In this document: positions 1 to 64,000 of the stretch, piece by piece | Layout: every line of letters begins with the position of its first letter | Position numbering within the stretch: position 1 is the first letter of the stretch | NCBI GenBank assembly: GCA_024640365.1 | Contig: JAHEFE010000004.1 | Coordinates: 39,959 to 103,958, forward strand | Source of the DNA: Woeseiaceae bacterium | GTDB lineage: Bacteria > Pseudomonadota > Gammaproteobacteria > Steroidobacterales > Woeseiaceae | Direction: 5' to 3' | DNA length: 64,000 nucleotides | The notes under the pieces: model-generated | Seen by the model: only the letters and a program-made list of their open reading frames with translations | Databases searched by the model: none | Told to the model about the DNA's origin: nothing | Position numbers and translations under genes: made by a program

Positions 1-586
1 CCGGTTGGATCTTGATGCTGATTTCAATTTCGGCGGGAAGAGCGCCGATATACCGGTACGCGACGGTATGCCAGACCTCGATCCAATGATCGAGGCCGGT
101 CCGGAGCTTGAGATACGCCTTAGCAACAAGTCCGAACAGACCGGAAATATCTTCCTCGCGTTGCAGGCTCGGGGAGCGGTGACCTTTGATGGCTTCAATC
201 CGAGCTGGCGCGGTATGACGTTTTCCCCCGAAGTACGCTTCGTGCGCTATTTCAACCGACCCGGCCAACGGCTGAAAATTCGAGTGACGCCGACGTTTGC
301 TTCATCGGCCTATGCGGAATATTTCTACTCCGTGGACGTTCCCTACGTGACGGCAAGTCGCCCTGCATACCGGGGTGAGGGCGGTTACGTGGGTACGACC
401 CTGGGTATCTCTCTGCACCAGCCAGTGACGAAAAAGTTTGAGGTGCGTGTCGGTGCTCGGTTCGGAATGCTTAAAGGTGCGCGTAATGAATCGAGTCCAT
501 TGTTCCAGGACAGCACCAATCAGTCGGCCTTTGTTGCGTTCGTCTATAAGTTCTGGTCCAGTGAGCGTCGCAGTGAAGATAAATAA
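1..586 (+). CDS. MipA/OmpV-family outer-membrane protein, 3' part (5' end outside window)
   Basis: The frame is open to the window edge. The tail ...EYFYSVDVPYVTASRPAYRGEGGYVGTTLGISL...SAFVAFVYKFW resembles the MipA family C-terminus (RPAY..GG motif, alternating beta-strand pattern, aromatic residues near the end). Stop at 584-586. Confidence 0.6.
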   Translation, partial: RLDLDADFNFGGKSADIPVRDGMPDLDPMIEAGPELEIRLSNKSEQTGNIFLALQARGAVTFDGFNPSWRGMTFSPEVRFVRYFNRPGQRLKIRVTPTFASSAYAEYFYSVDVPYVTASRPAYRGEGGYVGTTLGISLHQPVTKKFEVRVGARFGMLKGARNESSPLFQDSTNQSAFVAFVYKFWSSERRSEDK

Positions 587-815
587 TTGTTAAAACAATG
601 ACCTATAAGATATAGTTAATGTAGTATATACCTAACAGATTGTCCGTCGGTTAGGTCGAATCATCGTAGCAGTGACTTCATTAAGGCCCATACTGGCAAC
701 CTGGTGATCTCGCTAAGTCTTTATCAGCTATAGAAAAAGCTCACCAAGGACCTATAGTTCGTCGAAGGTTTGGGGCTATACTCCAATCTGTCCTGGGGGG
801 GAGCAGCTATCACCG

Positions 816-2609
816 ATGTCATTCTTTAGTGAGCTAAAACGGCGCAACGTTATTCGCGTAGGTATCCTGTATGGGGTTAGCGCCTGGTTGCTGTTGCAGC
901 TCACCGACGTATTGTCTTCATTGCTGCCTGTTCCCGAGTGGACCGGCTCCCTGGTTTTTTTGCTTCTCGCAATTGGCTTTTTCCCGGTCATGATTTTTGC
1001 CTGGGCGTATGAACTTACGCCCGAGGGCATCAAGCGCGACAAGGATGTGGACCGTTCGGCATCCATCACGGGCGATACCGGCCGGCGTATTAATACGCTA
1101 ATCGTCGTTTTACTGGTTGTCGCGATAGGAGTCGTGGGACTCGACCGGTTGCTGCCTGGCGAAACCGGGAAGGTCAGTGTTGTTTCAAGTGCAATTGCTG
1201 ACGACCGGCCCTCCATTGCCGTGTTGCCCTTTGCGGATCTCAGCCGCGAAAAGGATCAAGAGTATTTCACCGACGGCATTTCCGAGGAATTACTCAACGT
1301 GCTGGTGCGCGTCGATGGTTTGCGTGTGGCATCGCGGACCTCTGCGTTTGCATTTCGCGATTCAGGCTTGAGTGTGCCGCAGATCGCGAAGGAGTTGAAA
1401 GTTGGTCACGTACTGGAAGGCAGCGTTCGCAAGGATGGCGATCACATTCGCATTACAGCGCAGCTAATTCGTGCCGATGGTGATGAGCATCTTTGGTCAG
1501 AGAACTATGATCGGGAGTTGAAGGACATCTTCAAGGTTCAGGATGAAATCGCCAAAGCAATCGTGCAACAACTTGCAGCGAGTCTCGGTGTCGGTGACAA
1601 ATCGGCTCAGGTAGAAGTGATTGCGGCTACGGACAATCTTGATGCGTATGAGCTCTACCTCAAGGCGCGTGAACTCTTCGGACGACGCGAACGGATCGAC
1701 CAGAGCGTCGCGTTGTACAAACAAGCGATTGCGCTCGATCCAAACTTTGCCCGGGCCTGGGAAGGGCTCGCCGCGGCAGAGACAGTCTGGACATCGTGGG
1801 AAAGCCCCGATGGGCTGGATCACGATAAATTGGCAGAGGAGGCGGCTCGTAAAGCACTGGAGATAGACCCCGAGTTATCCATGCCCTATGCCGTGCTGGG
1901 ATCTTATGAAGAAATAAAAAATCTGGACTGGATCGCGGCCATGGATTACTACGACCGGGCGATTGCCAAGGACTCGAAGAACACGACGGCCTGGTTATGG
2001 CGGGGGATGCTGCAACGAGAATTGGGATTTCTCAAGGCAGCCCGCGATGATTTTCAGCGTTGTCTGGACATTGATCCGCTGTATCTGAATTGTGAGCAAC
2101 ACCTGGCAATGAATTTGTGGTTCGAGGGGCAGGATGACATGGCCATGCAGTTAATTGAACACGGTGTTCTGGCCGGTTTTCATTCTGTGACTCCCAATGT
2201 GGTCCCGCTCTACGTTGGGCACGGTCAGTTGGTGACGGCGGCTTTGTTGGCGGTCGCCCGGAAAGATGACTCGGGAGTCCCTGTGAAGGAGTTGGTCGAC
2301 GCGCTGCAAAATCCGCAGGGGGATCATTCGGCCGGCCTGGTGCGATTTCGAGAATGGGCCAGCCGAATACCGACGGAACGACAACCTGGATTTTCGTTAT
2401 ACGGGCAGTTTCTGGTCGCGGCGCATTATTACGATGAAATTACGGCGTTTAGCGGACAGGTGCTGTGGTCACCGGCATCGAAATCGTTTCGGCAATCAGA
2501 GCAATTCAAGAAGCTCGCTCGTGAGAATAACGTACTCAAGTACTGGCAGGAACGAGGCTTTCCGCCGCAATGTGAGGCGGTGGGGAAAGACAGTTTTCGC
2601 TGCGATTAA
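816..2609 (+). CDS. Membrane-anchored TolB-N-like / TPR-repeat protein (tandem paralog 1)
   Basis: 597-aa ORF. N-terminus MSFFSELKRRNVIRV is followed by two hydrophobic helices. Then comes an IAVLPFADLS...DQEYFTDGISEELLNVL module, then TPR-like repeats (AYELYLKARELF, ALDPNFARAW, ALEIDPELSMPY, CLDIDPLY). G-rich SD-like run upstream. Confidence 0.8.
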   Translation: MSFFSELKRRNVIRVGILYGVSAWLLLQLTDVLSSLLPVPEWTGSLVFLLLAIGFFPVMIFAWAYELTPEGIKRDKDVDRSASITGDTGRRINTLIVVLLVVAIGVVGLDRLLPGETGKVSVVSSAIADDRPSIAVLPFADLSREKDQEYFTDGISEELLNVLVRVDGLRVASRTSAFAFRDSGLSVPQIAKELKVGHVLEGSVRKDGDHIRITAQLIRADGDEHLWSENYDRELKDIFKVQDEIAKAIVQQLAASLGVGDKSAQVEVIAATDNLDAYELYLKARELFGRRERIDQSVALYKQAIALDPNFARAWEGLAAAETVWTSWESPDGLDHDKLAEEAARKALEIDPELSMPYAVLGSYEEIKNLDWIAAMDYYDRAIAKDSKNTTAWLWRGMLQRELGFLKAARDDFQRCLDIDPLYLNCEQHLAMNLWFEGQDDMAMQLIEHGVLAGFHSVTPNVVPLYVGHGQLVTAALLAVARKDDSGVPVKELVDALQNPQGDHSAGLVRFREWASRIPTERQPGFSLYGQFLVAAHYYDEITAFSGQVLWSPASKSFRQSEQFKKLARENNVLKYWQERGFPPQCEAVGKDSFRCD

Positions 2610-2736
2610 GCTTGCAGAGTTCTACCCCAACGATCGCGGACGGAAGTAAATACGTGCCGGGACATCACGAGTCGGTCGTTCAGGCGTCGACAACCCATTC
2701 TGTTTCCTCCATGATTCATGTGCATAAGGGGGGCGC

Positions 2737-4524
2737 ATGTCATTTTTTAGTGAATTAAAACGCCGAAACGTTATCCGCATTGGTATTCTTTACCTGGTTG
2801 GTGCGTGGTTGTTATTGCAACTGACTGACGTATTTTCGTCGCTGTTGCACGTTCCGGATTGGACCGGCTCTCTCGTCATAATGCTGCTAAGCCTCGGCTT
2901 CATACCGGTACTGATTTTTGCCTGGGTGTTTGAAATGACCCCGGAAGGGCTGCGCCGCGAGAAAGACATCGAGCAATCGACTTCGATAACCGATGCCACC
3001 GGGAAGAAAATAAATTATTTGATTATTGGGTTGCTGATACTGGCGATCGGCAGTGTTGCTTTAGATCGCCTGTTACCAAGTACATCGGGACAGCACGCCG
3101 ATTCAGGCATTGTCGCCTCGTCTACTGCAAAGGCATCCATTGCCGTATTGCCGTTTTCGGATATGAGTGCAGAGCAAGATCAGAAATTTTTTACCGACGG
3201 TATTTCAGAAGAACTGCTTAACGTGCTGGTGCGAGTCGATGACCTGCAAGTGGCCTCTCGAACGTCGTCTTTTGGCTATCGAGACACAAGTCTTAACGTA
3301 TCGCAAATTGGACAGGAACTAAAAGTTCGCAACGTGCTCGAGGGCAGTGTTCGAAAGGACAAGGATCGGATTCGCATTACGGCACAGCTGATTGATGCGA
3401 AGACGGACAAGCATCTGTGGTCGGCGACCTACGATCGCGAACTTAAAGATATATTCAAAGTCCAGGACGAGATTGCCAACGCGATTGTTGATGCGCTGAT
3501 TGACAAGTTAGGAATCGAGAAGGGGCAAAAAGTGGTGAACGTCGTGGCGGCGACGGAGAATCTCGATGCGTACGAGCTGTATCTCAAAGGTCGGGACTTG
3601 TTTCAGCGGCGCGAGCGTCTCGAAATGGGCGTATCGCTCCTGGAGCAAGCGGTTGAGCTGGATCCCAAATTCGCCCGTGCCTGGGAGACATTGTCGGCGG
3701 CGCAGTGGGTGACTGCGGATTGGTATCGTGACAAAACGGACTATTTGGCGCATTCGATTCTGTCGGCGAACAAGGCCATTGAGCTCGACCCGACGCTTTC
3801 GATGCCGTATGCCGTGTTGGCATCTAATGAATCCCTGGAAGGGAACTTGATCGAGTCGATCCGATTGTTTGATCAGGCAATCGTCAACGACCCGAAAAAT
3901 GCCAGCGCCTATTTATGGCGCGCTATTAACTTTCGAACCCTGGGTTATTTCGACGAATCGATAAAAGATCTTTTGAAGTGCCTCGACATTGATCCCATGT
4001 ACCTGAATTGCACGCAGCACCTGGCAGCGACTTACCTCGCCAAGGGGGAAGTAGAAACAGCGTTGCAGATTTTCGAAGGGGTGCTTGCCGAGAATTTTCA
4101 CTCAATGGATTATGTGTTTGTGCCCGTGTATTTGGAACGCGGGCAACGCCTGGTGGCGATGTTGCTGGTTGACCGCTTTCCCCCGAATTCGCAGGCGCCT
4201 GTGAAGGAGCTGATTGAGGCCATTGAGGATCCTAATGGCGACCAAAAGTTGCGACGTGCTCGATTTGACCGCTGGTCGGAGAGTTTTGGTAATCGTAAAG
4301 TCGATAACAGTCTCTTTCTATTTGCCTGGAAGGAATACGATCGGGTGACCCTCGACACTGGCGACGCGGAAACAATGGTATGGACCCGATTTGGTGCCGG
4401 TTTCCGCAACAGCCAGTACTTCCCCAAATACATTCGCGACAGTGGTGCCCTGAAGTATTGGCAGGCCAAGGGATTTCCGCCGCGATGTCGAGCGGTCGGC
4501 ACGGATGATTTTCAGTGCGAATGA
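2737..4524 (+). CDS. Membrane-anchored TolB-N-like / TPR-repeat protein (tandem paralog 2)
   Basis: 595-aa ORF, colinear and visibly highly similar to 816..2609 over its full length. It shares the first 14 residues, the IAVLPFSDMS...FFTDGISEELLNVL module and the C-terminal KYWQAKGFPPRCRAVGTDDFQC. SD AAGGGGGG upstream. Confidence 0.8.
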   Translation: MSFFSELKRRNVIRIGILYLVGAWLLLQLTDVFSSLLHVPDWTGSLVIMLLSLGFIPVLIFAWVFEMTPEGLRREKDIEQSTSITDATGKKINYLIIGLLILAIGSVALDRLLPSTSGQHADSGIVASSTAKASIAVLPFSDMSAEQDQKFFTDGISEELLNVLVRVDDLQVASRTSSFGYRDTSLNVSQIGQELKVRNVLEGSVRKDKDRIRITAQLIDAKTDKHLWSATYDRELKDIFKVQDEIANAIVDALIDKLGIEKGQKVVNVVAATENLDAYELYLKGRDLFQRRERLEMGVSLLEQAVELDPKFARAWETLSAAQWVTADWYRDKTDYLAHSILSANKAIELDPTLSMPYAVLASNESLEGNLIESIRLFDQAIVNDPKNASAYLWRAINFRTLGYFDESIKDLLKCLDIDPMYLNCTQHLAATYLAKGEVETALQIFEGVLAENFHSMDYVFVPVYLERGQRLVAMLLVDRFPPNSQAPVKELIEAIEDPNGDQKLRRARFDRWSESFGNRKVDNSLFLFAWKEYDRVTLDTGDAETMVWTRFGAGFRNSQYFPKYIRDSGALKYWQAKGFPPRCRAVGTDDFQCE

Positions 4525-4547
4525 CCCAATAGATAGACAGTCGTGAT

Positions 4548-4577
4548 ACGGGCTCCCAACAGGAGCCCGTTCTAGTT
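4548..4577 (+). terminator. Putative rho-independent terminator after TPR paralog 2
   Basis: 9-bp GC-rich stem ACGGGCTCC / GGAGCCCGT with loop CAACA, followed by the T-containing tail TCTAGTT, 24 nt after the stop. Confidence 0.5.
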
Positions 4578-4813
4578 GCACGCGTTGCACAAGTTATTTT
4601 GACAGGCTTGGCTGCACATAGATTGCGGGGTGTTGCCAGGGCGACCAATTGCGGTAGCGCATTTCTTTTGGACCCATTGAGCACTATGCTGTGCAGCGGC
4701 AACACAGGTTTGCTACCTAAGCAAAATCGCGGATAACAAATAATCCGCGTGTGGGCGGACGTCGGTAGTTCGCCGGAGATATACATGACACCGTGAAAGG
4801 ATAGGGAAAAGAA

Positions 4814-6583
4814 ATGAAAATCCTGGTAAATATCTTGATCATCGCAGCGCTGGCTCTCCTCGCTTTTTACGCAAGCATTGATATCCATGTTGATTCGGAT
4901 GATGAAAACAAGCTTGAGTTTGTGGTCAGTTTCGACTCATCGCTTGGAGACGTACCGCAGGATGGCCGGCTGTTGATTGCATTGGCAACGAACGAGGATG
5001 AGGAACCTCGCTTCCAGACCGGTATTTACGCGGATACCCAGCTCTTGTTCGGGATGAATGTGAATGATTGGGCGCCAACTACAGATGTTGTGATGGGGAA
5101 GGAGGCCATTGGGTTTCCGATCAAGGCAATTTGGGACGTTCCAGAGGGTACCTATTACGCGCAGGCGGTGTTGAATCGTTATCATGACTATCATCTGGCC
5201 GACGGTAAAGTGGTGAGTCTTCCCCCGGATCAGGGCGAAGGACAACACTGGGAGCGCAAGCCCGGGAACTACTACAGCAAACCAATCAAGGTAGAGATCA
5301 GTGGCGGCAAAGACCAGAAGATTTCTATCGTAATGGATCAGAAGATTGAGCCGATTACGCCGCCTTCGGATACGAAGTACATCAAGCACATCCGAATGAA
5401 AAGCGAGTTACTCAGCAAGTTCTGGGGCGAGGATGTATACGTCGGCGCGCATATTTTACTGCCAGAGGGTTTTGCTGAACATCCGGAGGCCCATTATCCA
5501 TTGATGATCAATCACGGCCATTTCCCGGCCGATTTTGACGGCTTTCGCGAGACGCCGCCGGATCCGGATTTGAAACCGGAATTCAACCCACGCTTTGGTG
5601 TCGAGGGTGTTAACGTCATTGAGCAGCAAGAGTCGTATGATTTTTATCGCAAATGGACGAGTGCCGATTTTCCGCGCTTTATCGTGATCGAAATTCAACA
5701 CCCCACGCCGTACTACGACGACTCATATGCGGTCAATTCGGAGAGCCAAGGCCCTTACGGCGACGCGCTGACGTATGAATTGATTCCTTACATTGAAAAG
5801 ATGTTTCGTGGCATTGGCGAGGGCTGGGCGCGATTCACCTACGGCGGTTCCACCGGGGGCTGGGAGGCCATGGCGGTACAGGTTTTCTATCCTGACGAGT
5901 ACAACGGAGCGTTTGTCGCTTGCCCGGATCCGCTTGATTTCAGGGCCTACATGAATATCAATATTTATGAGGACAAGAACGCTTATTGGTATGACAGTCA
6001 GTTTATGAAGTTGCCAAGGCCGGCTGATCGGGATTACCTCGGCAACGTGCGGGCGAGTCATTACGACTACAATCGCTGGGAAGCGGCCATGGGCGACAAG
6101 AATCGCTCCGGCGAGCAATACGATATCTGGGAAGCGACCTATTCACCGATGGGAGATGACGGTTATCCCGTCAGGTTGTGGGATAAAGAAACGGGCGTCA
6201 TCGATCACAAGGTCGCGGAGTTCTGGAAAGAGCATTACGACCTGCGCTACATCCTGCAACGTGATTGGGCAACGTTGGGTCCGAAGCTCGCGGGCAAGCT
6301 GCATATCTATGTTGGCGATATGGATACTTACTACCTCAACAATGCCGTTTACCTGATGGAAGAATTCCTTGAATCAACGACGGACCCGCACTATGACGGT
6401 GAAGTTATTTATGGTGATCGTTTTGAACATTGCTGGAATGGCGATTCCGATAATCCCAATTATATTTCCCGCATGCGCTACAACACGATGTACGTTGACA
6501 AAATTATGAAGCGTATCGAGAAGACGGCACCTGCTGGTGCAGATGTCACGAGTTGGCGCTACAAAACGGGTGGTAAGCAATGA
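4814..6583 (+). CDS. Exported alpha/beta-hydrolase (putative esterase family)
   Basis: 589-aa ORF with N-terminal signal/anchor MKILVNILIIAALALLAFYA. Nucleophile-elbow-like GGSTGGWEA (GxSxG). SD AAAGGATAGGGAAAAG upstream. Confidence 0.55.
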   Translation: MKILVNILIIAALALLAFYASIDIHVDSDDENKLEFVVSFDSSLGDVPQDGRLLIALATNEDEEPRFQTGIYADTQLLFGMNVNDWAPTTDVVMGKEAIGFPIKAIWDVPEGTYYAQAVLNRYHDYHLADGKVVSLPPDQGEGQHWERKPGNYYSKPIKVEISGGKDQKISIVMDQKIEPITPPSDTKYIKHIRMKSELLSKFWGEDVYVGAHILLPEGFAEHPEAHYPLMINHGHFPADFDGFRETPPDPDLKPEFNPRFGVEGVNVIEQQESYDFYRKWTSADFPRFIVIEIQHPTPYYDDSYAVNSESQGPYGDALTYELIPYIEKMFRGIGEGWARFTYGGSTGGWEAMAVQVFYPDEYNGAFVACPDPLDFRAYMNINIYEDKNAYWYDSQFMKLPRPADRDYLGNVRASHYDYNRWEAAMGDKNRSGEQYDIWEATYSPMGDDGYPVRLWDKETGVIDHKVAEFWKEHYDLRYILQRDWATLGPKLAGKLHIYVGDMDTYYLNNAVYLMEEFLESTTDPHYDGEVIYGDRFEHCWNGDSDNPNYISRMRYNTMYVDKIMKRIEKTAPAGADVTSWRYKTGGKQ

Positions 6584-7362
6584 CCGAATACATTCGACCC
6601 GTATTTGATTTCAGTGGCAAGGCAGTGCTGGTTACCGGTGCTACTTCTGGTATCGGCCAGGCGATCGCAGAGACCTTCGCAACGAGTGGTGCGAATGTCG
6701 TGATCGCCGGTCGTAGTGAAGAGCGCGGTTTAACGCTACGAAATCGATTGCGAAATGAGAGTAACAAAATTGAGTTTATTGCCGGTGACATTCGCGACGT
6801 TGATTATTGCGAAACCCTGGTCAAGGTCGCCGCGAAAAGACTGGGTGGCCTGGACATTGTCGTCAATAGTGCCGGCGTGATTTATCACGCCACTGCCGAG
6901 GATACGACCGATAAGCAGTGGGATACGACTTTCGCGGTCAACGTTAACGGCACCTTTTACGTTTGTCGGGCGGCAATTCCTTTTCTTAAGGAACGCGGCG
7001 GAGTTATCGTGAACATCGCATCGGATGCCGCAATTTCGGGTAGCGAACACCTGGTAGCGTATTGCGCCAGTAAAGGCGCTGTCTTACAAATGAGCCGCGC
7101 GATGGCAGTCGATCACGCGGCCGACGGCATCAGGGTGGTGCCATTGTGCCCCGGTGATGTAGATACAGCTATGTTACGGGGCGAGTATCATGATCGTGGC
7201 GTGTCGCTGGACGAGGGTCTAGCTGAGTCTGCAGCTGGCGTGCCGCTCAATAGAGTGTGCAGCGCGGAAGAGGTCGCCGACATGGTGTTGTTTGCTGCGG
7301 GTGATTCCGGTCGCTTCATTACCGGTTACCCGTTACTCATCGACGGCGGTGGCCGGGCCTAG
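6580..7362 (+). CDS. Short-chain dehydrogenase/reductase (SDR)
   Basis: VLVTGATSGIGQAIA (TGxxxGxG), NSAG, and catalytic YCASKGAV (YxxxK). ATGA start/stop overlap with the upstream esterase gene. Confidence 0.9.
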   Translation: MTEYIRPVFDFSGKAVLVTGATSGIGQAIAETFATSGANVVIAGRSEERGLTLRNRLRNESNKIEFIAGDIRDVDYCETLVKVAAKRLGGLDIVVNSAGVIYHATAEDTTDKQWDTTFAVNVNGTFYVCRAAIPFLKERGGVIVNIASDAAISGSEHLVAYCASKGAVLQMSRAMAVDHAADGIRVVPLCPGDVDTAMLRGEYHDRGVSLDEGLAESAAGVPLNRVCSAEEVADMVLFAAGDSGRFITGYPLLIDGGGRA

Positions 7363-7633
7363 GGATCATTTGATCTTTTCATGTACTCGTCGTTTGCGAT
7401 TCAAAAAATCCATCATTTGTGGTGCCAATCTTCGCAGGGGCCTGCTCACGTGCCAGCGGTGCCTTGAACAGGCATCTTTTTACTCCCTATCTGCTTCCCC
7501 GGAAATTATCAGAGGCTCGGTAGAAAAGGCTTCTCTTTTGGTTGTTATTTGTTGATCTGGACGAGAAAAAGGTTTGTTTTCACGGCCATTTCCCTGATCA
7601 TGCAATGGCATTCACCTCCATCAAGTAGTTTTC

Positions 7634-8566
7634 ATGACCCACAAGCACATGGCACACATCGAGACGCCTGAAGAGCGCTATCGTCACGGCATTATTGCTG
7701 CCGTAATCGCCTATACGATGTGGGGCTTATTTCCGATCTATTTCAAAATTGTTGGCGATGTCAGCTCGTTGGAGATGCTCGCACATCGAGTTGTGTGGTC
7801 TGTGCCATTTGGAGCCCTGATAATTATCGGGCGCAAACAGTGGCACGAGGTCGTGCGAGCGCTAATTCACGTCCGCACGTTGTTGTTCCTGGTGTTGTCC
7901 GCGATCTTTATTGCCCTGAACTGGCTCGTTTATATCTGGGCCGTGCAACATGAGCAGATTTTTCAGGCGAGCCTTGGTTACTACATTAATCCGCTGGTGT
8001 ACGTCGTCGTCGGTATTGTATTTTTTGGCGAGCGATTGCGGATCAAACAAATCATTGCGGTTGCCCTTGCAGCCATCGGGGTAGGCGTTCTGACATTCAG
8101 TGGCGGGGAGTTTCCAGTAATTTCGGTTACCTTGGCGATCTCGTTCACGATTTATGGCGTGATTCGCAAACAGGTGGTCGTCGGCGGTATGCCAGGGTTG
8201 TTCATCGAGACCCTCGTGATGTTGCCCGTCGCAGGTATTTATCTTTTTTCGATCGTAAACGCTGGATCCGCAGCGTTCACCCCAGCCGCGCCCGGACTCA
8301 TGATATTGTTGTTCCTGGCCGGGCCATTAACCGTTGTGCCTCTGCTGTGTTTCGCTTTGGCGGCCCGTCGACTTGATCTTTCGATGGTTGGCTTTCTGCA
8401 ATTTATCGGCCCCAGCGGGCAGTTTTTAGTGGGAGTGGCGTACGGGGAGCCATTGACCAGGGGAAAAATGGTTTGCTTTATCTTGATTTGGTCAGCCGTC
8501 ATTATCTTTGCATTCGACGCCTGGCGCATTAGCAAAGCTCGACGTTTGGCGGCGCAGGCTGCATAA
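7634..8566 (+). CDS. rarD: EamA/RarD-family transporter
   Basis: 310-aa protein with about 10 TM segments. N-terminal YTMWGLFPIYFK...LAHRVVWS is characteristic of RarD. Confidence 0.75.
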   Translation: MTHKHMAHIETPEERYRHGIIAAVIAYTMWGLFPIYFKIVGDVSSLEMLAHRVVWSVPFGALIIIGRKQWHEVVRALIHVRTLLFLVLSAIFIALNWLVYIWAVQHEQIFQASLGYYINPLVYVVVGIVFFGERLRIKQIIAVALAAIGVGVLTFSGGEFPVISVTLAISFTIYGVIRKQVVVGGMPGLFIETLVMLPVAGIYLFSIVNAGSAAFTPAAPGLMILLFLAGPLTVVPLLCFALAARRLDLSMVGFLQFIGPSGQFLVGVAYGEPLTRGKMVCFILIWSAVIIFAFDAWRISKARRLAAQAA

Positions 8567-8593
8567 AATAATTCACTCACTACGAGGACAGAC

Positions 8594-9259
8594 ATGCTTA
8601 CAGTTCATCATCTGGAAAACTCACGCTCACAGCGCATACTTTGGCTGCTTGAGGAGCTAGGCGTCGATTATCAAATCAAACGCTATGCTCGAGACAAGAC
8701 AACCAACCTGGCGCCCCCGGAACTGAAAGCAGTGCATCCACTGGGTAAATCTCCGGTGATTACCGATGGCGACGTCACCGTTGCGGAGTCTGGACTGATC
8801 GTTGAATACCTGATCGAGAAATACGGTAATGGACGCCTGGCACCCGCGGTCGGTACGCCGGAACACCTGCAATATCGCTATTGGCTGCATTACGCCGAAG
8901 GCACCATCATGCCTCTGTTACTTATTTCGTTGATACTGAACCGTATCGAAACTGCGCCGCTGCCATTTTTTCTAAAACCGGTTGCAAAAAAGATCGCGGC
9001 TAAAGCACGGGACGGCTATGCGGGACCCAACATCAAGCTGAACCTCGACTATCTTGAAGGAATCTTGTCGAAGTCGCCGTGGTTGTGCGGGGACGCTATG
9101 ACTGGGGCGGACATCATGCTGAGTTTCCCCATTGAAGCGGCCGCGACACGCACCAACCTTGAACACGACTATCCGGCACTTTTGGCCTACAAGAAAAAGC
9201 TACAGGCGCTACCGGCATACCAGCGAGGGATTGAAAAGGGCGGAACGTACGCGTACTGA
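8594..9259 (+). CDS. Glutathione S-transferase (GTT1-like)
   Basis: HHLENSRSQRILWLLEELGVDY...VHPLGKSPVI...ESGLIVEYL matches the thioredoxin-fold GST N-domain. SD GAGGA upstream. Confidence 0.8.
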   Translation: MLTVHHLENSRSQRILWLLEELGVDYQIKRYARDKTTNLAPPELKAVHPLGKSPVITDGDVTVAESGLIVEYLIEKYGNGRLAPAVGTPEHLQYRYWLHYAEGTIMPLLLISLILNRIETAPLPFFLKPVAKKIAAKARDGYAGPNIKLNLDYLEGILSKSPWLCGDAMTGADIMLSFPIEAAATRTNLEHDYPALLAYKKKLQALPAYQRGIEKGGTYAY

Positions 9260-9280
9260 TCACATATAGCGAGCTGCCAC

Positions 9281-10210
9281 TTAAAACTGAACGGCGATTC
9301 TTTCGATCTCGGCCAGTGAGCGCTCAACCACGGCTTCGCCTTCTTCAATGGCTTCAGCCGCTCGATGAAAGTCGAGCAGGTTGATGTGGGCAAGATGTGG
9401 TGTCAATAGAATATCGGCTGGATCCCCAGCTAGACGACTGCGCGTAATTCGATCCTGGAAAATATTGATCGAATTGGCAATTGCGTAAAATAGACCCGGA
9501 GCGTCTTCCTCACTATCGTTTGAAGGAAATATTGAATTCGAGTATTCCCGGGCCGTTTGCTTGATATTGGCCAGCACGCCGACAGGTGCTGCAGTCGGTG
9601 TCACAATTGTGATGCTTGGTCGCGGTACGCGCCGGGAGATAATCTTGTCATTGAGGTTGATGGCGATAACGAGGTCCGCCCCTAGCGCTCGACAGATACT
9701 CACGGGTACCGGATCGACCAGGCCGCCATCTACCAGCCAACGCGAGTCGAAACGGACCGGTGGAAACAGGCCCGGCATGGCCATCGAGGCTCGCACCGTG
9801 TCGATTACGCTACCCTTCGAGAACCACATTTCGCGACCGGTCTCCATATCAGTGGATACGGCTGCGAAGGGCATTGGCAAATCCTCAACCAGCACGTTTT
9901 CGGCGGCGACAAAATCGGTCAGGAACTGGTGGTAACGCCCCACGTTCACAAAACCGCCATGGCTCGGCTTTAATTCGAAAAAGCGCAGTACATCCATCTT
10001 GGTTGAGCTGCAGACCCAGTCCTCAAGCTTATCCAGGTTGCCAGCGAGATAGGATGCACCGATCATGGCGCCGATTGATGAGCCGGCGATGACTTGCGGT
10101 ACTACGCCGTGTTTTGCCAATGCCTTGATAATGCCAATGTGGGACCAGCCGCGCGACGAACCGCTGCCCAGAGCGAGTCCTAATTTAAGATTTTCTGGCA
10201 ATTTGATCAT
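9281..10210 (-). CDS. Patatin-like phospholipase (RssA-like)
   Basis: Oxyanion GSGSSRG, nucleophile GSSIGA (GxSxG), and DGG in WLVDGGLVD (the catalytic Asp motif). Confidence 0.85.
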   Translation of the reverse strand: MIKLPENLKLGLALGSGSSRGWSHIGIIKALAKHGVVPQVIAGSSIGAMIGASYLAGNLDKLEDWVCSSTKMDVLRFFELKPSHGGFVNVGRYHQFLTDFVAAENVLVEDLPMPFAAVSTDMETGREMWFSKGSVIDTVRASMAMPGLFPPVRFDSRWLVDGGLVDPVPVSICRALGADLVIAINLNDKIISRRVPRPSITIVTPTAAPVGVLANIKQTAREYSNSIFPSNDSEEDAPGLFYAIANSINIFQDRITRSRLAGDPADILLTPHLAHINLLDFHRAAEAIEEGEAVVERSLAEIERIAVQF

Positions 10211-10451
10211 GTTGATTTCAACTATTCAGGTGTACCGAGTGTAGCGAAGGAGCCACTATCGTACTCCGATTGCACGTTTAGTGGCGTATTGAGGCGCTCG
10301 CAAGATTTGATCGTCAGGCGTGCGCGGCGTGCCGTTCTTTGATTCGTCGAATAAGTACAAATAACGGGCTCACGAGTGGAACTTGGGTGCCTTTTGATAC
10401 TCGAAAGGGTGATAATAGCTCGTTAATAAAATTCCAAAGGGGTTCATTCGC

Positions 10452-11615
10452 ATGTCGCCAAAAGCCAAGCGTATTGGTTTAATATTTCTGATATTGATTG
10501 TCGCCGTTCTGGTGGCAGTGGGGCTCGGCAAATTGAAGCCGCCGCCCGTAAAGAAAGAAGCTTCCCAGGTAGAGATTGTTATCGATACGTTGGCCCTGAC
10601 GGCAAGTTCCGTAGCCTTTACGGTGGAAAGTCAGGGTACCGTTCTGCCGCGCACAGAAACAGTTCTCGGAGCAGAAGTCGCGGGGTCGATAGTGAGTATA
10701 TCGTCCAAGTTTGTGGCTGGCGGCGTATTTGCAAAGAATGAAGAGTTGCTGCGTATTGACCCCACTAACTATGAATACGCCGTTGCGCAGGCGCAGGCGC
10801 TACTTGATCAGCGTTCAATAGAGTACGAGGGTGCCAAGAAGCTCAAAGCGCAAGGTTATCGTGCTGAGGCGGAAATGGCCTCGGCTACTGCAGCGCGGGC
10901 GCTTGCCGAAGCCGATCTCGTTAGAGCCAGGCGTAATCTGGACCGCACCAGTATCAGGCTCCCATACGCCGGTTTGGTGCGCTCCAAGGATGTCGACATT
11001 GGTCAGTACGTCAATCCCGGCAGTCGCCTGGGAGTGACTTTTGCGACGGACATCGCTGAAGTGCGTCTCGCACTGGCGGATAGCGATCTTGGCTTTCTCG
11101 AGTTGCCAGCTGTAGCGGCTTTAGCCGCCTATGGCGAACAAAAGGGACCTAAAGTCGTGCTTTCGGCTACTCAGCGCGGCATTCCGATGAAGTGGGACGC
11201 ACGTATCGTCCGCACCGAGGGTGTCGTGGACGAGAAAAGCCGGGCAACCTACGTCGTTGCCAGAATTGAGGATCCCTACTTATTGAAAAACTCCGCGGGC
11301 AAATCAGAACCACTGCCTGTAGGTACCTTCGTGCATGCAAGTATTGAGGGTAAAACAGTCGACAATGTTATTCGTATCCCACGCTCGGCGATTCGGGGCA
11401 ATGGCCAGGTGGTATTTGTCGATGACGAAGATCGCTTGCGCATTCGGTCGGTGCAGGTTTTACGCTCTGACGCGGAGTACGCCTACCTCGTCGGCGGGGC
11501 AAATGTCGGTGACCGTATCAGCATTACAGCGATTGAGTCGCCGATTAACGGCCTGAAAGTGAATACAACCGACAACGATGCGGACGATATGCCCGTTACG
11601 TCTGATAATGAATAG
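10452..11615 (+). CDS. RND efflux periplasmic adaptor (MFP/HlyD family)
   Basis: 387 aa with an N-terminal anchor, a coiled-coil hairpin region (AQAQALLDQ...AEADLVRARRNL) and beta-barrel motifs (IRLPYAGLV). Lies directly upstream of the RND permease. Confidence 0.85.
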   Translation: MSPKAKRIGLIFLILIVAVLVAVGLGKLKPPPVKKEASQVEIVIDTLALTASSVAFTVESQGTVLPRTETVLGAEVAGSIVSISSKFVAGGVFAKNEELLRIDPTNYEYAVAQAQALLDQRSIEYEGAKKLKAQGYRAEAEMASATAARALAEADLVRARRNLDRTSIRLPYAGLVRSKDVDIGQYVNPGSRLGVTFATDIAEVRLALADSDLGFLELPAVAALAAYGEQKGPKVVLSATQRGIPMKWDARIVRTEGVVDEKSRATYVVARIEDPYLLKNSAGKSEPLPVGTFVHASIEGKTVDNVIRIPRSAIRGNGQVVFVDDEDRLRIRSVQVLRSDAEYAYLVGGANVGDRISITAIESPINGLKVNTTDNDADDMPVTSDNE

Positions 11616-11630
11616 CGTGAGATTGATTTA

Positions 11631-14600
11631 ATGGGGCCGATGGAAACAGAACAGAAGGGATTGATTGCCTGGTTTGCGGCCAATCACGTCGCAGCGAACC
11701 TGCTCATGTTGATGATTATCGCGTTCGGCATTGCGGCGGCATTTACTGTGCGCAAACAGAGCACGCCGGATATCACGCTCAATAATATTACGATAACCGT
11801 TCCCTATCTGGGTGCCGCGCCGCAGGAAGTGGAAGAGGGTGTCGTCATCAAGATCGAAGAAGCGATCGCGGATGTTGATGGCATTTCAAAAATGACCTCG
11901 AGAGCGCGCGAGGGCGTTGGCACAGTAACCGTAGAATTAAAGACTAACGCTGACCTCAATGAGGTGCTCGCCGTCATCAAAAATCGAATTGATGCGATTT
12001 CGACATTCCCAGGATTGACCGAGAAACCGATTATTGCACAGCAGGAAATTCCATTTCACGTCGTATTCTTGTCGATCTATGGCGATCTGGACATATTTGC
12101 ACGGAAAGCACTTTCACAAGAGATTCGCGACGAATTGGTGGCAATCCCTGCGGTGAGTCGTGTGCAAATCTTTGGCGATCGACCTTACGAAATCAGTATT
12201 GAGGTATCGGAAGACGATCTTCGCAAGTATGGCCTGAGTATGAGCGAGATTTCACAGGCGATACGGAACTCGTCGGTCGATATGCCCGGCGGAGCCATTA
12301 AGTCGGAAGGTGGCAGCATTCTTCTGCGTACGGAAGGTCAGGTGTATACCGGAGCTGAATTCGGCGATCTGGTTTTACGCAATTACCCGGATGGCTCTAA
12401 ACTCCTGTTGCGTGAAGTTGCCAATATCAAGGATGAATTTTCCGAGAGCGAATCCTGGGGTATTTTTAACGGCGAGCCAGCGGTTGTCATGCGTGTTTTG
12501 GCACTCGGTGAGCAAAACGAACTGGATACAGCGGCAGCCGTAAAGGACTACGTCGCGAAGAAATCCAAGATGCTTCCAGATAATGTGAAACTTGATGTTT
12601 GGGTAGACCGGTCTTTCTATCTGGAGGGACGTCTGGAGTTGATGATCCAGAATATGCTGCAGGGCGGCCTTGTCGTGTTCATCATTCTTGCGTTGTTCGT
12701 ACGGTTGAGAGTAGCCGCATGGGTCATCCTGGGTATACCCATCGCATTTTTCGGCGCTCTCTGGTTGATGCCTTACGGACCTTGGCCGACGACGATCAAC
12801 ATGATTAGTTTGTTCGGATTTATTTTAGTACTGGGTATTGTTGTAGACGATGCAATCATCATTGCCGAAAGTGTCTATACCAAAATACGGGCGGATGGCC
12901 ATTCCCTCGATAATGTGATTCTTGGTGCCAAGAAGGTGGCAACTCCGGCTACTTTTGGTGTATTGACGACTATTGCAACTTTCGCACCCATGTTGTTTGT
13001 TGGCGGATTTGCCGGTCCATTTTTTGAGGCTATGTCCGTAGTCATTATTTTGTGTCTGCTCTTTTCGCTGGTTGAATCCAAGCTAATTCTTCCGGCACAT
13101 TTGGCGCACATGAAATTGCATGTCATTCCGGACGAGGAGATCTTCCGTCCGTATCACGATTTCGGCTTCATTAAGCGGATACCTATGTTTTTCCGCCGCT
13201 TCCAGAGGCGTGTGCAAATAGGTATGCACACCGTTATTGATAAGCACTACGAACCCTTCGTGCGCAAAGCAATCAATAATCGCGGTGTGACTGTGACTAT
13301 ATTTTTCGCGATGTTAATTTTGGCGGCAGGGGTAATGCAGAGCGGCTTGGTGCGCGTCGTAGTCTTTCCGGAAATTCCGAGTGACTTCCTGGTTGCGAAT
13401 CTTGAGATGCAGGACGGTACCTCAACGGAGTCCCGTGACAAAGCCTTGCATCATATGGAAGACGCCTTACAAGCCGTACGCGAGACGTTCAAGAAAGAAA
13501 ATCCTGGCGTTAAAGATCCGGTCAAGCACGTGGCTCTGTTCACCAACGGTGACACGGGCGGTGTCTTCTTCTCAGAGTTGATCAAGGATGAGGATCGCGC
13601 CCTGGAGGGCGAAGAGATTACACAGCTGTGGCGCGACCAGGCGGGAGAGATAGCAGGCGTCAAAACATTATCTTTCTCAGGCGGAGATATGTTTGGTGGC
13701 GGCGCACCATTGAGCTTTAGCCTGGAAGGCAATGATATCGACAAGCTGGCCGCGGCGGCGTCCGAGCTGGAAGCGGAGCTCGTTACTTATGATGGTCTGT
13801 TTGATATTGAAAACTCATTCAGTTCCGGCGGTCGAGAAATTAGTTTGTCCATTAAGCCGGAAGCGGAGGCTTTGGGAATCACGATGGCAACCCTGGGGCG
13901 CCAGGTACGGCAGGCATTTTATGGTGAAGAGGCGCAACGCATTCAACGCGGCAAAGACGAAGTCAAAGTAATGGTTCGTTATCCTCGCGGCGAACGGCGT
14001 TCGATTGCAGACCTCGAAAACATGCGAATCCGCACGCCAACAGGCGAAGAGGTGCCATTTTACTCAGTGGCCGATCTTTCGTTTGGTCAGGCTTTTTCGA
14101 GCATTACGAGGCAAGATCGAAAGCGCACGGTTACCGTTTCTGCGGACCTTGATCCTGAAAAGGTCGAGCCGGGTGTTGTGATTAAAGAGATTGGCGAAAC
14201 GTTCATGCCAGACTTGCTGGCACGTTATCCAGGAGTGAGTTACGAGCTGGAAGGCGCCAGTCTTGAACAACAAGAGTTGGTCGGAAACTTGATGAAGGCG
14301 TCGATCGCTGCGTTGTTCCTGATTTACGCGCTGATCGCTATTCCGTTGAAATCTTATATCCAGCCGTTGCTGATCATGTCGGTAATCCCATTTGGGTTGG
14401 TGGGTGCTGTGATTGGTCATGTGATCATGGGTATCTCAATCAGCATGTTCTCGTTGTTTGGCCTGATTGCATTGGCGGGAGTGGTGGTCAACGACAGTCT
14501 TGTCATGGTGCATTTCATCAATGAGGCGCGCGCGGAAGGTATGGAGCGCATTGAGGCGGTTATTCAATCGGGCACGCAGCGCTTCAGGGCGATCATTCTG

Positions 14601-14831
14601 ACGTCGCTGACCACCGCGGGCGGCTTGATGCCGATCATGCTGGAAAAGAGCTTGCAGGCGAAAATGGTGATTCCAATGGCCGTTTCGCTAGCCTTCGGAA
14701 TCCTGTTTGCGACAGTGATTACGTTATTCCTTGTCCCATGCCTGTACATTCTGGCGGGAGACTTTAGACGTTGGCGTCAGCGGGCAAAACACGTCATGCT
14801 GGGGAGTGAACCTGCACCGAAGCAGTTGTGA
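11631..14831 (+). CDS. RND efflux permease (AcrB/HAE family)
   Basis: 1066 aa with 12-TM, two-large-loop architecture. Typical ...GIVVDDAIII.E and VVNDSLVMV motifs. Confidence 0.9.
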   Translation: MGPMETEQKGLIAWFAANHVAANLLMLMIIAFGIAAAFTVRKQSTPDITLNNITITVPYLGAAPQEVEEGVVIKIEEAIADVDGISKMTSRAREGVGTVTVELKTNADLNEVLAVIKNRIDAISTFPGLTEKPIIAQQEIPFHVVFLSIYGDLDIFARKALSQEIRDELVAIPAVSRVQIFGDRPYEISIEVSEDDLRKYGLSMSEISQAIRNSSVDMPGGAIKSEGGSILLRTEGQVYTGAEFGDLVLRNYPDGSKLLLREVANIKDEFSESESWGIFNGEPAVVMRVLALGEQNELDTAAAVKDYVAKKSKMLPDNVKLDVWVDRSFYLEGRLELMIQNMLQGGLVVFIILALFVRLRVAAWVILGIPIAFFGALWLMPYGPWPTTINMISLFGFILVLGIVVDDAIIIAESVYTKIRADGHSLDNVILGAKKVATPATFGVLTTIATFAPMLFVGGFAGPFFEAMSVVIILCLLFSLVESKLILPAHLAHMKLHVIPDEEIFRPYHDFGFIKRIPMFFRRFQRRVQIGMHTVIDKHYEPFVRKAINNRGVTVTIFFAMLILAAGVMQSGLVRVVVFPEIPSDFLVANLEMQDGTSTESRDKALHHMEDALQAVRETFKKENPGVKDPVKHVALFTNGDTGGVFFSELIKDEDRALEGEEITQLWRDQAGEIAGVKTLSFSGGDMFGGGAPLSFSLEGNDIDKLAAAASELEAELVTYDGLFDIENSFSSGGREISLSIKPEAEALGITMATLGRQVRQAFYGEEAQRIQRGKDEVKVMVRYPRGERRSIADLENMRIRTPTGEEVPFYSVADLSFGQAFSSITRQDRKRTVTVSADLDPEKVEPGVVIKEIGETFMPDLLARYPGVSYELEGASLEQQELVGNLMKASIAALFLIYALIAIPLKSYIQPLLIMSVIPFGLVGAVIGHVIMGISISMFSLFGLIALAGVVVNDSLVMVHFINEARAEGMERIEAVIQSGTQRFRAIILTSLTTAGGLMPIMLEKSLQAKMVIPMAVSLAFGILFATVITLFLVPCLYILAGDFRRWRQRAKHVMLGSEPAPKQL

Positions 14832-14842
14832 TCAGAGGTTCC

Positions 14843-15526
14843 CTAGCGGCGCAGGATGGCCCACCAGCGGGCAATGTTGAGCAAGCTCATCATGGATGCA
14901 GCAACATAGGTCATTGCAGCTGCTTGTAACAGACGCCGCGCGTGGCGTTTGTCGCTCTGAATCAACACGTTGTTTTGCTCCAGCATCGGCAAGGCTCGAT
15001 TGAAGCTCGCGTCGAATTCGGTGGGCAAGGTTACCAGGTGGACGAGGACCGTACTTCCCAGCGTGATAAATCCTGCGGCAAACATCAGCAAACCCATTGC
15101 GGGTACTCGCGTCAGCAGCCCAATGAACGGTGATATCAGAAGTATCGCGGCTCCGAGGCGCTCAACCTTGCGGGAGGCGTTAACCAGGTGGCTGCGGACA
15201 CGCAGCGGTGGATAACCTTCGTTGTCCTGTAGCGCGTGTCCGACCTCGTGGGCAGCGACCGTAATGGCTGTTAGCGAGTGCCCCGTGAATTTGTCCGGTG
15301 ATAATCGTACTGCTTTCTTTTCCGGGTCGTAGTGATCGCCCTGAGTAGTCTCCTCAACGGTAATATCGTGCAATCCGTATTTATCGAGCAGGTGGCGAGC
15401 CAGTTCAGCGCCACTGCCGGAGTAACGATCTTGGGGAGAGCTATATTTTGCCAAAACTCTTCGCACCCATAGTCCGGGGCCAAAGATCGCGGCAATGATA
15501 AGGATTAACAGGACGAGTACTGGCAT
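14843..15526 (-). CDS. Membrane zinc metallopeptidase (YugP/Zn_peptidase_2-like)
   Basis: 227 aa with HEVGHALQ (HExxH) and flanking TM helices. Confidence 0.75.
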   Translation of the reverse strand: MPVLVLLILIIAAIFGPGLWVRRVLAKYSSPQDRYSGSGAELARHLLDKYGLHDITVEETTQGDHYDPEKKAVRLSPDKFTGHSLTAITVAAHEVGHALQDNEGYPPLRVRSHLVNASRKVERLGAAILLISPFIGLLTRVPAMGLLMFAAGFITLGSTVLVHLVTLPTEFDASFNRALPMLEQNNVLIQSDKRHARRLLQAAAMTYVAASMMSLLNIARWWAILRR

Positions 15527-15532
15527 TCAGGA

Positions 15533-16258
15533 CTAGTCTTGCAGGCTGAGATAGACGCGCCGATTGTGCTTGCCTTTCTTTTCCACCTTGTCGATTGAGA
15601 CCCGGCCAACTTCCCCTGTGGATTGAAGATGAGTACCGCCGCAGGGCTGTAAATCCACGCCTGAGATTTCCAGCAGTCGAATCTTGCCAACTCCACGAGG
15701 AGGTTGTACAGACATGGTGCGGACCAAATCCGGTTGGGCGTCGAGCTCTTCATCCGTGATCCAGTGACTACTTACGGGATGGTTATCGTCCACGAGTTTT
15801 TGAACGGCCGCGGTTACGGCCTCTTTGTCGATAGCATCCTGCATATCAAAATCAAGGCGGCTTCTCTGGGCCGTTATGTTTCCGCCGGTTACGCCGTACT
15901 TGAGGACAGTGCCAAGCAAGTGCATTGCCGTATGCATACGCATGTGCCTGTAACGCTGTTCCCAGTCCAGGATGGCAGTGACCTCGCTGCCAACCGGCGG
16001 CAGAGGGCTGCCATCAGCTAGCAGGTGTCTTATTACTCCCTGCTCGCCATGACGGGTGTCGATAACCTTGGCGCTAAGCCCGTTCCACTCAATGCGTCCT
16101 GTGTCGCCTGGTTGCCCACCACCCAACGGATAGAAAACAGTTTTATCGAGTTCCACAGTATTATCACTGGTTGCAGTAACTACTGCTTTACAGTCCCTGA
16201 GGTATGCATCGTCTCGAAACAGCGTCTCGGTCATTGCGTTCGAATCCTTTAAAGTCAA
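15533..16258 (-). CDS. Alanyl-tRNA editing protein (AlaX-M-like)
   Basis: MHTAMHLL (HxxxH) and CGGTH zinc motifs of the Ala/Thr-tRNA synthetase second additional domain. Confidence 0.8.
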   Translation of the reverse strand: MTLKDSNAMTETLFRDDAYLRDCKAVVTATSDNTVELDKTVFYPLGGGQPGDTGRIEWNGLSAKVIDTRHGEQGVIRHLLADGSPLPPVGSEVTAILDWEQRYRHMRMHTAMHLLGTVLKYGVTGGNITAQRSRLDFDMQDAIDKEAVTAAVQKLVDDNHPVSSHWITDEELDAQPDLVRTMSVQPPRGVGKIRLLEISGVDLQPCGGTHLQSTGEVGRVSIDKVEKKGKHNRRVYLSLQD

Positions 16259-16311
16259 ACAGGCAGTGGCAAACGTAGCATAGCTGATGGCTCTAAGGGC
16301 ACTTTGGGCAC

Positions 16312-16342
16312 AAAAAAGCCCGGATCACGGACGGTCCGGGCT
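16312..16342 (-). terminator. Rho-independent terminator (minus strand) after the Cys-rich gene
   Basis: On the minus strand: stem AGCCCGGA / TCCGGGCT, 10-nt loop, then TTTTTT. It begins 23 nt past the stop of 16365..16769. Confidence 0.7.
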
Positions 16343-16364
16343 GGTTCGGATTAGTAGCGGGACG

Positions 16365-16769
16365 CTATTGGAAGACCGACATAGAATTAGACCTGATTTG
16401 GCCGAAGGTGAACTGTTGTTCTTTTGAATTGTTGTATGCAGCAATGATAAGGCGTGCTTCGCGTAGCCAATCACAATCTTCACAGGTACAACTCTGCTCG
16501 TCATGGTTTCTCGCGACAACGCCAGCGGCGATTAAATCGACGCAATACAGGAGTGATGCATGAATGGTAAATAGCGGCTTTTTCGCCAGGTCACTGAATT
16601 TTTCATGGCAGCTGAGCCAGTGGCAGGGTTTGTCAATCGCACAAGAGTGGCAGCTAGCGCTGTCGGCGCGGAAAAAACCACTCTCGATGCAGCGCCTCTC
16701 ATCAATACTGCGGATGATGTACATCCGCGGAAAGGTAAGCGCCTCAATCATCTTTCGCCTCATAGACAC
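16365..16769 (-). CDS. Cys/His-rich hypothetical protein (9 Cys)
   Basis: 134-aa ORF with CHSCAIDKPCHWLSCH and CTCEDC clusters. It has its own terminator downstream and is divergent from the redox operon. Confidence 0.55.
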   Translation of the reverse strand: MSMRRKMIEALTFPRMYIIRSIDERRCIESGFFRADSASCHSCAIDKPCHWLSCHEKFSDLAKKPLFTIHASLLYCVDLIAAGVVARNHDEQSCTCEDCDWLREARLIIAAYNNSKEQQFTFGQIRSNSMSVFQ

Positions 16770-16849
16770 CTCCAGAACGCAGGTGGATCAGACCAGGTTA
16801 ACGCTAAAAATCCTTGCGGATAGCTAAACGCTAATTTACGTCCATGTCC

Positions 16850-16863
16850 ATGATATTTGTCAA
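16850..16863. promoter_or_regulatory. Candidate FNR/CRP-family box
   Basis: ATGATatttGTCAA matches 8 of 10 positions of the FNR consensus TTGAT-N4-ATCAA. It sits in the divergent intergenic region, about 235 nt upstream of the 17098 start. Confidence 0.3.
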
Positions 16864-17097
16864 TTTGGCGGTACTTAATAGCACTCGGATTATCCGTATA
16901 TTCAAGACATGGTGTTTTACGTCAGAGTTCGGCAGGTACAGGTCAAAGGATTAATTTGTCAGGTACACCCGGGGTCTGAATACGGCGGCATGGCGGCGTT
17001 CTCAGTATCGCTCTCGCACCAAATCAGGCTTGTCACTAAAGGTACAGGACTACGAATGTCCGGCTGTCTCGCAGCCAACTCGGTGGAGCAGGAGACA

Positions 17098-18168
17098 ATG
17101 AGCGACAATAGATACCTCTTTAAGCGCGGCCAAACCTGGTGGGTGAAAGTTGCAGTGCCGCGTTCGTTGCGGCAAGAACTTGGGTTCGACCTGCGCCAGT
17201 CCTTGAAGACTCAGGATATTGATGAAGCTCGGCAACAGCGTGACATCGTACTGAAGGAATTTCGCGCCCAAATCGCGACTGCGAAAAAACAACGCGACCA
17301 GGGACGGGCGTGTAAAGCCGTCGCAGGGGAAGGCTTTGAAATCATTGCTCGCGAGGATTTTTCAGACGTCACATATTTACTTGAAGTTAAGGCCCCTTTG
17401 CTTGCCAAGGCGGCCAAGCCGGGCCAGTTTGTGATTGTTATTTCCCACGATCATGGCGAACGCATTCCCTTAACGATTGCCGATTTTAATGTCGTCCGCG
17501 GAACGATCACGCTCGTCATTCAAGCTGTCGGCAAGAGCACACGGGAGATGCAACAAATCTGCCAGGTAGGAACCATGCTTCATAGCATAGTAGGGCCAAT
17601 GGGTATTCCCAGTCATTTAGGTGCGCAAAAAGTAGTTTGTGTCGCCGGTGGACTGGGGGTTGCTCCGGTTTATCCGCAATTAAGAGCGTTCAAACAAAGT
17701 GGTGCATACGTCATCGGCGTGATCGGCTTTCGCAACGCAGATCTTGTGTTCTGGCGGGAAAAATTTGAAAAGTACTGTGACGAGCTGATTATCTGTACTG
17801 ATGACGGTTCGGTCGGCGTCAAGGGTCGGGTCACGCTCGGGCTCGAAATGGCGATGGATAAACACGCGGATATAGATCGCGTCGTCGCAGTTGGTCCACC
17901 CATCATGATGAAAGCATGCGCTGAGGCAACAAGACCGCGTGGGCTGGAAACAATCGTAAGCATGAATCCGATAGTCGTCGATGGCACTGGCATGTGTGGT
18001 GGCTGTCGCGTGACTGTGGGCGATGGCATCAAATTTGCTTGTGTTGATGGCCCCGAGTTCGATGCTCATCAAGTGGATTTTGACGATTTGATTAGTCGCC
18101 TCGGGCGCTTCCGCAAAGATGAGAATGAAGCCATGAGTGTCTGGAAAAAAGCGGTGGGAGCGGTCTGA
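17098..18168 (+). CDS. PyrK/NfnA/SudB-like FAD/[2Fe-2S] electron-transfer subunit with an about 79-aa integrase-arm-like N-terminal extension
   Basis: Start chosen at the ATG preceded by GGAGCAGGAGACA. From FEIIAREDFSDVTYLLEVKAPLLAKAAKPGQFVIV onward it looks like the ferredoxin-NADP reductase-like small partner of GltD-type enzymes, with C-terminal CGGCRV...C. The ORF track allows an earlier start at 16909. Confidence 0.7.
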   Translation: MSDNRYLFKRGQTWWVKVAVPRSLRQELGFDLRQSLKTQDIDEARQQRDIVLKEFRAQIATAKKQRDQGRACKAVAGEGFEIIAREDFSDVTYLLEVKAPLLAKAAKPGQFVIVISHDHGERIPLTIADFNVVRGTITLVIQAVGKSTREMQQICQVGTMLHSIVGPMGIPSHLGAQKVVCVAGGLGVAPVYPQLRAFKQSGAYVIGVIGFRNADLVFWREKFEKYCDELIICTDDGSVGVKGRVTLGLEMAMDKHADIDRVVAVGPPIMMKACAEATRPRGLETIVSMNPIVVDGTGMCGGCRVTVGDGIKFACVDGPEFDAHQVDFDDLISRLGRFRKDENEAMSVWKKAVGAV

Positions 18169-19670
18169 TGGCCAAGAAAACTATACGCAACATCCCCAAG
18201 GACCGAACCGCAATTCCGACCCAGGATGCTGACGTTCGCGCCCATAATTTCCTGGAAGTTTCGCTGGGTTATCGGCAAGAAGATGCAGCCGTGGAATGCG
18301 AGCGCTGCCTGTTATGTCCGAAACCGGTCTGCATTGACGCCTGTCCGGTCAATATCAATATTCCGGCGTTTATCGAGTGCATTAGCAAGCAGGATTTCCG
18401 CGCCGCGTACGATGTCTTGACGGAATCAACGCTTTTGCCTGCCATCTGCGGTCGAGTCTGTCCCCAGGAAGACCAGTGTGAAGGAGTTTGCACGGTTGGC
18501 GAAAGTCTTGAGCCAGTTGCCATTGGCCGACTGGAGCGCTGGGTTGGTGATAAAGCAATTGAAGAAGGTTGGTTTAACAAACCCTTTATCGAACCTAACG
18601 GTTTTCGCATCGGCATCGTTGGCTCAGGCCCCGCAGGTATGGCCTGTGCCGCTGATATGGCGAAAGCGGGTTGCGATGTAACGGTTTTTGAAGCCCTGCA
18701 TGAGGCTGGCGGTGTTTTAAGATACGGAATCCCAGAATTCCGGTTGCCGAATCATGTACTCGATGCTGAGCTCGAAAACCTGAAGAAATTGGGTGTCAAA
18801 ATCCAATGCAATACCCTGGTTGGGCGTCTCTTTACCATTGAAGAGATGCTTACTGAGCACGGCTTCGACTCGGTGTTCATCGGTAGTGGTGCGGGTTATC
18901 CAAGTTTTATGGGTATTGGTGGAGAGTCTCTTAACGGAGTCTTGTCGGCCAATGAACTGCTGACCCGCTGCAACCTGATGGGAGCAACCGAGTTTCCCAA
19001 GTACGACACCCCCCTCGGCCTTGGGAATAAAGTGGCCGTTATCGGTGCCGGCAACACCGCAATGGATGCCCTCCGAGTGTCATTGCGGGCCGGTGCCGAA
19101 AACGTCTACTGCATTTATCGGCGTAGCCGCTCCGAAAGTCCTGCGAGACTTGAAGAGATTGAACATGCCGATGAAGAGGGTGTGCAATTCGAGTGGCTAA
19201 CTGCCCCGATAGAAATTCTCAATGACGGTAACGGCAATGTGCGAGCTATGCGTTGTCAGCGTATGGAACTCGGCGAACCTGACGCATCCGGTCGTCGTCG
19301 CCCCATACCGATTGAAGGTAGCGAATACGAATTCGAGGTCGATACGGTTGTGTATGCCATTGGCACTAACGCAAATCCAATTATCGGACAGACGTCAAAG
19401 ATTGCGCTGAATAAGTGGGGCTACATCGAAACCGATGAGAACCTTGCGACATCAATCAATGGTGTCTATGCCGGTGGCGATATCGTGACTGGCGCCGCTA
19501 CTGTAATCCTGGCGATGGGTGCTGGCCGGAAGGCTGCGCGCGGCATGAAAGCATATCTCGGTATTCGAGATTCCGAATCAGTTTATGAGTCCGACGAAAC
19601 CAATGGCAAGAACAAGCTGTTTGGCATAGATCGGTCTGAGCGTACGTTTGCTCGAGTCCACGTGGCATAG
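18168..19670 (+). CDS. GltD/NfnB/SudA-like NAD(P)H flavoprotein with 2x[4Fe-4S] N-domain
   Basis: CERCLLCPKPVCIDACP and CGRVCPQEDQCEGVC clusters. Two Rossmann motifs: IVGSGPAGMACA and VIGAGNTAMDA. One-nt start/stop overlap (TGATG) with the upstream gene. Confidence 0.85.
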   Translation: MAKKTIRNIPKDRTAIPTQDADVRAHNFLEVSLGYRQEDAAVECERCLLCPKPVCIDACPVNINIPAFIECISKQDFRAAYDVLTESTLLPAICGRVCPQEDQCEGVCTVGESLEPVAIGRLERWVGDKAIEEGWFNKPFIEPNGFRIGIVGSGPAGMACAADMAKAGCDVTVFEALHEAGGVLRYGIPEFRLPNHVLDAELENLKKLGVKIQCNTLVGRLFTIEEMLTEHGFDSVFIGSGAGYPSFMGIGGESLNGVLSANELLTRCNLMGATEFPKYDTPLGLGNKVAVIGAGNTAMDALRVSLRAGAENVYCIYRRSRSESPARLEEIEHADEEGVQFEWLTAPIEILNDGNGNVRAMRCQRMELGEPDASGRRRPIPIEGSEYEFEVDTVVYAIGTNANPIIGQTSKIALNKWGYIETDENLATSINGVYAGGDIVTGAATVILAMGAGRKAARGMKAYLGIRDSESVYESDETNGKNKLFGIDRSERTFARVHVA

Positions 19671-19681
19671 GAAGCGAATTA

Positions 19682-21607
19682 ATGCCTGCGAAAAATAGCA
19701 AAGTTTCAGTAGTGAGCAAGCCGGCGATGGCAATAAACGAACATGTCGTCGAAATTATCAGTGATTCAGGCGAGGGCGCGCAGAAATGCGGGCAATCATT
19801 CGCCTCCATTGCAGCGAAAATGGGCAATGGAATCTGGACCGTTGAAATCATACCGGCCGAAATTCAACCCCCTGCGCGCAGTATCGAAGGTGCCAGCGGC
19901 AACCGTATACGGCTAGCCGCCGATAGGGTCACCAATGGTGGCGATAAAGCGAATTTGATGGTGGCGTTTAATGAGCAGGTTTTGCTCGGCAGATTGCATG
20001 CTGACGAACTCGCCGACGGCGCTATCATTTTACTCGAGAGCAAGTGGCGCACTGATCCGAATGCGGCTGTCGCAAAGTCATACAGCAATGTGTATGAGCG
20101 TCTTGTGGCTGATGGCTTCAAGCCCATCGAAGTGCCAATGGAGACAGAGTGTCTAAAACTGGTCGCGGATGCACGGCGCGGCAAAAACATGTTCGTACTT
20201 GGTTTGCTGTGCAGTATTTATAGCCTTGATATGCAATTGGCTCGTGATCAAATCAGCACAATCTTTAAAAAGAAGAGCGCAAAGATTATCTCGGCCAATC
20301 ATAGTTTACTGGAGGCTGGTTACGATTGGGCGGAAGCCAATCTAGATATCAAGTTTAAGATTCCGACTACTCCGGCTAAGGAACCGCATATCGTCATCAA
20401 TGGCAATACGGCGCTTGGTCTCGGTGTGATGGCATCGGGTATGGAAGTCTGCGCGATGTACCCGATTACTCCTGCGACGTCCGCATCGCATTACTTAAGC
20501 GATGTATTCAAGAATGTCGGTGGAGTAGTACATCAGGCGGAAGACGAGATAGCGGCATGTGCCTTTGCCATTGGTTCATCCTATGCCGGCAAGTGCGCCG
20601 TAACAATTACCTCAGGCCCAGGCTACTCACTGAAGCAAGAGTGTATTGGTCTTGCGGTCATGGCTGAGATCCCACTAGTCGTAATTAACGTGCAACGTGG
20701 TGGCCCGTCGACCGGGCAACCGACCAAGCCCGAACAGGGCGATATGTTGACTGCCGTATTTGGCAGTCATGGTGATGCTCCGAAAGTTGTGATGGCAGCC
20801 ACAGACATTGAAGACTGTTTCTACTCAGTCATTACAGCAAGGCGCATCGCCGAAACATTCAATACGGTTGTCGTGCTGCTTTCAGATGCGGGTCTGGCTA
20901 CGGCACAGCAACCTTGTCCGCGCCCAGAGTTCAGTGAGGATTGGTTGGCGCCACCCATTGACCAGAGCCCGGTTGAAGACGGACGTCTGGCATATGACTG
21001 GCAATTGCAGACGGGCAGGGTTAACCGAATCATTCCGGGGCAACCCAATGGCATGCACACGGTAACGGGTTTGGCGCACGACAGACGAAGCTGTGTTGCC
21101 TATAACCTAACCGTAAACAAAGAGGGCGTGCGAAATCGCAGCCTTAAGCTCGCTGCATTGCAAAAGACTTTAAAGACCCCGCCTGTATTTGGTGACGACA
21201 CCGGCGAGTTACTGGTGGTGGGCTGGGGCAGCACCAAGGGAGCAATCGAAGAGGCGGTACAGCGAGTCCGCAACGATGGTTACAGCGTTTCGTCCCTGCA
21301 CTTGAGATTCATTCAACCCATGGCATCGGGCATCAAGGAAATTCTGCAACGCTTCGACAAGGTTTTGTGCGTTGAGAATAACTGGTCAGATGATATGGAG
21401 GACGACCTGATTACCGAGGACAACCGGCGGTACTCAAACCTGGCATGGCTACTAAGGGCACGCAGCCTGGTAGACATCGATTGCTGGGGCGAGGTGGGCG
21501 AACAACCAATCAAACCTGGAACAGTTGAACGCGTAATTCGTGATCGCCTCGCTCCAAGAGCGATTAACAAAACTGCCCCGAACAGGGCAGCTGCAGGCAG
21601 GCATTAA
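19682..21607 (+). CDS. korA: 2-oxoacid:ferredoxin (acceptor) oxidoreductase subunit alpha (gamma-alpha fusion)
   Basis: 641 aa. Contains GEGAQKCGQ (gamma-like domain) and MYPITPATS...EDEIAA (alpha domain). 11-nt gap to the upstream gene. Confidence 0.85.
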   Translation: MPAKNSKVSVVSKPAMAINEHVVEIISDSGEGAQKCGQSFASIAAKMGNGIWTVEIIPAEIQPPARSIEGASGNRIRLAADRVTNGGDKANLMVAFNEQVLLGRLHADELADGAIILLESKWRTDPNAAVAKSYSNVYERLVADGFKPIEVPMETECLKLVADARRGKNMFVLGLLCSIYSLDMQLARDQISTIFKKKSAKIISANHSLLEAGYDWAEANLDIKFKIPTTPAKEPHIVINGNTALGLGVMASGMEVCAMYPITPATSASHYLSDVFKNVGGVVHQAEDEIAACAFAIGSSYAGKCAVTITSGPGYSLKQECIGLAVMAEIPLVVINVQRGGPSTGQPTKPEQGDMLTAVFGSHGDAPKVVMAATDIEDCFYSVITARRIAETFNTVVVLLSDAGLATAQQPCPRPEFSEDWLAPPIDQSPVEDGRLAYDWQLQTGRVNRIIPGQPNGMHTVTGLAHDRRSCVAYNLTVNKEGVRNRSLKLAALQKTLKTPPVFGDDTGELLVVGWGSTKGAIEEAVQRVRNDGYSVSSLHLRFIQPMASGIKEILQRFDKVLCVENNWSDDMEDDLITEDNRRYSNLAWLLRARSLVDIDCWGEVGEQPIKPGTVERVIRDRLAPRAINKTAPNRAAAGRH

Positions 21608-21619
21608 GAGGAACAGCAC

Positions 21620-22585
21620 ATGGCCGTTCGTGCAACAGATTTACTTTTAAGTTCGGGTGACGAAGAGCATACGCTCGAAGAATACGAAGGACGCATGCCA
21701 CGCTGGTGCACCGGTTGCGGTGACTTGGCGATTCTGGCAGCGGTGCAAAAGCTTTGTCGCGACAAGCAGTTAAACCGTGAAAAAGTGGTATTTGTATCGG
21801 GCATAGGCTGCTCCAGTCGTTTCCCTCACTACATGGGGACCTATGGTTTCCACGGGCTCCATGGACGGGCACTGCCGGTGGCGGAGGGCGTGAAGATGCG
21901 TCGTCCCGACCTGGATGTTTTTGTCAATACCGGCGACGGCGATTGCTGCAGTATCGGCGCCGCGCACTGGATGCATGCTACCCGTTACAACATGAATATG
22001 ACCGTAATGATGCACGACAATAACATCTACGGTTTAACCAAAAAGCAGGCATCACCAACCTCGCCCAAGGGAACTCGTTCAAACACTACTCCTCGAGGCT
22101 CAGACCTGGATGCCTTTGACCCTCTGGCGGCGACATTGGGTATGTCCAACTTGTCGTTTGTGGCCCAGGCGGTCGATTGGATACCGGAGCTCTTATATAA
22201 AATTATCAAGCAAGGTTATGAGCATCGCGGATTTTCCTTTATTCGTATTTTGCAGCGTTGTCCGGAGTTCATGCCGAACCGCTTTGAAGCATGCGTGCAA
22301 GATCCTGACAAACTGTTACTGCTGACTCATAAAAATGGCATTGAACTGAGTCCGGGTTTAGCGAAGGTCTATAAAAACCAGAAAGAACACGATCCTTTGG
22401 ATCTGGTAGGCGCGCAGGAGATTGCTGGCACCAGCGAGCGCGTACCGGTTGGTATTTTGTATCGCAATGACTCCGTTCCCTGCTACGAGGATTTGCGCCA
22501 ACCGACGGAGTTGATTACCCCTCAACTAATCCGTAAGGGTCTCGAAACCGAATTAGACAAGTTCACCATTTGGCCATCTGACTGA
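21620..22585 (+). CDS. korB: 2-oxoacid:ferredoxin oxidoreductase subunit beta (TPP-binding)
   Basis: WCTGCGD, GIGCSSR, GDGDC..IG and NNIYGLTKKQ motifs. 12-nt gap to korA. Confidence 0.9.
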   Translation: MAVRATDLLLSSGDEEHTLEEYEGRMPRWCTGCGDLAILAAVQKLCRDKQLNREKVVFVSGIGCSSRFPHYMGTYGFHGLHGRALPVAEGVKMRRPDLDVFVNTGDGDCCSIGAAHWMHATRYNMNMTVMMHDNNIYGLTKKQASPTSPKGTRSNTTPRGSDLDAFDPLAATLGMSNLSFVAQAVDWIPELLYKIIKQGYEHRGFSFIRILQRCPEFMPNRFEACVQDPDKLLLLTHKNGIELSPGLAKVYKNQKEHDPLDLVGAQEIAGTSERVPVGILYRNDSVPCYEDLRQPTELITPQLIRKGLETELDKFTIWPSD

Positions 22586-22599
22586 AGCGTGTAAAGACT

Positions 22600-24852
22600 A
22601 TGAGCGTTGAATTACAGGAACTTCTGAGCTTTCATCGTACGGGCAAAAACCGGGCATTGAAGGACAAGAAAGAACCGGCATTGAAGTTACGGCCGGCACT
22701 GTTTGCTGATTACAGTCAGCTTTCGAAGTTGCGCTATGACTATCCGTTAGTGCTTTTGGATGAGTCGCGAAACGGTGATCACGTCATTTCGTTGATGGAT
22801 CTCATTAACGAAGTGCTGCGGCTAGTAGTCCCACCTGGCACTCAAGGGACGCGAGTTCGTCAGCAGGTATTAGCCCTCGAACTGAAGATTCGTGAATTAT
22901 TAAGAACCGTTCCACCCAGCAAGCTTGGGGAGTTATGGAGGCGGGCTGAGAAAGACCTCTTGGCACATCAGTCCGATGAAGTAGCTCAACAATTGCAAGA
23001 ATCCTGGGATACGGCATGGGCCGCATTGCGGGTTGATGGGCTTGTAGTTGATTGCGATAGCGAATTACCGGAACAGTTTGTCCGACATTTCTGGAGATGT
23101 GAGGAAGCTCTGAGAACAAAGCGCGGATCGGCTAAAATCGATCGGCTCATACTCAAACTTGGGGATATTCTGACGGTTGATGAGCTAAAGAGTGAAAGCT
23201 CACGTACCCCGCGAAAACTAAGAGACTCGCTCGGTTCGCGCTATCAAGATGCTTTTGATTTCGACATCATGGCAGAACTCCTTAATAGCGCCGCCGCTCC
23301 GGTGCGTCTGCCAGCGCAACGCAAGAAGCGCATCAAGGCTGCGCTCGCGACACTAAAAAGCCAGCATTTCTTCAAGCACTCTGATACAGATGCTAGCGCC
23401 GGCCAATACGGCTTCCAGTATCGATCTGTAAGCGCTGCAATGGCGGCATGGTATGAGCGATTGCCGGATTTGGTGGCGTTGAATAACGCGATTGCGGTCG
23501 CTGAGCTTGAAATTGACAATCGATATTGTGAAACACGGCACGATTTGTATCTTGGCAGGTTGGGTGCGCACGCATTAAGTCCCGCCGATTTGGCGTTCTT
23601 CCCCAGTTACTTAGTGTCATTGTCTGAAAGGGATCTGGATAGCGGGGAGCAGGCAATATTGATGGATGCATTGTCATCTGATTTGCCACTCAAGATTTTA
23701 CTGCGGGTTAACGATATTCTCGGCAGTCCATCGCCGGTCGATGCGCAACTGCACAATGGTGTTCGCGGGCAACAATTTGCCGCGATGACCGTGGGTCTGA
23801 ACGATGCATTTGTGGTCCAGGGCAGCAGCTCAAATCTCTATCATGAGCAAGCTGCTGTAGAGCGCGGCATTAACTTCGGAGGGCCGGCTCTTTTCAGCAT
23901 ATACGCCGGTTCGTGCAATATGCCTGCCGATTTACCGGTTTATTTGTCGACAGCCGCGGCAATAGAGTCGCGAGCATTCCCTGCTTACAGTTACGATCCG
24001 TCGGCCGCAGGCGGTTTGGCATGTCGCTATGACATCGAAGCCAATCCGCAACTTGAAGCACAGTGGGTGGCCCACGAATTCATTTACGAAGACGAAGCGC
24101 TGCAACGGGTCACTGAAACGTTGGCATTCACGATGCTCGATTTCGCCACGCTGGATGTTCGTTATGCGGACTATTTTGCCGACGTTCCGAAAGATAGTTG
24201 GCACGAAAACATGCGTCCTGCAGTCGAGTATCTGGAATTGGCGGAACAAGAGCGCCAGGAGCTTGTGCCATATGTCGTCATGATAGACGACAAGAATTGT
24301 CTTCACCGTCTGGTGGTGGACGATATGCTGATCCGGGTAGCCGCCCGTTGCGCGCAGAATTGGGATACCTTGCGCGAGTTTGGCGGAATCAATAATTCGT
24401 ACGCACAAGCCGCGGCCGAGCGGGTTAGCCAACATATGGCGGCTGAAAAAGAGCAGGCCCTGGAGGATTTGCGTGCACAGCTAGCCAGTCGTCCGGGCGT
24501 TGCAACGTCTGGCTCAGCCCCCGCTGCACTGGCACGCGAACCTGAGCAGGACGTAGCATCGGTTGCGGTCGAGACTATAGAACCCGAGCTTGAGGATGCT
24601 GATCCGGAAGGGGCGTACATCGAAACCCCGCGTTGCACGACGTGCGATGAATGTACTGCTCGAAATGCACGCATGTTTGCGTACGACGAGAATAAGCAGG
24701 CGTACATTGCGGATTTGACGGCGGGTACTTATCGCGACCTGGTTGAGGCGGCTGAAAACTGTCAGGTAGCCATCATTCATCCAGGTAAGCCGCTGGATCC
24801 GAAAGAAGCGGGATTGGAGGATCTGCTTGCCAGGGCAGCCGATTTTAGTTAG
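22600..24852 (+). CDS. Large orphan protein with C-terminal single-cluster ferredoxin domain
   Basis: 750-aa ORF, 14 nt after korB. The last about 90 aa read ETPRCTTCDECTARNARMFAYDENKQAYI...AENCQVAIIHPG, the CxxCxxC...C pattern of small [4Fe-4S]/[3Fe-4S] ferredoxins. I do not recognise the first about 650 aa. Confidence 0.75.
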   Translation: MSVELQELLSFHRTGKNRALKDKKEPALKLRPALFADYSQLSKLRYDYPLVLLDESRNGDHVISLMDLINEVLRLVVPPGTQGTRVRQQVLALELKIRELLRTVPPSKLGELWRRAEKDLLAHQSDEVAQQLQESWDTAWAALRVDGLVVDCDSELPEQFVRHFWRCEEALRTKRGSAKIDRLILKLGDILTVDELKSESSRTPRKLRDSLGSRYQDAFDFDIMAELLNSAAAPVRLPAQRKKRIKAALATLKSQHFFKHSDTDASAGQYGFQYRSVSAAMAAWYERLPDLVALNNAIAVAELEIDNRYCETRHDLYLGRLGAHALSPADLAFFPSYLVSLSERDLDSGEQAILMDALSSDLPLKILLRVNDILGSPSPVDAQLHNGVRGQQFAAMTVGLNDAFVVQGSSSNLYHEQAAVERGINFGGPALFSIYAGSCNMPADLPVYLSTAAAIESRAFPAYSYDPSAAGGLACRYDIEANPQLEAQWVAHEFIYEDEALQRVTETLAFTMLDFATLDVRYADYFADVPKDSWHENMRPAVEYLELAEQERQELVPYVVMIDDKNCLHRLVVDDMLIRVAARCAQNWDTLREFGGINNSYAQAAAERVSQHMAAEKEQALEDLRAQLASRPGVATSGSAPAALAREPEQDVASVAVETIEPELEDADPEGAYIETPRCTTCDECTARNARMFAYDENKQAYIADLTAGTYRDLVEAAENCQVAIIHPGKPLDPKEAGLEDLLARAADFS

Positions 24853-24884
24853 CTGCATTTACGCGCTAGAGCGAGCGCAGGTAA

Positions 24885-25619
24885 TTAATGCTTGGTGGGT
24901 CCGTTGCTGCTTGCGTGGCGGGCGATCTGAGTGAGCGCTTCCATATCCATCAGGTAGATGAGCCTGCGTTTAACCTTGATAAGACCCTCTTTCTGCATTT
25001 TTGTCAGCAGGCGGCTTGCGGTCTCAACGGTGAATCCCAGGTAGCTCGCAATTTCCTGTCGTGACATGGCAAGATCTAATTCGTAGGGCGGTCGACCTTG
25101 ACGTTCTTGCCGCCGCGACAGGTCGAGTAAAAATGCCGACATGCGCTGTTCGGCCGGAGCGCCATCCGGGAACAGCAGGTTTATTGAAAACTCCCGGCTC
25201 ATCAAGTGCATCAATGACGTTTGTAGGCTCGGTAGTCTTACGGCGAGGTTCATAAGTTCTTGGTAAGGCAATACACAGACCGAGCAAGTTTGGACGATGG
25301 CGGCATTACAGCGATGTTGCTCAGGATAAATGGCGTCGAACCCGAGCAGGTCTCCTGTCATGTGGAAGCCGTGTACCTGTTCTTCACCGCTGGCATCCGT
25401 TGTGTAACTTTTTACGCAGCCTGTACGCACGGCGTAGACCGCCGTGAACTTATCGCCAACCTGGAACAGATGGCTACCGATTGGCAGGTTCTCAGCATGA
25501 CGAACCAATCCATGGAGTTGTTCGAGATCGATAGGTGTCAATCCATGTTGCCAGCACAATTCGTTGAGTGTGCATGTAGAACAGGCGGTGCGTAACTGGC
25601 CGGATGTCAGACTGTCCAA
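24885..25619 (-). CDS. fnr: FNR/ANR-type oxygen-sensing Crp-family regulator
   Basis: N-terminal CSTCTLNELC (Cx2Cx5C) plus a central Cys (QTCSVC), as in E. coli FNR Cys20/23/29/122. cNMP-like beta-barrel and C-terminal HTH (SRQEIASYLGFTVETASRLL). Confidence 0.85.
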   Translation of the reverse strand: MDSLTSGQLRTACSTCTLNELCWQHGLTPIDLEQLHGLVRHAENLPIGSHLFQVGDKFTAVYAVRTGCVKSYTTDASGEEQVHGFHMTGDLLGFDAIYPEQHRCNAAIVQTCSVCVLPYQELMNLAVRLPSLQTSLMHLMSREFSINLLFPDGAPAEQRMSAFLLDLSRRQERQGRPPYELDLAMSRQEIASYLGFTVETASRLLTKMQKEGLIKVKRRLIYLMDMEALTQIARHASSNGPTKH

Positions 25620-25862
25620 GGCGTGCCCTCTATAGATGCTACGTAGATACCATCTGCGGCAGGACTGAGCAATCGTGGAGGATACCTACGGTTAGCCGCA
25701 TATTTCCTGCCTTTCAGGCCGCCTGCGCCGATGTCGACGGTACAATGAGCTGCCCTTTGATCGAACAAACAGGATGTGAACTTGTCTACACTGAGGAAGG
25801 CGGCGTCGTAATTCGTTAGAATACTGTTGTAGCAGAGAATTCAGGGCCATTGGAGATGTGTA

Positions 25863-26204
25863 ATGACTGGTATTGGTGCTTCCCATGATGACGATTCGAG
25901 AGAATCTGACGCGCGGAATAGTAGGTTAGAGCAAAATCTGAAATCCAGATCTACCTGGGTTCGGTTGCTGTACATGGCGTTGTTTGGCTTTTTGCTTTGG
26001 ATAGCGGGTTTCGTGTTATTTGCCGTAGTCATTATTCAGTTTGTTTGGCGTATTGTTGAAACCAAATCCAACGAGCGCCTTCTGCAATTGGGAAGAAGTC
26101 TCGCCAGATATTTCGAGGAAGTGATTCGCTTTTTGACCTTTAATACTGAAGAATTGCCGTTCCCCATCGATCGCGACTGGCCCGGCAGCGATCTTGGCGA
26201 ATAA
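25863..26204 (+). CDS. Small membrane protein (DUF4389-like)
   Basis: 113 aa. TWVRLLYMALFGFLLWIAGFVLFAVVIIQF forms a two-TM core. Confidence 0.5.
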   Translation: MTGIGASHDDDSRESDARNSRLEQNLKSRSTWVRLLYMALFGFLLWIAGFVLFAVVIIQFVWRIVETKSNERLLQLGRSLARYFEEVIRFLTFNTEELPFPIDRDWPGSDLGE

Positions 26205-26242
26205 GACTGCCCCACCGTGTGTTCATTTATTGAGATAGGTGC

Positions 26243-26716
26243 ATGAAGCAGCCTGTCGCACTCAAAGCATGGAATAGATTGAAAGCCAGCGGTCCGGGCC
26301 GTTGGCTTTTTTCACGCTTTGTATGTTTCAAAGCGCCGTATTTTTCGTCGATTTCGCCATTGTTTTTGAGGCTTGAAACGGGCATTGCTGTCGTATCAAT
26401 AAAGAAGCGACACAAGGTCAAGAACCATATTGGAACGATTCATGCTATTGCAATGGCCAATCTTTGCGAAATAGCGGCCGGTACAGTTATGGAGGCATCG
26501 CTGCCGTTAACCATGCGCTGGATTCCTAAGGGGATGACCATTCAATATCTGGCCAAGGCCGAATCGACGGTAACCGTGACTGCGAAGATGGAGGCTGTAG
26601 CGCACGGCGATCCACGCGACATCATAGTGGACTGCAGCGTTAAAGACGTAAATGGCAAAGAAGTCGTACACGCGGATATTTGTATGTACGTTACGCCGCG
26701 ACCGACCGCAGCCTGA
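26243..26716 (+). CDS. Hotdog-fold thioesterase-like protein (PaaI/DUF4442-like)
   Basis: 157 aa. NHIGTIHAIAMANLCEIAAG...RWIPKGMTIQYLAKA pattern. Confidence 0.6.
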   Translation: MKQPVALKAWNRLKASGPGRWLFSRFVCFKAPYFSSISPLFLRLETGIAVVSIKKRHKVKNHIGTIHAIAMANLCEIAAGTVMEASLPLTMRWIPKGMTIQYLAKAESTVTVTAKMEAVAHGDPRDIIVDCSVKDVNGKEVVHADICMYVTPRPTAA

Positions 26717-26828
26717 ATTCCGTTTTCCAACTTCTTGATTCAACCATGAGCCTAACAATACCCCGTCAACAGCGATCGCCAACCATAGATATGGTCGACA
26801 ATCGCTGCAGAGTAATTGATTAAGTTAG

Positions 26829-28136
26829 CTAGTTGAAAGCGGGCGGCCTGTCCGAATCCAGTTTCAGATATCGATCACGCAAGAGTGTCTGCCGGGTGGT
26901 CATTGGCACTGCATGACCGTCGATATATACCGCATCCGGATAGTTGGTCAGCTCCAGCGGATCGCCGCTCCAAATAACAAAATCGGCTGCCTTTCCTTTC
27001 TCCAGACTACCTAGTTGATTGTCGACACCGAATAGCCTTGCAGGGGTAAGCGTAATGGCTTCGAGCGCGGCGATCCACGGTAAACCATGAGCAACTGCAT
27101 TGCCGGCGTATTGTGTGATGTTACGGGCATTTCGCGTCTGGCCATCCGCATCCCCATCAGAGAATGCAATAACGACACCGGCTTTGGCCAGAATAGCGGC
27201 TGCATCCTTGGAGGCGTTGAGCGCGTCAAATGAGGCGGGCAAATTGCGCAAGGGGTTGACGATGACCGCTATTTTCGCGGCGGCCAATTGTTCGGCAACC
27301 ATCCAGGCTTCGGCACCACCGTGGATGATGACGCGTAACCGGTATTTGTGGGCAAGCGCTATCAAGATCTCGATATCGCTGGCGCGGTCAACATTGACGA
27401 TCAGCGGAAGTGTGCCTTGCAAAGCTGGCTGCAGGGCTTCCAGGTCTGCGCGGCTTAGTGAATAGCTGCGACGGGCCGCTCGATCGTAGTCTTCGCGGTG
27501 CTTGGCATAATCGCGCGCATCATCAAGAGCAGTCGTCAAGGTTTGCAAAGCCGCGGCACGTGATCCACCGGTAAGTGAGCCTCCACCGGCGCCCAGGTTA
27601 ACCACCATGGCGGCACCTCGGCGGGTCAGGTAGTTGGCATCCGTATCGAGATCAACCACAGCAGCGAGGCCTGAAAATATCTGACTTTGATAGCGGGGGT
27701 CGTCGGAATATCCAGCAACCGGCGCAATCAACGCGCGTGTAATTCCTTCGACCCTATTTACGCCAATCACGGCGGACCGTCTGTTGTAGGCATCGGCCAC
27801 ATCAAAGCTCGCTGAAAAGTCTCCGCCGCGTTGTATCTTGTCTACAGTTGCGTCGACGGCGGGGATCTCGACCAGTCCAAGGGCACTGAAGGGGACGAAA
27901 AGTCCCGGTGTCACTATTTTTCCAGCCGCATCAATGACCGTTGCACCTGCAGGTAGTTCGACTTTGGCACCGACCGCTCGGATGCGGCCATCCTCAATCA
28001 GCAGCGTGCCGTTTTCGATGACGCCCTGGGGTCCCATCGTATATATCCTGGCGCCTGTGACCAGTGTGGTCGCGGCTACCCCTGTATCGGTCCAGAAAGC
28101 GATGATGAGCGTCATGCTGGCTATCAGGATTCTCAT
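26829..28136 (-). CDS. Exported amidohydrolase-fold protein lacking the HxH metal motif
   Basis: 435 aa with signal peptide MRILIASMTLIIAFWTDTGVAA. It has the amidohydrolase N-terminal beta-sandwich pattern (LLIEDGRIRAVG...VIDAAGKIVTPGL). Where HxH is expected it reads FVPFSALG. ATGA overlap with the upstream gene. Confidence 0.7.
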   Translation of the reverse strand: MRILIASMTLIIAFWTDTGVAATTLVTGARIYTMGPQGVIENGTLLIEDGRIRAVGAKVELPAGATVIDAAGKIVTPGLFVPFSALGLVEIPAVDATVDKIQRGGDFSASFDVADAYNRRSAVIGVNRVEGITRALIAPVAGYSDDPRYQSQIFSGLAAVVDLDTDANYLTRRGAAMVVNLGAGGGSLTGGSRAAALQTLTTALDDARDYAKHREDYDRAARRSYSLSRADLEALQPALQGTLPLIVNVDRASDIEILIALAHKYRLRVIIHGGAEAWMVAEQLAAAKIAVIVNPLRNLPASFDALNASKDAAAILAKAGVVIAFSDGDADGQTRNARNITQYAGNAVAHGLPWIAALEAITLTPARLFGVDNQLGSLEKGKAADFVIWSGDPLELTNYPDAVYIDGHAVPMTTRQTLLRDRYLKLDSDRPPAFN

Positions 28137-29497
28137 TGTGCACCTCCTGTGGCGGCTGAGTTGCCGAGGCTGAAATCGGTAACAGGATTGTGCGCAGGGC
28201 TGCCCCGTTCATAGATCAAGGCGCCATCGATGAAAACGTCATCGACCAGACTGTAAACACTGAATGGGTTACCCGACCAGACTACAACGTCTGCCATCTT
28301 TCCGGGCTCGAGAGTGCCGACTACTTTCTCAATGCCAAGCGCCTTGGCAGGGTTCTTCGTTAACCATTGAATAGCACGCTCCGGCGCGATGTTAATGCCC
28401 ACCCGGGCCGCTGCACCCATAACTTTGGCCGCTTCCTGATTCAAGACCTGAATACCCGTGTCGTCGTCTGAATGAATGATGGCACAGGCGCCAGCGTTAT
28501 CGAGGAGCGCGGCGTTTTCCCGGATCCCGTCGTAGCTTTCCATTTTGAATCCCCACCAGTCCGACCAAACAGCGGCGCAGATGTCATTTTCTGCGAGCAG
28601 GTCAGCAATCTTGTAGGCCTCTACAGCGTGGTGGAATGCCGTGATCTTGTAGCCGAACTCTTTGGCGACATCGATCATGACTGACATTTCGTCGGCCCGG
28701 TAGCAATGATTGTGAACGAGTATTTTGCCGTCAAGGACGTCAGCGAGCGTTTCCAATTTCAGATCGCGTACTGTGTCCTCATCGCCTTTTGCTCGTTTTT
28801 TGCGATAGTCGTCAGCTGCAATCCAGGCTGCTCTATAACCGGCAACATTGCCCATGCGGGTTGATGGCGCCACGCCACGACTTCCGTAGACTCGCTTTGG
28901 ATTCTCACCGCAGGCCATCTTAAGTCCGTACGGTGCGCCCGGAAATTTCATGCTTTGCACGTTTCTGGCTGGAACATTTTTCAATGTGATGCTACGACCG
29001 CCGATCAAATTCGCGGAACCGGGAAGAATTTGTAGCGAGGTTATGCCGCCCGTTAACGCGGCAACAAAACCCGGGTCTTGCGGCCATACGCTATGCTCGG
29101 CCCAAACTTCGGCAGTAACGGGTGCGGTCGATTCATTGCCATCTGAATTAGCATCGATGCCTGGAGAAGGGTAGACGCCAAGATGCGAATGCACATCAAT
29201 AATGCCAGGGGTTATCCATTTGCCGGATACGTCAACGAGCACAGCATCGCTGCCATCCAGCTCCTTACCCACTCGCTCGATCTTACCGTCTCGTATCAGG
29301 ACATCAGCGTTCTCAAGAATTTCACCTGTGCCGGTCAATAACGTTGCCCCCTGGAGTAAGGTCGGTTTGGAAGGCAGCGCATGGTAACGTCCGGCGTAGG
29401 CATCTTTCGATGCTGCTATCTCGGTTTTGGTCGCGTCGCAGGCGCTCAAAAGCGCAAGCGAAAAAAACACGGCTAATGCAGCGATCAGGTTTTTCAT
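28133..29497 (-). CDS. Lipoprotein amidohydrolase (COG1228-like, HxH intact)
   Basis: Start set at MKNLIAALAVFFSLALLSAC (lipobox LLSAC). WITPGIIDVHSHLG metal motif. The ORF track's longer start at 29548 would overlap the M14 gene. Confidence 0.8.
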   Translation of the reverse strand: MKNLIAALAVFFSLALLSACDATKTEIAASKDAYAGRYHALPSKPTLLQGATLLTGTGEILENADVLIRDGKIERVGKELDGSDAVLVDVSGKWITPGIIDVHSHLGVYPSPGIDANSDGNESTAPVTAEVWAEHSVWPQDPGFVAALTGGITSLQILPGSANLIGGRSITLKNVPARNVQSMKFPGAPYGLKMACGENPKRVYGSRGVAPSTRMGNVAGYRAAWIAADDYRKKRAKGDEDTVRDLKLETLADVLDGKILVHNHCYRADEMSVMIDVAKEFGYKITAFHHAVEAYKIADLLAENDICAAVWSDWWGFKMESYDGIRENAALLDNAGACAIIHSDDDTGIQVLNQEAAKVMGAAARVGINIAPERAIQWLTKNPAKALGIEKVVGTLEPGKMADVVVWSGNPFSVYSLVDDVFIDGALIYERGSPAHNPVTDFSLGNSAATGGAQ

Positions 29498-29516
29498 AAT
29501 TTGTCCGTTCAGTGTG

Positions 29517-32288
29517 TTATTTGGCATTGCCGGGGTCCGGTAAGTCATTCCAGTTCAGGAGTGCATTATAGAAAAATGCGTGATCATGGTGGTTGATATA
29601 ACGGTGCAGAGGGTTCCATGCGAACAACACGACGTTGCCTTTGCCGACCGGTGTATGGAGTAAGGCTGGCGAACCGTCTACGCTGTCCTTACCGCTGAGA
29701 ATGGCGCCCGACAGTACCAGATCCGGGGGCGTCTCTTTATCTTTGTCATTCACATCCTCTCCATCAGGTTCCGGAACGACCTTGCTACCAAATTGCATCA
29801 TGACCAGGTTTCTGTCGTAGTCGCGAACGCCGTATAAAGGTCCATTGCCACGGAACACGTGAGTCCACTCTGAATATCCCGAGGTTAGCGGATTTTGCTG
29901 CAGAATCTTGGTCGTCAGAATGGAACCTGGTGTATTGACACCTTGACCGACCTGGTACGAAATATTTGTGGTTATGCCGGAATCAGCAGCGATGGCTCCG
30001 CCGTCAGAAAGGCCGATGAACGTGCCTCCCTGCTTGATGAACTGCTCGATGGCTTCCATGCCGACGAATCCGATACCACCGGTAATGTCCTCAGAGCTGT
30101 CTATATGTCCGTGGCTCGGTGTCTCCGGGGTATTGGTATAGGCAAGCGGTGACCACTTTTCATCGATGCCCGCAATGATATCTCCAATATTCGCATTGCC
30201 CCACAAACTGGGCATCACAATGACATCAAAATCGTCACCAAGAGATCCGGCTCGCACCCGGTCTTTGGAAATCAACTGATAGGGAATTTCCGATTTGTCG
30301 AGAGTGAAGCGCACCCAACCAGCATTTTGGGTCGCGGTCCAGCTTTGCAATATGGCAACACGAGGCAGGTCAAGTTCATGTGTGGACACCTTCGGTAACT
30401 TGTCGGTTGCCGTAGCATTGAGTTCATGACTTCGCAGTGCTTTTTTAATGAAGTCGGCATCGGCAGCCTGATTGTCTATTATGAAGCTGCCCGCGTTGAA
30501 GTCCTTTTTACCGATAGAAAAGGGACCCTCTGCCGCAAGTACCTGCGTTTTACCCAATGCGAAACGCAGCGGGCCAAGCTCATTCTGTCCCTGGTGATTC
30601 ACGACGAGGTAACGACCTTTGCCCTTGACTGTTTGCTGACTGCTGAAAATGTCGCTCGCTAATTCTTTGGTTTTTATGTCGAGCACTTTTTTATCAGCAA
30701 CCGGAATTGTCGCGACGCCGAGTTGTAGTCCCAATGTCCACGCGATGTCGTCGTAGGGCGGGAGCTCTACGTCACTCGGGAAGTTTTGCTTTTCCAGCAA
30801 GTTTTTGGCGAGAGGGCCATAGGGTTGATTGAGTAATATTACAATGTCATTTTTATTGATTCGGGAGTCATCGCCGAGGTCAAAACTCTCAATAGCTTGC
30901 TGCATTTCTATGCCGTGCTTCGTAAGCATCGCCACGAGCGTATCTGCTGCGTTCAGATCCACCTGCTCACGCGGAATGACAAATGCGTAAGGTGCTTTTG
31001 CGATCCCACGCGTGAGGCCATTGACGCTCTTTTGATAAAAATTCTCGAGGAACATTTTTGGATTGTTGGCGACCATCTCCAGTGACGCAATTGTGCCTGT
31101 TTCCATGAAATTGGTGTTGTTGCGCATGGACCAGAGAAACTTGCGTTCCGGAGGTAACGATCGATACCAGGTTTTTTCTGTAATCTTCGCGCCCGCGTAA
31201 CTTGCGTGAGTCAAATCGCGTTGCATCGTGTTAGCGCTGTGATTGCCGAATGTTTCGTAAAAACGCCCATTGGTGTTGTGGTTATTCGTTACCCAGAGCA
31301 AATAACCAGGAAACCAGCCGGTATAAAAACCCCAGGTCCAAACTCCTGGAAGCCCCTTTGCCGTCAGGCGACTCACTTCGTAGTTAGCGATGGATTGCCA
31401 TTCGGTAACGGTGATGGGGTCAACCGCTTCGTTATACGGTCCTGTCCCTGTTGAGACGTATAACAATGGCACCGACTCGTGCAGATCCAGGGAAAGGATC
31501 GGCCGCCAATCATAAAAAGCGTCGACGTAATTTTGCGTCAGATTCTGGCTGAATGTCAGTCCATCGCGGTTGTTATCGTGAAAACTGTAATGTCCCCAGA
31601 ATGGTGGGGACGCGGGCGGTGAGTCGTCATAATTAGTGACATTTTGCAGGTGACGCTTGGTCCACTCGACTTGGCGTGCACGTCCATCGACTTCCAGTAC
31701 AGGCGTAATCATGACTATGACTTCGTTGCGAATCTTCTGAAACAGTGGGCTTTCATCGACCGCCAGGCGATAGGCGAGTTCCATAACCATCTCGGGCGGG
31801 CCAAGCTCCGTTGAGTGGAGGCCGGCTGTCATCCAGTAAATAGGCTTGGCTTCTTCAATTATTCCCTTCGCTGCCAAAGCGTCCGTCTTGCGGGCATCCG
31901 CAAGTTGCCGATTGAAGTCTTTATATTCTTCAATTCTGGCCAGGGTTTCTGGATTCGCGATCACCGCGACGAGCATGTCACGGCCTTCGAAGCTTTTGCC
32001 GAGTGAGCGAATCGTTACATTGGGACTGGCCGCAGCCAGTTCACGAAAGTATCTGTGAATGTCATCCACATGGGTTAGTTGGCCGGCTGTGCCGACCGTG
32101 TATCCGAGCACGTCGCGCGGGCTGGGCACAGTCGCACTTTCCGGAAGGTTAGCGACCCAATCCGGTAGAAACCGGTCCTCAGTCGTGGCGGCCTTTATGG
32201 CGGCGGTGGCGACTTCATCAACTGGTTGCGCTGCAATTGGCTGGCCTAGTGCAAGGCATAGAAACATGGCGCACGAAATGGATCGCAT
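29517..32288 (-). CDS. Large secreted M14-family zinc carboxypeptidase-like protein
   Basis: 923 aa with signal peptide MRSISCAMFLCLALGQPIAA. GLHSTELGPPE (HxxE zinc motif) sits in an N-terminal M14-like domain, followed by a long C-terminal extension. Confidence 0.65.
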   Translation of the reverse strand: MRSISCAMFLCLALGQPIAAQPVDEVATAAIKAATTEDRFLPDWVANLPESATVPSPRDVLGYTVGTAGQLTHVDDIHRYFRELAAASPNVTIRSLGKSFEGRDMLVAVIANPETLARIEEYKDFNRQLADARKTDALAAKGIIEEAKPIYWMTAGLHSTELGPPEMVMELAYRLAVDESPLFQKIRNEVIVMITPVLEVDGRARQVEWTKRHLQNVTNYDDSPPASPPFWGHYSFHDNNRDGLTFSQNLTQNYVDAFYDWRPILSLDLHESVPLLYVSTGTGPYNEAVDPITVTEWQSIANYEVSRLTAKGLPGVWTWGFYTGWFPGYLLWVTNNHNTNGRFYETFGNHSANTMQRDLTHASYAGAKITEKTWYRSLPPERKFLWSMRNNTNFMETGTIASLEMVANNPKMFLENFYQKSVNGLTRGIAKAPYAFVIPREQVDLNAADTLVAMLTKHGIEMQQAIESFDLGDDSRINKNDIVILLNQPYGPLAKNLLEKQNFPSDVELPPYDDIAWTLGLQLGVATIPVADKKVLDIKTKELASDIFSSQQTVKGKGRYLVVNHQGQNELGPLRFALGKTQVLAAEGPFSIGKKDFNAGSFIIDNQAADADFIKKALRSHELNATATDKLPKVSTHELDLPRVAILQSWTATQNAGWVRFTLDKSEIPYQLISKDRVRAGSLGDDFDVIVMPSLWGNANIGDIIAGIDEKWSPLAYTNTPETPSHGHIDSSEDITGGIGFVGMEAIEQFIKQGGTFIGLSDGGAIAADSGITTNISYQVGQGVNTPGSILTTKILQQNPLTSGYSEWTHVFRGNGPLYGVRDYDRNLVMMQFGSKVVPEPDGEDVNDKDKETPPDLVLSGAILSGKDSVDGSPALLHTPVGKGNVVLFAWNPLHRYINHHDHAFFYNALLNWNDLPDPGNAK

Positions 32289-32412
32289 GGCTTCACCCTA
32301 TTCAATTGTTATGGCGGTATTGATTCCGCAGCATAACAAAATAGGGCATGGCTCAAAGCGTCAATTCATTGAGTGAAACGGCCAGCTGTGGAGCAAACCC
32401 GGTCCTTTTTGA

Positions 32413-33711
32413 TTATCCGCCGCTACTTTCCTTTTGCGCGACCAAGGCCTGCATTTCCTGAGTACGAAATAATGCAATGATGGCGAAGAGAATCAGGAAG
32501 AGTGTGCCCATCATCATGTAATTCTGCGACCAATTGGTGTGCTCGGCAATCGTGCCATACAACTTGGATCCCATTGAGGCTCCAAGGTTGGCAGTTGACA
32601 TGTAGATAGCAAATTGAGTGGCCGAAATTCCCTTGGAGCAAATGCTCATCGCGATCGCGATCGCACAAACCATTGTGACCGGTCCCATTAGTACGTGCAT
32701 GGACAACATGGCTAGTACGTAATTACTGTTGGTCCACAGTTGCTCTGTGTTTGCCAGCAGGAATGCATGGGCGCTCACGAGTGCTATGGTGGTCATCATC
32801 ATTCGTTTGGCGCCAATACGATCGATTACGGGGCCGAGGGCCAAAGCAGTACCAGCACCGATTAGGCCCATTACAGCCACAAGCTGTGACCACTGTTCAG
32901 TGGTAAATCCAAATAAATTGACCGCCGCTATTGGCATGAGTGCGCCACCGTAGCCCGCAACCATGCCGTCCACGAACATGATGGCGAATATGACGAGGCT
33001 GAATCCGGTCCACAAAACCTTGTTAAGTCGGTTGAAAACCCGTTTGAACGATGGGGGTTCTTCGTGAATTGTCCCAGCTTCCCCGGGACTCCATGGAAAA
33101 ACGCGCTCACCCTCGCGCTCACGGATAAAAAGGAAGCCAATGAATACCAAGCCGGCAACACTTGCAGCAGCAATCGCTGTTGTGGTGATGCCGTAATTAA
33201 CCAGTAAGATCCCGGATGCCGCCGACGTTAACGCCCAGCCAATTGCTTTGCCACATGCCATGAAGGCGTTGATGCGGCCGTGTTCACTTGCGGGAACCAG
33301 ATCAATCGCCATGCCGTCTACCGCGACATCCTGGGTGGCGGCAAAAGAGTTAATAATTACGCCAAGCAACATCAGCAAGCCGATCTCGCCGAGGGGATCC
33401 TTGATCAGGCTGAGACTCAGGAGGCTCAACGCCAGCCCGAGCTGCGCACCCAGAACCCAGGGGCGTCGATTGCCCATAGGTTGAAAATTGAAACGATCCA
33501 TCAAGGGACCAGTGAGCAACTTGAATGCCCACGGTAAAATGATGACAGCCAGATAAGAGCCAATTTGGGCCGCTGTCGCCCCCTGGCTGGCGAGCCAGGC
33601 CGGCATTGCGATGCTGAGCAGGCCCTGGGGAATACCCTGGGCAAAGTAAAGTGTGGCTGAAGTTGCGTAACGTAACTTGGAACTATTGGCCAAAAATGCA
33701 CCGTGTGCCAT
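32413..33711 (-). CDS. MFS transporter (AmpG/PAT-like)
   Basis: 432 aa, 12 predicted TM segments. YFAQGIPQGL and MDRF...RRPW motifs resemble AmpG-type permeases. Confidence 0.7.
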   Translation of the reverse strand: MAHGAFLANSSKLRYATSATLYFAQGIPQGLLSIAMPAWLASQGATAAQIGSYLAVIILPWAFKLLTGPLMDRFNFQPMGNRRPWVLGAQLGLALSLLSLSLIKDPLGEIGLLMLLGVIINSFAATQDVAVDGMAIDLVPASEHGRINAFMACGKAIGWALTSAASGILLVNYGITTTAIAAASVAGLVFIGFLFIREREGERVFPWSPGEAGTIHEEPPSFKRVFNRLNKVLWTGFSLVIFAIMFVDGMVAGYGGALMPIAAVNLFGFTTEQWSQLVAVMGLIGAGTALALGPVIDRIGAKRMMMTTIALVSAHAFLLANTEQLWTNSNYVLAMLSMHVLMGPVTMVCAIAIAMSICSKGISATQFAIYMSTANLGASMGSKLYGTIAEHTNWSQNYMMMGTLFLILFAIIALFRTQEMQALVAQKESSGG

Positions 33712-33903
33712 CGCCTGATCTCCCCCGTGTCAGTGGTAGCATGCTTTTTTACGGACTAAAAAGAACTATAAATCCGCTAGTTAGCACTTATTCTTAATGT
33801 AATTATTATTCTATGGTCTATCGTCATCTGTGCTGTGCCGGGAAAATATGCCAGCAATAGAGCAACCCGTAAACTGTTTTATTTCTACAAGCCGAGTAAC
33901 GGT

Positions 33904-35610
33904 CTATTCAGCTTGATAGATTTTTTTACCATCCATCAACGTAAGCAACACCTTGGTCTCGTTAATTTTCGTCGCCGGGATTTCGAAAAGGTTGTTATTC
34001 AAGACGATGAGATCGGCGCGTTTTCCAACCTCTACTGTGCCGGTCTTGTCCTCAAGGTGCATCAAATAAGCGCCGTTACGCGTATAGGCGTCGAGAATAG
34101 TTGCAAGGTCAACTCTCTCTGATGGCGCATGTATGGGCCCGTCATCAGTTGCTGGATCCTGGCGTCGCACAGCGACTTCTATGGCATCAAGAGGATTCAT
34201 AGAGCTTACCGGCCAGTCGCTGCCTCCGACCAGCAGTGCGCCGGTGTCAACAACGCTTTTGATCCGGTAGAAGTTGTCCACCCGTTGCTGCCCAATCATG
34301 GGTACTGCCAGGTACACGTATTCATCGGGGTATGCCCAAAGAGCCTGGAAGTTCGCCGCTACGTTAAGCTCGGTGAAACGCGGAATATCGGTTTCGTCGA
34401 TCAGTTGCAGATGGACGATTTGATGCCGATTATCATTTGGCCCATTTTGCTCAAGGGCAAATTGGTAGGCATTGAGTGCGGTACGAATAGCGCCATCACC
34501 AATGGCGTGGGTGTGAATCTGAAGACCCAGCTTGTCGAGTTTTTGATAGAGGTGATTGGCTGTCTCCTGATCATAGAATGTGTTGAAGTTGCTCTGGTCA
34601 TCGTCGTAGGGCTCGATCATGTTCGAGGTTCGGGTCTCGATTACGCCGTCCATGAAAACTTTGACGGAGTTCGCGCTCAGGTATTTGCCTTTGAATGCAT
34701 CCCGTTTGGCTACGAGGTCGTAAATTTCCGATCCGAAGGCCGCAATTTTGAGTCCAATCGGCGACAAGGAGATCAGGACACGACTGGTCAAAGTGCCATT
34801 CTTGTCCGCTTCAAGGTAAGGCTGTAGCGAGGCCTCTTTCATGCCCGGCTCGATATAGGCGGTGATGCCGAAACGTGCCGCCTCAGCGAGACCTGAAGCG
34901 AGGTTTGCTGCCGCTTGCTCCGCAGTCGGTTGCGGTACTATATCGGCTACCAGGGCCATAGCGGCTTCACGTAACGTGCCGGTTGGTTCGCCGGTTTCTG
35001 GATCTTTTACAATGACCCCGCCCTCGGGGTTGGGCGTTGTGGCATCGATGCCTGCGAGCTCTAGTGCTTTGGAACTCACCCACGAGTTGTGGTGGAAAGA
35101 ATCCACAAAGACAGCTGGCCTTCCAGAAAATACCTCATCGAGAATATCCTTGGTAGGGCCACTCGGGCCGAAGGCACTCAGTTGCCATTGCGAGCCAATA
35201 ACCCATGCGTCGGCCCCGTAATTGCGTGTATCGCGGCAGGCGATCAATATCGCCCGGATTTTTTCGCTGTCGTTACTGTCTTCCAGGTTGCAAATATTCA
35301 GAGTCTGACCACCATCCAGAACGTGTGCGTGGCCATCATGAAATCCTGGCATGAGCATTTTTCCGGTCAGGTCGGTGACCGCTGTTGAGGCGCCAATATA
35401 AGCCTGGGCATCTTCATCTGACCCGACGAACACGATAGCCCCGTCAGTAACTGCAACCGCTTCAGCCCAATGATGCTCCTGGTCCGCCACGTACACGCCA
35501 CCGTGAAGAAATACCTGGTCAGCCGCAGGCTCGGAAGTTGTCTGCTGGCAGCCGCTGAGGCCCGCCAGCATCACAATAGTGGTCAGTGTGCTGAACAGAT
35601 TCCTGTGCAC
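33904..35610 (-). CDS. Lipoprotein amidohydrolase (Amidohydro_3 / YtcJ-like), paralog A
   Basis: 568 aa with lipobox LAGLSGC. MPGFHDGHAHVLDGG (HxH), HTHAIGD and GSDWPVS motifs. Confidence 0.8.
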   Translation of the reverse strand: MHRNLFSTLTTIVMLAGLSGCQQTTSEPAADQVFLHGGVYVADQEHHWAEAVAVTDGAIVFVGSDEDAQAYIGASTAVTDLTGKMLMPGFHDGHAHVLDGGQTLNICNLEDSNDSEKIRAILIACRDTRNYGADAWVIGSQWQLSAFGPSGPTKDILDEVFSGRPAVFVDSFHHNSWVSSKALELAGIDATTPNPEGGVIVKDPETGEPTGTLREAAMALVADIVPQPTAEQAAANLASGLAEAARFGITAYIEPGMKEASLQPYLEADKNGTLTSRVLISLSPIGLKIAAFGSEIYDLVAKRDAFKGKYLSANSVKVFMDGVIETRTSNMIEPYDDDQSNFNTFYDQETANHLYQKLDKLGLQIHTHAIGDGAIRTALNAYQFALEQNGPNDNRHQIVHLQLIDETDIPRFTELNVAANFQALWAYPDEYVYLAVPMIGQQRVDNFYRIKSVVDTGALLVGGSDWPVSSMNPLDAIEVAVRRQDPATDDGPIHAPSERVDLATILDAYTRNGAYLMHLEDKTGTVEVGKRADLIVLNNNLFEIPATKINETKVLLTLMDGKKIYQAE

Positions 35611-35643
35611 TTGGTTCTCCTGTTGGCGTTAATCAGAGGTTTC

Positions 35644-37377
35644 CTAGTTAGGCGTCTCTTGCAGGTTCTCAATTGAGCCGTGCACTGACTTACCTTTTAG
35701 CATCGTCAGCAGCGATTTGGTTTCGGAAATTGCAGAAGCGTCGATAGCAAAAAGGTTTCTGTCCAGCACAACCAGATCCGCAAGCTTGCCGGCTTCGAGT
35801 GATCCTGTCGTTTTTTCCAGGTTGTTGGTATAGGCCGCGTTGATAGTGAAGGCAGCAATGGCTTCTGGCAGGTCGATCCGCTCTTCTGGCAAGAATGCTG
35901 TGCTCGACTCTCCATTGGGACCAATACGGCGCACGGCGGTCTCTATCTGTTGCCACGGATTCGCCGTTGACACCGACCAGTCACTGCCGAAGGCAATCAT
36001 ACCGCCCGCTTTGTGGACGCTGTCTATTGGATACATATAGCGTGCTGTTTCTGCTGAAATGAACGGCAAGGTCAGGTCGGTAATGTAAGCGTCAGCAAAT
36101 GCCCAAAGCGGTTGAAAGTTGGCGATGACGTCCAGGGTTCTGAAGCGGGGTATGTCACTGGGGTTGATAACCTGCAAATGCGAAATGTGATGACGGTGAC
36201 CGAGATTGCCGTTGTGGTTTCGGGCCGCTTCCACGGCGTTCAAGCATTGTCGTATGGCTCCATCGCCAATCGCATGAAAATGTACCTGGAAGTTTTCTTT
36301 ATCAAGAGCGGTTACTACTTCTTTTAGCAATTCGGGTTCGACCATCGGAATACCGGTCGGATTGCCTTCAACATGATAGGGCTCAAGCATGACTGCCGTG
36401 TAATTCTCCATGACTCCGTCCTGCATGATTTTTACCGTCGTTGCACTGACCGATCCCTTGGTAAATTCAGCGCGGCGCTTCTTGAGTTGCTCTATTTGCT
36501 CCAGGCCCTGTGCTCGATCCCACCACAGTGCCGTGACAACATGAAGGCTCAATTCTCCGGCGTCATCAAGAGCTCTGTACGCCAAGTCATCTTCGGGGCT
36601 GGACGAGGCCACCTGGATACCTGTGATGCCGTAATCGTTGAGCATACGGACGGCATACCGTAGTCCGTCCATCCTTTTTTCCAGGGTGTATTCCGGAATA
36701 TGCTGGGATACGAGATATCCGGCGCCTTCCTGGAGACTGCCGATGGGCTCGCCAGTTATCGGATCCTTATCGATGATACCGTCAACGGGATTCGGCGTTT
36801 CTTTGTTGATTCCCGCGATTTCAAGTGCCTTGCTATTCGCCCAGCCGGTGTGGCCATCCGATGACCGCAGGTAAACCGGCCTATCCGGCACTATTTCGTC
36901 GAGTACTGTTTTGCTCGCTTTGCCACCGGGTCCGAATACTGACATCAGCCAGCCGCCACCGAGTACCCACGGGTCACCGGGATGCTCGACCGAATAGTCC
37001 CGTACCTTCGTCTGGTAGGCTTCGAGAGTGGTTACATCCCCCAACTCAACCGCGGTGGCCCGGATACCCCCACTGATCGGGTGGATGTGCACGTCCTGCA
37101 ATCCCGGTAGTACCATCTTCCCCTGGAGATCGACGACCGTTGTCGCGGGGCCAACGAATTTGCCAACGTTTTCGTCCGAACCGACAAAGATTAACTTGTC
37201 ATCTTTTATGGCGATGGCCCTGGCCCATGTTCGATTAATATCAACGGTGTAAATAGCCCCGTTGCGAAGCACCAGGTCGGCAGGTTCGCTGGTGCCGGAT
37301 TTTTCCGGGGAAGGTGTGCAGGCAGATAGCGCTAGCACTATCACGGCCAAGGCAAAACGTACTGACAAAAGGCGCAT
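35644..37377 (-). CDS. Lipoprotein amidohydrolase (Amidohydro_3 / YtcJ-like), paralog B
   Basis: 577 aa with lipobox LALSAC. LPGLQDVHIHPISGG, HFHAIGD and GSDWSVS motifs. Colinear with paralog A. Confidence 0.8.
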   Translation of the reverse strand: MRLLSVRFALAVIVLALSACTPSPEKSGTSEPADLVLRNGAIYTVDINRTWARAIAIKDDKLIFVGSDENVGKFVGPATTVVDLQGKMVLPGLQDVHIHPISGGIRATAVELGDVTTLEAYQTKVRDYSVEHPGDPWVLGGGWLMSVFGPGGKASKTVLDEIVPDRPVYLRSSDGHTGWANSKALEIAGINKETPNPVDGIIDKDPITGEPIGSLQEGAGYLVSQHIPEYTLEKRMDGLRYAVRMLNDYGITGIQVASSSPEDDLAYRALDDAGELSLHVVTALWWDRAQGLEQIEQLKKRRAEFTKGSVSATTVKIMQDGVMENYTAVMLEPYHVEGNPTGIPMVEPELLKEVVTALDKENFQVHFHAIGDGAIRQCLNAVEAARNHNGNLGHRHHISHLQVINPSDIPRFRTLDVIANFQPLWAFADAYITDLTLPFISAETARYMYPIDSVHKAGGMIAFGSDWSVSTANPWQQIETAVRRIGPNGESSTAFLPEERIDLPEAIAAFTINAAYTNNLEKTTGSLEAGKLADLVVLDRNLFAIDASAISETKSLLTMLKGKSVHGSIENLQETPN

Positions 37378-37624
37378 AATTTAGACGATTCCAGGTTGGT
37401 TGAAGGGATAAAGCTCGTAACCATATTGCGTGTTTCCGGGGCATGAGTGAATAAAATGAATCACAATGTGAACCGACATTGGTTCAGCACCATTTCCAGC
37501 GCTAAAACTGACATTGCAATTAGCGATTTTCCTTCTTATTGAGCAAGTCGCTTAAGTGAGGCCAACCCGTTGTACACTCGACACTGGCATTCTGCCGTTC
37601 AGTGACCTGGTGGGAGAAATAATA

Positions 37625-39514
37625 ATGAAGAAAACAGATCTCGAATTGGGGATGAATCGGGCAATATCCCGTCGTGACTTTTTTCACGATGCGGGGTTGT
37701 TGGCGCTTGCCGGTGCCGTGCCCGGAATCAGTTTCGCCGAGAGTCTCGCGCTACCGCATCCTGAGCGAGAGGCCGGCTATTACCCGCCAACCCTGACTGG
37801 ACTCCGCGGCAGTCATGTTGGATCTTTTGAGACCGCCCACCGACTGGCTAGAGCAGGGGAGAAATATCCAGCTGGAACGGATACTGGCGAAAGTACTTAT
37901 GACCTGGTGGTTGTCGGCGGCGGCATTAGCGGCCTGGCGGCAGCCTGGTTTTACCGGCAACAACACGGCAGCGACGCGAAAATACTGATCCTTGATAATC
38001 ATGATGATTTTGGTGGTCACGCCAAGCGTAATGAGTTCCATGAAAACGGTGCCACCCGGTTGGCCTGGGGTGGAGCGATCAATCTCGAATACCCGGGCTA
38101 CAGTAAAGATGTGATGGGATTATTGACGGCGCTCGGGGTAAAAATCGACGAGCTCTCCAATGAAACGGATTTTGGCTTTCATGGCTTGGCCGGCATGCAG
38201 GAGGCGATCTATTTTGATGCTGAACACTATGGTCGCGATGTTGTTGCCAAAGGGATTTCCCCAAATTCGCAGCCAGCGGCAATTGCGGATCGCGTAGATG
38301 AGTTTCCGCTTTCGAAGCCGGCACGCGACGCCCTCAAGAAATTCCTTCGCTCAGGTGATGACCTGTTAGCGCCAATGTCGTACGACGAGCGACTGGATTA
38401 CCTCAATAAAACTACTTACTGGGATTTTCTGACCCAGCGTGTGGGATTGCCCAGGGAAGCAGCGCACGTTTTTCTGCAGAGCGCACAAGGGTACTGGGCG
38501 CTGCTCGCGGATGCGATCGGGACGGATGTGTGCCTGGCGATGGGTTTGCCAGGCTCGAACGTAATTGGGGAGGCCAGTGAGGTCTTTCTCGCTGATGACC
38601 CGGATGGAGGAAAGTTTGCAGTTTTCCCGGATGGCAATGCATCAGTTGCCCGGTTGCTGGTTCGTTCACTGATTCCTGCTATTGCTCCCGGTAGTACCAT
38701 GCAGGATGTCATCGAAGCCCCATTCGATTATGCGCGTCTGGATGACGATCGCTCGTCGGTACGCCTTCGTCTGCAATCGACCGCAGTGCAGGTGCGGAAC
38801 TTCGATGGGGGAGTCATTGTGGATTACGTGCAGGACGGAAAGGTATACCAGGTTAAGGGCGGCAAAAGCGTTCTCGCTTGTTACAACATGATCATTCCGT
38901 ACATATGCCCCGAGCTGCCGGGGGAACAAAAGGAAGCGCTACGTTATCTTGTTAAGCATCCGCTGATGGCGAGTAATGTCTTGCTGGAGAATGGTCATGC
39001 GATCGAAAAAACCGGGGTATCCCGTGCCTATTGTCCTGACCGGCTGCATGCTGAATGTTGGGCGATGGGCGGCATCAAGTTGGGGTCTTATGCACCCGAG
39101 TGGGACGCTGACATGCCGTTGGTCATGCAATTCTACGGGTCGATCGGAGACCCGTTTAAAGGACTGAGCGCACGCGAGCAAAATCGGGCGGGGCGGGCAC
39201 GAATGGAGCAACTGACCTTCGCGGACTATGAGCGTGAACTGCGCATGACCTTGGCGGGTATCTATGGTTCGGCTGGTCTGGATCCGGCGCGGGATATCAG
39301 TGCCATCACAGTGAATCGTTGGCCACACGGGTACGCGTATGAGTACCTGGGGCCGTTTGATCCCAAGTGGGCGCCAGGCGAGGCCCCGCACGAGATAGGA
39401 CGGAGACCCGTTGGTCGCATAGCTATTGCTAACTCTGATTCAGGCGTGAGTGCGTACCTGGATTCAGCTATAGACCAGGCTTGGCGCGCAATCAATGAAT
39501 TAAAGAATAGTTAA
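37625..39514 (+). CDS. Tat-exported FAD-dependent amine oxidoreductase (spermidine dehydrogenase SpdH-like)
   Basis: Start at the MKKTDL ATG preceded by GGGAGA. Twin-arginine motif SRRDFF with AGAVPGISFA. Dinucleotide fold YDLVVVGGGISGLAAAWFY...ILDNHDDFGGHAKRNEF. Confidence 0.65.
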   Translation: MKKTDLELGMNRAISRRDFFHDAGLLALAGAVPGISFAESLALPHPEREAGYYPPTLTGLRGSHVGSFETAHRLARAGEKYPAGTDTGESTYDLVVVGGGISGLAAAWFYRQQHGSDAKILILDNHDDFGGHAKRNEFHENGATRLAWGGAINLEYPGYSKDVMGLLTALGVKIDELSNETDFGFHGLAGMQEAIYFDAEHYGRDVVAKGISPNSQPAAIADRVDEFPLSKPARDALKKFLRSGDDLLAPMSYDERLDYLNKTTYWDFLTQRVGLPREAAHVFLQSAQGYWALLADAIGTDVCLAMGLPGSNVIGEASEVFLADDPDGGKFAVFPDGNASVARLLVRSLIPAIAPGSTMQDVIEAPFDYARLDDDRSSVRLRLQSTAVQVRNFDGGVIVDYVQDGKVYQVKGGKSVLACYNMIIPYICPELPGEQKEALRYLVKHPLMASNVLLENGHAIEKTGVSRAYCPDRLHAECWAMGGIKLGSYAPEWDADMPLVMQFYGSIGDPFKGLSAREQNRAGRARMEQLTFADYERELRMTLAGIYGSAGLDPARDISAITVNRWPHGYAYEYLGPFDPKWAPGEAPHEIGRRPVGRIAIANSDSGVSAYLDSAIDQAWRAINELKNS

Positions 39515-39588
39515 TACAAAGGGTTATTAGAGTTATATAAAGTAAAGTATTCTATCGAATTATGAGTTTTACCAGTCACCATCACTGA

Positions 39589-41340
39589 CTATAAGCGGTA
39601 GTTTCTCTCAATATCGGTAACTGTGAGGATGCCCATGACTCTCCTTTGGCCATTGCGGCCAAGGGCCCAGACATACAATGCTTCTGCTTGGGTTTCGTCA
39701 AGCGTATCAGCGGCCTCTTGCAGGGTTTCGGTTAAGTGGATCGGGGCGAGCTGCAATCGATCGGCGGGTAGTTCGAGCAAATCAAATTCGTTCTGTTCCG
39801 GGAATTCAGATAGTTGCCGGGCTAGATCGACGGCAGGGAGCACCGTCCTTAGCGCGCCGTCACGCTCAATCACGACCCAGCGCGGATTCTTTTCGAGTGA
39901 GGACTCGATTGTGGCTCTGTTGCACACTCGCTCAAGCTGGATGACGTTGCGTTCCATAGCGGCCCCGACCCCAACGCGCCGCAGAGACTGATGGATCGGG
40001 TCGTTCTTAACGTGCAGTCCCCGGGCGTGTAGCAACATTGAATAGACTGACTCCTGTCCAAAGAGTTGTTTGGATGTCATGTAGGACGCGATAACTGCAA
40101 GCATTCCCGGCCAGATGATGCCGGTGTTTGCCGACAGCTCGAGAATTGTGACGAGTGCTGCCAAAGGGGCATGCAGCGTGCCCGCCATCATGGCGCCCAT
40201 ACCAATCAATGCATACAAGCCGGCCGAGGATGCATGTTCAGGTGCCAGCCAGTGCCAGCCGATTCCCGCCCCAGCTCCGCAAATCGCACCAATAAACAAT
40301 ACCGGACCGATCAGGCCACCCGGTAGGCCGAGCCCCAGTCCAGCCGCCGTCGCAAGTAACTTGAACGCGAGAATAAGCAACACCGAGCCGATAGCTATTT
40401 GCCCCAGCAAGGCGGCATCAACCGTGTCATAACCGATACCCATAACCTGCGGTGCGGGCAGGGCGCAAAGGCTCACGGCGAGCCCGGCGAGCAAAAGTCG
40501 CTGGCTTATGGTGAGGTTTGAAAAATGGGTGGCGAAGAATCGGAGCAGTTGCTTAAACACTGTCGCGATAACTCCAACGACAATGCCCATCAACATGATG
40601 TATGGCAATTCAATGGCTGAGCCAATTGAGATAGCTGGAATAGCGAATGCCGGTGCCGCGCCATACGCCAGGTGGCTGATGGCAGTTGCGCTAAACGCGG
40701 CCAGAATTACCGGGGCAAAGCCTATTACGGTGTACTCCATCACGATGACTTCCATCGTAAATACCACGCCAGCCAATGGCGTGTTAAATGCAGCGGCGAT
40801 GGCTGCAGCGACGCCACACGCCGCCAGGATGCGCAGACTGTTATTGGGCAACCCCATTCGACGGCCTGGCAAAGTACCGATGGTCGCACCGAGATGGATC
40901 GCCGGACCTTCGCGGCCAACGGAGTGGCCGAATACAATGGAGATTGCGCCAGCTACAAATTGAACCAGTGCATTGCGAGTGGGAAGGCGCCCCTGGTGAT
41001 ACGCCAGTCGCTCCATGACATGGGTAACCCCCACTTGCTGTGACTCACTTTTGGTCCGTTTGAATAAAAGTGCGATGACAGCCGCGCCGATCAATGGCAG
41101 CGACAGACGGGCGAGCACCCCGAGGCCTTCATAATTTTCAGAATTGTCCGGCAGCAAAAGAAGCTGACCCAGTTCTATGGTGCTACGAAATAAAACGATA
41201 ACGAGGGCAGCGAAGATGCCGCAGAGGATACCCAATACGGCCAGTTGCGGAAGAGCGTCGGCGGCCGAGAGACGCAAGCGAAGATTATCAAGCGCGCTGG
41301 TAACTTTCTGACGGACTTGCAGATACCCTTTTTTGATCAT
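39589..41340 (-). CDS. ClC-family chloride channel/antiporter with C-terminal CBS pair
   Basis: 583 aa. Selectivity motifs GREGP (GHSVGREGPAIHLG), GVVFTMEV and GLIGP. The C-terminal about 140 aa are CBS-like. Confidence 0.85.
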   Translation of the reverse strand: MIKKGYLQVRQKVTSALDNLRLRLSAADALPQLAVLGILCGIFAALVIVLFRSTIELGQLLLLPDNSENYEGLGVLARLSLPLIGAAVIALLFKRTKSESQQVGVTHVMERLAYHQGRLPTRNALVQFVAGAISIVFGHSVGREGPAIHLGATIGTLPGRRMGLPNNSLRILAACGVAAAIAAAFNTPLAGVVFTMEVIVMEYTVIGFAPVILAAFSATAISHLAYGAAPAFAIPAISIGSAIELPYIMLMGIVVGVIATVFKQLLRFFATHFSNLTISQRLLLAGLAVSLCALPAPQVMGIGYDTVDAALLGQIAIGSVLLILAFKLLATAAGLGLGLPGGLIGPVLFIGAICGAGAGIGWHWLAPEHASSAGLYALIGMGAMMAGTLHAPLAALVTILELSANTGIIWPGMLAVIASYMTSKQLFGQESVYSMLLHARGLHVKNDPIHQSLRRVGVGAAMERNVIQLERVCNRATIESSLEKNPRWVVIERDGALRTVLPAVDLARQLSEFPEQNEFDLLELPADRLQLAPIHLTETLQEAADTLDETQAEALYVWALGRNGQRRVMGILTVTDIERNYRL

Positions 41341-41428
41341 TGGTCCGGCCGGAGACGGTGATGAGGTGAAGATAGCCTCTAGCTTGCCTTAAAAGGGGGC
41401 GATGGGGAATGCCTTTGGATTTCCAAGG

Positions 41429-41683
41429 TTAGATACGTAGTTCGCGTTGCTGCGGCTGCCAATCGGCCAGACGAATTTGAGCGGTTCCCATGCCGAGGGC
41501 TCGCACCCATTTGGCGGCGGCATCAAGAGTTGCCCACGTTTTCAGTTTTCCCTGGGTTGTTTCTGCAGTAACTGCTCCATTGGGAGTGTTGGCCTGAACG
41601 TGGAAGCGGGCACCATGACCAATAATGTTTATCTTTTTGATGGCTCCAATAGACACCATTGCTTTCAGCATTTTTTCATCCAT
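41429..41683 (-). CDS. Small hypothetical protein (84 aa) coupled to an RHH regulator
   Basis: The ORF overlaps the stop of the upstream RHH gene by 8 nt (ATGGATGA), and GGGGAAG lies 6 nt upstream. I recognise no family. Confidence 0.55.
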   Translation of the reverse strand: MDEKMLKAMVSIGAIKKINIIGHGARFHVQANTPNGAVTAETTQGKLKTWATLDAAAKWVRALGMGTAQIRLADWQPQQRELRI

Positions 41684-41870
41684 TGAGCTTCCCCAATTTA
41701 GTGGTCTTACGATCGTTTATGGAAATACCGGCTTCGTCACAATAGCGCCGAATCAGGACTTCGATCATGTTGGCAACGCTGCGGTGTTCCTGGTCGGCGG
41801 CTGCTCTTACAGCATCCTTGAGGCCCGGATCTATACGTAGATTAAGTGTCGCTATCTTGGTTTTTGGCAT
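41676..41870 (-). CDS. Ribbon-helix-helix (CopG/Arc-like) DNA-binding protein
   Basis: MPKTKIATLNLRIDPGLKDAVRAAADQEHRSVANMIEVLI shows the strand-helix-helix pattern. The start is ambiguous, with alternative upstream starts up to 41900. Confidence 0.6.
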   Translation of the reverse strand: MPKTKIATLNLRIDPGLKDAVRAAADQEHRSVANMIEVLIRRYCDEAGISINDRKTTKLGKLNG

Positions 41871-42110
41871 AAACAGAAGGTAACGCATATTACGACGCAA
41901 GTAAAGTACTTTATATATTAAAAGTATCGCTTATGTAACGCACTTTGATTTAGCGTAATAACAGCTGTTTCTTCAAGACGGAGGCCTAGATTAGAGGCGC
42001 TATTCACAAAACCCCAGCATCGATAAGTAATTGCTCTGATTGAGCCTGGGCAGTGCTTCGCTATAGTACAAACGACTGTAAATAGTTGTTTTTCCGAAAA
42101 GGCGGCGGAC

Positions 42111-43025
42111 GTGCCCAGCGCTAATATTTCCAGGAAGAATCCTCTCAATCTGGAGGTTGCTGAGAAGCTACACCAGATGGCGGACTTGCTGGAACAGCAG
42201 CAGTCGAATCCCTACCGCGTCAATGCTTACCGAAAAGCAGCCGTTACAATCTCCGGCCTGAATAAAGATGTTGGAAAGCTGGTTGAAACGGATGGTGTCG
42301 ATGGCTTGCAACAGTTGCCCGGTATCGGCGAGGGTTTGAGTGCAGCAATTTACGAAATAGTAACCACCGGCCGGCTGGGACAGTTCGAGCGCCTCGAGGG
42401 AAATGTCGATCCCCACGTTGTGCTGCGGAGAGTGCCAGGAATAGGAAAATCGCTTGCCAGTGCGATACACGACAATTTACACATAGATACTCTTGAAGAG
42501 TTAGAGGTGGCAGCGCATGACGGTCGTCTCGCTTCGATTCGCGGTATGGGGGAAAGGCGAGTTGCAGCTATTCGGGCTAACCTCGCGAGCATGCTACGGC
42601 GCAGCCAGCCCGAGTCCGCAACAGGTAATTTTCCCGGCGTAGCCCTGGTGCTCGAGATCGACAGCAGATACCGAGCGGCGGCAGCGGAACACAAGTTGCC
42701 GCTCATTACACCGCGGCGATTTAATCCGGAGAAAAAGGCATGGTTGCCCGTCTTGCATGCAACCATCGGGAACTGGCATTTCACGGCATTATTCTCTAAT
42801 ACGGCTCGCGCCCACGATCTCAAAAAGACAAGTGAGTGGGTCGTAATCTATTTCTATGATGATGAACATTCAGAAGGGCAATGCACGGTTGTTACTGAAG
42901 GCCATGGTCGATTGCGCGGCTTGCGAGTCATCAGGGGCAAGGAAGCGCAGTGTGATTCATGGTATCGGCTGCGTAATCACCGTGAGTTGGTAGATCAGAA
43001 AATCAATCTGGTCGCATTACCCTAG
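42111..43025 (+). CDS. PolX-family helix-hairpin-helix protein without a recognisable polymerase palm
   Basis: The N-terminus NLEVAEKLHQMADLLEQQQSNPYRVNAYRKAA resembles the pol-beta 8-kDa domain. Two HhH motifs: LPGIGEGLSAAI and VPGIGKSLASAI. I saw no GS..RG / DxD nucleotidyltransferase motif. GTG start. Confidence 0.6.
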   Translation: MPSANISRKNPLNLEVAEKLHQMADLLEQQQSNPYRVNAYRKAAVTISGLNKDVGKLVETDGVDGLQQLPGIGEGLSAAIYEIVTTGRLGQFERLEGNVDPHVVLRRVPGIGKSLASAIHDNLHIDTLEELEVAAHDGRLASIRGMGERRVAAIRANLASMLRRSQPESATGNFPGVALVLEIDSRYRAAAAEHKLPLITPRRFNPEKKAWLPVLHATIGNWHFTALFSNTARAHDLKKTSEWVVIYFYDDEHSEGQCTVVTEGHGRLRGLRVIRGKEAQCDSWYRLRNHRELVDQKINLVALP

Positions 43026-43523
43026 CGATTCGTCTTGTTCAAGAATCGCGAGCACTTGTCGAAGCGCTTTATTTAAAGTCAACCGTGCCGGACCCGAGAG
43101 TCCCTCAAGCGCACGATTTGCTTCGGCCAGCCGTGTTGCAAGCGCGTCGTCGATCGCTTTCTCACCCTGTCTGGTCAGCCGGACAATAACCGATCGCCCG
43201 TCCTCCTTACTGGCACGACGCCTCACAAAACCGCGCGATTCCAGTCCATCAATGCGAGTTGTCATCGCTCCAGTACTGAGCAACGCGGCGCGCGCGATGT
43301 CAGTTGCGGCCATTTCGAAAGGCGCGCCCTGGCGTCGAAGTACGGACAAAACATCATATTCCCAGAGCTTGAGCCCATGTTCAGCGAGAGCATGATTGGT
43401 CTGCCGCTGCAGCAATTTAGCCAATCTCTGGATCCTGACCACCGCCGCTAAGGCGTCCGTATCCAGGCGCGGCATCTCCCGCCCCCACTGGCTAATGAGG
43501 GTGTCTACATGATCATCTTGCAT
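43017..43523 (-). CDS. MarR-family transcriptional regulator
   Basis: 168 aa. Winged-HTH region LWEYDVLSVLRRQG...ATDIARAALLSTGAMTTRIDGLESRGFVRR. Confidence 0.85.
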   Translation of the reverse strand: MQDDHVDTLISQWGREMPRLDTDALAAVVRIQRLAKLLQRQTNHALAEHGLKLWEYDVLSVLRRQGAPFEMAATDIARAALLSTGAMTTRIDGLESRGFVRRRASKEDGRSVIVRLTRQGEKAIDDALATRLAEANRALEGLSGPARLTLNKALRQVLAILEQDESLG

Positions 43524-43562
43524 GTTCTTGGTCGCAGTTCCCTAAAAATGTGAAAAAAAGGC

Positions 43563-43603
43563 TTGACATCGAACTAAAAAAAACTATCTTGACGCCGAGA
43601 TAG
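43563..43603 (+). promoter_or_regulatory. Candidate sigma70 promoter with overlapping palindromic (MarR-type) operator
   Basis: TTGACA (43563-43568), 16-nt spacer, TATCTT (43585-43590). The inverted repeat CTATCT-N8-AGATAG (43584-43603) overlaps the -10. Located between marR and the divergent acidic-protein gene. Confidence 0.4.
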
Positions 43604-43622
43604 TGTTGATGGGGAGCATACC

Positions 43623-43940
43623 ATGACAAAAGCTATTGAAACCCAGTTCGATGAGGACTGGACTGAAACTGAAGAAATGGATACGGAAACTGAGATGGAT
43701 GATACAGACGAGTTGGACTTCGATGACTTTGACGAGGAATCTGAAGAATCCGACGATGAGCTGGAGGCTAGTAGCGGTAGCAAAAACGGCAGCGCTAAAC
43801 CTGCGGACCGGGCGCCAGTATGGCGTTTGATCGAAATGTCTCGTGAGAGCCGTCGTTTACATGACGATCTGGCAGATTTCGAGGATTACGAGTTTTACGA
43901 CAGCGTGGATAGCGATTTGAGTTTTGGAGTGTCCCACTAA
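43623..43940 (+). CDS. Highly acidic small protein
   Basis: 105 aa. The N-terminal half is almost entirely D/E/T (EEMDTETEMDDTDELDFDDFDEESEESDDELE). SD GGGGAG is 6 nt upstream. Confidence 0.6.
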   Translation: MTKAIETQFDEDWTETEEMDTETEMDDTDELDFDDFDEESEESDDELEASSGSKNGSAKPADRAPVWRLIEMSRESRRLHDDLADFEDYEFYDSVDSDLSFGVSH

Positions 43941-44011
43941 CTAGTTAAGTTGGGGATGCTTTTTGGAAGTAGTAGTTAATTTAGTGCACAAGCAATTAAG
44001 AGGCTAAGAAA

Positions 44012-44206
44012 GTGCGTAAGAGATTTGGTGAAAGCGATTTTGATGGTGACGATGCTATGTTTGATATGTTGAGCAGTCGTTATGCGCAAGTCGTGAAGAG
44101 TGGGGGAAAAGAGTCCAGTAAACACCGGGCTCATTATGACGATGAAGTTGCCGGGGAGCGGCGGAGTCATCCTAAGCACAAGCGTGTGCGGCAAGAAACC
44201 CATTAA
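44012..44206 (+). CDS. Small charged, His/Lys-rich hypothetical protein
   Basis: 64 aa with a GTG start. AAGAGG upstream, and a strong terminator 16 nt after the stop. Confidence 0.45.
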   Translation: MRKRFGESDFDGDDAMFDMLSSRYAQVVKSGGKESSKHRAHYDDEVAGERRSHPKHKRVRQETH

Positions 44207-44221
44207 ATAGATGATTTACAT

Positions 44222-44249
44222 AGCCGGTGACAGCAGTCACCGGCTTTTC
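44222..44249 (+). terminator. Rho-independent terminator
   Basis: Perfect 10-bp stem AGCCGGTGAC / GTCACCGGCT, loop AGCA, then a TTTT tail. Confidence 0.8.
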
Positions 44250-44329
44250 CTCGTTCTCCGCAATTCTGCGGAGATAGCAGTGTCCTTTGATCCCGGTTGG
44301 AGTTGATTTCGCTTGCATTTTCGTTCGTG

Positions 44330-44350
44330 TGATATCAAAATGATATCAAA
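44330..44350. repeat. Tandem direct repeat TGATATCAAA x2 upstream of the SPFH gene
   Basis: Copies at 44330-44339 and 44341-44350, one nt apart. Each contains the GATATC palindrome. They lie 25 nt upstream of the 44375 start. Confidence 0.6.
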
Positions 44351-44374
44351 TTGACGTAGTGTGAGGAGATCCTA

Positions 44375-45244
44375 ATGTTTCGTGAAACTGTTCGTAAGGT
44401 TTTTTCCGGGTATCCAGTCATTCCAGTGCTGCTGATTACTCAGCTGGGCTGCGCTTGGTGGTTCTATACAAACGTCGAGGCTCAATCCTTGCCCGGCGTA
44501 GTAGCGGCAGTCGTGAGCTTTCTGTTTGTCTTCGTACTGTGGTTTGGCTTTTTCATGGTTCAGCCGAATGAAGCCAAGGTATTGCAGCTGTTCGGTAATT
44601 ATTCCGGAACTGTGCATACCGCAGGCTTGCGTTGGTCGAATCCTTTGTTTACGAAAACCAACGTGTCGACTCGAATTCGAAATTTCGAGAGCGGCAGGCT
44701 CAAGGTCAATGATTCGAGGGGCAGCCCGATCGAGATAGCGGCGGTTGTAGTGTGGAAGGTCGTCGATACCGCGGAAGCTATTTTCGAGGTTGATGATTAC
44801 GAGGAATTCGTGCGCATTCAAAGTGAATCAGCGCTGCGCAATCTGACCACAACATATCCATATGAGCCCCATGAAGGTGACGGCGTCGCGTTGCGTAGTC
44901 ACCCACAGGAGATAGCGGAGGCACTGCGGAACGAAATTCAAGACAGGTTGGAACAGGCGGGAGTCAACGTGGTTGAGGCGCGCATAAGCCACCTGGCCTA
45001 TGCTCCAGAAATTGCGAACGCGATGTTGCGGAGGCAACAAGCGTCTGCTGTGATTGCAGCCAGAACCCAGATTGTTGCCGGTGCGGTTGGCATGGTACAG
45101 ATGGCCCTGGAGCAGCTCAAAGAACAAGGCGTTGTGGAGCTCGATGAAGAGCGCAAAGCATCCATGGTCAGTAACCTGTTGGTCGTTTTGTGTAGTGAAG
45201 AGAGCGCCCAGCCAGTCGTTAACGCCGGCACCCTGTATAGCTAG
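44375..45244 (+). CDS. SPFH/band-7 domain membrane protein
   Basis: 289 aa with N-terminal TM helices, followed by an SPFH-like core ([21 protein letters not shown]...ESALRNL...[15 protein letters not shown]). SD GAGGAG upstream. Confidence 0.75.
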
Positions 45245-45256
45245 CTGGCGGCACCG

Positions 45257-45439
45257 ATGAGTAAAAAGAAAGCCTTTGCGTTGCGGGTAGACGAGCAATT
45301 ACTCGCTGCTCTGCAGCGCTGGGCGGATGACGATTTACGAAGCCTCAATTCACAAATCGAATTTTTATTGCGTGAACGGCTACGGAAGGAAAGCCGATTG
45401 CCAACCCATGGCGACCCTAAAGCCAAAATCAAAAAATAG
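45257..45439 (+). CDS. Arc/MetJ-type ribbon-helix-helix protein
   Basis: 60 aa. KKAFALRVDEQLLAALQRWADDDLRSLNSQIEFLL matches the RHH signature (..RSLN.EI..L). 12 nt after the SPFH stop. Confidence 0.65.
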   Translation: MSKKKAFALRVDEQLLAALQRWADDDLRSLNSQIEFLLRERLRKESRLPTHGDPKAKIKK

Positions 45440-45472
45440 TCATTGCAGTTAGGATCTTTGAGAGGATTCACT

Positions 45473-45988
45473 ATGCGTTACCCTATCTGGACGAGCGCTT
45501 GTCTTATTGCTCTTGGGGCCTTCAGTGTGGCCCTGGCCGACCCCCTGGTGGACGAGGTGACTTGCGCGGAGATTGGCTTTAGCAACGCTGCGGAACATCG
45601 CGATCTGAACGCTTTTAAGTCATTCATTGATGCCGATGCCCGTTTCGTGGGCGCTACTGTGATGGTGGGCCCGGAGGCCGTCGCCGCCAGTTGGGAACCT
45701 TTTTTTGAGGACGGCGGACCCTTGATCAGCTGGCGGCCGCTGATCGTTCAAGTGAGCAAGGAGGGTAATCTCGCGTTGAGCCGCGGTGCTTACCAGGTCA
45801 GCAGCGTGGGCGCGGACGGAACAGCGAAAACGGTTTGGGGAACATTCAATTCTGTCTGGCGCAAGGACGAGTCAGGTCGCTGGAAAGTATTATTCGATAT
45901 GGGTGGAGATCACGGCAAGAACCCTTCAGATGCTGAACTTGCTCTGTTCGATCAAACATACGCTTGCGGTACAAACCATACCGGGTAA
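45473..45988 (+). CDS. Secreted NTF2-like (DUF4440/SnoaL-like) protein
   Basis: Start at MRYPIWTSACLIALGAFSVALA (signal peptide) with GAGAGGA upstream. C-terminal WGTFNSVWRKDESGRWKVLFDMG is typical of the fold. Confidence 0.6.
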   Translation: MRYPIWTSACLIALGAFSVALADPLVDEVTCAEIGFSNAAEHRDLNAFKSFIDADARFVGATVMVGPEAVAASWEPFFEDGGPLISWRPLIVQVSKEGNLALSRGAYQVSSVGADGTAKTVWGTFNSVWRKDESGRWKVLFDMGGDHGKNPSDAELALFDQTYACGTNHTG

Positions 45989-46021
45989 GCCACCCACTGA
46001 CTAACCCGGTACATGTCTTCT

Positions 46022-47923
46022 CTAGTCGCGTTGGCGGCGATTACTATTGCGTGCCTTGCTCGATGTCTTGGTACTTGACGAGCTTGAGCTCTTTGGCGCC
46101 GGGCTAGCCTGCGGACTGGCTTGCCTCGGTGCCGACCTTGGCGCAGGAGCCTGGCGCTGGCTTTGCGGTGCTGCGTGCTCACGTTGTACACGGGTAGGCG
46201 CTGCCTGTCTTACCGAAGGTGCCGGTGCCGAGCGAGCCGTTTGAGTGGGTGCTGTGTGCCGCACTGAGGGTGTTGGAGCAGTGCGAGCAACCTGCGAACT
46301 ATATCGCTGCGGCGAACTCGAGCGAGCGACCGGCTGACGTTGGACCTCACGCGCGCTGGAACGGTTTGCATTGTTGGCAGTCTCGAATGAACTCCGAGCA
46401 TCAGTTCGAGCGGTCGTTCTACCCGTTACCGCCGTCCTGTTTTGTTGGCCACTGGCTTGTGCCGTTTGCCGAGTCGGGGCGACAACTGCGGTCCGGTTCA
46501 CTGGTGCGCTGGGGCGTTCGCGAAAGGCGGTCGTTGGTATCTCGGTACTACGGCGTCCAGTTCGTTCGCCGCTGCTTCTTGAAACCGCTGTGTTGCTGCG
46601 CGATGCGTTATTCGTACGGTCTCGCAGGGCTGTTGAATTGCTTGCCTGGCGGCTACCAGTCGCGCGTCTGTCTGCTGCTGTACTATCGCGATTCGTTTCC
46701 AGCCTATTTGTCGCCGAGTGCCCGGCAATAACTGCAGACGGAACATCTGTTTGGCGCGGCTGCGGACGGCTATTACCGTTTCTCGATGTTGCGATGTCCG
46801 GACCGCTACGATCATCGCGCGAGGAATTGCGCGAGGAATTGCCGCCAGCGCTTTGCTGACTATGACGAGTATTGCCTGATGCTGCGGCACGCTCCGTCCC
46901 ATTACTGCCATCATAACGAAGGCTGCTGCGATTGACTGAATCACGGCCAGTATCGCGACGACTGCGGGAGCCTGAACTGTGACCAGCATCGGCCCGCCAC
47001 ACATCACCGTCCCTGTAGTGATCGCGTCCATGGTCATCGTGATGGCGATTGTTGCCGTAATAATTATTCACGTACACATTTACGTCAGGGCGGCGGTAAT
47101 AGTGGTACCCGTAGTTGTAGCCATAATAGGGGTGACCGTAGTAACTATTGTGATAAACGGATACGTAATGCGAATGCCAGGAAAGGTAATACGCAGAGGT
47201 TACGCCCCAGAAAAAGCCGCTGCTGAATGAATAGTCGACCGCGTACGGATAGTAGTAGACAGGATACGGACGCGGATAATAATAGTAGGCGGGTGCGGTT
47301 TGATAAACGACAACTCGCTCGGGTTCGTAATAAGGCACATAAATAACGTCATCTTCGATCGGCGTAATTTCAATAATATCGTCGTTATTTGTTACGACCT
47401 GGTGTTCATCGGTCTTAAGGTTACCCGCTGCATAGGCGCGATCACGGAATGCCTCGACCGCAGTAATAACATCCGCTTGTTGATCAGCGACTGCATCGCC
47501 AAGCTGCGCTGTCCAGATCAGATCCTTATTCAGCATTCTGACCACTTCAGGATAGTTGAGGAGCGCGACGATGGAGTCGTCCCAGGCCTCGTCAGGCTCC
47601 AGTGTGGCGTCAATTTCCAGGTCGTCGAGGAAGCGCGCTGCGAGAACGATTTGCAATGGGTAGGTGGATGCAGGCAAAACGATGGCCAACAATTCATCGG
47701 GATAGAGTGCCACCGGCCCCACGAGCGTTTGCAGTTCCTGCGCGGTCAGTAACACCGGCGTAACGGTCGCTTCGCCAGGCGATTCGGCGACCGCATCAAT
47801 AGTCGACAGCTCGACACCATTCTCGTCAACCGGGACTTGCGCAAAGCTTGGATAACTAGCCAGAGCGAAGAAACTGATCGTCCCTAGCAGGGTAACAAGT
47901 GCGGATTTTTTGATAGTGTCCAT
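46022..47923 (-). CDS. DUF3300-family secreted protein with Tyr-rich segment and long low-complexity tail
   Basis: Signal peptide, then LVGPVALYPDELLAIVLPASTYPLQIV...ALLNYPEVV (DUF3300 signature). Next comes a YYYYPRPYPVYYYPY.../YYGHPYYGYNYGYHYY block, then about 330 aa rich in S/R/T/A/N/P. Confidence 0.8.
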   Translation of the reverse strand: MDTIKKSALVTLLGTISFFALASYPSFAQVPVDENGVELSTIDAVAESPGEATVTPVLLTAQELQTLVGPVALYPDELLAIVLPASTYPLQIVLAARFLDDLEIDATLEPDEAWDDSIVALLNYPEVVRMLNKDLIWTAQLGDAVADQQADVITAVEAFRDRAYAAGNLKTDEHQVVTNNDDIIEITPIEDDVIYVPYYEPERVVVYQTAPAYYYYPRPYPVYYYPYAVDYSFSSGFFWGVTSAYYLSWHSHYVSVYHNSYYGHPYYGYNYGYHYYRRPDVNVYVNNYYGNNRHHDDHGRDHYRDGDVWRADAGHSSGSRSRRDTGRDSVNRSSLRYDGSNGTERAAASGNTRHSQQSAGGNSSRNSSRDDRSGPDIATSRNGNSRPQPRQTDVPSAVIAGHSATNRLETNRDSTAADRRATGSRQASNSTALRDRTNNASRSNTAVSRSSGERTGRRSTEIPTTAFRERPSAPVNRTAVVAPTRQTAQASGQQNRTAVTGRTTARTDARSSFETANNANRSSAREVQRQPVARSSSPQRYSSQVARTAPTPSVRHTAPTQTARSAPAPSVRQAAPTRVQREHAAPQSQRQAPAPRSAPRQASPQASPAPKSSSSSSTKTSSKARNSNRRQRD

Positions 47924-48374
47924 TGTTTACTCCAGATGAAGTCCCACTGACTCCAGGTTATTCTTCTAACCAGTGACGCTAGCTTATGCCGGCGTGCCTG
48001 AACGCTTCCTTAACGTGTAGCCAAGATTGTGGGAATCTTCTTAAGTTACTGACGTTAATGGATATAAGGCGTAATAACTAGATATATATGACGCCAAACC
48101 GCGTATTTTCCCCCGTATTGACATCTGCCCAATCCGCGGCCCCTACGCGGAAGCCGGTAATCAAAGGGTGGGAGTGTTTTTTTAGAGGAAATGGGCAGCC
48201 AGCCAGGTTCCAGCGGGTGTTCGCAAATTATCCACAAAACGGCCAGATGAAGTGCCCCGATCACCGATCTATTAAACATAATTTTTGGCCTGAGCCATTG
48301 ATTGTGATGCGGAGCCATGCGAGTTTTGCTAATGAGTTGGCCTGGCGCCATTTAACTGAGGGAAGAAACTGGAT

Positions 48375-48728
48375 ATGAGTAACGTTCAACTGATTCGTTT
48401 TGATGGCGGGAACCAACCAGCGGCCGAGAGTGCTCCACCAAGTACTGTCATTAAAGGCAATCCGATGACCACGACACGCAATTTTTATGCGGACAAGAGT
48501 AATCACTTTTTCTCCGGTATTTGGGAATCGACGGTTGGTAAATGGGAGATTAACTACACCGAACATGAGTTTGTTCACATGCTGGCCGGTAAGGCGATAC
48601 TTACCTCGGCTGACGGCGTAGCGGAGACTTTTTCGGCAGGTGATTCTTTTGTTGTTCCCGCTGGGTTCAAGGGAACCTGGGAAAGCATTGAACCGGTCAA
48701 AAAACTCTATGCTATATACGAAAGCTGA
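48375..48728 (+). CDS. Cupin (DUF861/EutQ-like) protein
   Basis: 117 aa. SGIWESTVGKWEINYTEHEFVHMLAGKAILT...GDSFVVPAGFKGTWE pattern. Confidence 0.7.
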   Translation: MSNVQLIRFDGGNQPAAESAPPSTVIKGNPMTTTRNFYADKSNHFFSGIWESTVGKWEINYTEHEFVHMLAGKAILTSADGVAETFSAGDSFVVPAGFKGTWESIEPVKKLYAIYES

Positions 48729-48748
48729 TCGCACTGCTGTTTTTTCGA

Positions 48749-49432
48749 TTAGCGATGTATTTCCGGTAAGAAAGTTTGCAGAAGATTATTGCGGCCGAGC
48801 TCGGTCATAGGTGCGGCAGTCGTGCCTGCTGGAATCTGACTCTGCAAATCGTTGAGCGTCATGTAATCGGGGTGGTGTATTTCGGCAATTGTCGCGTAGC
48901 GATACTCTGCGCCGTCCCTGGCAACCAAAAACTCGTAAATGCTGATGGCCAGCACCGACAGGTCGGCTTCGGGCATAAGCTCACGTAAAAGTGATGATGT
49001 CCGCAGGTCTATGTTCGCAAGCAGTAATTGTTTTTTGTGTATTGTCCAATTGGCATTCCGGAAAGTGATACCAATTGAGCCACCCTCGCGAATTATTTGC
49101 TGTTCGCGGGCGAGATGCGTTAGAGCATCGTCAGAAAAGAGAACAATGGCGAGAGTACGGGTAATTCGGCTGCCATTGTCATTTTCGCTGTATAGACTGG
49201 ATACGCGGCTCAATTCATCCTGACGAATTATTTTGACACCATAGCTGCCAAACTTTTTCAGAATATTGTCGCTATTGAGAACTCTGCCCGAGTTTGCTAC
49301 GGAGCTCAGTGACGCAGCAGACCCTGTTACCTGACCATGCGGCGCGGGACATGCGCCTAGCAGAAGGCTAAGCAGGGTAGCCAGCAGCAGTCGCGCGCTC
49401 TGGTTATTTAATGATTGGCTCAAGCGCCGCAT
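48749..49432 (-). CDS. Hypothetical lipoprotein
   Basis: 227 aa with signal and lipobox LLSLLLGAC. No recognisable domain. Confidence 0.55.
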   Translation of the reverse strand: MRRLSQSLNNQSARLLLATLLSLLLGACPAPHGQVTGSAASLSSVANSGRVLNSDNILKKFGSYGVKIIRQDELSRVSSLYSENDNGSRITRTLAIVLFSDDALTHLAREQQIIREGGSIGITFRNANWTIHKKQLLLANIDLRTSSLLRELMPEADLSVLAISIYEFLVARDGAEYRYATIAEIHHPDYMTLNDLQSQIPAGTTAAPMTELGRNNLLQTFLPEIHR

Positions 49433-49536
49433 TCTCCGTCACCCGTGTTTATGGTGGACGTGAGATTAACGCGTATCGCGATAATTTTCACGATCGGCGC
49501 AAGGAATAATTACTTAGGGCAACTTTTCGACGGGGT

Positions 49537-50355
49537 TCAATATCCGGTCATGCCACCAGGACGTGATCGCAGCAATTTGAATTTGCTGTAGCCCATGTCG
49601 ATGTATGGTTGCAGGGGAAAATCAACCATACCCAGTAATTGCCGCTTTTTGATGGGCTGCGAGCACTGAAACTCACCGCCGTTAAATTTGTTAATTCGAG
49701 ATATGGAGAGATAACAAAGTTTAGACGGGCAGGTCAGTGCGCATCCTGCGTTGGCGAATAGAATGATGCGATCTTTTTGCTCGACCTCTTCCAGAAATTC
49801 TAAATCCTCATTTAATCGCATCGGCAGTACGACTGAGTCATACAGCGTTAGTGCCTCTTCAATTTTTTTGTGGGATTTGATGTTCTTGATGACGCTGGCA
49901 TCGAGCGAATAATTTGGGTAATCGTGCCGAATCCAGCGGGCGAGGTCGTCATTCGTTGTAATTATCGAATTACCTTTACGATGATATTTATCGAGTAGCG
50001 TCTGGCACTCGTCATACTCATCTCGTTCTGCGAAGTGATTGGACATTGGAATTCGCAATCCAATACCGGCGTTGTTCAGTTGCAGTACATCCCTATCAGA
50101 GAGTTCGCGTTGTGAATAGCCGCGTCCACCATACAAACTGCATGGCTCAACGAATCCGAAAATGCTTTCAATTTCGCGTAGTGCAATATTGCCGTATTGA
50201 TTACGTAAATAGGCAAATATCGGCATCGAGGGGTTTTTCCCTCGAGCAGAGATTGTGTATGTTGCCTTTGGGGTATCAAGGGGTTGGGCTTTTGTAAAAA
50301 TACGCTCGTAGGGTATTTCACTTTTGCCAGTTGCTTCGCCTGCTTGTGTATTCAT
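49537..50355 (-). CDS. Hypothetical protein with CX3CX4C motif (lower-GC gene)
   Basis: Start set at MNTQAGE; the ORF track allows 50397. Contains NAGCALTCPSKLCYLS plus three more Cys. Visibly more AT-rich than its neighbours. Confidence 0.55.
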   Translation of the reverse strand: MNTQAGEATGKSEIPYERIFTKAQPLDTPKATYTISARGKNPSMPIFAYLRNQYGNIALREIESIFGFVEPCSLYGGRGYSQRELSDRDVLQLNNAGIGLRIPMSNHFAERDEYDECQTLLDKYHRKGNSIITTNDDLARWIRHDYPNYSLDASVIKNIKSHKKIEEALTLYDSVVLPMRLNEDLEFLEEVEQKDRIILFANAGCALTCPSKLCYLSISRINKFNGGEFQCSQPIKKRQLLGMVDFPLQPYIDMGYSKFKLLRSRPGGMTGY

Positions 50356-50395
50356 TGCCCCGTTCCCTTCGCCATTTATTATAATAATGCACTGC

Positions 50396-50423
50396 AAAAA
50401 GGGCCGGTGGTTGAGGCCGGCCC
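50396..50423 (-). terminator. Rho-independent terminator (minus strand) after hsp20
   Basis: On the minus strand: stem GGGCCGG / CCGGCCC, 9-nt loop, then TTTTT. It begins 8 nt after the hsp20 stop. Confidence 0.65.
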
Positions 50424-50430
50424 GGTAACT

Positions 50431-50880
50431 CTAGTTCACAGATATTTCTATCTGCGCGGGTTTTGTTGCTTTCACTTTTGGCAAGTGAACCTTCAAAACA
50501 CCATTTTTTGATTCTGCAGATATCTTTTTTTCGTCGATATCGGACGGGAGTGCGAAGCTTCTTGAGAATGTTCCGTAGAAGCTTTCTATGCGATGTTGGG
50601 TTTCATCATCGGATTCCTTTTCCATATGGCGTTCGCCACTGATGGTCAACATCCCGTTCTCAATAGAGACATGCACGTCCTTCTTGTCTACTTCCGGTAG
50701 CTCTGCTTTGATGACGTAGTCGTGTTTTGTTTCGCTAATATCGGCAACTGGCCTCCAGGCGCCCTCGATATCCGAAAAATCCAATTCACCCGTCACAGGG
50801 TCACGTCTACGTAACAAGCGGTTATAACGATTAAAAAAGCCCTCCATGTCCTGGAATGGGCTCAAACTAACGAGATTCAT
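50431..50880 (-). CDS. Small heat-shock protein (Hsp20/alpha-crystallin, IbpA-like)
   Basis: Alpha-crystallin core: WRPVADISETKHDYVIKAELPEVDKKDVHVSIENGMLTISGER...GVLKVHLPK. Start chosen at MNLVSL because GGAGGG lies 8 nt upstream. An alternative ATG at 50895 lies inside that SD. Confidence 0.85.
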   Translation of the reverse strand: MNLVSLSPFQDMEGFFNRYNRLLRRRDPVTGELDFSDIEGAWRPVADISETKHDYVIKAELPEVDKKDVHVSIENGMLTISGERHMEKESDDETQHRIESFYGTFSRSFALPSDIDEKKISAESKNGVLKVHLPKVKATKPAQIEISVN

Positions 50881-51110
50881 CCTTGTGCCCTCCATATCGT
50901 ATTGATAACCAAGCAGTTATTCCCTGAAACAATTCAGGGCACGACGATGATCACACGATTAATTTGTCGTTTGTATCCGTATAAGTGCTGATCAGAAATT
51001 ACCACTCTGGGAGCTTGAACACGTTGCAGGTATTCGGCTTGAGTTATGGGTGCAGCGGGGCTTAGGATAATGTCCCAGGCTGACGCATCCAGCCCTGGAA
51101 GGTCTCTCCT

Positions 51111-52124
51111 ATGCGCGCGATGATCCTGCTCGAAAATGCCTCACTCAAGGACAATCCGTCGCCACTGATTATGGCGGAAGTGCCGCGCCCGGAACCTGGC
51201 GAATATGAATTACTGATTGAGATATCAACCTGCGGTGTGTGCCATACGGAACTGGACGAAATCGAAGGGCGGGCACAACCGTCTATATTGCCGATCATTC
51301 CGGGTCATCAGGTGGTTGGCACTGTCGTAGCGCTGGGGGCGAGGGTCACACGGCATGGGGTTGGAGAGCGGGTCGGCGTGGGCTGGATTCACTCATCGTC
51401 CGGTGGTCTTGATGAGAACCTGAGCCCGGACTTTAGAGCAACTGGGCGAGACCACAACGGCGGATATGCTGAGTACATCGTTGTAGGCGAGCGTTACGCC
51501 TACAAAATCCCTGATATTTTTGATGACATCACTGCAGCGCCCTTGTTGTGCGCCGGAGGAGTCGGTTTTCGTTCATTCCGGCTAACGGGTCTACAGAACG
51601 GACAGGCGCTCGGTCTTACTGGATTCGGAGGGTCCGGCCATATCGTCATGCAGATCGCTCGCTATCTGGTGCCCGATAGTCCGGTTTATGTCTTTGCGAG
51701 GAGCGAACAGGAGCGGCAGGCGGCCCGGGTCTTGGGGGCCAGATGGACCGGGCACACGGAGGAAAGTCCGCCAGAACTGCTGGACGCTATTATTGATACA
51801 ACGCCAGCATGGCGACCCGTATTAGCAGCTATGGAGCGCTTGAGGCCAGGAGGGAGGCTGGTGATCAACGCTATTCGCAAAGAGGATACAGATCGCCACG
51901 TGCTAGCGGAACTCAGCTATTCCCAGCATTTGTGGATGGAAAAAGAGATCAAGTCAGTCGCGAATGTGACAGCTGACGATATTGAGGAGTTCCTGGAGGT
52001 TGCCGCGTTGATCCCGATTCGGCCACGGGTCAAGGTTTACTCCCTGAGTGAAGCCAATGAGGCGCTGCGGGATCTGGCTCATGGGAGTCAAGCATTGGCT
52101 AGAGTGTTGAATATAAAACAGTAG
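51111..52124 (+). CDS. Zinc-dependent alcohol dehydrogenase (MDR family)
   Basis: CGVCHTELDEIEG (catalytic Zn), GHQVVG, and the GLTGFGGSGH nucleotide fold. Confidence 0.85.
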   Translation: MRAMILLENASLKDNPSPLIMAEVPRPEPGEYELLIEISTCGVCHTELDEIEGRAQPSILPIIPGHQVVGTVVALGARVTRHGVGERVGVGWIHSSSGGLDENLSPDFRATGRDHNGGYAEYIVVGERYAYKIPDIFDDITAAPLLCAGGVGFRSFRLTGLQNGQALGLTGFGGSGHIVMQIARYLVPDSPVYVFARSEQERQAARVLGARWTGHTEESPPELLDAIIDTTPAWRPVLAAMERLRPGGRLVINAIRKEDTDRHVLAELSYSQHLWMEKEIKSVANVTADDIEEFLEVAALIPIRPRVKVYSLSEANEALRDLAHGSQALARVLNIKQ

Positions 52125-52143
52125 AATAAACAAAGGAGTAGTA

Positions 52144-52386
52144 ATGAAACTTAATGTCAAGGCTTTCGGCTTTGCTTTCGGAATAATGTGGGGCTTTGGT
52201 GTCTTTTTCGGAACCTGGTATCTAATTTTCCTCGAAGGTTACAGTAGTGAGGTTACGCTCCTTGGGCATATTTACCTCGGCCACACCCTCACGCCGCTTG
52301 GCAGTATTATCGGATTACTATGGGGTTTGTGCGACGGTGGTATCGCGGGGCTGGTGTTGGCCTGGCTGTACAACAAGTTTGTCTGA
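52144..52386 (+). CDS. Small hydrophobic membrane protein
   Basis: 80 aa with 2-3 predicted TM helices. AAGGAG SD 6 nt upstream. Confidence 0.55.
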   Translation: MKLNVKAFGFAFGIMWGFGVFFGTWYLIFLEGYSSEVTLLGHIYLGHTLTPLGSIIGLLWGLCDGGIAGLVLAWLYNKFV

Positions 52387-52415
52387 AAGACTTTGGGGCA
52401 GGCAGTCGAGTGTGA

Positions 52416-52862
52416 CTAATGCTGGATAGACTCCAGGTAATCGACAATAGTGTTTATCTTCGCCTGTACATCGGCTTCTGTGGCCTGCACATCACCTTGA
52501 TGCTGAGCGAACTGCTCGCCCCAAACGGGCATCTCGCGCAGAAAGTGTTCTTTGCTTTGCTCGCGCCCATCTACAAGGCTCACAACAGCATCGCGAGGAA
52601 AAATACCGCCGTTCCGCTGCGCAATCTGGCGCAGATCCTGCGGGCTAATATTCATCACAACGGCACCGTGACCGTCGCCTTCCCCATAGGGTCCATGGCA
52701 GTTGGCGCAGTTACGGGCGAAAAGGGTTTCGCCGTCATTAGCTGGCGTAGTTGCACAACTCAAAACCAGGAATGCGGCCGCCAGAGACGGTATAAGCCAA
52801 CGCGAAGACTTGGATACTGATGTCATTGTCACAGTGTAGTTCCCGTTGCAGTCGGCTGCCAT
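52416..52862 (-). CDS. c-type monohaem cytochrome (probable lipoprotein)
   Basis: CANCHG haem-binding motif with a distal Met region. Possible true start at MTSVSK (52826), followed by lipobox LVLSC. Confidence 0.75.
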   Translation of the reverse strand: MAADCNGNYTVTMTSVSKSSRWLIPSLAAAFLVLSCATTPANDGETLFARNCANCHGPYGEGDGHGAVVMNISPQDLRQIAQRNGGIFPRDAVVSLVDGREQSKEHFLREMPVWGEQFAQHQGDVQATEADVQAKINTIVDYLESIQH

Positions 52863-52895
52863 ATGGATATCACGCAGCGCTTTGCTGTGCCTTTG

Positions 52896-53330
52896 TCAGT
52901 CTTGTTTGATGTCGATTTCGAGGGTTTTCGCTGCAGTCATAGAATTAGTGACGAGGCAGGATTGTTCAGCCTTTTCGAGCAGCAAGCGAGCCCGTGCCTC
53001 GTCCGTTTCGGCAGGTATCGTCAATTTCGCATGCAGGCGCAGTTCCGTAAACTTCAAGGTTCTTTCAACTTTATCCAGGATTCCATCTACGTCACAACTC
53101 AAGCTCAACCACTCTAGCTTCGAAGCCCTCGCGATAGCTTTAAAAGACAAAATAAAGCAGTTCGCAACAGCCCCGGTAAGCATGGTCTCGGGTGACCACA
53201 GGTCACCGGGCCCTCCAAATTCAGCGGGGGCGGCAGTTTCCATCGCGGGCAGGTTAGGGCTGGTGACCGTAACATTGCTGGATGTCCCGGTGGCTGCCTT
53301 TACGAGATAATGATGAGGAAAGTCGTGCAT
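52896..53330 (-). CDS. OsmC/Ohr-family peroxiredoxin-like protein
   Basis: Start at MHDFPHHY with GGAGA upstream; the track allows 53366. SPETMLTGAVANCF and EQSCLVTNS are the two conserved Cys motifs. Confidence 0.75.
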   Translation of the reverse strand: MHDFPHHYLVKAATGTSSNVTVTSPNLPAMETAAPAEFGGPGDLWSPETMLTGAVANCFILSFKAIARASKLEWLSLSCDVDGILDKVERTLKFTELRLHAKLTIPAETDEARARLLLEKAEQSCLVTNSMTAAKTLEIDIKQD

Positions 53331-53548
53331 GTTTCTGGTCTCCGGTTTTGTTGTTTCATGCGCCATGCGGGGTCTAAATATGTTGTAATTCTGCAGCGAT
53401 TACAAGTAATCCAGAAGACTGGCTTGTACTTACGTTTTATCGATCGGCGGAAGTTCGAGCGTAACGTGCTTGCAGTTCTGTCGAGGGTTGATAACTGGAG
53501 TAAACTGCAGGTCTTCGTGCCAGACGATGAGAATCGAGAGTACGCGCC

Positions 53549-53905
53549 ATGAATAAGAAATTGCTGTGCTACCGCTGCGGTGAATCATTATCCGGGCTGA
53601 CCTTGCCGTTATCAAGGCAGGACGAATGCCCGCGCTGTGCAAGCTATATGCACGTTTGCCGAATGTGCGAAAATTACGATGCTACGGTTACGCGGCAATG
53701 TAAGGAGGATGGCGCTGAGGATGTGCTGGAAAAGACCAGGCCGAATTTTTGCGACTGGTTTATTGCCAGTTTTGATGCCTTTAATGGCAAGGAAAAAGAA
53801 TTGGAAGATCGGGCACGAAGAGATCTTGATGCCTTGTTTGGGGGCTCGGGGAGTGGCAATGAGACAGCAACAGGTACGAGCGATGCGGATAAGCTTTTTA
53901 AGTAA
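53549..53905 (+). CDS. Cys-rich zinc-ribbon protein (conserved hypothetical)
   Basis: 118 aa with CYRCG...CPRC...CRMC...C...C arrangement. Confidence 0.6.
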   Translation: MNKKLLCYRCGESLSGLTLPLSRQDECPRCASYMHVCRMCENYDATVTRQCKEDGAEDVLEKTRPNFCDWFIASFDAFNGKEKELEDRARRDLDALFGGSGSGNETATGTSDADKLFK

Positions 53906-53934
53906 CGGGAGTAATCCCTGGAACCGACTGCATT

Positions 53935-54972
53935 ATGGATAGGCGAGAATTTCTCAAAATATCGGCCGTGGTAGCTGCCGCACCAGCCGCGACGGCTTGC
54001 GCGGGTCCCGATGTTTTTCACGACGAGAACGTAACGATGAGCCCATTCAATGAGGATTCGACTGCCGAGGATGTAACCGCCGGAATGGATTTAAGCGGCA
54101 AGGTGGCCGTCGTGACCGGCAGCAATTCGGGTATCGGCTATGAAACGATGCGGGTTCTTGCCTTGCGCGGTGCGTTAGTCGTTGGCACCGGCAGAACTCT
54201 GGCCAAAGCCCAAGAAGCTTGTGCCACTGTGCAGGGCCTAACTATGCCGGTGGCGCTTGAGTTATCCAGTTTTGATTCAGTTGTTGCCTGTGCCGAGTCC
54301 ATTCGTGCCTTAAATGTTCCGGTCGACATGTTAATTTGTAATGCGGGTGTTCGGGGTGTTGAGTTGGAAATTGTCAATGGCGCGGAACGAGATTTTGCCA
54401 TCAACCATCTGGGACATTTCCTGCTGGTCAATCGCCTGCTTGATAAGTTGTACGAAGCGAAGCAAGGGCGAGTTGTGGTGGTATCAAGCAGGGCCGCTTA
54501 TGGAAGCGCTCCGCCCGAAGGGATTCAGTTCGACAACCTGGATGGCTCACACGGATTTGATACGTCGTCCGCCTACGCACATTCGAAGCTGGCGAACGCG
54601 TTGTTTTCACGGGAGCTGGCAAAAAGGCTGAGTAGCACGCGAATCACGTCCAATGCACTCCATCCGGGTGTCATAAAGACGAACATAGCAAGGGATAGTT
54701 CGACATTGCTTAATATTGGATTTAGCTTGTATGCCGGATTTAGTGGCAAGAATGCCGCAGAGGGTGCTGCAACGACCTGCTACGTTGCCACCGATCCTGC
54801 GCTAGCCACCGTCAGTGGCCGTTTTTTTGAAGACTGCAATGCGGTTCGCATCGGCGGGCGCAACCACATGGAGGATGATGAACAGGCGGCGCGGTTGTGG
54901 GACGTATCCGAAGAGCTAACCCGTCCGTACCTGGCGACCTTTGTGAAGCCCGAAATCTCAACTGATTCGTGA
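53935..54972 (+). CDS. SDR oxidoreductase with twin-arginine-like N-terminus
   Basis: MDRREFLKISAVVAAAPAATACAG, followed by VAVVTGSNSGIGYET, NAG and YAHSKLAN (classical SDR motifs). Confidence 0.8.
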   Translation: MDRREFLKISAVVAAAPAATACAGPDVFHDENVTMSPFNEDSTAEDVTAGMDLSGKVAVVTGSNSGIGYETMRVLALRGALVVGTGRTLAKAQEACATVQGLTMPVALELSSFDSVVACAESIRALNVPVDMLICNAGVRGVELEIVNGAERDFAINHLGHFLLVNRLLDKLYEAKQGRVVVVSSRAAYGSAPPEGIQFDNLDGSHGFDTSSAYAHSKLANALFSRELAKRLSSTRITSNALHPGVIKTNIARDSSTLLNIGFSLYAGFSGKNAAEGAATTCYVATDPALATVSGRFFEDCNAVRIGGRNHMEDDEQAARLWDVSEELTRPYLATFVKPEISTDS

Positions 54973-55679
54973 TAGTGGGAAAATCGACAAAAATTTCAAC
55001 CGGTGACCTGTTGGATGAACGCGCCCTGGTTGTTCTGTCGGGCGGGCAGGATTCGACGACTTGCCTATACTGGGCCATTGAGAAGTTTGGTGCGACCGCT
55101 GTGGAGAGCGTGACTTTTGATTACGGTCAGCGCCATCGCATCGAACTGGAGTGCGCGCAGAAAGTTGCCGAAAAGGCCGGCATCCCCAATCAGATTTTAC
55201 CGATCGACACATTCGCCGTATTGGGCGGCAATGCCTTGACTGATCAGCAAATGGACGTCGAGACGCCCACAACTGGTCAGTTGCCGAATACATTTGTACC
55301 TGGTCGTAACCTCATATTCATGACATTCGCCGCTGCTTTTGCGTATCAAAGGAAGGCGCGTCATCTCGTAACAGGTGTTGCCCAGACCGACTACAGCGGC
55401 TATCCCGATTGCCGCGAGGATACGATGCGTGCGTTGCAGGAAGCGTTGCAACTAGGCATGGAATCCAACTTTGAAATTCATACCCCTCTGATGCATATGT
55501 CCAAGAAAGAGACTGTGGAACTCGCGAAGCGACTGGGCGCAATTGAAGCTATGGCATTCACCCACACCTGCTACAACGGCGAGCGTCCACCGTGCGGCCA
55601 TTGTGCTTCGTGCGAATTGCGCGCAAAGGGCTTTAGCGAAGCTGGAATTCGTGATCCGCTGCTTGATGTGAAAAATTGA
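54969..55679 (+). CDS. queC: 7-cyano-7-deazaguanine synthase
   Basis: VVLSGGQDSTTCL (PP-loop) and the C-terminal zinc motif C...CGHCASCELR. Start uncertain: GTG at 54969 overlaps the SDR stop, and an in-frame TTG near 55011 would give a more typical length. Confidence 0.85.
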   Translation: MIVGKSTKISTGDLLDERALVVLSGGQDSTTCLYWAIEKFGATAVESVTFDYGQRHRIELECAQKVAEKAGIPNQILPIDTFAVLGGNALTDQQMDVETPTTGQLPNTFVPGRNLIFMTFAAAFAYQRKARHLVTGVAQTDYSGYPDCREDTMRALQEALQLGMESNFEIHTPLMHMSKKETVELAKRLGAIEAMAFTHTCYNGERPPCGHCASCELRAKGFSEAGIRDPLLDVKN

Positions 55680-55682
55680 GCG

Positions 55683-56330
55683 ATGACTTACTCTGTTAAG
55701 GAAATGTATTACACATTGCAGGGCGAGGGCGCTCATACCGGACGAGCCGCCGTTTTCCTGCGATTCGCTGGCTGCAATTTGTGGAGTGGCCGGGAAAGAG
55801 ACCGGGCATCGGCGGTGTGCCGGTTTTGCGATACCGACTTCATTGGCACTAATGGGAAAGGAGGCGGCAAATTCGCTACGGCCGCTGAGCTCGCCGAGGC
55901 AGTTCTGAAGCACTGGCCAGCGCAGAAAAATTCTCTATCCAGACCATACGTCGTTTGTACCGGTGGTGAACCGCTATTGCAGTTAGACGACGCGGCAATC
56001 GTTACGCTGCAGCGCTTCGGATTCGAGGTCGCGGTAGAAACGAATGGAACAGTGCCAGCGCCTGCTGAACTGGACTGGATATGTGTTAGCCCGAAAGCGG
56101 GAGCCAAAGTCGTGCAAACCCGCGGTAATGAACTAAAGCTGGTTTATCCACAAACAGAACCGCAAGCGCAGCCCAAAAATTTCGAAGACTGGGAATTCGA
56201 GCACTTTTTTCTGCAACCGATGGATAATGCGACTCGGCAAGAAAATACGGCTGCCACCATCGACTACTGCCTGAATCATCCGCAATGGAAGTTGAGTTTA
56301 CAAACACACAAGATAGTCGGTATTGACTAG
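55683..56330 (+). CDS. queE: 7-carboxy-7-deazaguanine synthase (radical SAM)
   Basis: YYTLQGEG...FLRFAGCNLWSGRERDRASAVCRFCDT, a CX14CX2C cluster motif. C-terminal LSLQTHK. Confidence 0.85.
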   Translation: MTYSVKEMYYTLQGEGAHTGRAAVFLRFAGCNLWSGRERDRASAVCRFCDTDFIGTNGKGGGKFATAAELAEAVLKHWPAQKNSLSRPYVVCTGGEPLLQLDDAAIVTLQRFGFEVAVETNGTVPAPAELDWICVSPKAGAKVVQTRGNELKLVYPQTEPQAQPKNFEDWEFEHFFLQPMDNATRQENTAATIDYCLNHPQWKLSLQTHKIVGID

Positions 56331-56357
56331 GACTTGCTCAATCGTTCTTACGCATTG

Positions 56358-57245
56358 TCACGCGTTCGCTGCGGCTGTTTCCTCGAGAGTTTCCTGACGC
56401 CACTCGACAACGTTCATCTCAATAAATATGAAGGCAACCAGCCACAAGAAAGCATCCCAGAAATCTACGAACGAGCCTTCAAAGCCCCAGTAAATAGCTG
56501 CCAGAAATAACGCGGAATACAGAATGAACTTGCTAATTTTGCTAAAAAGGTAGATTGGCCCAACCAGTCGGTTGTGTTCCTGCAGATAAACGTCCATTTC
56601 GAGAACTACGACAATCAGCAGCCACACCGCCGCATTTATCGCGTCAACCCAGGCTAGGGTTTCCATGGTCGTGTAGTCCATTGAACCCACGACGGCGTGT
56701 GCCCCAGGCATTTTATACCACGCGCTAGAGCCCGCAAAATCCGAGCAGTTTCCCGCAGTCAAAGCGATAAACTCGTTGGTATCCCGGGCGTAGGACCAGG
56801 CATCCGTCACCAGAGAGCACACGTCCGTTAAGTTCGGCAGAGGCGTGACACCTAGCACGAACAAGACATTACTCACATAGCCATAAAAAGCGTAGATAAT
56901 AAAGCTGTAACACAGGACACGCACGCCATGCAGCGTCCAGGTGACCTTGCGGGTGTAGTGAGAATCATTGAGTACGTAAGTCTCAAGCTCAAACAATAGC
57001 AACAAGACTACCCAGGACGCCGTGTCTATGGTTGCTGCAAAGCCTTTAATAATCGTGTCGAGATTAATGCCGTTGGCAAATCGGTGAACGGATGCCGCCC
57101 ATTCGAGTTGGAAAAAAATGAATATATTGACACTGAGCAGAATGTAAACCACGTACTTAAATAGTTGGAATACCAGCTCTCTATTGATGGTCACCGATTT
57201 TGCCCCGCCCATTGGGTCTGCTTTTCCTATGCCGAAGTTTGCCAC
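56358..57245 (-). CDS. Polytopic membrane protein of unknown function with a thrice-repeated W-x7-E-[LM]-[EDN] helix motif
   Basis: 295-aa ORF with about 7-8 hydrophobic helices. I recognise no family. Confidence 0.6.
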   Translation of the reverse strand: MANFGIGKADPMGGAKSVTINRELVFQLFKYVVYILLSVNIFIFFQLEWAASVHRFANGINLDTIIKGFAATIDTASWVVLLLLFELETYVLNDSHYTRKVTWTLHGVRVLCYSFIIYAFYGYVSNVLFVLGVTPLPNLTDVCSLVTDAWSYARDTNEFIALTAGNCSDFAGSSAWYKMPGAHAVVGSMDYTTMETLAWVDAINAAVWLLIVVVLEMDVYLQEHNRLVGPIYLFSKISKFILYSALFLAAIYWGFEGSFVDFWDAFLWLVAFIFIEMNVVEWRQETLEETAAANA

Positions 57246-57294
57246 CTATCCAGAGAATGAGCCATGATTTTTTGGATTGGAGTGTCGGACATTC

Positions 57295-57323
57295 AAAAAA
57301 GAGCCACTCGTTGAGTGGCTCTT
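57295..57323 (-). terminator. Rho-independent (bidirectional-looking) terminator after the M13 peptidase gene
   Basis: Stem AGAGCCACTC / GAGTGGCTCT, loop GTTG, flanked by AAAAAA on one side and TTT on the other. It lies 26 nt after the 57349 stop. Confidence 0.8.
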
Positions 57324-57348
57324 TGCGGTTATTTTGAAAGCAGAACAA

Positions 57349-59394
57349 TTACCAAATTTGAATACGTTCTGCGGGTGGCAAGTACAATTTGTCACCTTCT
57401 TTGACGTGATAGGTGTCATAAAATGCTTGCACATTTTGGGCAACGCCATTGATGCGGAATTGATCCGGAGAATGTGGATCGCTCTTGATCAGTATCTCAA
57501 TCAGTTCCGGGCGCCATTTGATACGTGCAGATTGTGCGTTGGCCAGGAAGAAGCGCTCATCGCCCGTGAAGCCATCAATCACTGGCGACTCTTTGCCTTG
57601 TAATGACATGTGGTAAGCCTTCAAAGCAATCGATGTACCGCCAAGGTCGCCAATGTTCTCGCCAAGCGTGAATTGACCGTTAACAAACATCCCGGGCAGT
57701 GCTTCGAACTTGTTGTACTGAGCCACAAGGCCACTGGTCTTAGCCTCAAAGTTGCTTCGATCGGCATCGGTCCACCAGCTTTTCAAGTTGCCATCACCAT
57801 CGTACTTGCTGCCTTGATCATCGAATCCATGACCAATTTCGTGTCCGATCGTTACACCAATACCCCCATAGTTCCATGCGTCTTCGGCGTCCATCTGGAA
57901 ATTTGGTGGCTGCAAATAAGCGGCAGGGAAAACGATCTCGTTCATGCTTGCGTTGTAGTAGGCGTTAATAGTCTGGGGCGGCATGAACCATTCGGTACGA
58001 TCAATTGGTTTGCCCAATTTGTCGATAGTGAGGTAATGATCAAAAATTCGCGCGTTGCGAGCATTTGCGAGCATCTCCGTCTTGCTAATTTCAAGGTCGG
58101 AGTAATCACGCCATTTGTCGGGATAGCCAATCTTGGGGGTAAATTTCGACAGCTTGTCCAGGGCGCGCAGCTTCGTTTCCGGGCTCATCCAATCGAGCTG
58201 TTTAATAGAGTCCGCATAGGCTGCGATCAAGTTGTCTACGAGGACTTCCATGCGGGCTTTCGCTTCCGGCGGAAAATGCTTCGCAACGTATAGCTGCCCC
58301 AGGAGTTCACCAAGATCGCCATTGACGCTACCCACAGCACGTTGCCAGCGAGGTTTCTGCTCCTCGCGACCCGCTAATGTTCTGCCGTAGAACTCGAAAT
58401 TAGCGTCAACAAATGCGGCAGAAAGATAGTTCGCATAGCTGCTTATCAGTTTGCTGCGCAGATACTCTTTCCAGGTCTTCAAGTCAGTATCAACGATGAT
58501 TTTGTTGACTGCTTCCAGGTATGAAGGCTGGCCGACAATTACATATTCCTGGCGGCCGCTGCCGAAACCTTCAAAGAAGCCATTTAAATTGTAATTGGGT
58601 AGCAGAGTACTGAGCTCTTCATCTGTTACCTTGTTGTAGACCTTGTCGGCATCGCGCGTGTCTTCTTTCTGCCAATGGTGACTGGCGAGTTTGGTTTCCA
58701 GCGCGATTATTCGCTGCGCTGCTGCTTGCGGCTCTGCATACTTGGAAAGAGTAAGTATTTGCTCAAGGTAGGCACGATACTTTTCGCGAAGTTCCACGCC
58801 ACGCTCGCTGTCATCAAAATAGTACTCGCGATCGGGGAGACCTAAACCGGATTGCCACATGAAGATGGCATAACGAGTAGAGTCTTTGTCGTCCTGTCCT
58901 ATACCCACGGCAATCGGCGAGCCGACGCCGTAAACATTGCTGGAGCCAAAGTAAGCCGCCACTTCATCGCTGTTTTCAAGTGCATCAATTTTGGCGAGCT
59001 CGGCTTGTAACGGTTCGATCTGTAGCGCTTCCACCCGATCGGTATCCATAAAAGCATTGTAATAATCGCCGATTTTCGCTGTGACATCGTCATTGGCAGT
59101 GTCGGCGGCGACATCCTCAATGATCGTTTTAAGCTGACCAAGGCTTTCATTTCTCATGGTCATATAGCTGCCCCAGCCACTTTGATCGGCAGGGATTTCA
59201 GTGTTCTTTAGCCAGGTTCCGTTCGCATAGGCGTAATAGTCGTCTTGTGGGCGGACACTCAGATCCATGCCGTCCTTGTCGACACCCGATTCCAGCGCAG
59301 CGGGGGCATTATTCGCCTGATCGCTTTCTGCCTCATGGTTTTGGCAGCCGGCGAGTAATGCCAGCAATGCAAATCCGGTAACTAGCTTATTCAT
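57349..59394 (-). CDS. M13-family zinc metalloendopeptidase (PepO/neprilysin-like) lipoprotein
   Basis: 681 aa with lipobox LLAGC. HEIGHGFD (HExxH), ENIGDLGG (ExxxD), and C-terminal ...ERIQIW. Confidence 0.9.
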   Translation of the reverse strand: MNKLVTGFALLALLAGCQNHEAESDQANNAPAALESGVDKDGMDLSVRPQDDYYAYANGTWLKNTEIPADQSGWGSYMTMRNESLGQLKTIIEDVAADTANDDVTAKIGDYYNAFMDTDRVEALQIEPLQAELAKIDALENSDEVAAYFGSSNVYGVGSPIAVGIGQDDKDSTRYAIFMWQSGLGLPDREYYFDDSERGVELREKYRAYLEQILTLSKYAEPQAAAQRIIALETKLASHHWQKEDTRDADKVYNKVTDEELSTLLPNYNLNGFFEGFGSGRQEYVIVGQPSYLEAVNKIIVDTDLKTWKEYLRSKLISSYANYLSAAFVDANFEFYGRTLAGREEQKPRWQRAVGSVNGDLGELLGQLYVAKHFPPEAKARMEVLVDNLIAAYADSIKQLDWMSPETKLRALDKLSKFTPKIGYPDKWRDYSDLEISKTEMLANARNARIFDHYLTIDKLGKPIDRTEWFMPPQTINAYYNASMNEIVFPAAYLQPPNFQMDAEDAWNYGGIGVTIGHEIGHGFDDQGSKYDGDGNLKSWWTDADRSNFEAKTSGLVAQYNKFEALPGMFVNGQFTLGENIGDLGGTSIALKAYHMSLQGKESPVIDGFTGDERFFLANAQSARIKWRPELIEILIKSDPHSPDQFRINGVAQNVQAFYDTYHVKEGDKLYLPPAERIQIW

Positions 59395-59640
59395 TTGTAT
59401 TCCCTTTTATTTCGCAATATTCGAAGCGATAGTTTTGTCCAACCGGGTCTCTGACCGTGATTACGCCGTGAAGTTTCGCGCGCCCCGGTTTGATATGCCC
59501 TGATACTGCCGGATTTTGGGCTATTCGCCAGGCATCAGCAAGTCATCAGGCAATGATCATGTCCTTCTCAGGCTTCTCCGTTATCCCAATGGCAATCTCG
59601 CTCCTGAGTCAAGTTGTAGCCAATTCACCAAGGAGACGGC

Positions 59641-60882
59641 ATGAAAACAGCGAATTCAATGACTACCCCAGTGAGAAACTCTGCGGTGGGCGAGAAGTCA
59701 TCATTCATTGCTCAGTCAAAACAGGCGATTGCTGGCGCTGGCATGCGTTGGAAAAAACTAGCCAATGATACGTCGCGGCGCGAGCTTTTTGGTACTTACG
59801 CTCGAGCTTGCGCGCCCCAATTCGCAAGAAATATTGAAAACTATGTCGGCACGATAAATATCCCGGTGGGGATCGCAGGCCCTTTGCATGTACTGGGGGA
59901 GAAAGGTAATCGCACCTATCAGGTTCCATTGGCCACTACCGAAGCGGCACTGGTGGCATCCTACAATCGTGGTGCCCGATTATTAACAGCGGCCGGGGGC
60001 TGTGCGGCAAGTGTCGTTTCGCAACGTCTCAGTCGCACGCCCTTGTTCGCATTTCGCAGAGCCCGCGAAGCGCTGGAGTTCGCTTCGTGGAGCGGCAACC
60101 AGCAGGAACGCTTTCGCTTAATTACACGGGACCTGACGCGGCACGGAAATTTCCTGGCGTCCAACACCGTGATTGAAGGCAATCATGTGTACCTGGAGCT
60201 AGTCTTTTCTACCGGCGATGCGGCGGGCCAAAACATGGTGACCTTCGCAAGTGACGCAATCTGCCGCTGGTTGCTGGGCCGCTCACCTGTCGCCGTTCAG
60301 TATTGGTTTCTCGAAGCGAACCTCTCCGGAGACAAAAAAGCAACTGCGCAAGCGCTGCGCGGTGTCCGCGGCAGGAGAGTAATAGCCGAAGCAGAAATTT
60401 CCCGACAATTACTTGAGACCTATTTACATACGACGCCGGAACGTATGGTCGAGTACTGGAGTGCTGGCGCCATCGGTGGCGTGCTCAGCGGTGCCATAGG
60501 AATGCAGGGCCATTACGCGAACGGCTTGGCGGCCCTGTACCTGGCTTGTGGTCAGGACATCGCCTGCGTCGCCGAATCGGCCGTAGGTGTGACCCGTTTT
60601 TCAGTCACTGAAACTGGTGGTTTATACGCAAGCGTTACGCTGCCCAATATCCTCGTCGGAACTGTCGGCGGTGGGACTGGCCTGCCGTTTGCCCGTGCCT
60701 GTCTCGAAATCCTTGGTCTGGCGGGTGAGGGGCACAGCGACGCATTGGCTGAAGTTTGCGCGGCTACAGTCTTGGCTGGCGAGTTGTCGATCGTTGCTGC
60801 GTTCTGCTCCGATGACTTTGCGAAAGCACATCACTCTTTGTCGCGCGGCGTTGTCTCGGCGGAGGTGCACAGCCATGAATAA
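59641..60882 (+). CDS. HMG-CoA reductase, class-I-like catalytic domain only
   Basis: ENYVGTINIPVGIAGPL...VPLATTEAALVAS, GDAAGQNMV and GTVGGGTGLP motifs. SD AAGGAGA upstream. Confidence 0.85.
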   Translation: MKTANSMTTPVRNSAVGEKSSFIAQSKQAIAGAGMRWKKLANDTSRRELFGTYARACAPQFARNIENYVGTINIPVGIAGPLHVLGEKGNRTYQVPLATTEAALVASYNRGARLLTAAGGCAASVVSQRLSRTPLFAFRRAREALEFASWSGNQQERFRLITRDLTRHGNFLASNTVIEGNHVYLELVFSTGDAAGQNMVTFASDAICRWLLGRSPVAVQYWFLEANLSGDKKATAQALRGVRGRRVIAEAEISRQLLETYLHTTPERMVEYWSAGAIGGVLSGAIGMQGHYANGLAALYLACGQDIACVAESAVGVTRFSVTETGGLYASVTLPNILVGTVGGGTGLPFARACLEILGLAGEGHSDALAEVCAATVLAGELSIVAAFCSDDFAKAHHSLSRGVVSAEVHSHE

Positions 60883-61798
60883 CGATGGAATATTCAAGCG
60901 GCTATGGATCTATCAAGCAGAGCGGTTTCCACTAGTAGCCCACGGCCCCATGGTAATTATTTTCTGTTTTGCTGTGCTTGGCTTCGGATCAGAGGGTGAG
61001 TACGACCGAATTGAATTCACTTATTTGACGTTGGCAACTGCAGTGTTAAGCGTATTGCTGCTTTTCTTTCAGTTAAGGGTGGCTGACGAATTCAAGGATG
61101 CGGAAAGTGACTCTCGGTATCGGCCCGAGCGCGCCGTACCGCGAGGACTGGTTGCTCTTGAAGAACTGGCTTTCTTCGCATGTGCGGCGGCCTTCGTGCA
61201 ATTAACTGCGGTACTTTTAATTGATTGGCGACTACTTTCCTTGTTAGTGCTTGTCTGGTCCTACATGGGTCTGATGACGCGAGAGTTTTTTGCACCTCGT
61301 TGGCTACAGAGTCACCCGGTTATCTATTTGATCAGTCATATGCTGGTCATGCCATTGATTACCTTCTATGTGAGTGCATTTGGCTGGATCAGTAGTTCCG
61401 GAGAACCTCCTCGTCATATTGGCCTACTCCTGACACTTAGTTTTTTTATCGGCGTAATTCTCGAATTAGGGCGCAAGATCAAAAGCGCGCGCAATGAAAA
61501 AAACGGTGTTGAGACCTATAGCCGTCTGTGGGGGGTAAAAACAGCACTACTCGTATGGAGTATGGCTGTCTGGATAGCTGCGATTACCTACGCTGCAATC
61601 GCGTTGCCGTCCGTACCGGCAATGTTTTTGCTGTGTTTAGTGGTGGCAGCCGCTGTGTCGCCATTGGTGATGACGAGGTATTTTCTTGCCGGCAAGGTAA
61701 CTGACTTCCAGATTGAGCTTATGTCTGGATTACTCGCGCTTGTGTTTTATCTCGGACTGGCGCCGTTGCGGTTCGCCGTGGCTTTGGGAGGAGTGTGA
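60875..61798 (+). CDS. UbiA-superfamily-like polytopic membrane protein (divergent)
   Basis: Start at the MNNDGIF ATG, overlapping the HMGR stop by 8 nt. About 8 TM helices. First Asp-rich motif-like ADEFKDAESDSRYRPERAVPRG. The position of the second motif reads ELGRKIKSARNEKNGVETY. The ORF track's longer start (60617) lies inside HMGR. Confidence 0.55.
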   Translation: MNNDGIFKRLWIYQAERFPLVAHGPMVIIFCFAVLGFGSEGEYDRIEFTYLTLATAVLSVLLLFFQLRVADEFKDAESDSRYRPERAVPRGLVALEELAFFACAAAFVQLTAVLLIDWRLLSLLVLVWSYMGLMTREFFAPRWLQSHPVIYLISHMLVMPLITFYVSAFGWISSSGEPPRHIGLLLTLSFFIGVILELGRKIKSARNEKNGVETYSRLWGVKTALLVWSMAVWIAAITYAAIALPSVPAMFLLCLVVAAAVSPLVMTRYFLAGKVTDFQIELMSGLLALVFYLGLAPLRFAVALGGV

Positions 61799-61800
61799 TC

Positions 61801-64000
61801 ATGGAGCTTCTCAGTGCGACGCAAGAAATATCTTTGTCCTTATGGGCCGGTAACAAGGCTACCCGACTCGCAGAGTTGTCTGAGGCCGGCTTCAACGTGC
61901 CGCCATTTTTTGTGCTGCTTGCTAGCGAATGCCGTAACAACCCAGCGGATATTCTAGGGGCCTGTGGTGCGTTGGAGAAAGCACTGCGAAAACTTGGTGG
62001 TGACTCGTATGCAGTGCGCTCGTCCTCGATCGAGGAGGATTCCGCACAGAACTCCTTTGCGGGGCAATTCGATAGCTTCCTGAATGTCGAACCTGCAGAT
62101 GTACGCGCGCAAGTTCGTGCGGTGCTGCAGTCCAACGAGAGCCCGCATTTGAATACGTATAAAAGCCTACAAGGCGTCAGGCAGGAACTTGCCACTCCCG
62201 CCGTCATCGTGCAAAAGATGATTGCCGCCGACTACGCCGGCGTCGCCTTCGCTCTGGACCCGGTTACCGGGGACCGCAATACCATCACCGTTGCTGCCGT
62301 TCGCGGACTTGGTAATAGACTGGTGAGTGGTGCGGAGCAGGGTGATACATGGCGCCTGGATGCTCGCGGTAAAGTGATTAAACAAGAGGTAATGGAAAGC
62401 GCCAAGAAATCGGTCCTTTCAAGACAGCAACTTAAAAAAGTATTGCGGCTAGTACTTGATGTTAGTGAGTACGTTGGCAAGCCGCAGGATATTGAGTGGG
62501 CCATGCAAGGCGGCCGACTGTTCTTGCTTCAAAGTCGCGATATTACGGCGACACCAAAGTGGTCGGTGGGCGCCGAGCAATTTGGGCTCTGGGACAATAG
62601 CAATATTGTCGAAAGTTACGGTGGGGTCACAACACCCTTAACATTTTCTGTGGCCCGAACCGCTTACCGAGAGGCATACAGGCACTATTGCAAGGTCGTC
62701 GGTGTGTCGACTGCTGCAATCAAGGCCAATGAGCGCGCTTTCGATGAAATGATTGGGCTCATTAGAGGTCGTGTTTATTACAACCTGCTCAACTGGTATC
62801 GGCTGTTGATGTTAACGCCTGGATTCAAATTCAATAGCAAATTCATGGAGCAGATGATGGGCGTGACCCAGGGTTTGCCCGAGGGAGTATTGCCAAAACA
62901 TGGCGAGCAGAACCGTTTCGCCGCAATTCGTGCGTACATTGGAATGGCCAATGTCAGTACGCGAATGCTGTGGCACTTAATATGGCATGGCAGGAGTGTT
63001 GTGAAATTTCATGAGCGGCTGAACATTGCTTTGCAGGATGTGCCACTCGCGACGAAGAATACAGAAGCCTTGCTGGCTGAGTTTGATCGTCTCCAAAATG
63101 AGGTAATTCCTCACTGGGATACGCCGCTACTTAACGATATGTATTGCATGATTTTTCATGGAGCGTTGCGAGCCGTAACCACTCGTTGGCTGCCCGCAGA
63201 TTGTTCAGATCTACACAATGCCCTCGTGAGCGGAGAAGCCGGCATCATAAGTCTTGAGCCTATACAACTCATGCAGAAAATGGCCGCGTTGGTGGCTGTA
63301 ACCCCAGGATTGGCAAAACTGATGCAAGAGGGCAAGCGGATTGATGTCGAACGGGCTATTGCCAGCAGTCCGGGTCTTTTCGAACTCTATTCTAATTACC
63401 TTGATCGTTTCGGCGACCGCTGCGTCGATGAACTCAAGCTGGAAAGTGCAACACTGCAGGAAGATTCCCTGCCATTGCTACGCGCGATAGGCCGCATGGC
63501 AACAGATTCACCCAATCGTCCCAAAGGGATCGTCAATCAGCGGAAAGTTGCTGAGGATCGGTTGGCATCGGAATTTGCAGGTCGGCCGATTAAGCGACTG
63601 GTTTACGGTTGGCTTTTGGGGTTGGCACGAGCGCGAGTACGTGACCGTGAAAATATGCGCTTCGAGCGGACTCGTGTGTATGGCAGGGTTCGGCAAATAT
63701 TTCTCGAACTAGGTGAGCGCTTACAGAGTTTGGGCGCAATCATCGCGTGTGACCATATTTTTTATCTTGATGTTGCTGAAATTCGCGGCTATATCCGAGG
63801 TAATGGGACCGTACCCGATATACGAAAATTGGTGTCCTTGCGTCGTTCGGAATTTCGTACTTTCAATGCGGAAGCCTCGCCGCCGCGCCGTTTTATTACT
63901 CAAGGGCCCGTTCAGTTGCAGAGCTCGATACGGATAATACCTTCCGTCGATGCCAGTTCAGATGAAAATGTGCGCAAGGGGCAGCCGTGCTCTGCAGGAA
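61801..64000 (+). CDS. PEP-synthase/PPDK-family dikinase with rifampin-phosphotransferase-like architecture (3' end outside window)
   Basis: My own translation; the frame is open from ATG 61801 to the window end and is not in the ORF track. WAGNKATRLAELSEAGFNVPPFFVL...AVRSSSIEEDS...SFAGQFDSFLNV...DIEWAMQGGRLFLLQSRDIT is a PPDK_N ATP-grasp. It is followed by a long helical middle domain. At the window edge, ...VRKGQPCSAG looks like the beginning of a swivel phospho-His domain. The start is 2 nt after the upstream stop. Confidence 0.75.
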   Translation, partial: MELLSATQEISLSLWAGNKATRLAELSEAGFNVPPFFVLLASECRNNPADILGACGALEKALRKLGGDSYAVRSSSIEEDSAQNSFAGQFDSFLNVEPADVRAQVRAVLQSNESPHLNTYKSLQGVRQELATPAVIVQKMIAADYAGVAFALDPVTGDRNTITVAAVRGLGNRLVSGAEQGDTWRLDARGKVIKQEVMESAKKSVLSRQQLKKVLRLVLDVSEYVGKPQDIEWAMQGGRLFLLQSRDITATPKWSVGAEQFGLWDNSNIVESYGGVTTPLTFSVARTAYREAYRHYCKVVGVSTAAIKANERAFDEMIGLIRGRVYYNLLNWYRLLMLTPGFKFNSKFMEQMMGVTQGLPEGVLPKHGEQNRFAAIRAYIGMANVSTRMLWHLIWHGRSVVKFHERLNIALQDVPLATKNTEALLAEFDRLQNEVIPHWDTPLLNDMYCMIFHGALRAVTTRWLPADCSDLHNALVSGEAGIISLEPIQLMQKMAALVAVTPGLAKLMQEGKRIDVERAIASSPGLFELYSNYLDRFGDRCVDELKLESATLQEDSLPLLRAIGRMATDSPNRPKGIVNQRKVAEDRLASEFAGRPIKRLVYGWLLGLARARVRDRENMRFERTRVYGRVRQIFLELGERLQSLGAIIACDHIFYLDVAEIRGYIRGNGTVPDIRKLVSLRRSEFRTFNAEASPPRRFITQGPVQLQSSIRIIPSVDASSDENVRKGQPCSAG

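Follow-up and report, generated by a model that had tools for sequence, protein, structure and literature searches.

The window analysed here is a 64,000-nucleotide stretch of a Woeseiaceae bacterium (GCA_024640365.1, contig JAHEFE010000004.1, positions 39,959 to 103,958 of the forward strand), and it contains five consecutive genes (g1 to g5) on the + strand (Table 1). The g1/g2 junction reads TCTGATG, giving a 1-nt overlap, and the remaining gaps are 11, 12 and 14 nt. The longest open reading frame for g1 starts at 16909; however, homologues and a GGAG ribosome-binding site place the start at 17098. A convergent FNR-type gene follows 32 nt after the g5 stop, and its product contains the C-x2-C-x5-C arrangement (ACSTCTLNELC) and an E--SR helix (ETASR), though it scored 203.6 bits with NF008365, which is below the cutoff of 228. 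The layout given in the preliminary description was thus confirmed, whereas its designation of g5 as an orphan was found to be wrong.

Table 1 Features of the five-gene locus and its flanks (positions in the window)
Position	Strand	Feature
16850-16863	.	FNR-like box ATGATatttGTCAA, 8 of 10 consensus positions, 234 nt upstream of the g1 ATG
16875-16902	+	Candidate weak sigma-70-like promoter match (TTAATA-16-TATATT)
17098-18168	+	g1
17098-17334	+	g1 N-terminal extension of 79 aa matching Pfam DUF6538 (an integrase N-terminal domain)
17335-18168	+	g1 core, NfnA-like small subunit (FAD/NAD-binding fold plus [2Fe-2S] motif DGTGMCGGCR...C)
18168-19670	+	g2, NfnB-like large subunit (Fer4_20 with two [4Fe-4S] clusters, plus an FAD/NADPH domain)
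19682-21607	+	g3, KorA, alpha subunit of a two-subunit 2-oxoacid:ferredoxin oxidoreductase (domains III-I-II)
21620-22585	+	g4, KorB, beta subunit with TPP motif GDGD...N and four invariant Cys for one [4Fe-4S] cluster
22600-24852	+	g5 (750 aa)
22600-23400	+	g5 residues 1-267, helical N-terminal domain with no recognisable relative
23401-24066	+	g5 residues 268-489, degenerate TPP-binding (PP) domain of PFOR type
24067-24489	+	g5 residues 490-630, beta-rich region and long helices, homologous to the C-terminal extension of the long PFOR
24490-24603	+	g5 residues 631-668, disordered Ala/Glu/Pro-rich linker
24604-24852	+	g5 residues 669-750, single-cluster [4Fe-4S] ferredoxin domain (C679-x2-C682-x2-C685...C721) and stop codon
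24885-25619	-	FNR-type regulator, convergent with g5

Profile searches showed that g1 contains DHODB_Fe-S_bind and matches NF004862 at 359 bits against a cutoff of 220, while g2 contains Fer4_20 and Pyr_redox_2 and matches TIGR01316 at 564 bits against a cutoff of 472. Both are closest to the crystallised NfnAB of Thermotoga maritima and Pyrococcus furiosus, and closer to NfnI than to NfnII: g1 matched the P. furiosus NfnI small subunit (5jca_S) at E 1e-89 and T. maritima NfnA (4ylf_A) at E 4e-65, and g2 matched T. maritima NfnB (4ylf_B) at E 2e-155 and P. furiosus NfnI-L (5jca_L) at E 2e-146. The two-subunit architecture, the cofactor motifs and the overlapping genes are those of the known NfnAB. 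The pair, which had been described as PyrK/NfnA-like and GltD/NfnB-like, is NfnAB proper, so NADH and NADPH may both take part. The DUF6538 extension of g1 (E 1.9e-11, 43.9 bits against a cutoff of 27) is restricted to one subclade; among the related loci (numbered with the prefix L), it is conserved in frame in L003, L006, L034 and L036 and is absent from the other 45 or so orthologues.

The product of g3 contains POR, POR_N and PFOR_II and matches TIGR03710 at 503 bits against a cutoff of 483; its closest solved relative is the OGOR of Magnetococcus marinus (6n2n_A, E 9e-75). The product of g4 contains TPP_enzyme_C and PFO_beta_C, and C30, C33, C64, C214, G105-D108 and N134 are invariant. 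The TPP and [4Fe-4S] motifs of this KorAB-type enzyme are intact, and no Fer4 domain is present in g3 or g4.

No Pfam or NCBIfam family was matched by g5 at E <= 0.001. A weak Fer4_13 match at residues 678-727 was, however, seen in 31 of 31 family members, the four Cys ligands are invariant and the tail matches the [4Fe-4S] ferredoxin Fd I of Desulfovibrio africanus (1dax) at E 1e-4. A Foldseek comparison of the predicted structure matched the body to the PFORs of Moorella and D. africanus and to OOR/OFOR beta subunits. Residues 268-750 were found to be homologous to the TPP-binding domain, C-terminal extension and single-cluster ferredoxin tail of a genuine PFOR of 1,629 aa, encoded beside rnfCDGE/B in Persicobacter psychrovividus (BLASTP E 4e-51; hhalign probability 100%, E 5e-55). 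In g5, the GDG...NTGGQ motif of this enzyme is replaced by SERD...NDILGSPSP, though the conserved motif AxESRAFPxxxYDP that follows the PP domain is retained. Domains I-III and V and the Cys ligands of the proximal cluster are also lacking. The protein is thus a PFOR-derived pseudoenzyme rather than an orphan scaffold. Its N-terminal domain, predicted with pLDDT of about 85-92 for residues 50-200, is unrelated to the PFOR and gave no fold match in the PDB (best E 0.17). The ferredoxin domain is the most conserved part, at 70% identity against about 40% for the body, and it hangs on a linker of 23-50 residues (Ala 35%, Glu 16%, Pro 15%) with only 20% identity across the family. The pLDDT was below 50 for residues 631-688, and the ferredoxin domain was not placed confidently in the AlphaFold model (pLDDT 47-72).

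The family of g5 comprises at least 2,777 clusters at 50% identity and occurs in at least 596 species genomes. Eighty related loci were retrieved by their g5 homologue, and in every one with enough upstream DNA (50-58 per gene; g2 in 58, g1 in 50-52), nfnA, nfnB, korA and korB lie immediately upstream in the same order and on the same strand, with 60-80% identity for g1-g4 and about 42% for g5. No other neighbouring gene is conserved. This pattern fits a self-contained module, as had been proposed in the preliminary description. In a second group of g5 relatives, the protein again directly follows korAB but is followed by an RnfB-like Fe-S protein instead of being preceded by nfnAB, which points to g5 being an electron adaptor on the KorAB side.

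Low-oxygen control, also suggested earlier, gains support from the family but not from the window itself. The FNR-like box of the window has two mismatches and is at chance level when taken alone, since boxes with up to 2 mismatches number 40 in the window against 31.5 +/- 5.4 expected. Near-consensus boxes, on the other hand, lie upstream of the orthologous operon in 20 of 50 related loci, against 0.74 expected and a maximum of 4 in 300 simulations. The variant bases of the window's box (A1, G10) are also seen in L042 and in L001/L016/L050/L057, whereas the three closest relatives of the window (L003, L006 and L034) have no FNR box within 400 nt upstream of g1 at up to 2 mismatches. No FNR homologue was found in any of the 80 related loci, indicating that the convergent regulator is specific to the arrangement in this genome. 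The sigma-70-like match agrees at 9 of 12 positions, but such sites are not more numerous in the region than in shuffled sequences.

No description of this five-gene system was found in the literature searched. The NfnAB homologues differ from those already known in being encoded with korAB and g5, in mostly aerobic or facultative Proteobacteria; a 2019 review regarded Nfn in aerobes as exceptional and does not mention 2-oxoacid oxidoreductases (PMC6405883). The KorAB shares its subunit architecture and the absence of a delta or ferredoxin domain with the M. marinus OGOR and, it appears, with KorAB of Thauera aromatica and Mycobacterium tuberculosis; the known enzymes use free ferredoxins, whereas here a ferredoxin-bearing pseudo-PFOR is always encoded immediately downstream. 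The three-subunit 2-oxoglutarate:NADP+ oxidoreductase of Azoarcus evansii appears to couple KorAB to a GltD-like subunit of about 63 kDa (Ebenau-Jehle et al. 2003). That type has one fused flavoprotein of about 640 aa (PRK12771-like) and no ferredoxin adaptor, and a trio of exactly that composition lies as a separate paralogue a few kb from the five-gene cluster in L054, L074 and other loci. The two are therefore distinct systems, and an adaptor is not chemically obligatory.

On this computational evidence, the most likely reading, to which a probability of roughly 0.55 may be given, is that the five proteins form one functional module. KorAB, most likely acting on 2-oxoglutarate, would oxidise the 2-oxoacid with CoA and release two low-potential electrons, one at a time, from the single [4Fe-4S] cluster of KorB to the ferredoxin domain of g5. 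The g5 body, without TPP or a cluster of its own, would serve as a docking scaffold, and the linker would let the ferredoxin domain swing between KorB and the distal [4Fe-4S] cluster of NfnB. NfnAB would then reduce NADP+, probably in the Nfn manner, though bifurcation cannot be read from the sequence. The inferred net reaction would be 2-oxoglutarate + CoA + NADH + 2 NADP+ -> succinyl-CoA + CO2 + NAD+ + 2 NADPH, and the chemistry is reversible in principle.

A possible but less likely alternative is that the same parts run in the opposite direction, with NfnAB bifurcating electrons from NADPH to NAD+ and to the tethered ferredoxin, and KorAB using the latter to carboxylate succinyl-CoA to 2-oxoglutarate for anaplerosis or CO2 assimilation. 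Nfn and OGOR are both reversible, the closest solved KorA is the reductive-TCA OGOR of Magnetococcus, a dedicated tethered ferredoxin would keep scarce low-potential electrons from leaking and the FNR boxes fit an oxygen-sensitive reductive enzyme. However, no genes of the reductive TCA cycle or other CO2 fixation are conserved next to the cluster or present in the window, the carriers are mostly heterotrophic or facultative Proteobacteria, and the match to 6n2n may only reflect the small number of solved bacterial two-subunit OGORs.

It is also conceivable, though doubtful, that g5 is a non-catalytic partner of KorAB with a structural, regulatory, oxygen-protective or assembly role, its ferredoxin domain being a redox sensor or an extra relay to other acceptors, while NfnAB uses free cellular ferredoxin. 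In favour of this, 670 of the 750 residues are not ferredoxin, the body is conserved, longer relatives mimic a whole PFOR, g5 relatives occur with korAB but without nfnAB, and one invariant (C152) and one nearly invariant (C584) Cys in the body are unexplained. Nevertheless, the ferredoxin domain is the most conserved part and is joined by a linker typical of mobile carrier domains, and in both genomic contexts g5 sits between korAB and another Fe-S or flavin electron-transfer partner, as an adaptor would predict. Equally unlikely is a different substrate for KorAB, such as pyruvate or a branched-chain or aromatic 2-oxoacid. NCBIfam places g3 only in a generic 2-oxoacid:acceptor oxidoreductase model, the equivalog models for 2-oxoglutarate synthase score far below their cutoffs, KorB is below the TIGR02177 cutoff and archaeal two-subunit OFORs are broad in specificity (PMC5020499); yet the best solved relative is a 2-oxoglutarate enzyme, and the characterised bacterial two-subunit KorAB enzymes of Thauera, Mycobacterium and Azoarcus appear to be specific for 2-oxoglutarate. 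The weakest proposal, that an OGOR, an Nfn transhydrogenase and a large soluble ferredoxin are merely co-expressed for anaerobic redox balancing, rests on the facts that operon membership alone does not prove association and that Nfn and OFORs normally work with diffusible ferredoxins, but gene order is strictly invariant and tightly spaced across classes and phyla with no other conserved neighbour, and a diffusible ferredoxin needs neither a 670-residue PFOR-like body nor a flexible tether.

Expression of the module is probably raised at low oxygen through FNR-type regulators, and its most likely role, as inferred here, would be the coupling of 2-oxoglutarate oxidation to NAD(P)H under such conditions, with the tethered ferredoxin of g5 shuttling electrons between KorB and NfnB.

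The five ORFs lie on one strand, and their reported arrangement is confirmed (see table). The junction between g1 and g2 reads TCTGATG, giving a 1-nt overlap, and the three following gaps are of 11, 12 and 14 nt. The longest ORF for g1 starts at 16909; however, the start was set at 17098, since a GGAG precedes that ATG and the orthologues begin their homology there, as in MADTKYLF of the related locus L006. The convergent Crp/Fnr-family gene lies 32 nt after the g5 stop and encodes a product with cNMP_binding, HTH_Crp_2 and Crp domains, the N-terminal cluster C13-x2-C16-x5-C22 and the E--SR recognition helix (ETASR), although its score on NF008365, 203.6 bits, is below the cutoff of 228. The FNR-like box ATGATatttGTCAA lies 234 nt before the g1 ATG, in a 328-nt intergenic region shared with a divergently transcribed Cys-rich ORF (CHSC...C...C and CTCEDC) without a Pfam match. 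Taken alone the box proves nothing, as boxes with up to two mismatches are as frequent in the window as in shuffles (40 against 31.5 +/- 5.4). Promoter-like and terminator-like matches were likewise at chance level and none falls at a junction, so that the idea of internal terminators splitting the operon was rejected. Rfam (at the gathering threshold) and tRNA scans of the window gave nothing.

Coordinates of the features in the window and in related loci
Location	Feature	Coordinates	Strand
Window	Three tandem ORFs of about 590 aa each, no Pfam match at E <= 1e-10	816-2609, 2737-4524, 4814-6583	+
Window	Cys-rich ORF, 134 aa	16365-16769	-
Window	FNR-like box	16850-16863
Window	g1 (NfnA-type)	17098-18168	+
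Window	g1 N-terminal domain matching DUF6538, 79 residues	17098-17334	+
Window	g2 (NfnB-type)	18168-19670	+
Window	g3 (KorA-type)	19682-21607	+
Window	g4 (KorB)	21620-22585	+
Window	g5	22600-24852	+
Window	Crp/Fnr-family gene	24885-25619	-
Window	Four amidohydrolase-family genes in two pairs	26829-29548, 33904-37377	-
Window	M14 and M13 peptidases	29517-32288, 57349-59394
L054	Paralogous trio (PRK12771-type protein, KorA, KorB)	12287-17262	-
L085 (Persicobacter psychrovividus plasmid pPP1, NZ_AP025293)	PFOR with C-terminal Fer4_13 tail, 1,629 aa	5545-10434
L086	korA-korB-g5 relative operon	6108-17657

The core of g1 together with g2 is of the NfnAB type. The small subunit has the FAD/NAD(H)-binding fold and a [2Fe-2S] site (Asp/Cys3), with DHODB_Fe-S_bind at E 1e-12, the motif DGTGMCGGCR...C and 359 bits on NF004862 against a cutoff of 220; its best solved relative is the P. 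furiosus NfnI small subunit (5jca_S, E 1e-89), and it is clearly closer to NfnI than to NfnII (304 against 152 bits). In g2, Fer4_20, with two [4Fe-4S] clusters, covers positions 1-112 of 113 and Pyr_redox_2, the FAD/NADPH-binding domain, covers 2-291 of 291; TIGR01316 scores 564 bits against a cutoff of 472, and T. maritima NfnB (4ylf_B) matches at E 2e-155. Interestingly, NfnA in this window and in four related loci (L003, L006, L034 and L036) carries an N-terminal domain matching DUF6538, which is normally the N-terminus of phage-type integrases, whereas about 45 other orthologues start directly at the NfnA core. The possibility that this stretch is a dead integrase remnant was rejected, because it is conserved in frame in five loci from differently labelled genomes; the domain is therefore functional.

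The g3 product is a KorA-type alpha subunit with POR at 30-215, POR_N at 248-408 and PFOR_II at 509-579, scoring 503 bits on TIGR03710 against a cutoff of 483. Its best solved relative is the Magnetococcus OGOR (6n2n), though the equivalog models for 2-oxoglutarate synthase score far below their cutoffs. KorB, encoded by g4, has TPP_enzyme_C at E 5e-25 and, across 19 orthologues and paralogues, invariant G105-D106-G107-D108, N134, C30, C33, C64 and C214, corresponding to the TPP motif and to the four Cys of one [4Fe-4S] cluster; its score on TIGR02177, 238 bits, is below the cutoff of 262. Neither g3 nor g4 contains a ferredoxin domain.

The fifth protein had been taken as an orphan in the preliminary description; however, it belongs to a large family, although neither Pfam nor NCBIfam gave a hit at E <= 0.001. 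A word-indexed search found 413 relatives, and there are 2,777 clusters at 50% identity with E <= 1e-3, of which 1,272 have E <= 1e-30. At least 596 species-representative genomes encode it and, judged by their record titles, these are mostly MAGs of Beta-, Gamma- and Alphaproteobacteria. In the alignment C679, C682, C685 and C721 are invariant. A profile search of PDB sequences found only this ferredoxin tail, which matches D. africanus ferredoxin I (1dax, E 1e-4), and Fer4_13 was found in 31 of 31 members (best E 4e-6), though for the window protein itself the score is 20.2 bits, below the cutoff of 24.5.

All 80 related loci were retrieved by their g5 homologue. In each, KorB, KorA, NfnB and NfnA lie immediately upstream, in the same order and on the same strand, whenever the contig reaches that far (g4 in about 70 loci, g3 in about 62, g2 in 58 and g1 in 50-52). 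The proteins of g1-g4 are 60-80% identical to those of the window, while g5 is only about 42% identical. Clustering of all flanking ORFs showed no other gene family shared by more than a handful of loci, and no locus has an FNR gene nearby. Hence, the five genes are a self-contained, mobile unit, and the idea that the adjacent FNR gene forms part of it was rejected, this neighbour being particular to the present genome.

An AlphaFold model of g5 built on 31 sequences (mean pLDDT 78, pTM 0.72) showed, in order, a helical N-terminal domain, a Rossmann-like alpha/beta domain, a beta-rich region, two long helices, a disordered stretch at residues 631-688 and a small C-terminal domain. On comparing this model with the PDB using Foldseek, only TPP enzymes were returned at the top, namely the PFORs of Moorella and D. 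africanus, the beta subunit of oxalate oxidoreductase (5exd_F, rmsd 3.6 A over 172 columns), the Sulfolobus OFOR beta subunit and H. pylori OorB, with 6ciq_B matching at E 4e-4. The N-terminal domain of 267 residues, when modelled alone, gave no credible match.

The decisive link to a genuine PFOR came from a search of a plasmid collection, which gave only two remote hits. One of these is a 1,629-aa single-chain protein of Persicobacter psychrovividus pPP1 that carries POR_N, PFOR_II, POR, Fer4 and TPP_enzyme_C and an intact TPP motif. It is encoded, on a stretch without annotated features, directly upstream of rnfC, rnfD, rnfG and rnfE/A-type genes, with an rnfB-like gene nearby, which suggests a PFOR wired to Rnf by a tethered ferredoxin. 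Residues 1139-1629 of this protein align with residues 268-750 of g5 (BLASTP E 4e-51; hhalign probability 100%, E 5e-55), and the alignment runs through the PP domain with its post-PP motif, a shared C-terminal extension and the same single-cluster ferredoxin tail. Where the Persicobacter enzyme has the canonical GGDG...DTQVYSNTGGQ, conforming to the TPP/Mg-binding motif GDG-X(24-27)-N(T/N), g5 has SERD...RVNDILGSPSP, and no residue there is invariant in the family. An hhalign comparison with a KorB alignment placed the same stretch of g5 on the GDGD...N segment of KorB, but the statistics were weak (probability 3%) and the result is used only as corroboration. No POR_N or POR match was found in any of 31 members, and g5 lacks the Cys ligands of the proximal [4Fe-4S] cluster, as outside the ferredoxin tail only C152 is invariant and C584 nearly so. 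It was therefore concluded that g5 is a PFOR-derived pseudoenzyme that has kept the ferredoxin tail. The ferredoxin domain is about 70% identical across the family, compared with 36-43% for the body and 20% for the linker, which is 23-50 residues long and rich in Ala (35%), Glu (16%) and Pro (15%), a composition that is generally typical of the flexible tethers of mobile carrier domains.

A second genomic context was found for relatives of g5. Medium forms (about 843-867 aa) and longer forms (1,188-1,460 aa) exist, the latter having an additional N-terminal region with weak PFOR_II matches; BLASTP of a long relative against KorA showed no detectable similarity. In the loci L082, L083 and L086 these forms directly follow korA-korB, in L084 a KorB fragment lies directly upstream, and in L087 only a 274-aa gene, which was not searched against Pfam, lies upstream. 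In all five loci they are followed by an RnfB-like Fe-S protein, and a PFOR-like protein lies downstream in L082, L083 and L086, where in L086 it is full length (about 1,528 aa). In the 1,528-aa protein the segment that aligns with the PP motif reads VISQSGMTS, without GDG; this alternative operon, which also includes an RnfC-like fragment, is rich in apparent pseudo-PFORs. No nfnAB is present on the stretches recovered. The constant partner of the g5 family is therefore KorAB, while the electron-transfer partner on the other side varies, as one expects of an adaptor on the KorAB side.

With respect to regulation, 450 nt upstream of the NfnA core were scanned in 50 related loci, and TTGAT-N4-ATCAA with up to one mismatch was found in 20 of them; eight of the 22 boxes are perfect. 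First-order Markov shuffles of the same sequences gave 0.74 loci on average and at most 4 in 300 trials. The same variant bases as in the window's box occur in these sites. However, the three closest relatives of the window (L003, L006 and L034) have no box within 400 nt upstream of g1 at up to two mismatches, and L036 has only a distal box with two mismatches. Control by an FNR/Anr-type regulator is therefore a common, but not universal, property of the operon family, and it is plausible but unproven for this window.

The preliminary description had proposed a self-contained wire from a 2-oxoacid through a dedicated ferredoxin domain to NAD(P)(H). This interpretation is supported as far as computation can go, and it is sharpened on two points, in that g5 is a PFOR-derived tethered-ferredoxin pseudoenzyme and the flavoprotein is NfnAB proper. 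In the best reading, KorAB oxidises a 2-oxoacid, probably 2-oxoglutarate, and electrons leave the single cluster of KorB one at a time to the tethered ferredoxin of g5, whose pseudo-PFOR body docks the assembly; the ferredoxin delivers the electrons to the distal cluster of NfnB, and NfnAB reduces NADP+, probably with NADH as co-donor. The complex, the electron path, the substrate, the stoichiometry and the direction are all inferred. Alternatively, the same parts may run in the reductive direction, g5 may be a structural or regulatory partner only, or KorAB may act on another 2-oxoacid; mere co-expression of the genes is a further reading. No CO2-fixation or other ferredoxin-dependent genes were seen among the ORFs scanned, and the amidohydrolase and peptidase genes of the window point to a peptide- or amide-degrading heterotroph.

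A bolder form of this proposal, which is tentative and considered less likely than not, is that the five proteins form a defined supercomplex in which the pseudoenzyme carries a swinging [4Fe-4S] ferredoxin arm between KorB and NfnB, an iron-sulfur analogue of the lipoyl arm of 2-oxoglutarate dehydrogenase. Such a complex would use the low potential of 2-oxoglutarate decarboxylation to drive flavin-based electron confurcation, giving 2 NADPH per 2-oxoglutarate plus NADH, and in reverse it would fix CO2 into 2-oxoglutarate using only NADPH. This would operate in widespread facultatively aerobic Proteobacteria under FNR control.

The 2-oxoglutarate:NADP+ oxidoreductase of Azoarcus evansii, with which the locus had been compared, appears to consist of KorAB plus one GltD-like subunit of about 63 kDa, without a separate ferredoxin. 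In the present locus the flavoprotein is the two-subunit NfnAB and a ferredoxin-bearing fifth protein is present. Interestingly, a trio that looks like the Azoarcus-type enzyme, comprising a 639-aa PRK12771-type GltD-like NAD(P)-binding protein, a 624-aa KorA and a 350-aa KorB, lies as a separate paralogue within a few kb of the five-gene cluster in L054 and also in L009, L022, L025, L064, L073 and L074. It is only 27-35% identical to g2-g4; the five-gene system is therefore distinct, and two differently wired KorAB systems sit side by side. A 2019 review of Nfn regarded its presence in aerobes as exceptional and does not mention 2-oxoacid oxidoreductases at all (PMC6405883), while papers on R. 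palustris AadN and on the reductive TCA cycle of tubeworm symbionts concern different systems. No description of this cluster or of the g5 family was found in the full-text literature searched, which lacks most subscription journals, so that prior description cannot be excluded.

Nfn and ferredoxin-dependent 2-oxoacid oxidoreductases are usually treated as enzymes of strict anaerobes that communicate through free ferredoxin. The cluster described here places both, apparently hard-wired by a dedicated tethered ferredoxin, in genomes labelled mainly as Beta-, Gamma- and Alphaproteobacteria from soil, sediment and groundwater. The body of the fifth protein has no Pfam or NCBIfam model, and it appears to be a clear case of a metabolic enzyme (PFOR) turned into a non-catalytic electron-carrier scaffold. 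If the module works as proposed, it is an alternative, low-oxygen route through the 2-oxoglutarate step of the TCA cycle, which would conserve as NADPH the energy that the 2-oxoglutarate dehydrogenase complex dissipates, or, alternatively, a route for CO2 incorporation driven by NADPH.

Follow-up and report, generated by a model that had tools for sequence, protein, structure and literature searches.

A conserved operon, probably for lipid synthesis, headed by genes for a predicted FcrA-type reductase, a UbiA-fold membrane protein and an Rph-type dikinase in a Woeseiaceae bacterium

Analysis of a 64,000-nucleotide stretch of DNA from a Woeseiaceae bacterium (hereafter the window) suggested that the three genes at its 3' end, encoding an FcrA-type reductase, a UbiA-fold transferase and an Rph-type dikinase, head a conserved lipid operon, which we regard as the best overall explanation of the locus with a probability of roughly 60%. 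The product would be a membrane lipid derived from a fatty alcohol, probably with an ether linkage. The first-pass annotation, generated by a model from the DNA sequence, had named the three families rightly, the proteins scoring 349 bits to HMG-CoA_red (PF00368), 37 bits to UbiA (barely over the cutoff of 34.2) and 149 bits to PPDK_N. Its general logic of CoA-thioester reduction, phosphorylation, a membrane transferase and a modified lipid also agrees with what the wider evidence suggests. Two of its central readings, a mevalonate-forming reductase and a compact three-enzyme pathway, fared less well, as set out below.

The coordinates confirmed three genes on the same strand, joined by an 8-nt overlap (ATGAATAA) at the reductase/UbiA junction and a 2-nt gap at the UbiA/dikinase junction (Table 1). 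Shine-Dalgarno (SD)-like sequences preceded all three starts (AAGGAG at 59630-59635, GGAGG at 60861-60865 and GGGAGGAG at 61787-61794). Overlaps of 4 or 8 nt recurred at the first junction in 43 of 68 orthologous loci, hence the coupling is not due to chance. A promoter-type region with a good SD had been described upstream of the trio; its length and SD were borne out, whilst the promoter itself is suggested by position, a consensus scan of the plus strand of 59395-59640 having returned no sigma-70-like site.

Table 1. Features of the operon's 5' end and its flank in the window
Feature	Position	Strand	Details
FcrA-type reductase gene (predicted)	59641-60882	+	413 aa; TAA stop 60880-60882
UbiA-fold protein gene (predicted)	60875-61798	+	307 aa; ATG 60875; TGA stop 61796-61798
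Rph-type dikinase gene	61801-64000, open at window end	+	ATG 61801; 733 aa visible
Intergenic region 5' of operon	59395-59640	+	246 nt; SD AAGGAG 5 nt before first ATG
Polytopic membrane protein gene	56358-57245	-	295 aa; possible accessory gene, recurrent divergent neighbour
PepO-like peptidase gene	57349-59394	-	Divergent; borders 246-nt intergenic region

The protein encoded by the first gene had a class-I HMG-CoA reductase (HMGR) fold, its best match among solved structures being the archaeal HMGR 6hr7 (E 1e-72), and it shared fold, cofactor motifs and catalytic residues with canonical class-I HMGRs (human 1dq8, Methanothermococcus 6hr7) at 35-45% identity. The catalytic residues E559, K691, D767 and H866 were retained, all four being conserved in at least 67 of 69 relatives, and R590, D690, K692 and N755 were also conserved. 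Unlike the canonical enzymes, however, the window protein had its HMG-carboxylate ligands replaced and lacked mevalonate-pathway genes in the neighbourhood searched. Within its pocket Ser684 was changed to Glu, Lys735 to Ala and Leu862 to Phe. Glu684 was present in 68 of 69 operon-linked homologues and Phe862 in all 69 sequences, that of the window included, whilst position 735 was never Lys or Arg in the 69 homologues and was Met, Ala, Val, Gly or Ile in 68 of the 69 listed.

The same three changes are diagnostic of FcrA, a fatty acyl-CoA reductase of HMGR origin that yields fatty alcohols and was characterised in 2025, and in which Ser684 is replaced by Glu, Lys735 (Lys795 in print) by a small or non-basic residue and Leu862 by a bulky one (PMC11948995). 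FcrA was active on C8-C18 acyl-CoA and inactive on HMG-CoA, and the bulky residue at 862 was proposed to bar branched chains (PMC11948995); in HMGR, K735 forms a salt bridge with the HMG carboxylate (PMC9500038). Judged by its residues, the protein from the first gene is most likely a fatty acyl-CoA reductase of the FcrA type, which would form alcohols, and not an HMG-CoA reductase. Mevalonate is very unlikely to be its product, because all three pocket changes of FcrA are present and FcrA is inactive on HMG-CoA. The gene had originally been read as an orphan HMG-CoA reductase making mevalonate, which is contradicted by the replacement, exactly as in FcrA, of the HMG-carboxylate-binding residues. 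The candidate assignment to the mevalonate-forming reductase family TIGR00533 was likewise rejected, with a score of 281 bits against the equivalog cutoff of 441.8 and both of the ligands Ser684 and Lys735 replaced.

An HMGR phylogeny, proposed as a check in the first-pass annotation, was inferred by distance-based neighbour-joining with ten canonical sequences included and the characterised Pb-FcrA left out. It set a Glu684 clade apart from all ten canonical HMGRs, with the operon-linked reductases forming a subclade within it. The window protein resembles the FcrA enzymes of Ca. Promineifilum breve and Natronomonas pharaonis in its class-I HMGR fold, catalytic tetrad and three pocket changes, and FcrA too is found in bacteria not expected to use the mevalonate pathway (PMC11948995). 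It differs from them in the absence of the N-terminal Lad domain, in belonging to a separate subclade, and in the linkage of that subclade to UbiA-like, Rph-like, DUF3419, kinase, GNAT and ligase genes, not to WS/DGAT. The terms UbiA, prenyltransferase and kinase are not mentioned anywhere in the text of the FcrA study, whose authors noted that fcrA often occurs without WS/DGAT and that many fcrA genes must serve other pathways (PMC11948995).

No mevalonate-pathway gene was detected among the ten upstream genes scanned with profiles or among the precomputed Pfam families listed for genes in locus L001, and a motif search of every window ORF 200 aa or longer gave no GHMP-kinase match. The claim that the window holds no other mevalonate gene thus stands for the ten upstream genes, and for the GHMP motif over ORFs of that size.

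The second gene is predicted to encode a divergent UbiA-fold integral membrane transferase. Its Pfam score, an AF2 model (pLDDT 86) and Foldseek searches all indicated the UbiA superfamily fold of about nine transmembrane helices. The top matches of the model were DGGGP synthase (7bpu), ApUbiA (4od4), AfUbiA (4tq4) and the phosphoribosyltransferase (PRTase) 8j8j, with a probability of 1.0 and 13-17% identity throughout, and with query-length-normalised TM-scores of 0.57-0.65 to the first three. Amongst orthologues, the first acidic motif, D71-E72-x-x-D75-x-x-x-D79, was invariant and aligned to NDIFDIEID of DGGGP synthase, and the likewise invariant R83-P84-x-R86...G91 fits the basic RPxxxG segment. 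No invariant Asp that could represent the second Asp-rich motif (DxxxD) followed D117 in the alignment, the invariant residues of the second half being instead E197, R200, K201, E208 and E213. This UbiA-like marker was encoded by at least 429 species genomes, along with thousands of metagenomic proteins.

Only the first two domains of the dikinase are visible in the window, as the swivel-His domain lies beyond base 64000 and, relative to orthologues, approximately 97 residues are missing from the C-terminus. Full-length orthologues carried PPDK_N, Rph_4th and PEP-utilizers domains, i.e. the Rph-type architecture of ATP-grasp, Rph middle and swivel phospho-His, and were matched best in the PDB by the Listeria rifampin phosphotransferase (5fbs/5hv1, E 2e-58); the motif GSLLSHSAIVARE was found in 69 of 74 orthologues. 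The highest-scoring PEP-synthase model, PRK06241.2-2, reached 516 bits against a cutoff of 883, and RIF_Ptrans_rph 137 against 999. Assignment as an Rph or PEP-synthase equivalog was rejected, every PEP-synthase and Rph-like NCBIfam scoring below its cutoff. The ATP-grasp, middle substrate and swivel-His domains are shared with Rph and the PigC/RedH ligases, from which the dikinase differs in falling far below the equivalog cutoffs and in its lipid operon, as opposed to a resistance or pigment, context.

Rather than forming a compact three-enzyme pathway, the trio appears from gene order to stand at the start of a conserved operon of seven to nine genes, the remainder of which would lie past the window end. 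At about 100 loci in more than 10 phyla, the trio was followed by genes for a DUF3419 (BtaA-like) protein, a polyprenol/phytol-kinase-like membrane protein, a GNAT protein and a fatty-acid CoA ligase, with an additional MMPL exporter gene in the closest relatives, which are Woeseiaceae; the window operon's downstream genes are inferred from relatives with 50-65% identity, the window stopping at 64000. The organisms included Woeseiaceae, Verrucomicrobiota, Acidobacteriota, Planctomycetota, Nitrospirota, Geobacteraceae, Desulfosarcina, Cyanobacteria and Chloroflexota, amongst others. The tight coupling and co-conservation first suggested for the trio held up when synteny was analysed in GTDB species genomes, where the UbiA-like gene lay beside FcrA in 66 of 75 cases, Rph in 67 of 71, DUF3419 in 63 of 69, GNAT in 56 of 67 and the ligase in 54 of 62. 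For the same partners, independent metagenome contigs gave 39/39, 29/29, 23/23, 17/18 and 17/18, respectively. FcrA was non-adjacent in nine of the 75 genome loci, and in two metagenome loci (L146 and L150) the gene order was permuted whilst the gene set was the same. The cassette had been thought to be without an earlier description, and we likewise found none of the operon in the literature.

The DUF3419 protein, product of the fourth conserved gene and assigned as a SAM-dependent enzyme, scored 233 bits to its family; the ligase best matched the fatty acid CoA ligase family PRK09274 (356 bits) and OleC, the exporter was MMPL/HpnN-like, and the GNAT product of the nearest relatives was a tandem-GNAT acyltransferase. 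The kinase-like membrane protein is named as a member of the phytol kinase, dolichol kinase or polyprenol kinase family in its sources (JGI, NCBI). Its only Pfam match was DUF92, in three of 15 members (best E 0.15), its sole meaningful fold match was CdsA (4q2g; Foldseek probability 0.82, E 0.25), and PDB sequence searches returned no match; its assignment as a kinase is thus a weak one.

Several fusion proteins tie FcrA to adenylation, carrier or ACBP domains, to DUF3419 and to APH/EcKL kinases. These comprised AMP-binding (with or without PP-binding) fused to FcrA, and FcrA fused to ACBP, to an APH/EcKL kinase or to DUF3419. In one locus (L086), a DUF3419-FcrA-APH triple fusion was followed by the UbiA and Rph genes.

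Taken with the family assignments, these fusions suggest a pathway in which the ligase would form an acyl-CoA. Its four-electron reduction to a fatty alcohol by FcrA would follow, judging from the diagnostic residues and the published enzymology of the clade. The membrane kinase, or in variant operons the APH/EcKL kinase fused to FcrA, may then phosphorylate the alcohol, and the Rph-type dikinase may add a second phosphate. Two phosphorylations are proposed because two kinases recur and because the conversion of phytol to phytyl phosphate and phytyl diphosphate, for a UbiA-type transferase, provides a precedent. The UbiA-fold enzyme would move the alkyl group to an acceptor, or take the alkyl phosphate as its acceptor, whilst the BtaA-like and GNAT enzymes may build or N-acylate a head group derived from SAM, and the MMPL protein may export the lipid.

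Phytol salvage into tocopherol proceeds through the phytol kinase VTE5, the phytyl-phosphate kinase VTE6 and the homogentisate phytyltransferase VTE2, a UbiA family member. The operon would parallel this route in its proposed logic of a lipid alcohol, two phosphorylations and a UbiA-family transfer, and in a putatively VTE5-like membrane protein, but differs in that the alcohol would come from a dedicated acyl-CoA reductase, the second kinase would be an Rph-type dikinase and a non-isoprenoid chain is probable. Among solved structures, DGGGP synthase (UbiA family; 6m31/7bpu), which makes the ether bond of archaeal lipids from a lipid diphosphate, comes nearest to the UbiA-like protein in sequence profile as well as in fold. 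The resemblance is distant (14-17% identity, profile E 0.015), the donor would be non-allylic, and the operon has no glycerol-phosphate enzymes. BtaA is the SAM:diacylglycerol 3-amino-3-carboxypropyl transferase of betaine-lipid synthesis, and the DUF3419 protein, like BtaA, would meet a lipid primary alcohol; the operon differs in having no BtaB methyltransferase and in the occasional fusion of DUF3419, whose gene is not visible in the window, to FcrA.

A more specific proposal, that the operon is a bacterial non-isoprenoid ether-lipid route in which two kinases convert the FcrA alcohol to an alkyl diphosphate and the UbiA-fold enzyme alkylates an acceptor bearing the SAM-derived head group, is possible but rather doubtful. 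Chemistry of the UbiA type normally ionises allylic diphosphates, and as saturated alkyl diphosphates make poor electrophiles, alkyl transfer from them by such an enzyme is, to our knowledge, without precedent. The known phosphate acceptors of Rph-type enzymes are moreover hydroxyl groups, not phosphate monoesters, which counts against the second phosphorylation. The difficulty with the donor would disappear were an unsaturated isoprenoid acyl-CoA reduced to an allylic alcohol and converted by the two kinases to an allylic diphosphate, the normal UbiA donor, in a salvage of isoprenoid acids or prenols similar to VTE5/VTE6/VTE2; geranoyl-, farnesoyl- and phytenoyl-CoA are examples of such alpha,beta-unsaturated substrates. 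This would suit the source names of the membrane protein and the recurrence of two kinase types with the UbiA gene, but we consider it unlikely given the bulky residue 862 (PMC11948995), a ligase closest to straight-chain fatty-acid ligases and OleC, and ACBP and ACP fusions that suggest fatty acyl chains. Nor is a saturated alkyl carbocation needed if the UbiA-fold protein acts as a phosphoribosyltransferase resembling DPPR synthase, with an alkyl phosphate as acceptor and a soluble diphosphate as donor, giving an alkyl-phospho-linked head group and not an ether. DPPR synthase is a mycobacterial membrane enzyme; the soluble diphosphate might be PRPP or else a compound that the Rph-like enzyme had activated. 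The PRTase 8j8j was among the top fold matches, and the second motif not kept as Asp hints at non-canonical substrate handling; however, matches at 13-17% identity cannot separate PRTase, DGGGP synthase and UbiA, and the operon contained no ribose or PRPP-related genes, making this quite an unlikely solution.

The remaining alternatives concern the reductase. FcrA may do no more than provide the fatty alcohols from which wax-ester storage lipids are made, as happens in Natronomonas and Ca. Promineifilum, its neighbours being functionally unrelated; no physiological role other than wax-ester synthesis has been demonstrated for FcrA (PMC11948995). A motif scan revealed no WS/DGAT-like ORF in the window, however, and just two motif matches, possibly due to chance, were obtained among 87 loci scanned; together with the frequent occurrence of fcrA without WS/DGAT, the translational coupling, the gene set kept across phyla despite permuted order, and the kinase and DUF3419 fusions argue for one pathway and leave storage improbable. 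Least credible of all is a true HMG-CoA reductase forming mevalonate or a near analogue, with the Rph-like dikinase bypassing mevalonate kinase and the UbiA-like enzyme using the result. The class-I fold, the eight conserved residues and the lack of other mevalonate genes in the regions searched are compatible with it, but it is opposed by the loss of carboxylate-binding K735, the FcrA signature at 684 and 862, the inactivity of characterised FcrA on HMG-CoA, the score under the TIGR00533 cutoff, and partners and fusions of lipid type (fatty-acid CoA ligase, ACBP, MMPL).

The puzzle of the orphan bacterial class-I HMGR is largely settled at this locus by the FcrA work, in favour of fatty alcohols. 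The operon, highly conserved and very widely distributed, would represent one of the fcrA pathways other than wax-ester synthesis, linking the formation of a fatty alcohol with the action of two kinases, of a UbiA-fold transferase and of a betaine-lipid-type enzyme. If an ether- or alkyl-linked membrane lipid is indeed the product, lipid geochemists could use the operon as a genetic marker of bacteria that abound in sediments, Woeseiaceae among them; it would also extend what is known of UbiA and Rph-type chemistry, and provide a concrete seven-gene cassette for expression and testing. Should the ether-lipid route itself be true, archaeal-style ether-bond chemistry would operate on straight-chain alkyl groups in Woeseiaceae, Verrucomicrobiota, Acidobacteriota, Planctomycetota, sulfate reducers and others, and could supply the alkyl glycerol ethers common in sediments.

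The 295-aa polytopic membrane protein encoded upstream had no Pfam or NCBIfam matches; homologues of it were found beside the operon at loci from Woeseiaceae, from Luteolibacter sp. AS25 and from a Blastocatellia MAG.

The first three genes of the operon were found in the order, spacing and orientation claimed by the first-pass annotation, and Pfam and NCBIfam agreed with its three family assignments (HMG-CoA_red, UbiA and PPDK_N). A Shine-Dalgarno-like sequence precedes every start codon of the trio. The region upstream had been described as promoter-type with a good Shine-Dalgarno sequence; the latter and the length of the region stood, but scanning its + strand for the consensus gave no sigma-70-like site, hence a promoter here is suggested by position only. 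GC content stays close to 0.52 along the whole window, giving no compositional sign of recent transfer, and no Rfam families were found in the window.

Coordinates of the operon genes and neighbouring features in the window
Feature	Position	Strand	Details
ORF	46022-47923	-	633 aa
ORF	48749-49432	-	227 aa
ORF	49537-50397	-	286 aa
SDR oxidoreductase, QueC, QueE	53935-56330	+	QueE of Cx14CxxC type
Polytopic membrane protein	56358-57245	-	295 aa
Upstream intergenic region	59395-59640		246 nt, between reductase gene and divergent PepO-like peptidase gene
Reductase ORF	59641-60882	+	413 aa, stop TAA at 60880-60882
UbiA-like gene	60875-61798	+	start ATG at 60875, 8-nt overlap with reductase ORF
Rph-type dikinase gene	61801 to beyond window end	+	2-nt gap after UbiA-like gene; cut ~97 residues short of its end

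The reductase matched HMG-CoA_red with 349 bits and belongs to class I, its best solved relative being the Methanothermococcus HMG-CoA reductase (6hr7, E 1e-72), with E 7e-51 against the human enzyme and only ~1e-7 against class II. When 69 non-identical homologues linked to the operon were aligned with the human and archaeal enzymes, the catalytic Glu559, Lys691, Asp767 and His866 proved to be kept, as did Arg590, Asp690, Lys692 and Asn755. Three positions differ from the canonical enzymes: position 684, canonically Ser, is Glu in 68 of the 69 operon-linked homologues; position 735 is never Lys or Arg, being Ala in the window and Met in most others; and position 862, canonically Leu, is Phe in all 69. 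The pocket residues that set FcrA apart are the same three: Glu in place of Ser684, a small residue in place of the carboxylate-binding Lys, and a bulky one in place of Leu862. FcrA is a monophyletic group of enzymes resembling class-I HMGR, of which the tested member reduced C8-C18 acyl-CoAs to fatty alcohols but did not reduce HMG-CoA (PMC11948995, ISME J 2025). According to the same study, FcrA accounts for 57-77% of "class-I HMGR" annotations in bacteria, bacteria with FcrA and without canonical HMGR are also devoid of the remaining mevalonate-pathway enzymes, and fcrA is frequently unaccompanied by a wax synthase, implying other pathways (PMC11948995). The sequence signature thus strongly supports a reductase of the FcrA type, and the HMG-CoA reductase identity originally proposed is not upheld.

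HMMER, run exhaustively against 1.84 billion representatives, retrieved 3,358 matches, the best 150 of which included 85 with Glu684 and 10 with Ser684, with only six carrying the full canonical set (Ser684, Lys735, Met657 and His at 770). A phylogeny of the reductase, which the first-pass annotation had recommended, placed the operon-linked proteins as their own subclade within the Glu684 group, with every canonical sequence outside; this tree is a distance-based neighbour-joining tree and the characterised Pb-FcrA sequence is not among its tips. Asp684 was also frequent (20 of the best 150 representatives), and other non-canonical class-I HMGR-like groups (representatives P0265, P0267, P0273, P0275-P0277 and P0280-P0281) have Arg, Gln or Glu at position 684 and have lost Arg590; judged by signature, these groups are neither canonical HMGR nor FcrA. 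Two Arg684 proteins are fusions, with an AfsA hotdog domain (P0267) and with a PilZ domain (P0273).

The trio had been read as a compact three-enzyme pathway, whereas in the loci of relatives it forms the head of a larger operon with a widely conserved gene set, and the further genes are predicted to follow beyond the window end. In the Woeseiaceae MAG GCA_033720315.1, the trio is present with an identical 8-nt overlap and is followed on the same strand by genes for an MMPL/RND transporter, a DUF3419 protein, a 224-aa membrane protein, a GNAT-domain protein, an AMP-binding enzyme and a 265-aa protein. The proteins of this locus served as tblastn queries against the window and the 83 loci fetched first. 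For the 80 loci of the genome scan that had sufficient flanking sequence, the gene lay next to the UbiA-like gene, relative to the number assessable, in 66/75 for the reductase, 67/71 for the dikinase, 63/69 for DUF3419, 56/67 for GNAT and 54/62 for the AMP-binding enzyme. Independent metagenome contigs gave 39/39, 29/29, 23/23, 17/18 and 17/18, respectively, and two of these contigs had a permuted gene order with an unchanged gene set.

More than 2,000 relatives of the UbiA-like protein were retrieved from a word-indexed protein collection, and relatives turned up in 429 GTDB species when one genome of each was pattern-scanned. The closest carriers were Woeseiaceae (UbiA-like protein 45-53% identical); cultured carriers included Luteolibacter strains and Desulfosarcina variabilis, and MAGs originated from Acidobacteriota, Planctomycetota (including Brocadiaceae), Nitrospirota, Geobacteraceae, Cyanobacteria, Obscuribacterales, Chloroflexia, Micavibrio and Eremiobacterota. 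The UbiA-like protein of the window had no exact-protein match on record, a 38-nt probe had no exact match in JGI metagenomes, and relatives from a protein scan of metagenomes reached at most 51% identity; the reductase was recovered solely on Logan contigs of 1.8-2.8 kb. Outside the gammaproteobacteria the operon consists of seven genes, the last encoding the AMP-binding enzyme, whilst the MMPL and 265-aa genes are additions specific to Woeseiaceae, found only in gammaproteobacterial versions. In GCA_033720315.1 these encode an HpnN-like RND transporter with a sterol-sensing domain, inserted after the dikinase (13406-15628 of the fetched locus), and a two-helix protein after the ligase (20120-20909). 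Genes inserted in some operons (ParA-like and others) and the flanking genes outside Woeseiaceae are not conserved.

The dikinase matched PPDK_N with 149 bits, whilst the PEP-synthase, Rph and PigC-type models of NCBIfam all scored far below their cutoffs. Full-length orthologues combine PPDK_N, Rph_4th and PEP-utilizers domains, have the Listeria rifampin phosphotransferase as best solved relative, and retain the swivel-His motif in 69 of 74 cases. The UbiA-like protein was barely over the Pfam cutoff (37 bits), and its confidently predicted model (pLDDT 86) matched, at 13-17% identity, DGGGP synthase, UbiA homologues from archaea and the membrane phosphoribosyltransferase of mycobacteria. 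The first acidic motif of the protein remains intact, its DExxDxxxD aligning with NDxxDxxxD, and the second half of the protein contains invariant Glu, Arg and Lys and no invariant Asp. The membrane protein without annotation is 224 aa long in Woeseiaceae and ~440 aa elsewhere, and has the invariant motifs RK..H, D..A..G, K..EG and GLDN..P; it is named phytol kinase/dolichol kinase by JGI and polyprenol kinase family protein by NCBI, and had weak matches to DUF92 (E 0.15) and CdsA (probability 0.82, E 0.25). The AMP-binding enzyme best matched the fatty acid CoA ligase family PRK09274, followed by OleC. The DUF3419 protein belongs to the family of BtaA, its profile having no solved relative in a PDB sequence search, and the GNAT protein gave generic matches only, including in that search.

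Pfam analysis of the Glu684 representatives revealed fusions of AMP-binding and FcrA, AMP-binding, PP-binding and FcrA, FcrA and ACBP (acyl-CoA-binding protein), FcrA and DUF3419, several of FcrA with APH/EcKL small-molecule kinases, and one DUF3419-FcrA-APH triple fusion. The latter lies in locus L086 (496-7360), downstream of the end of an AMP-binding gene and directly upstream of UbiA-like and Rph-like genes. In locus L087 (1-11319), a single operon encodes Rph, GNAT-like, AMP-binding, P450 and MMPL proteins, an FcrA-EcKL kinase fusion and an alpha/beta hydrolase. The fusions agree with the FcrA assignment of the reductase, tie together acid activation, thioester reduction, product phosphorylation and the DUF3419 enzyme, and show that a second kinase recurs beside the Rph-type dikinase. 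A Planctomyces sp. MAG (L083, 3464-15947) had a second Rph-like and DUF3419 pair upstream, a cytochrome-P450-like gene in FcrA's place directly before the UbiA-like gene, and GNAT and ligase genes on the opposite strand.

The fold assignments, FcrA signature, co-conservation and fusions are observed or strongly supported, and the following pathway is proposed. The ligase would supply an acyl-CoA, which FcrA would reduce to a fatty alcohol. Stepwise phosphorylation of this alcohol would fall to the putative membrane kinase (or to a fused APH kinase) and to the Rph-type dikinase, and the UbiA-fold enzyme would join the resulting alkyl (di)phosphate with an acceptor. The DUF3419 and GNAT enzymes may make or N-acylate a SAM-derived head group, and MMPL may export the product. 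The nearest precedent for this logic would be the established conversion of phytol to phytyl phosphate and phytyl diphosphate for a UbiA-type transferase. The main chemical objection is that UbiA-type ionisation works poorly on a saturated alkyl diphosphate, and two variants are therefore retained: the acyl chain may be isoprenoid, giving an allylic alcohol, or the reaction may be DPPR-synthase-like, the acceptor being an alkyl phosphate. The operon is unlikely to serve wax esters only, since a motif scan gave no WS/DGAT-like ORF in the window and only two matches, possibly by chance, among 87 loci, and since its gene set travels together. Two other substrates were considered, a cationic-end HMG-CoA analogue (such as carnitinyl-CoA or an aminoacyl-CoA) and HMG-CoA minus its carboxylate (3-methylcrotonyl- or 3-hydroxyisovaleryl-CoA, leading via prenol to DMAPP), and both were demoted by the published explanation of Glu684 and the lipid-type fusions.

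The FcrA enzyme family has been known since 2025, and the paper describing it does not mention UbiA, prenyltransferases or kinases (PMC11948995). As the first-pass annotation had suspected for the trio, the searchable literature (HMGR, UbiA, PEP synthase, DUF3419, phytol kinase, BtaA and FcrA) held no description of the operon, which we rate as a new pathway context for FcrA; the probability that it represents a genuinely new route to alkyl ether lipids in bacteria is put at roughly one in four.

Further upstream in the window, the three minus-strand ORFs between 46022 and 50397 had no NCBIfam match at E 1e-5. The SDR-QueC-QueE order matches the region upstream of the operon in GCA_033720315.1 (1-1904 of the fetched locus). 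This block and the divergent 295-aa membrane protein, both shared with Woeseiaceae, suggest that the window stems from a gammaproteobacterium related to that family. The 295-aa membrane protein belongs to no Pfam or NCBIfam family and may be an accessory gene of the operon system; its homologues adjoin the FcrA-UbiA operon in divergent orientation in Woeseiaceae, Luteolibacter sp. AS25 (L039, 7792-8619) and a Blastocatellia MAG (L074).
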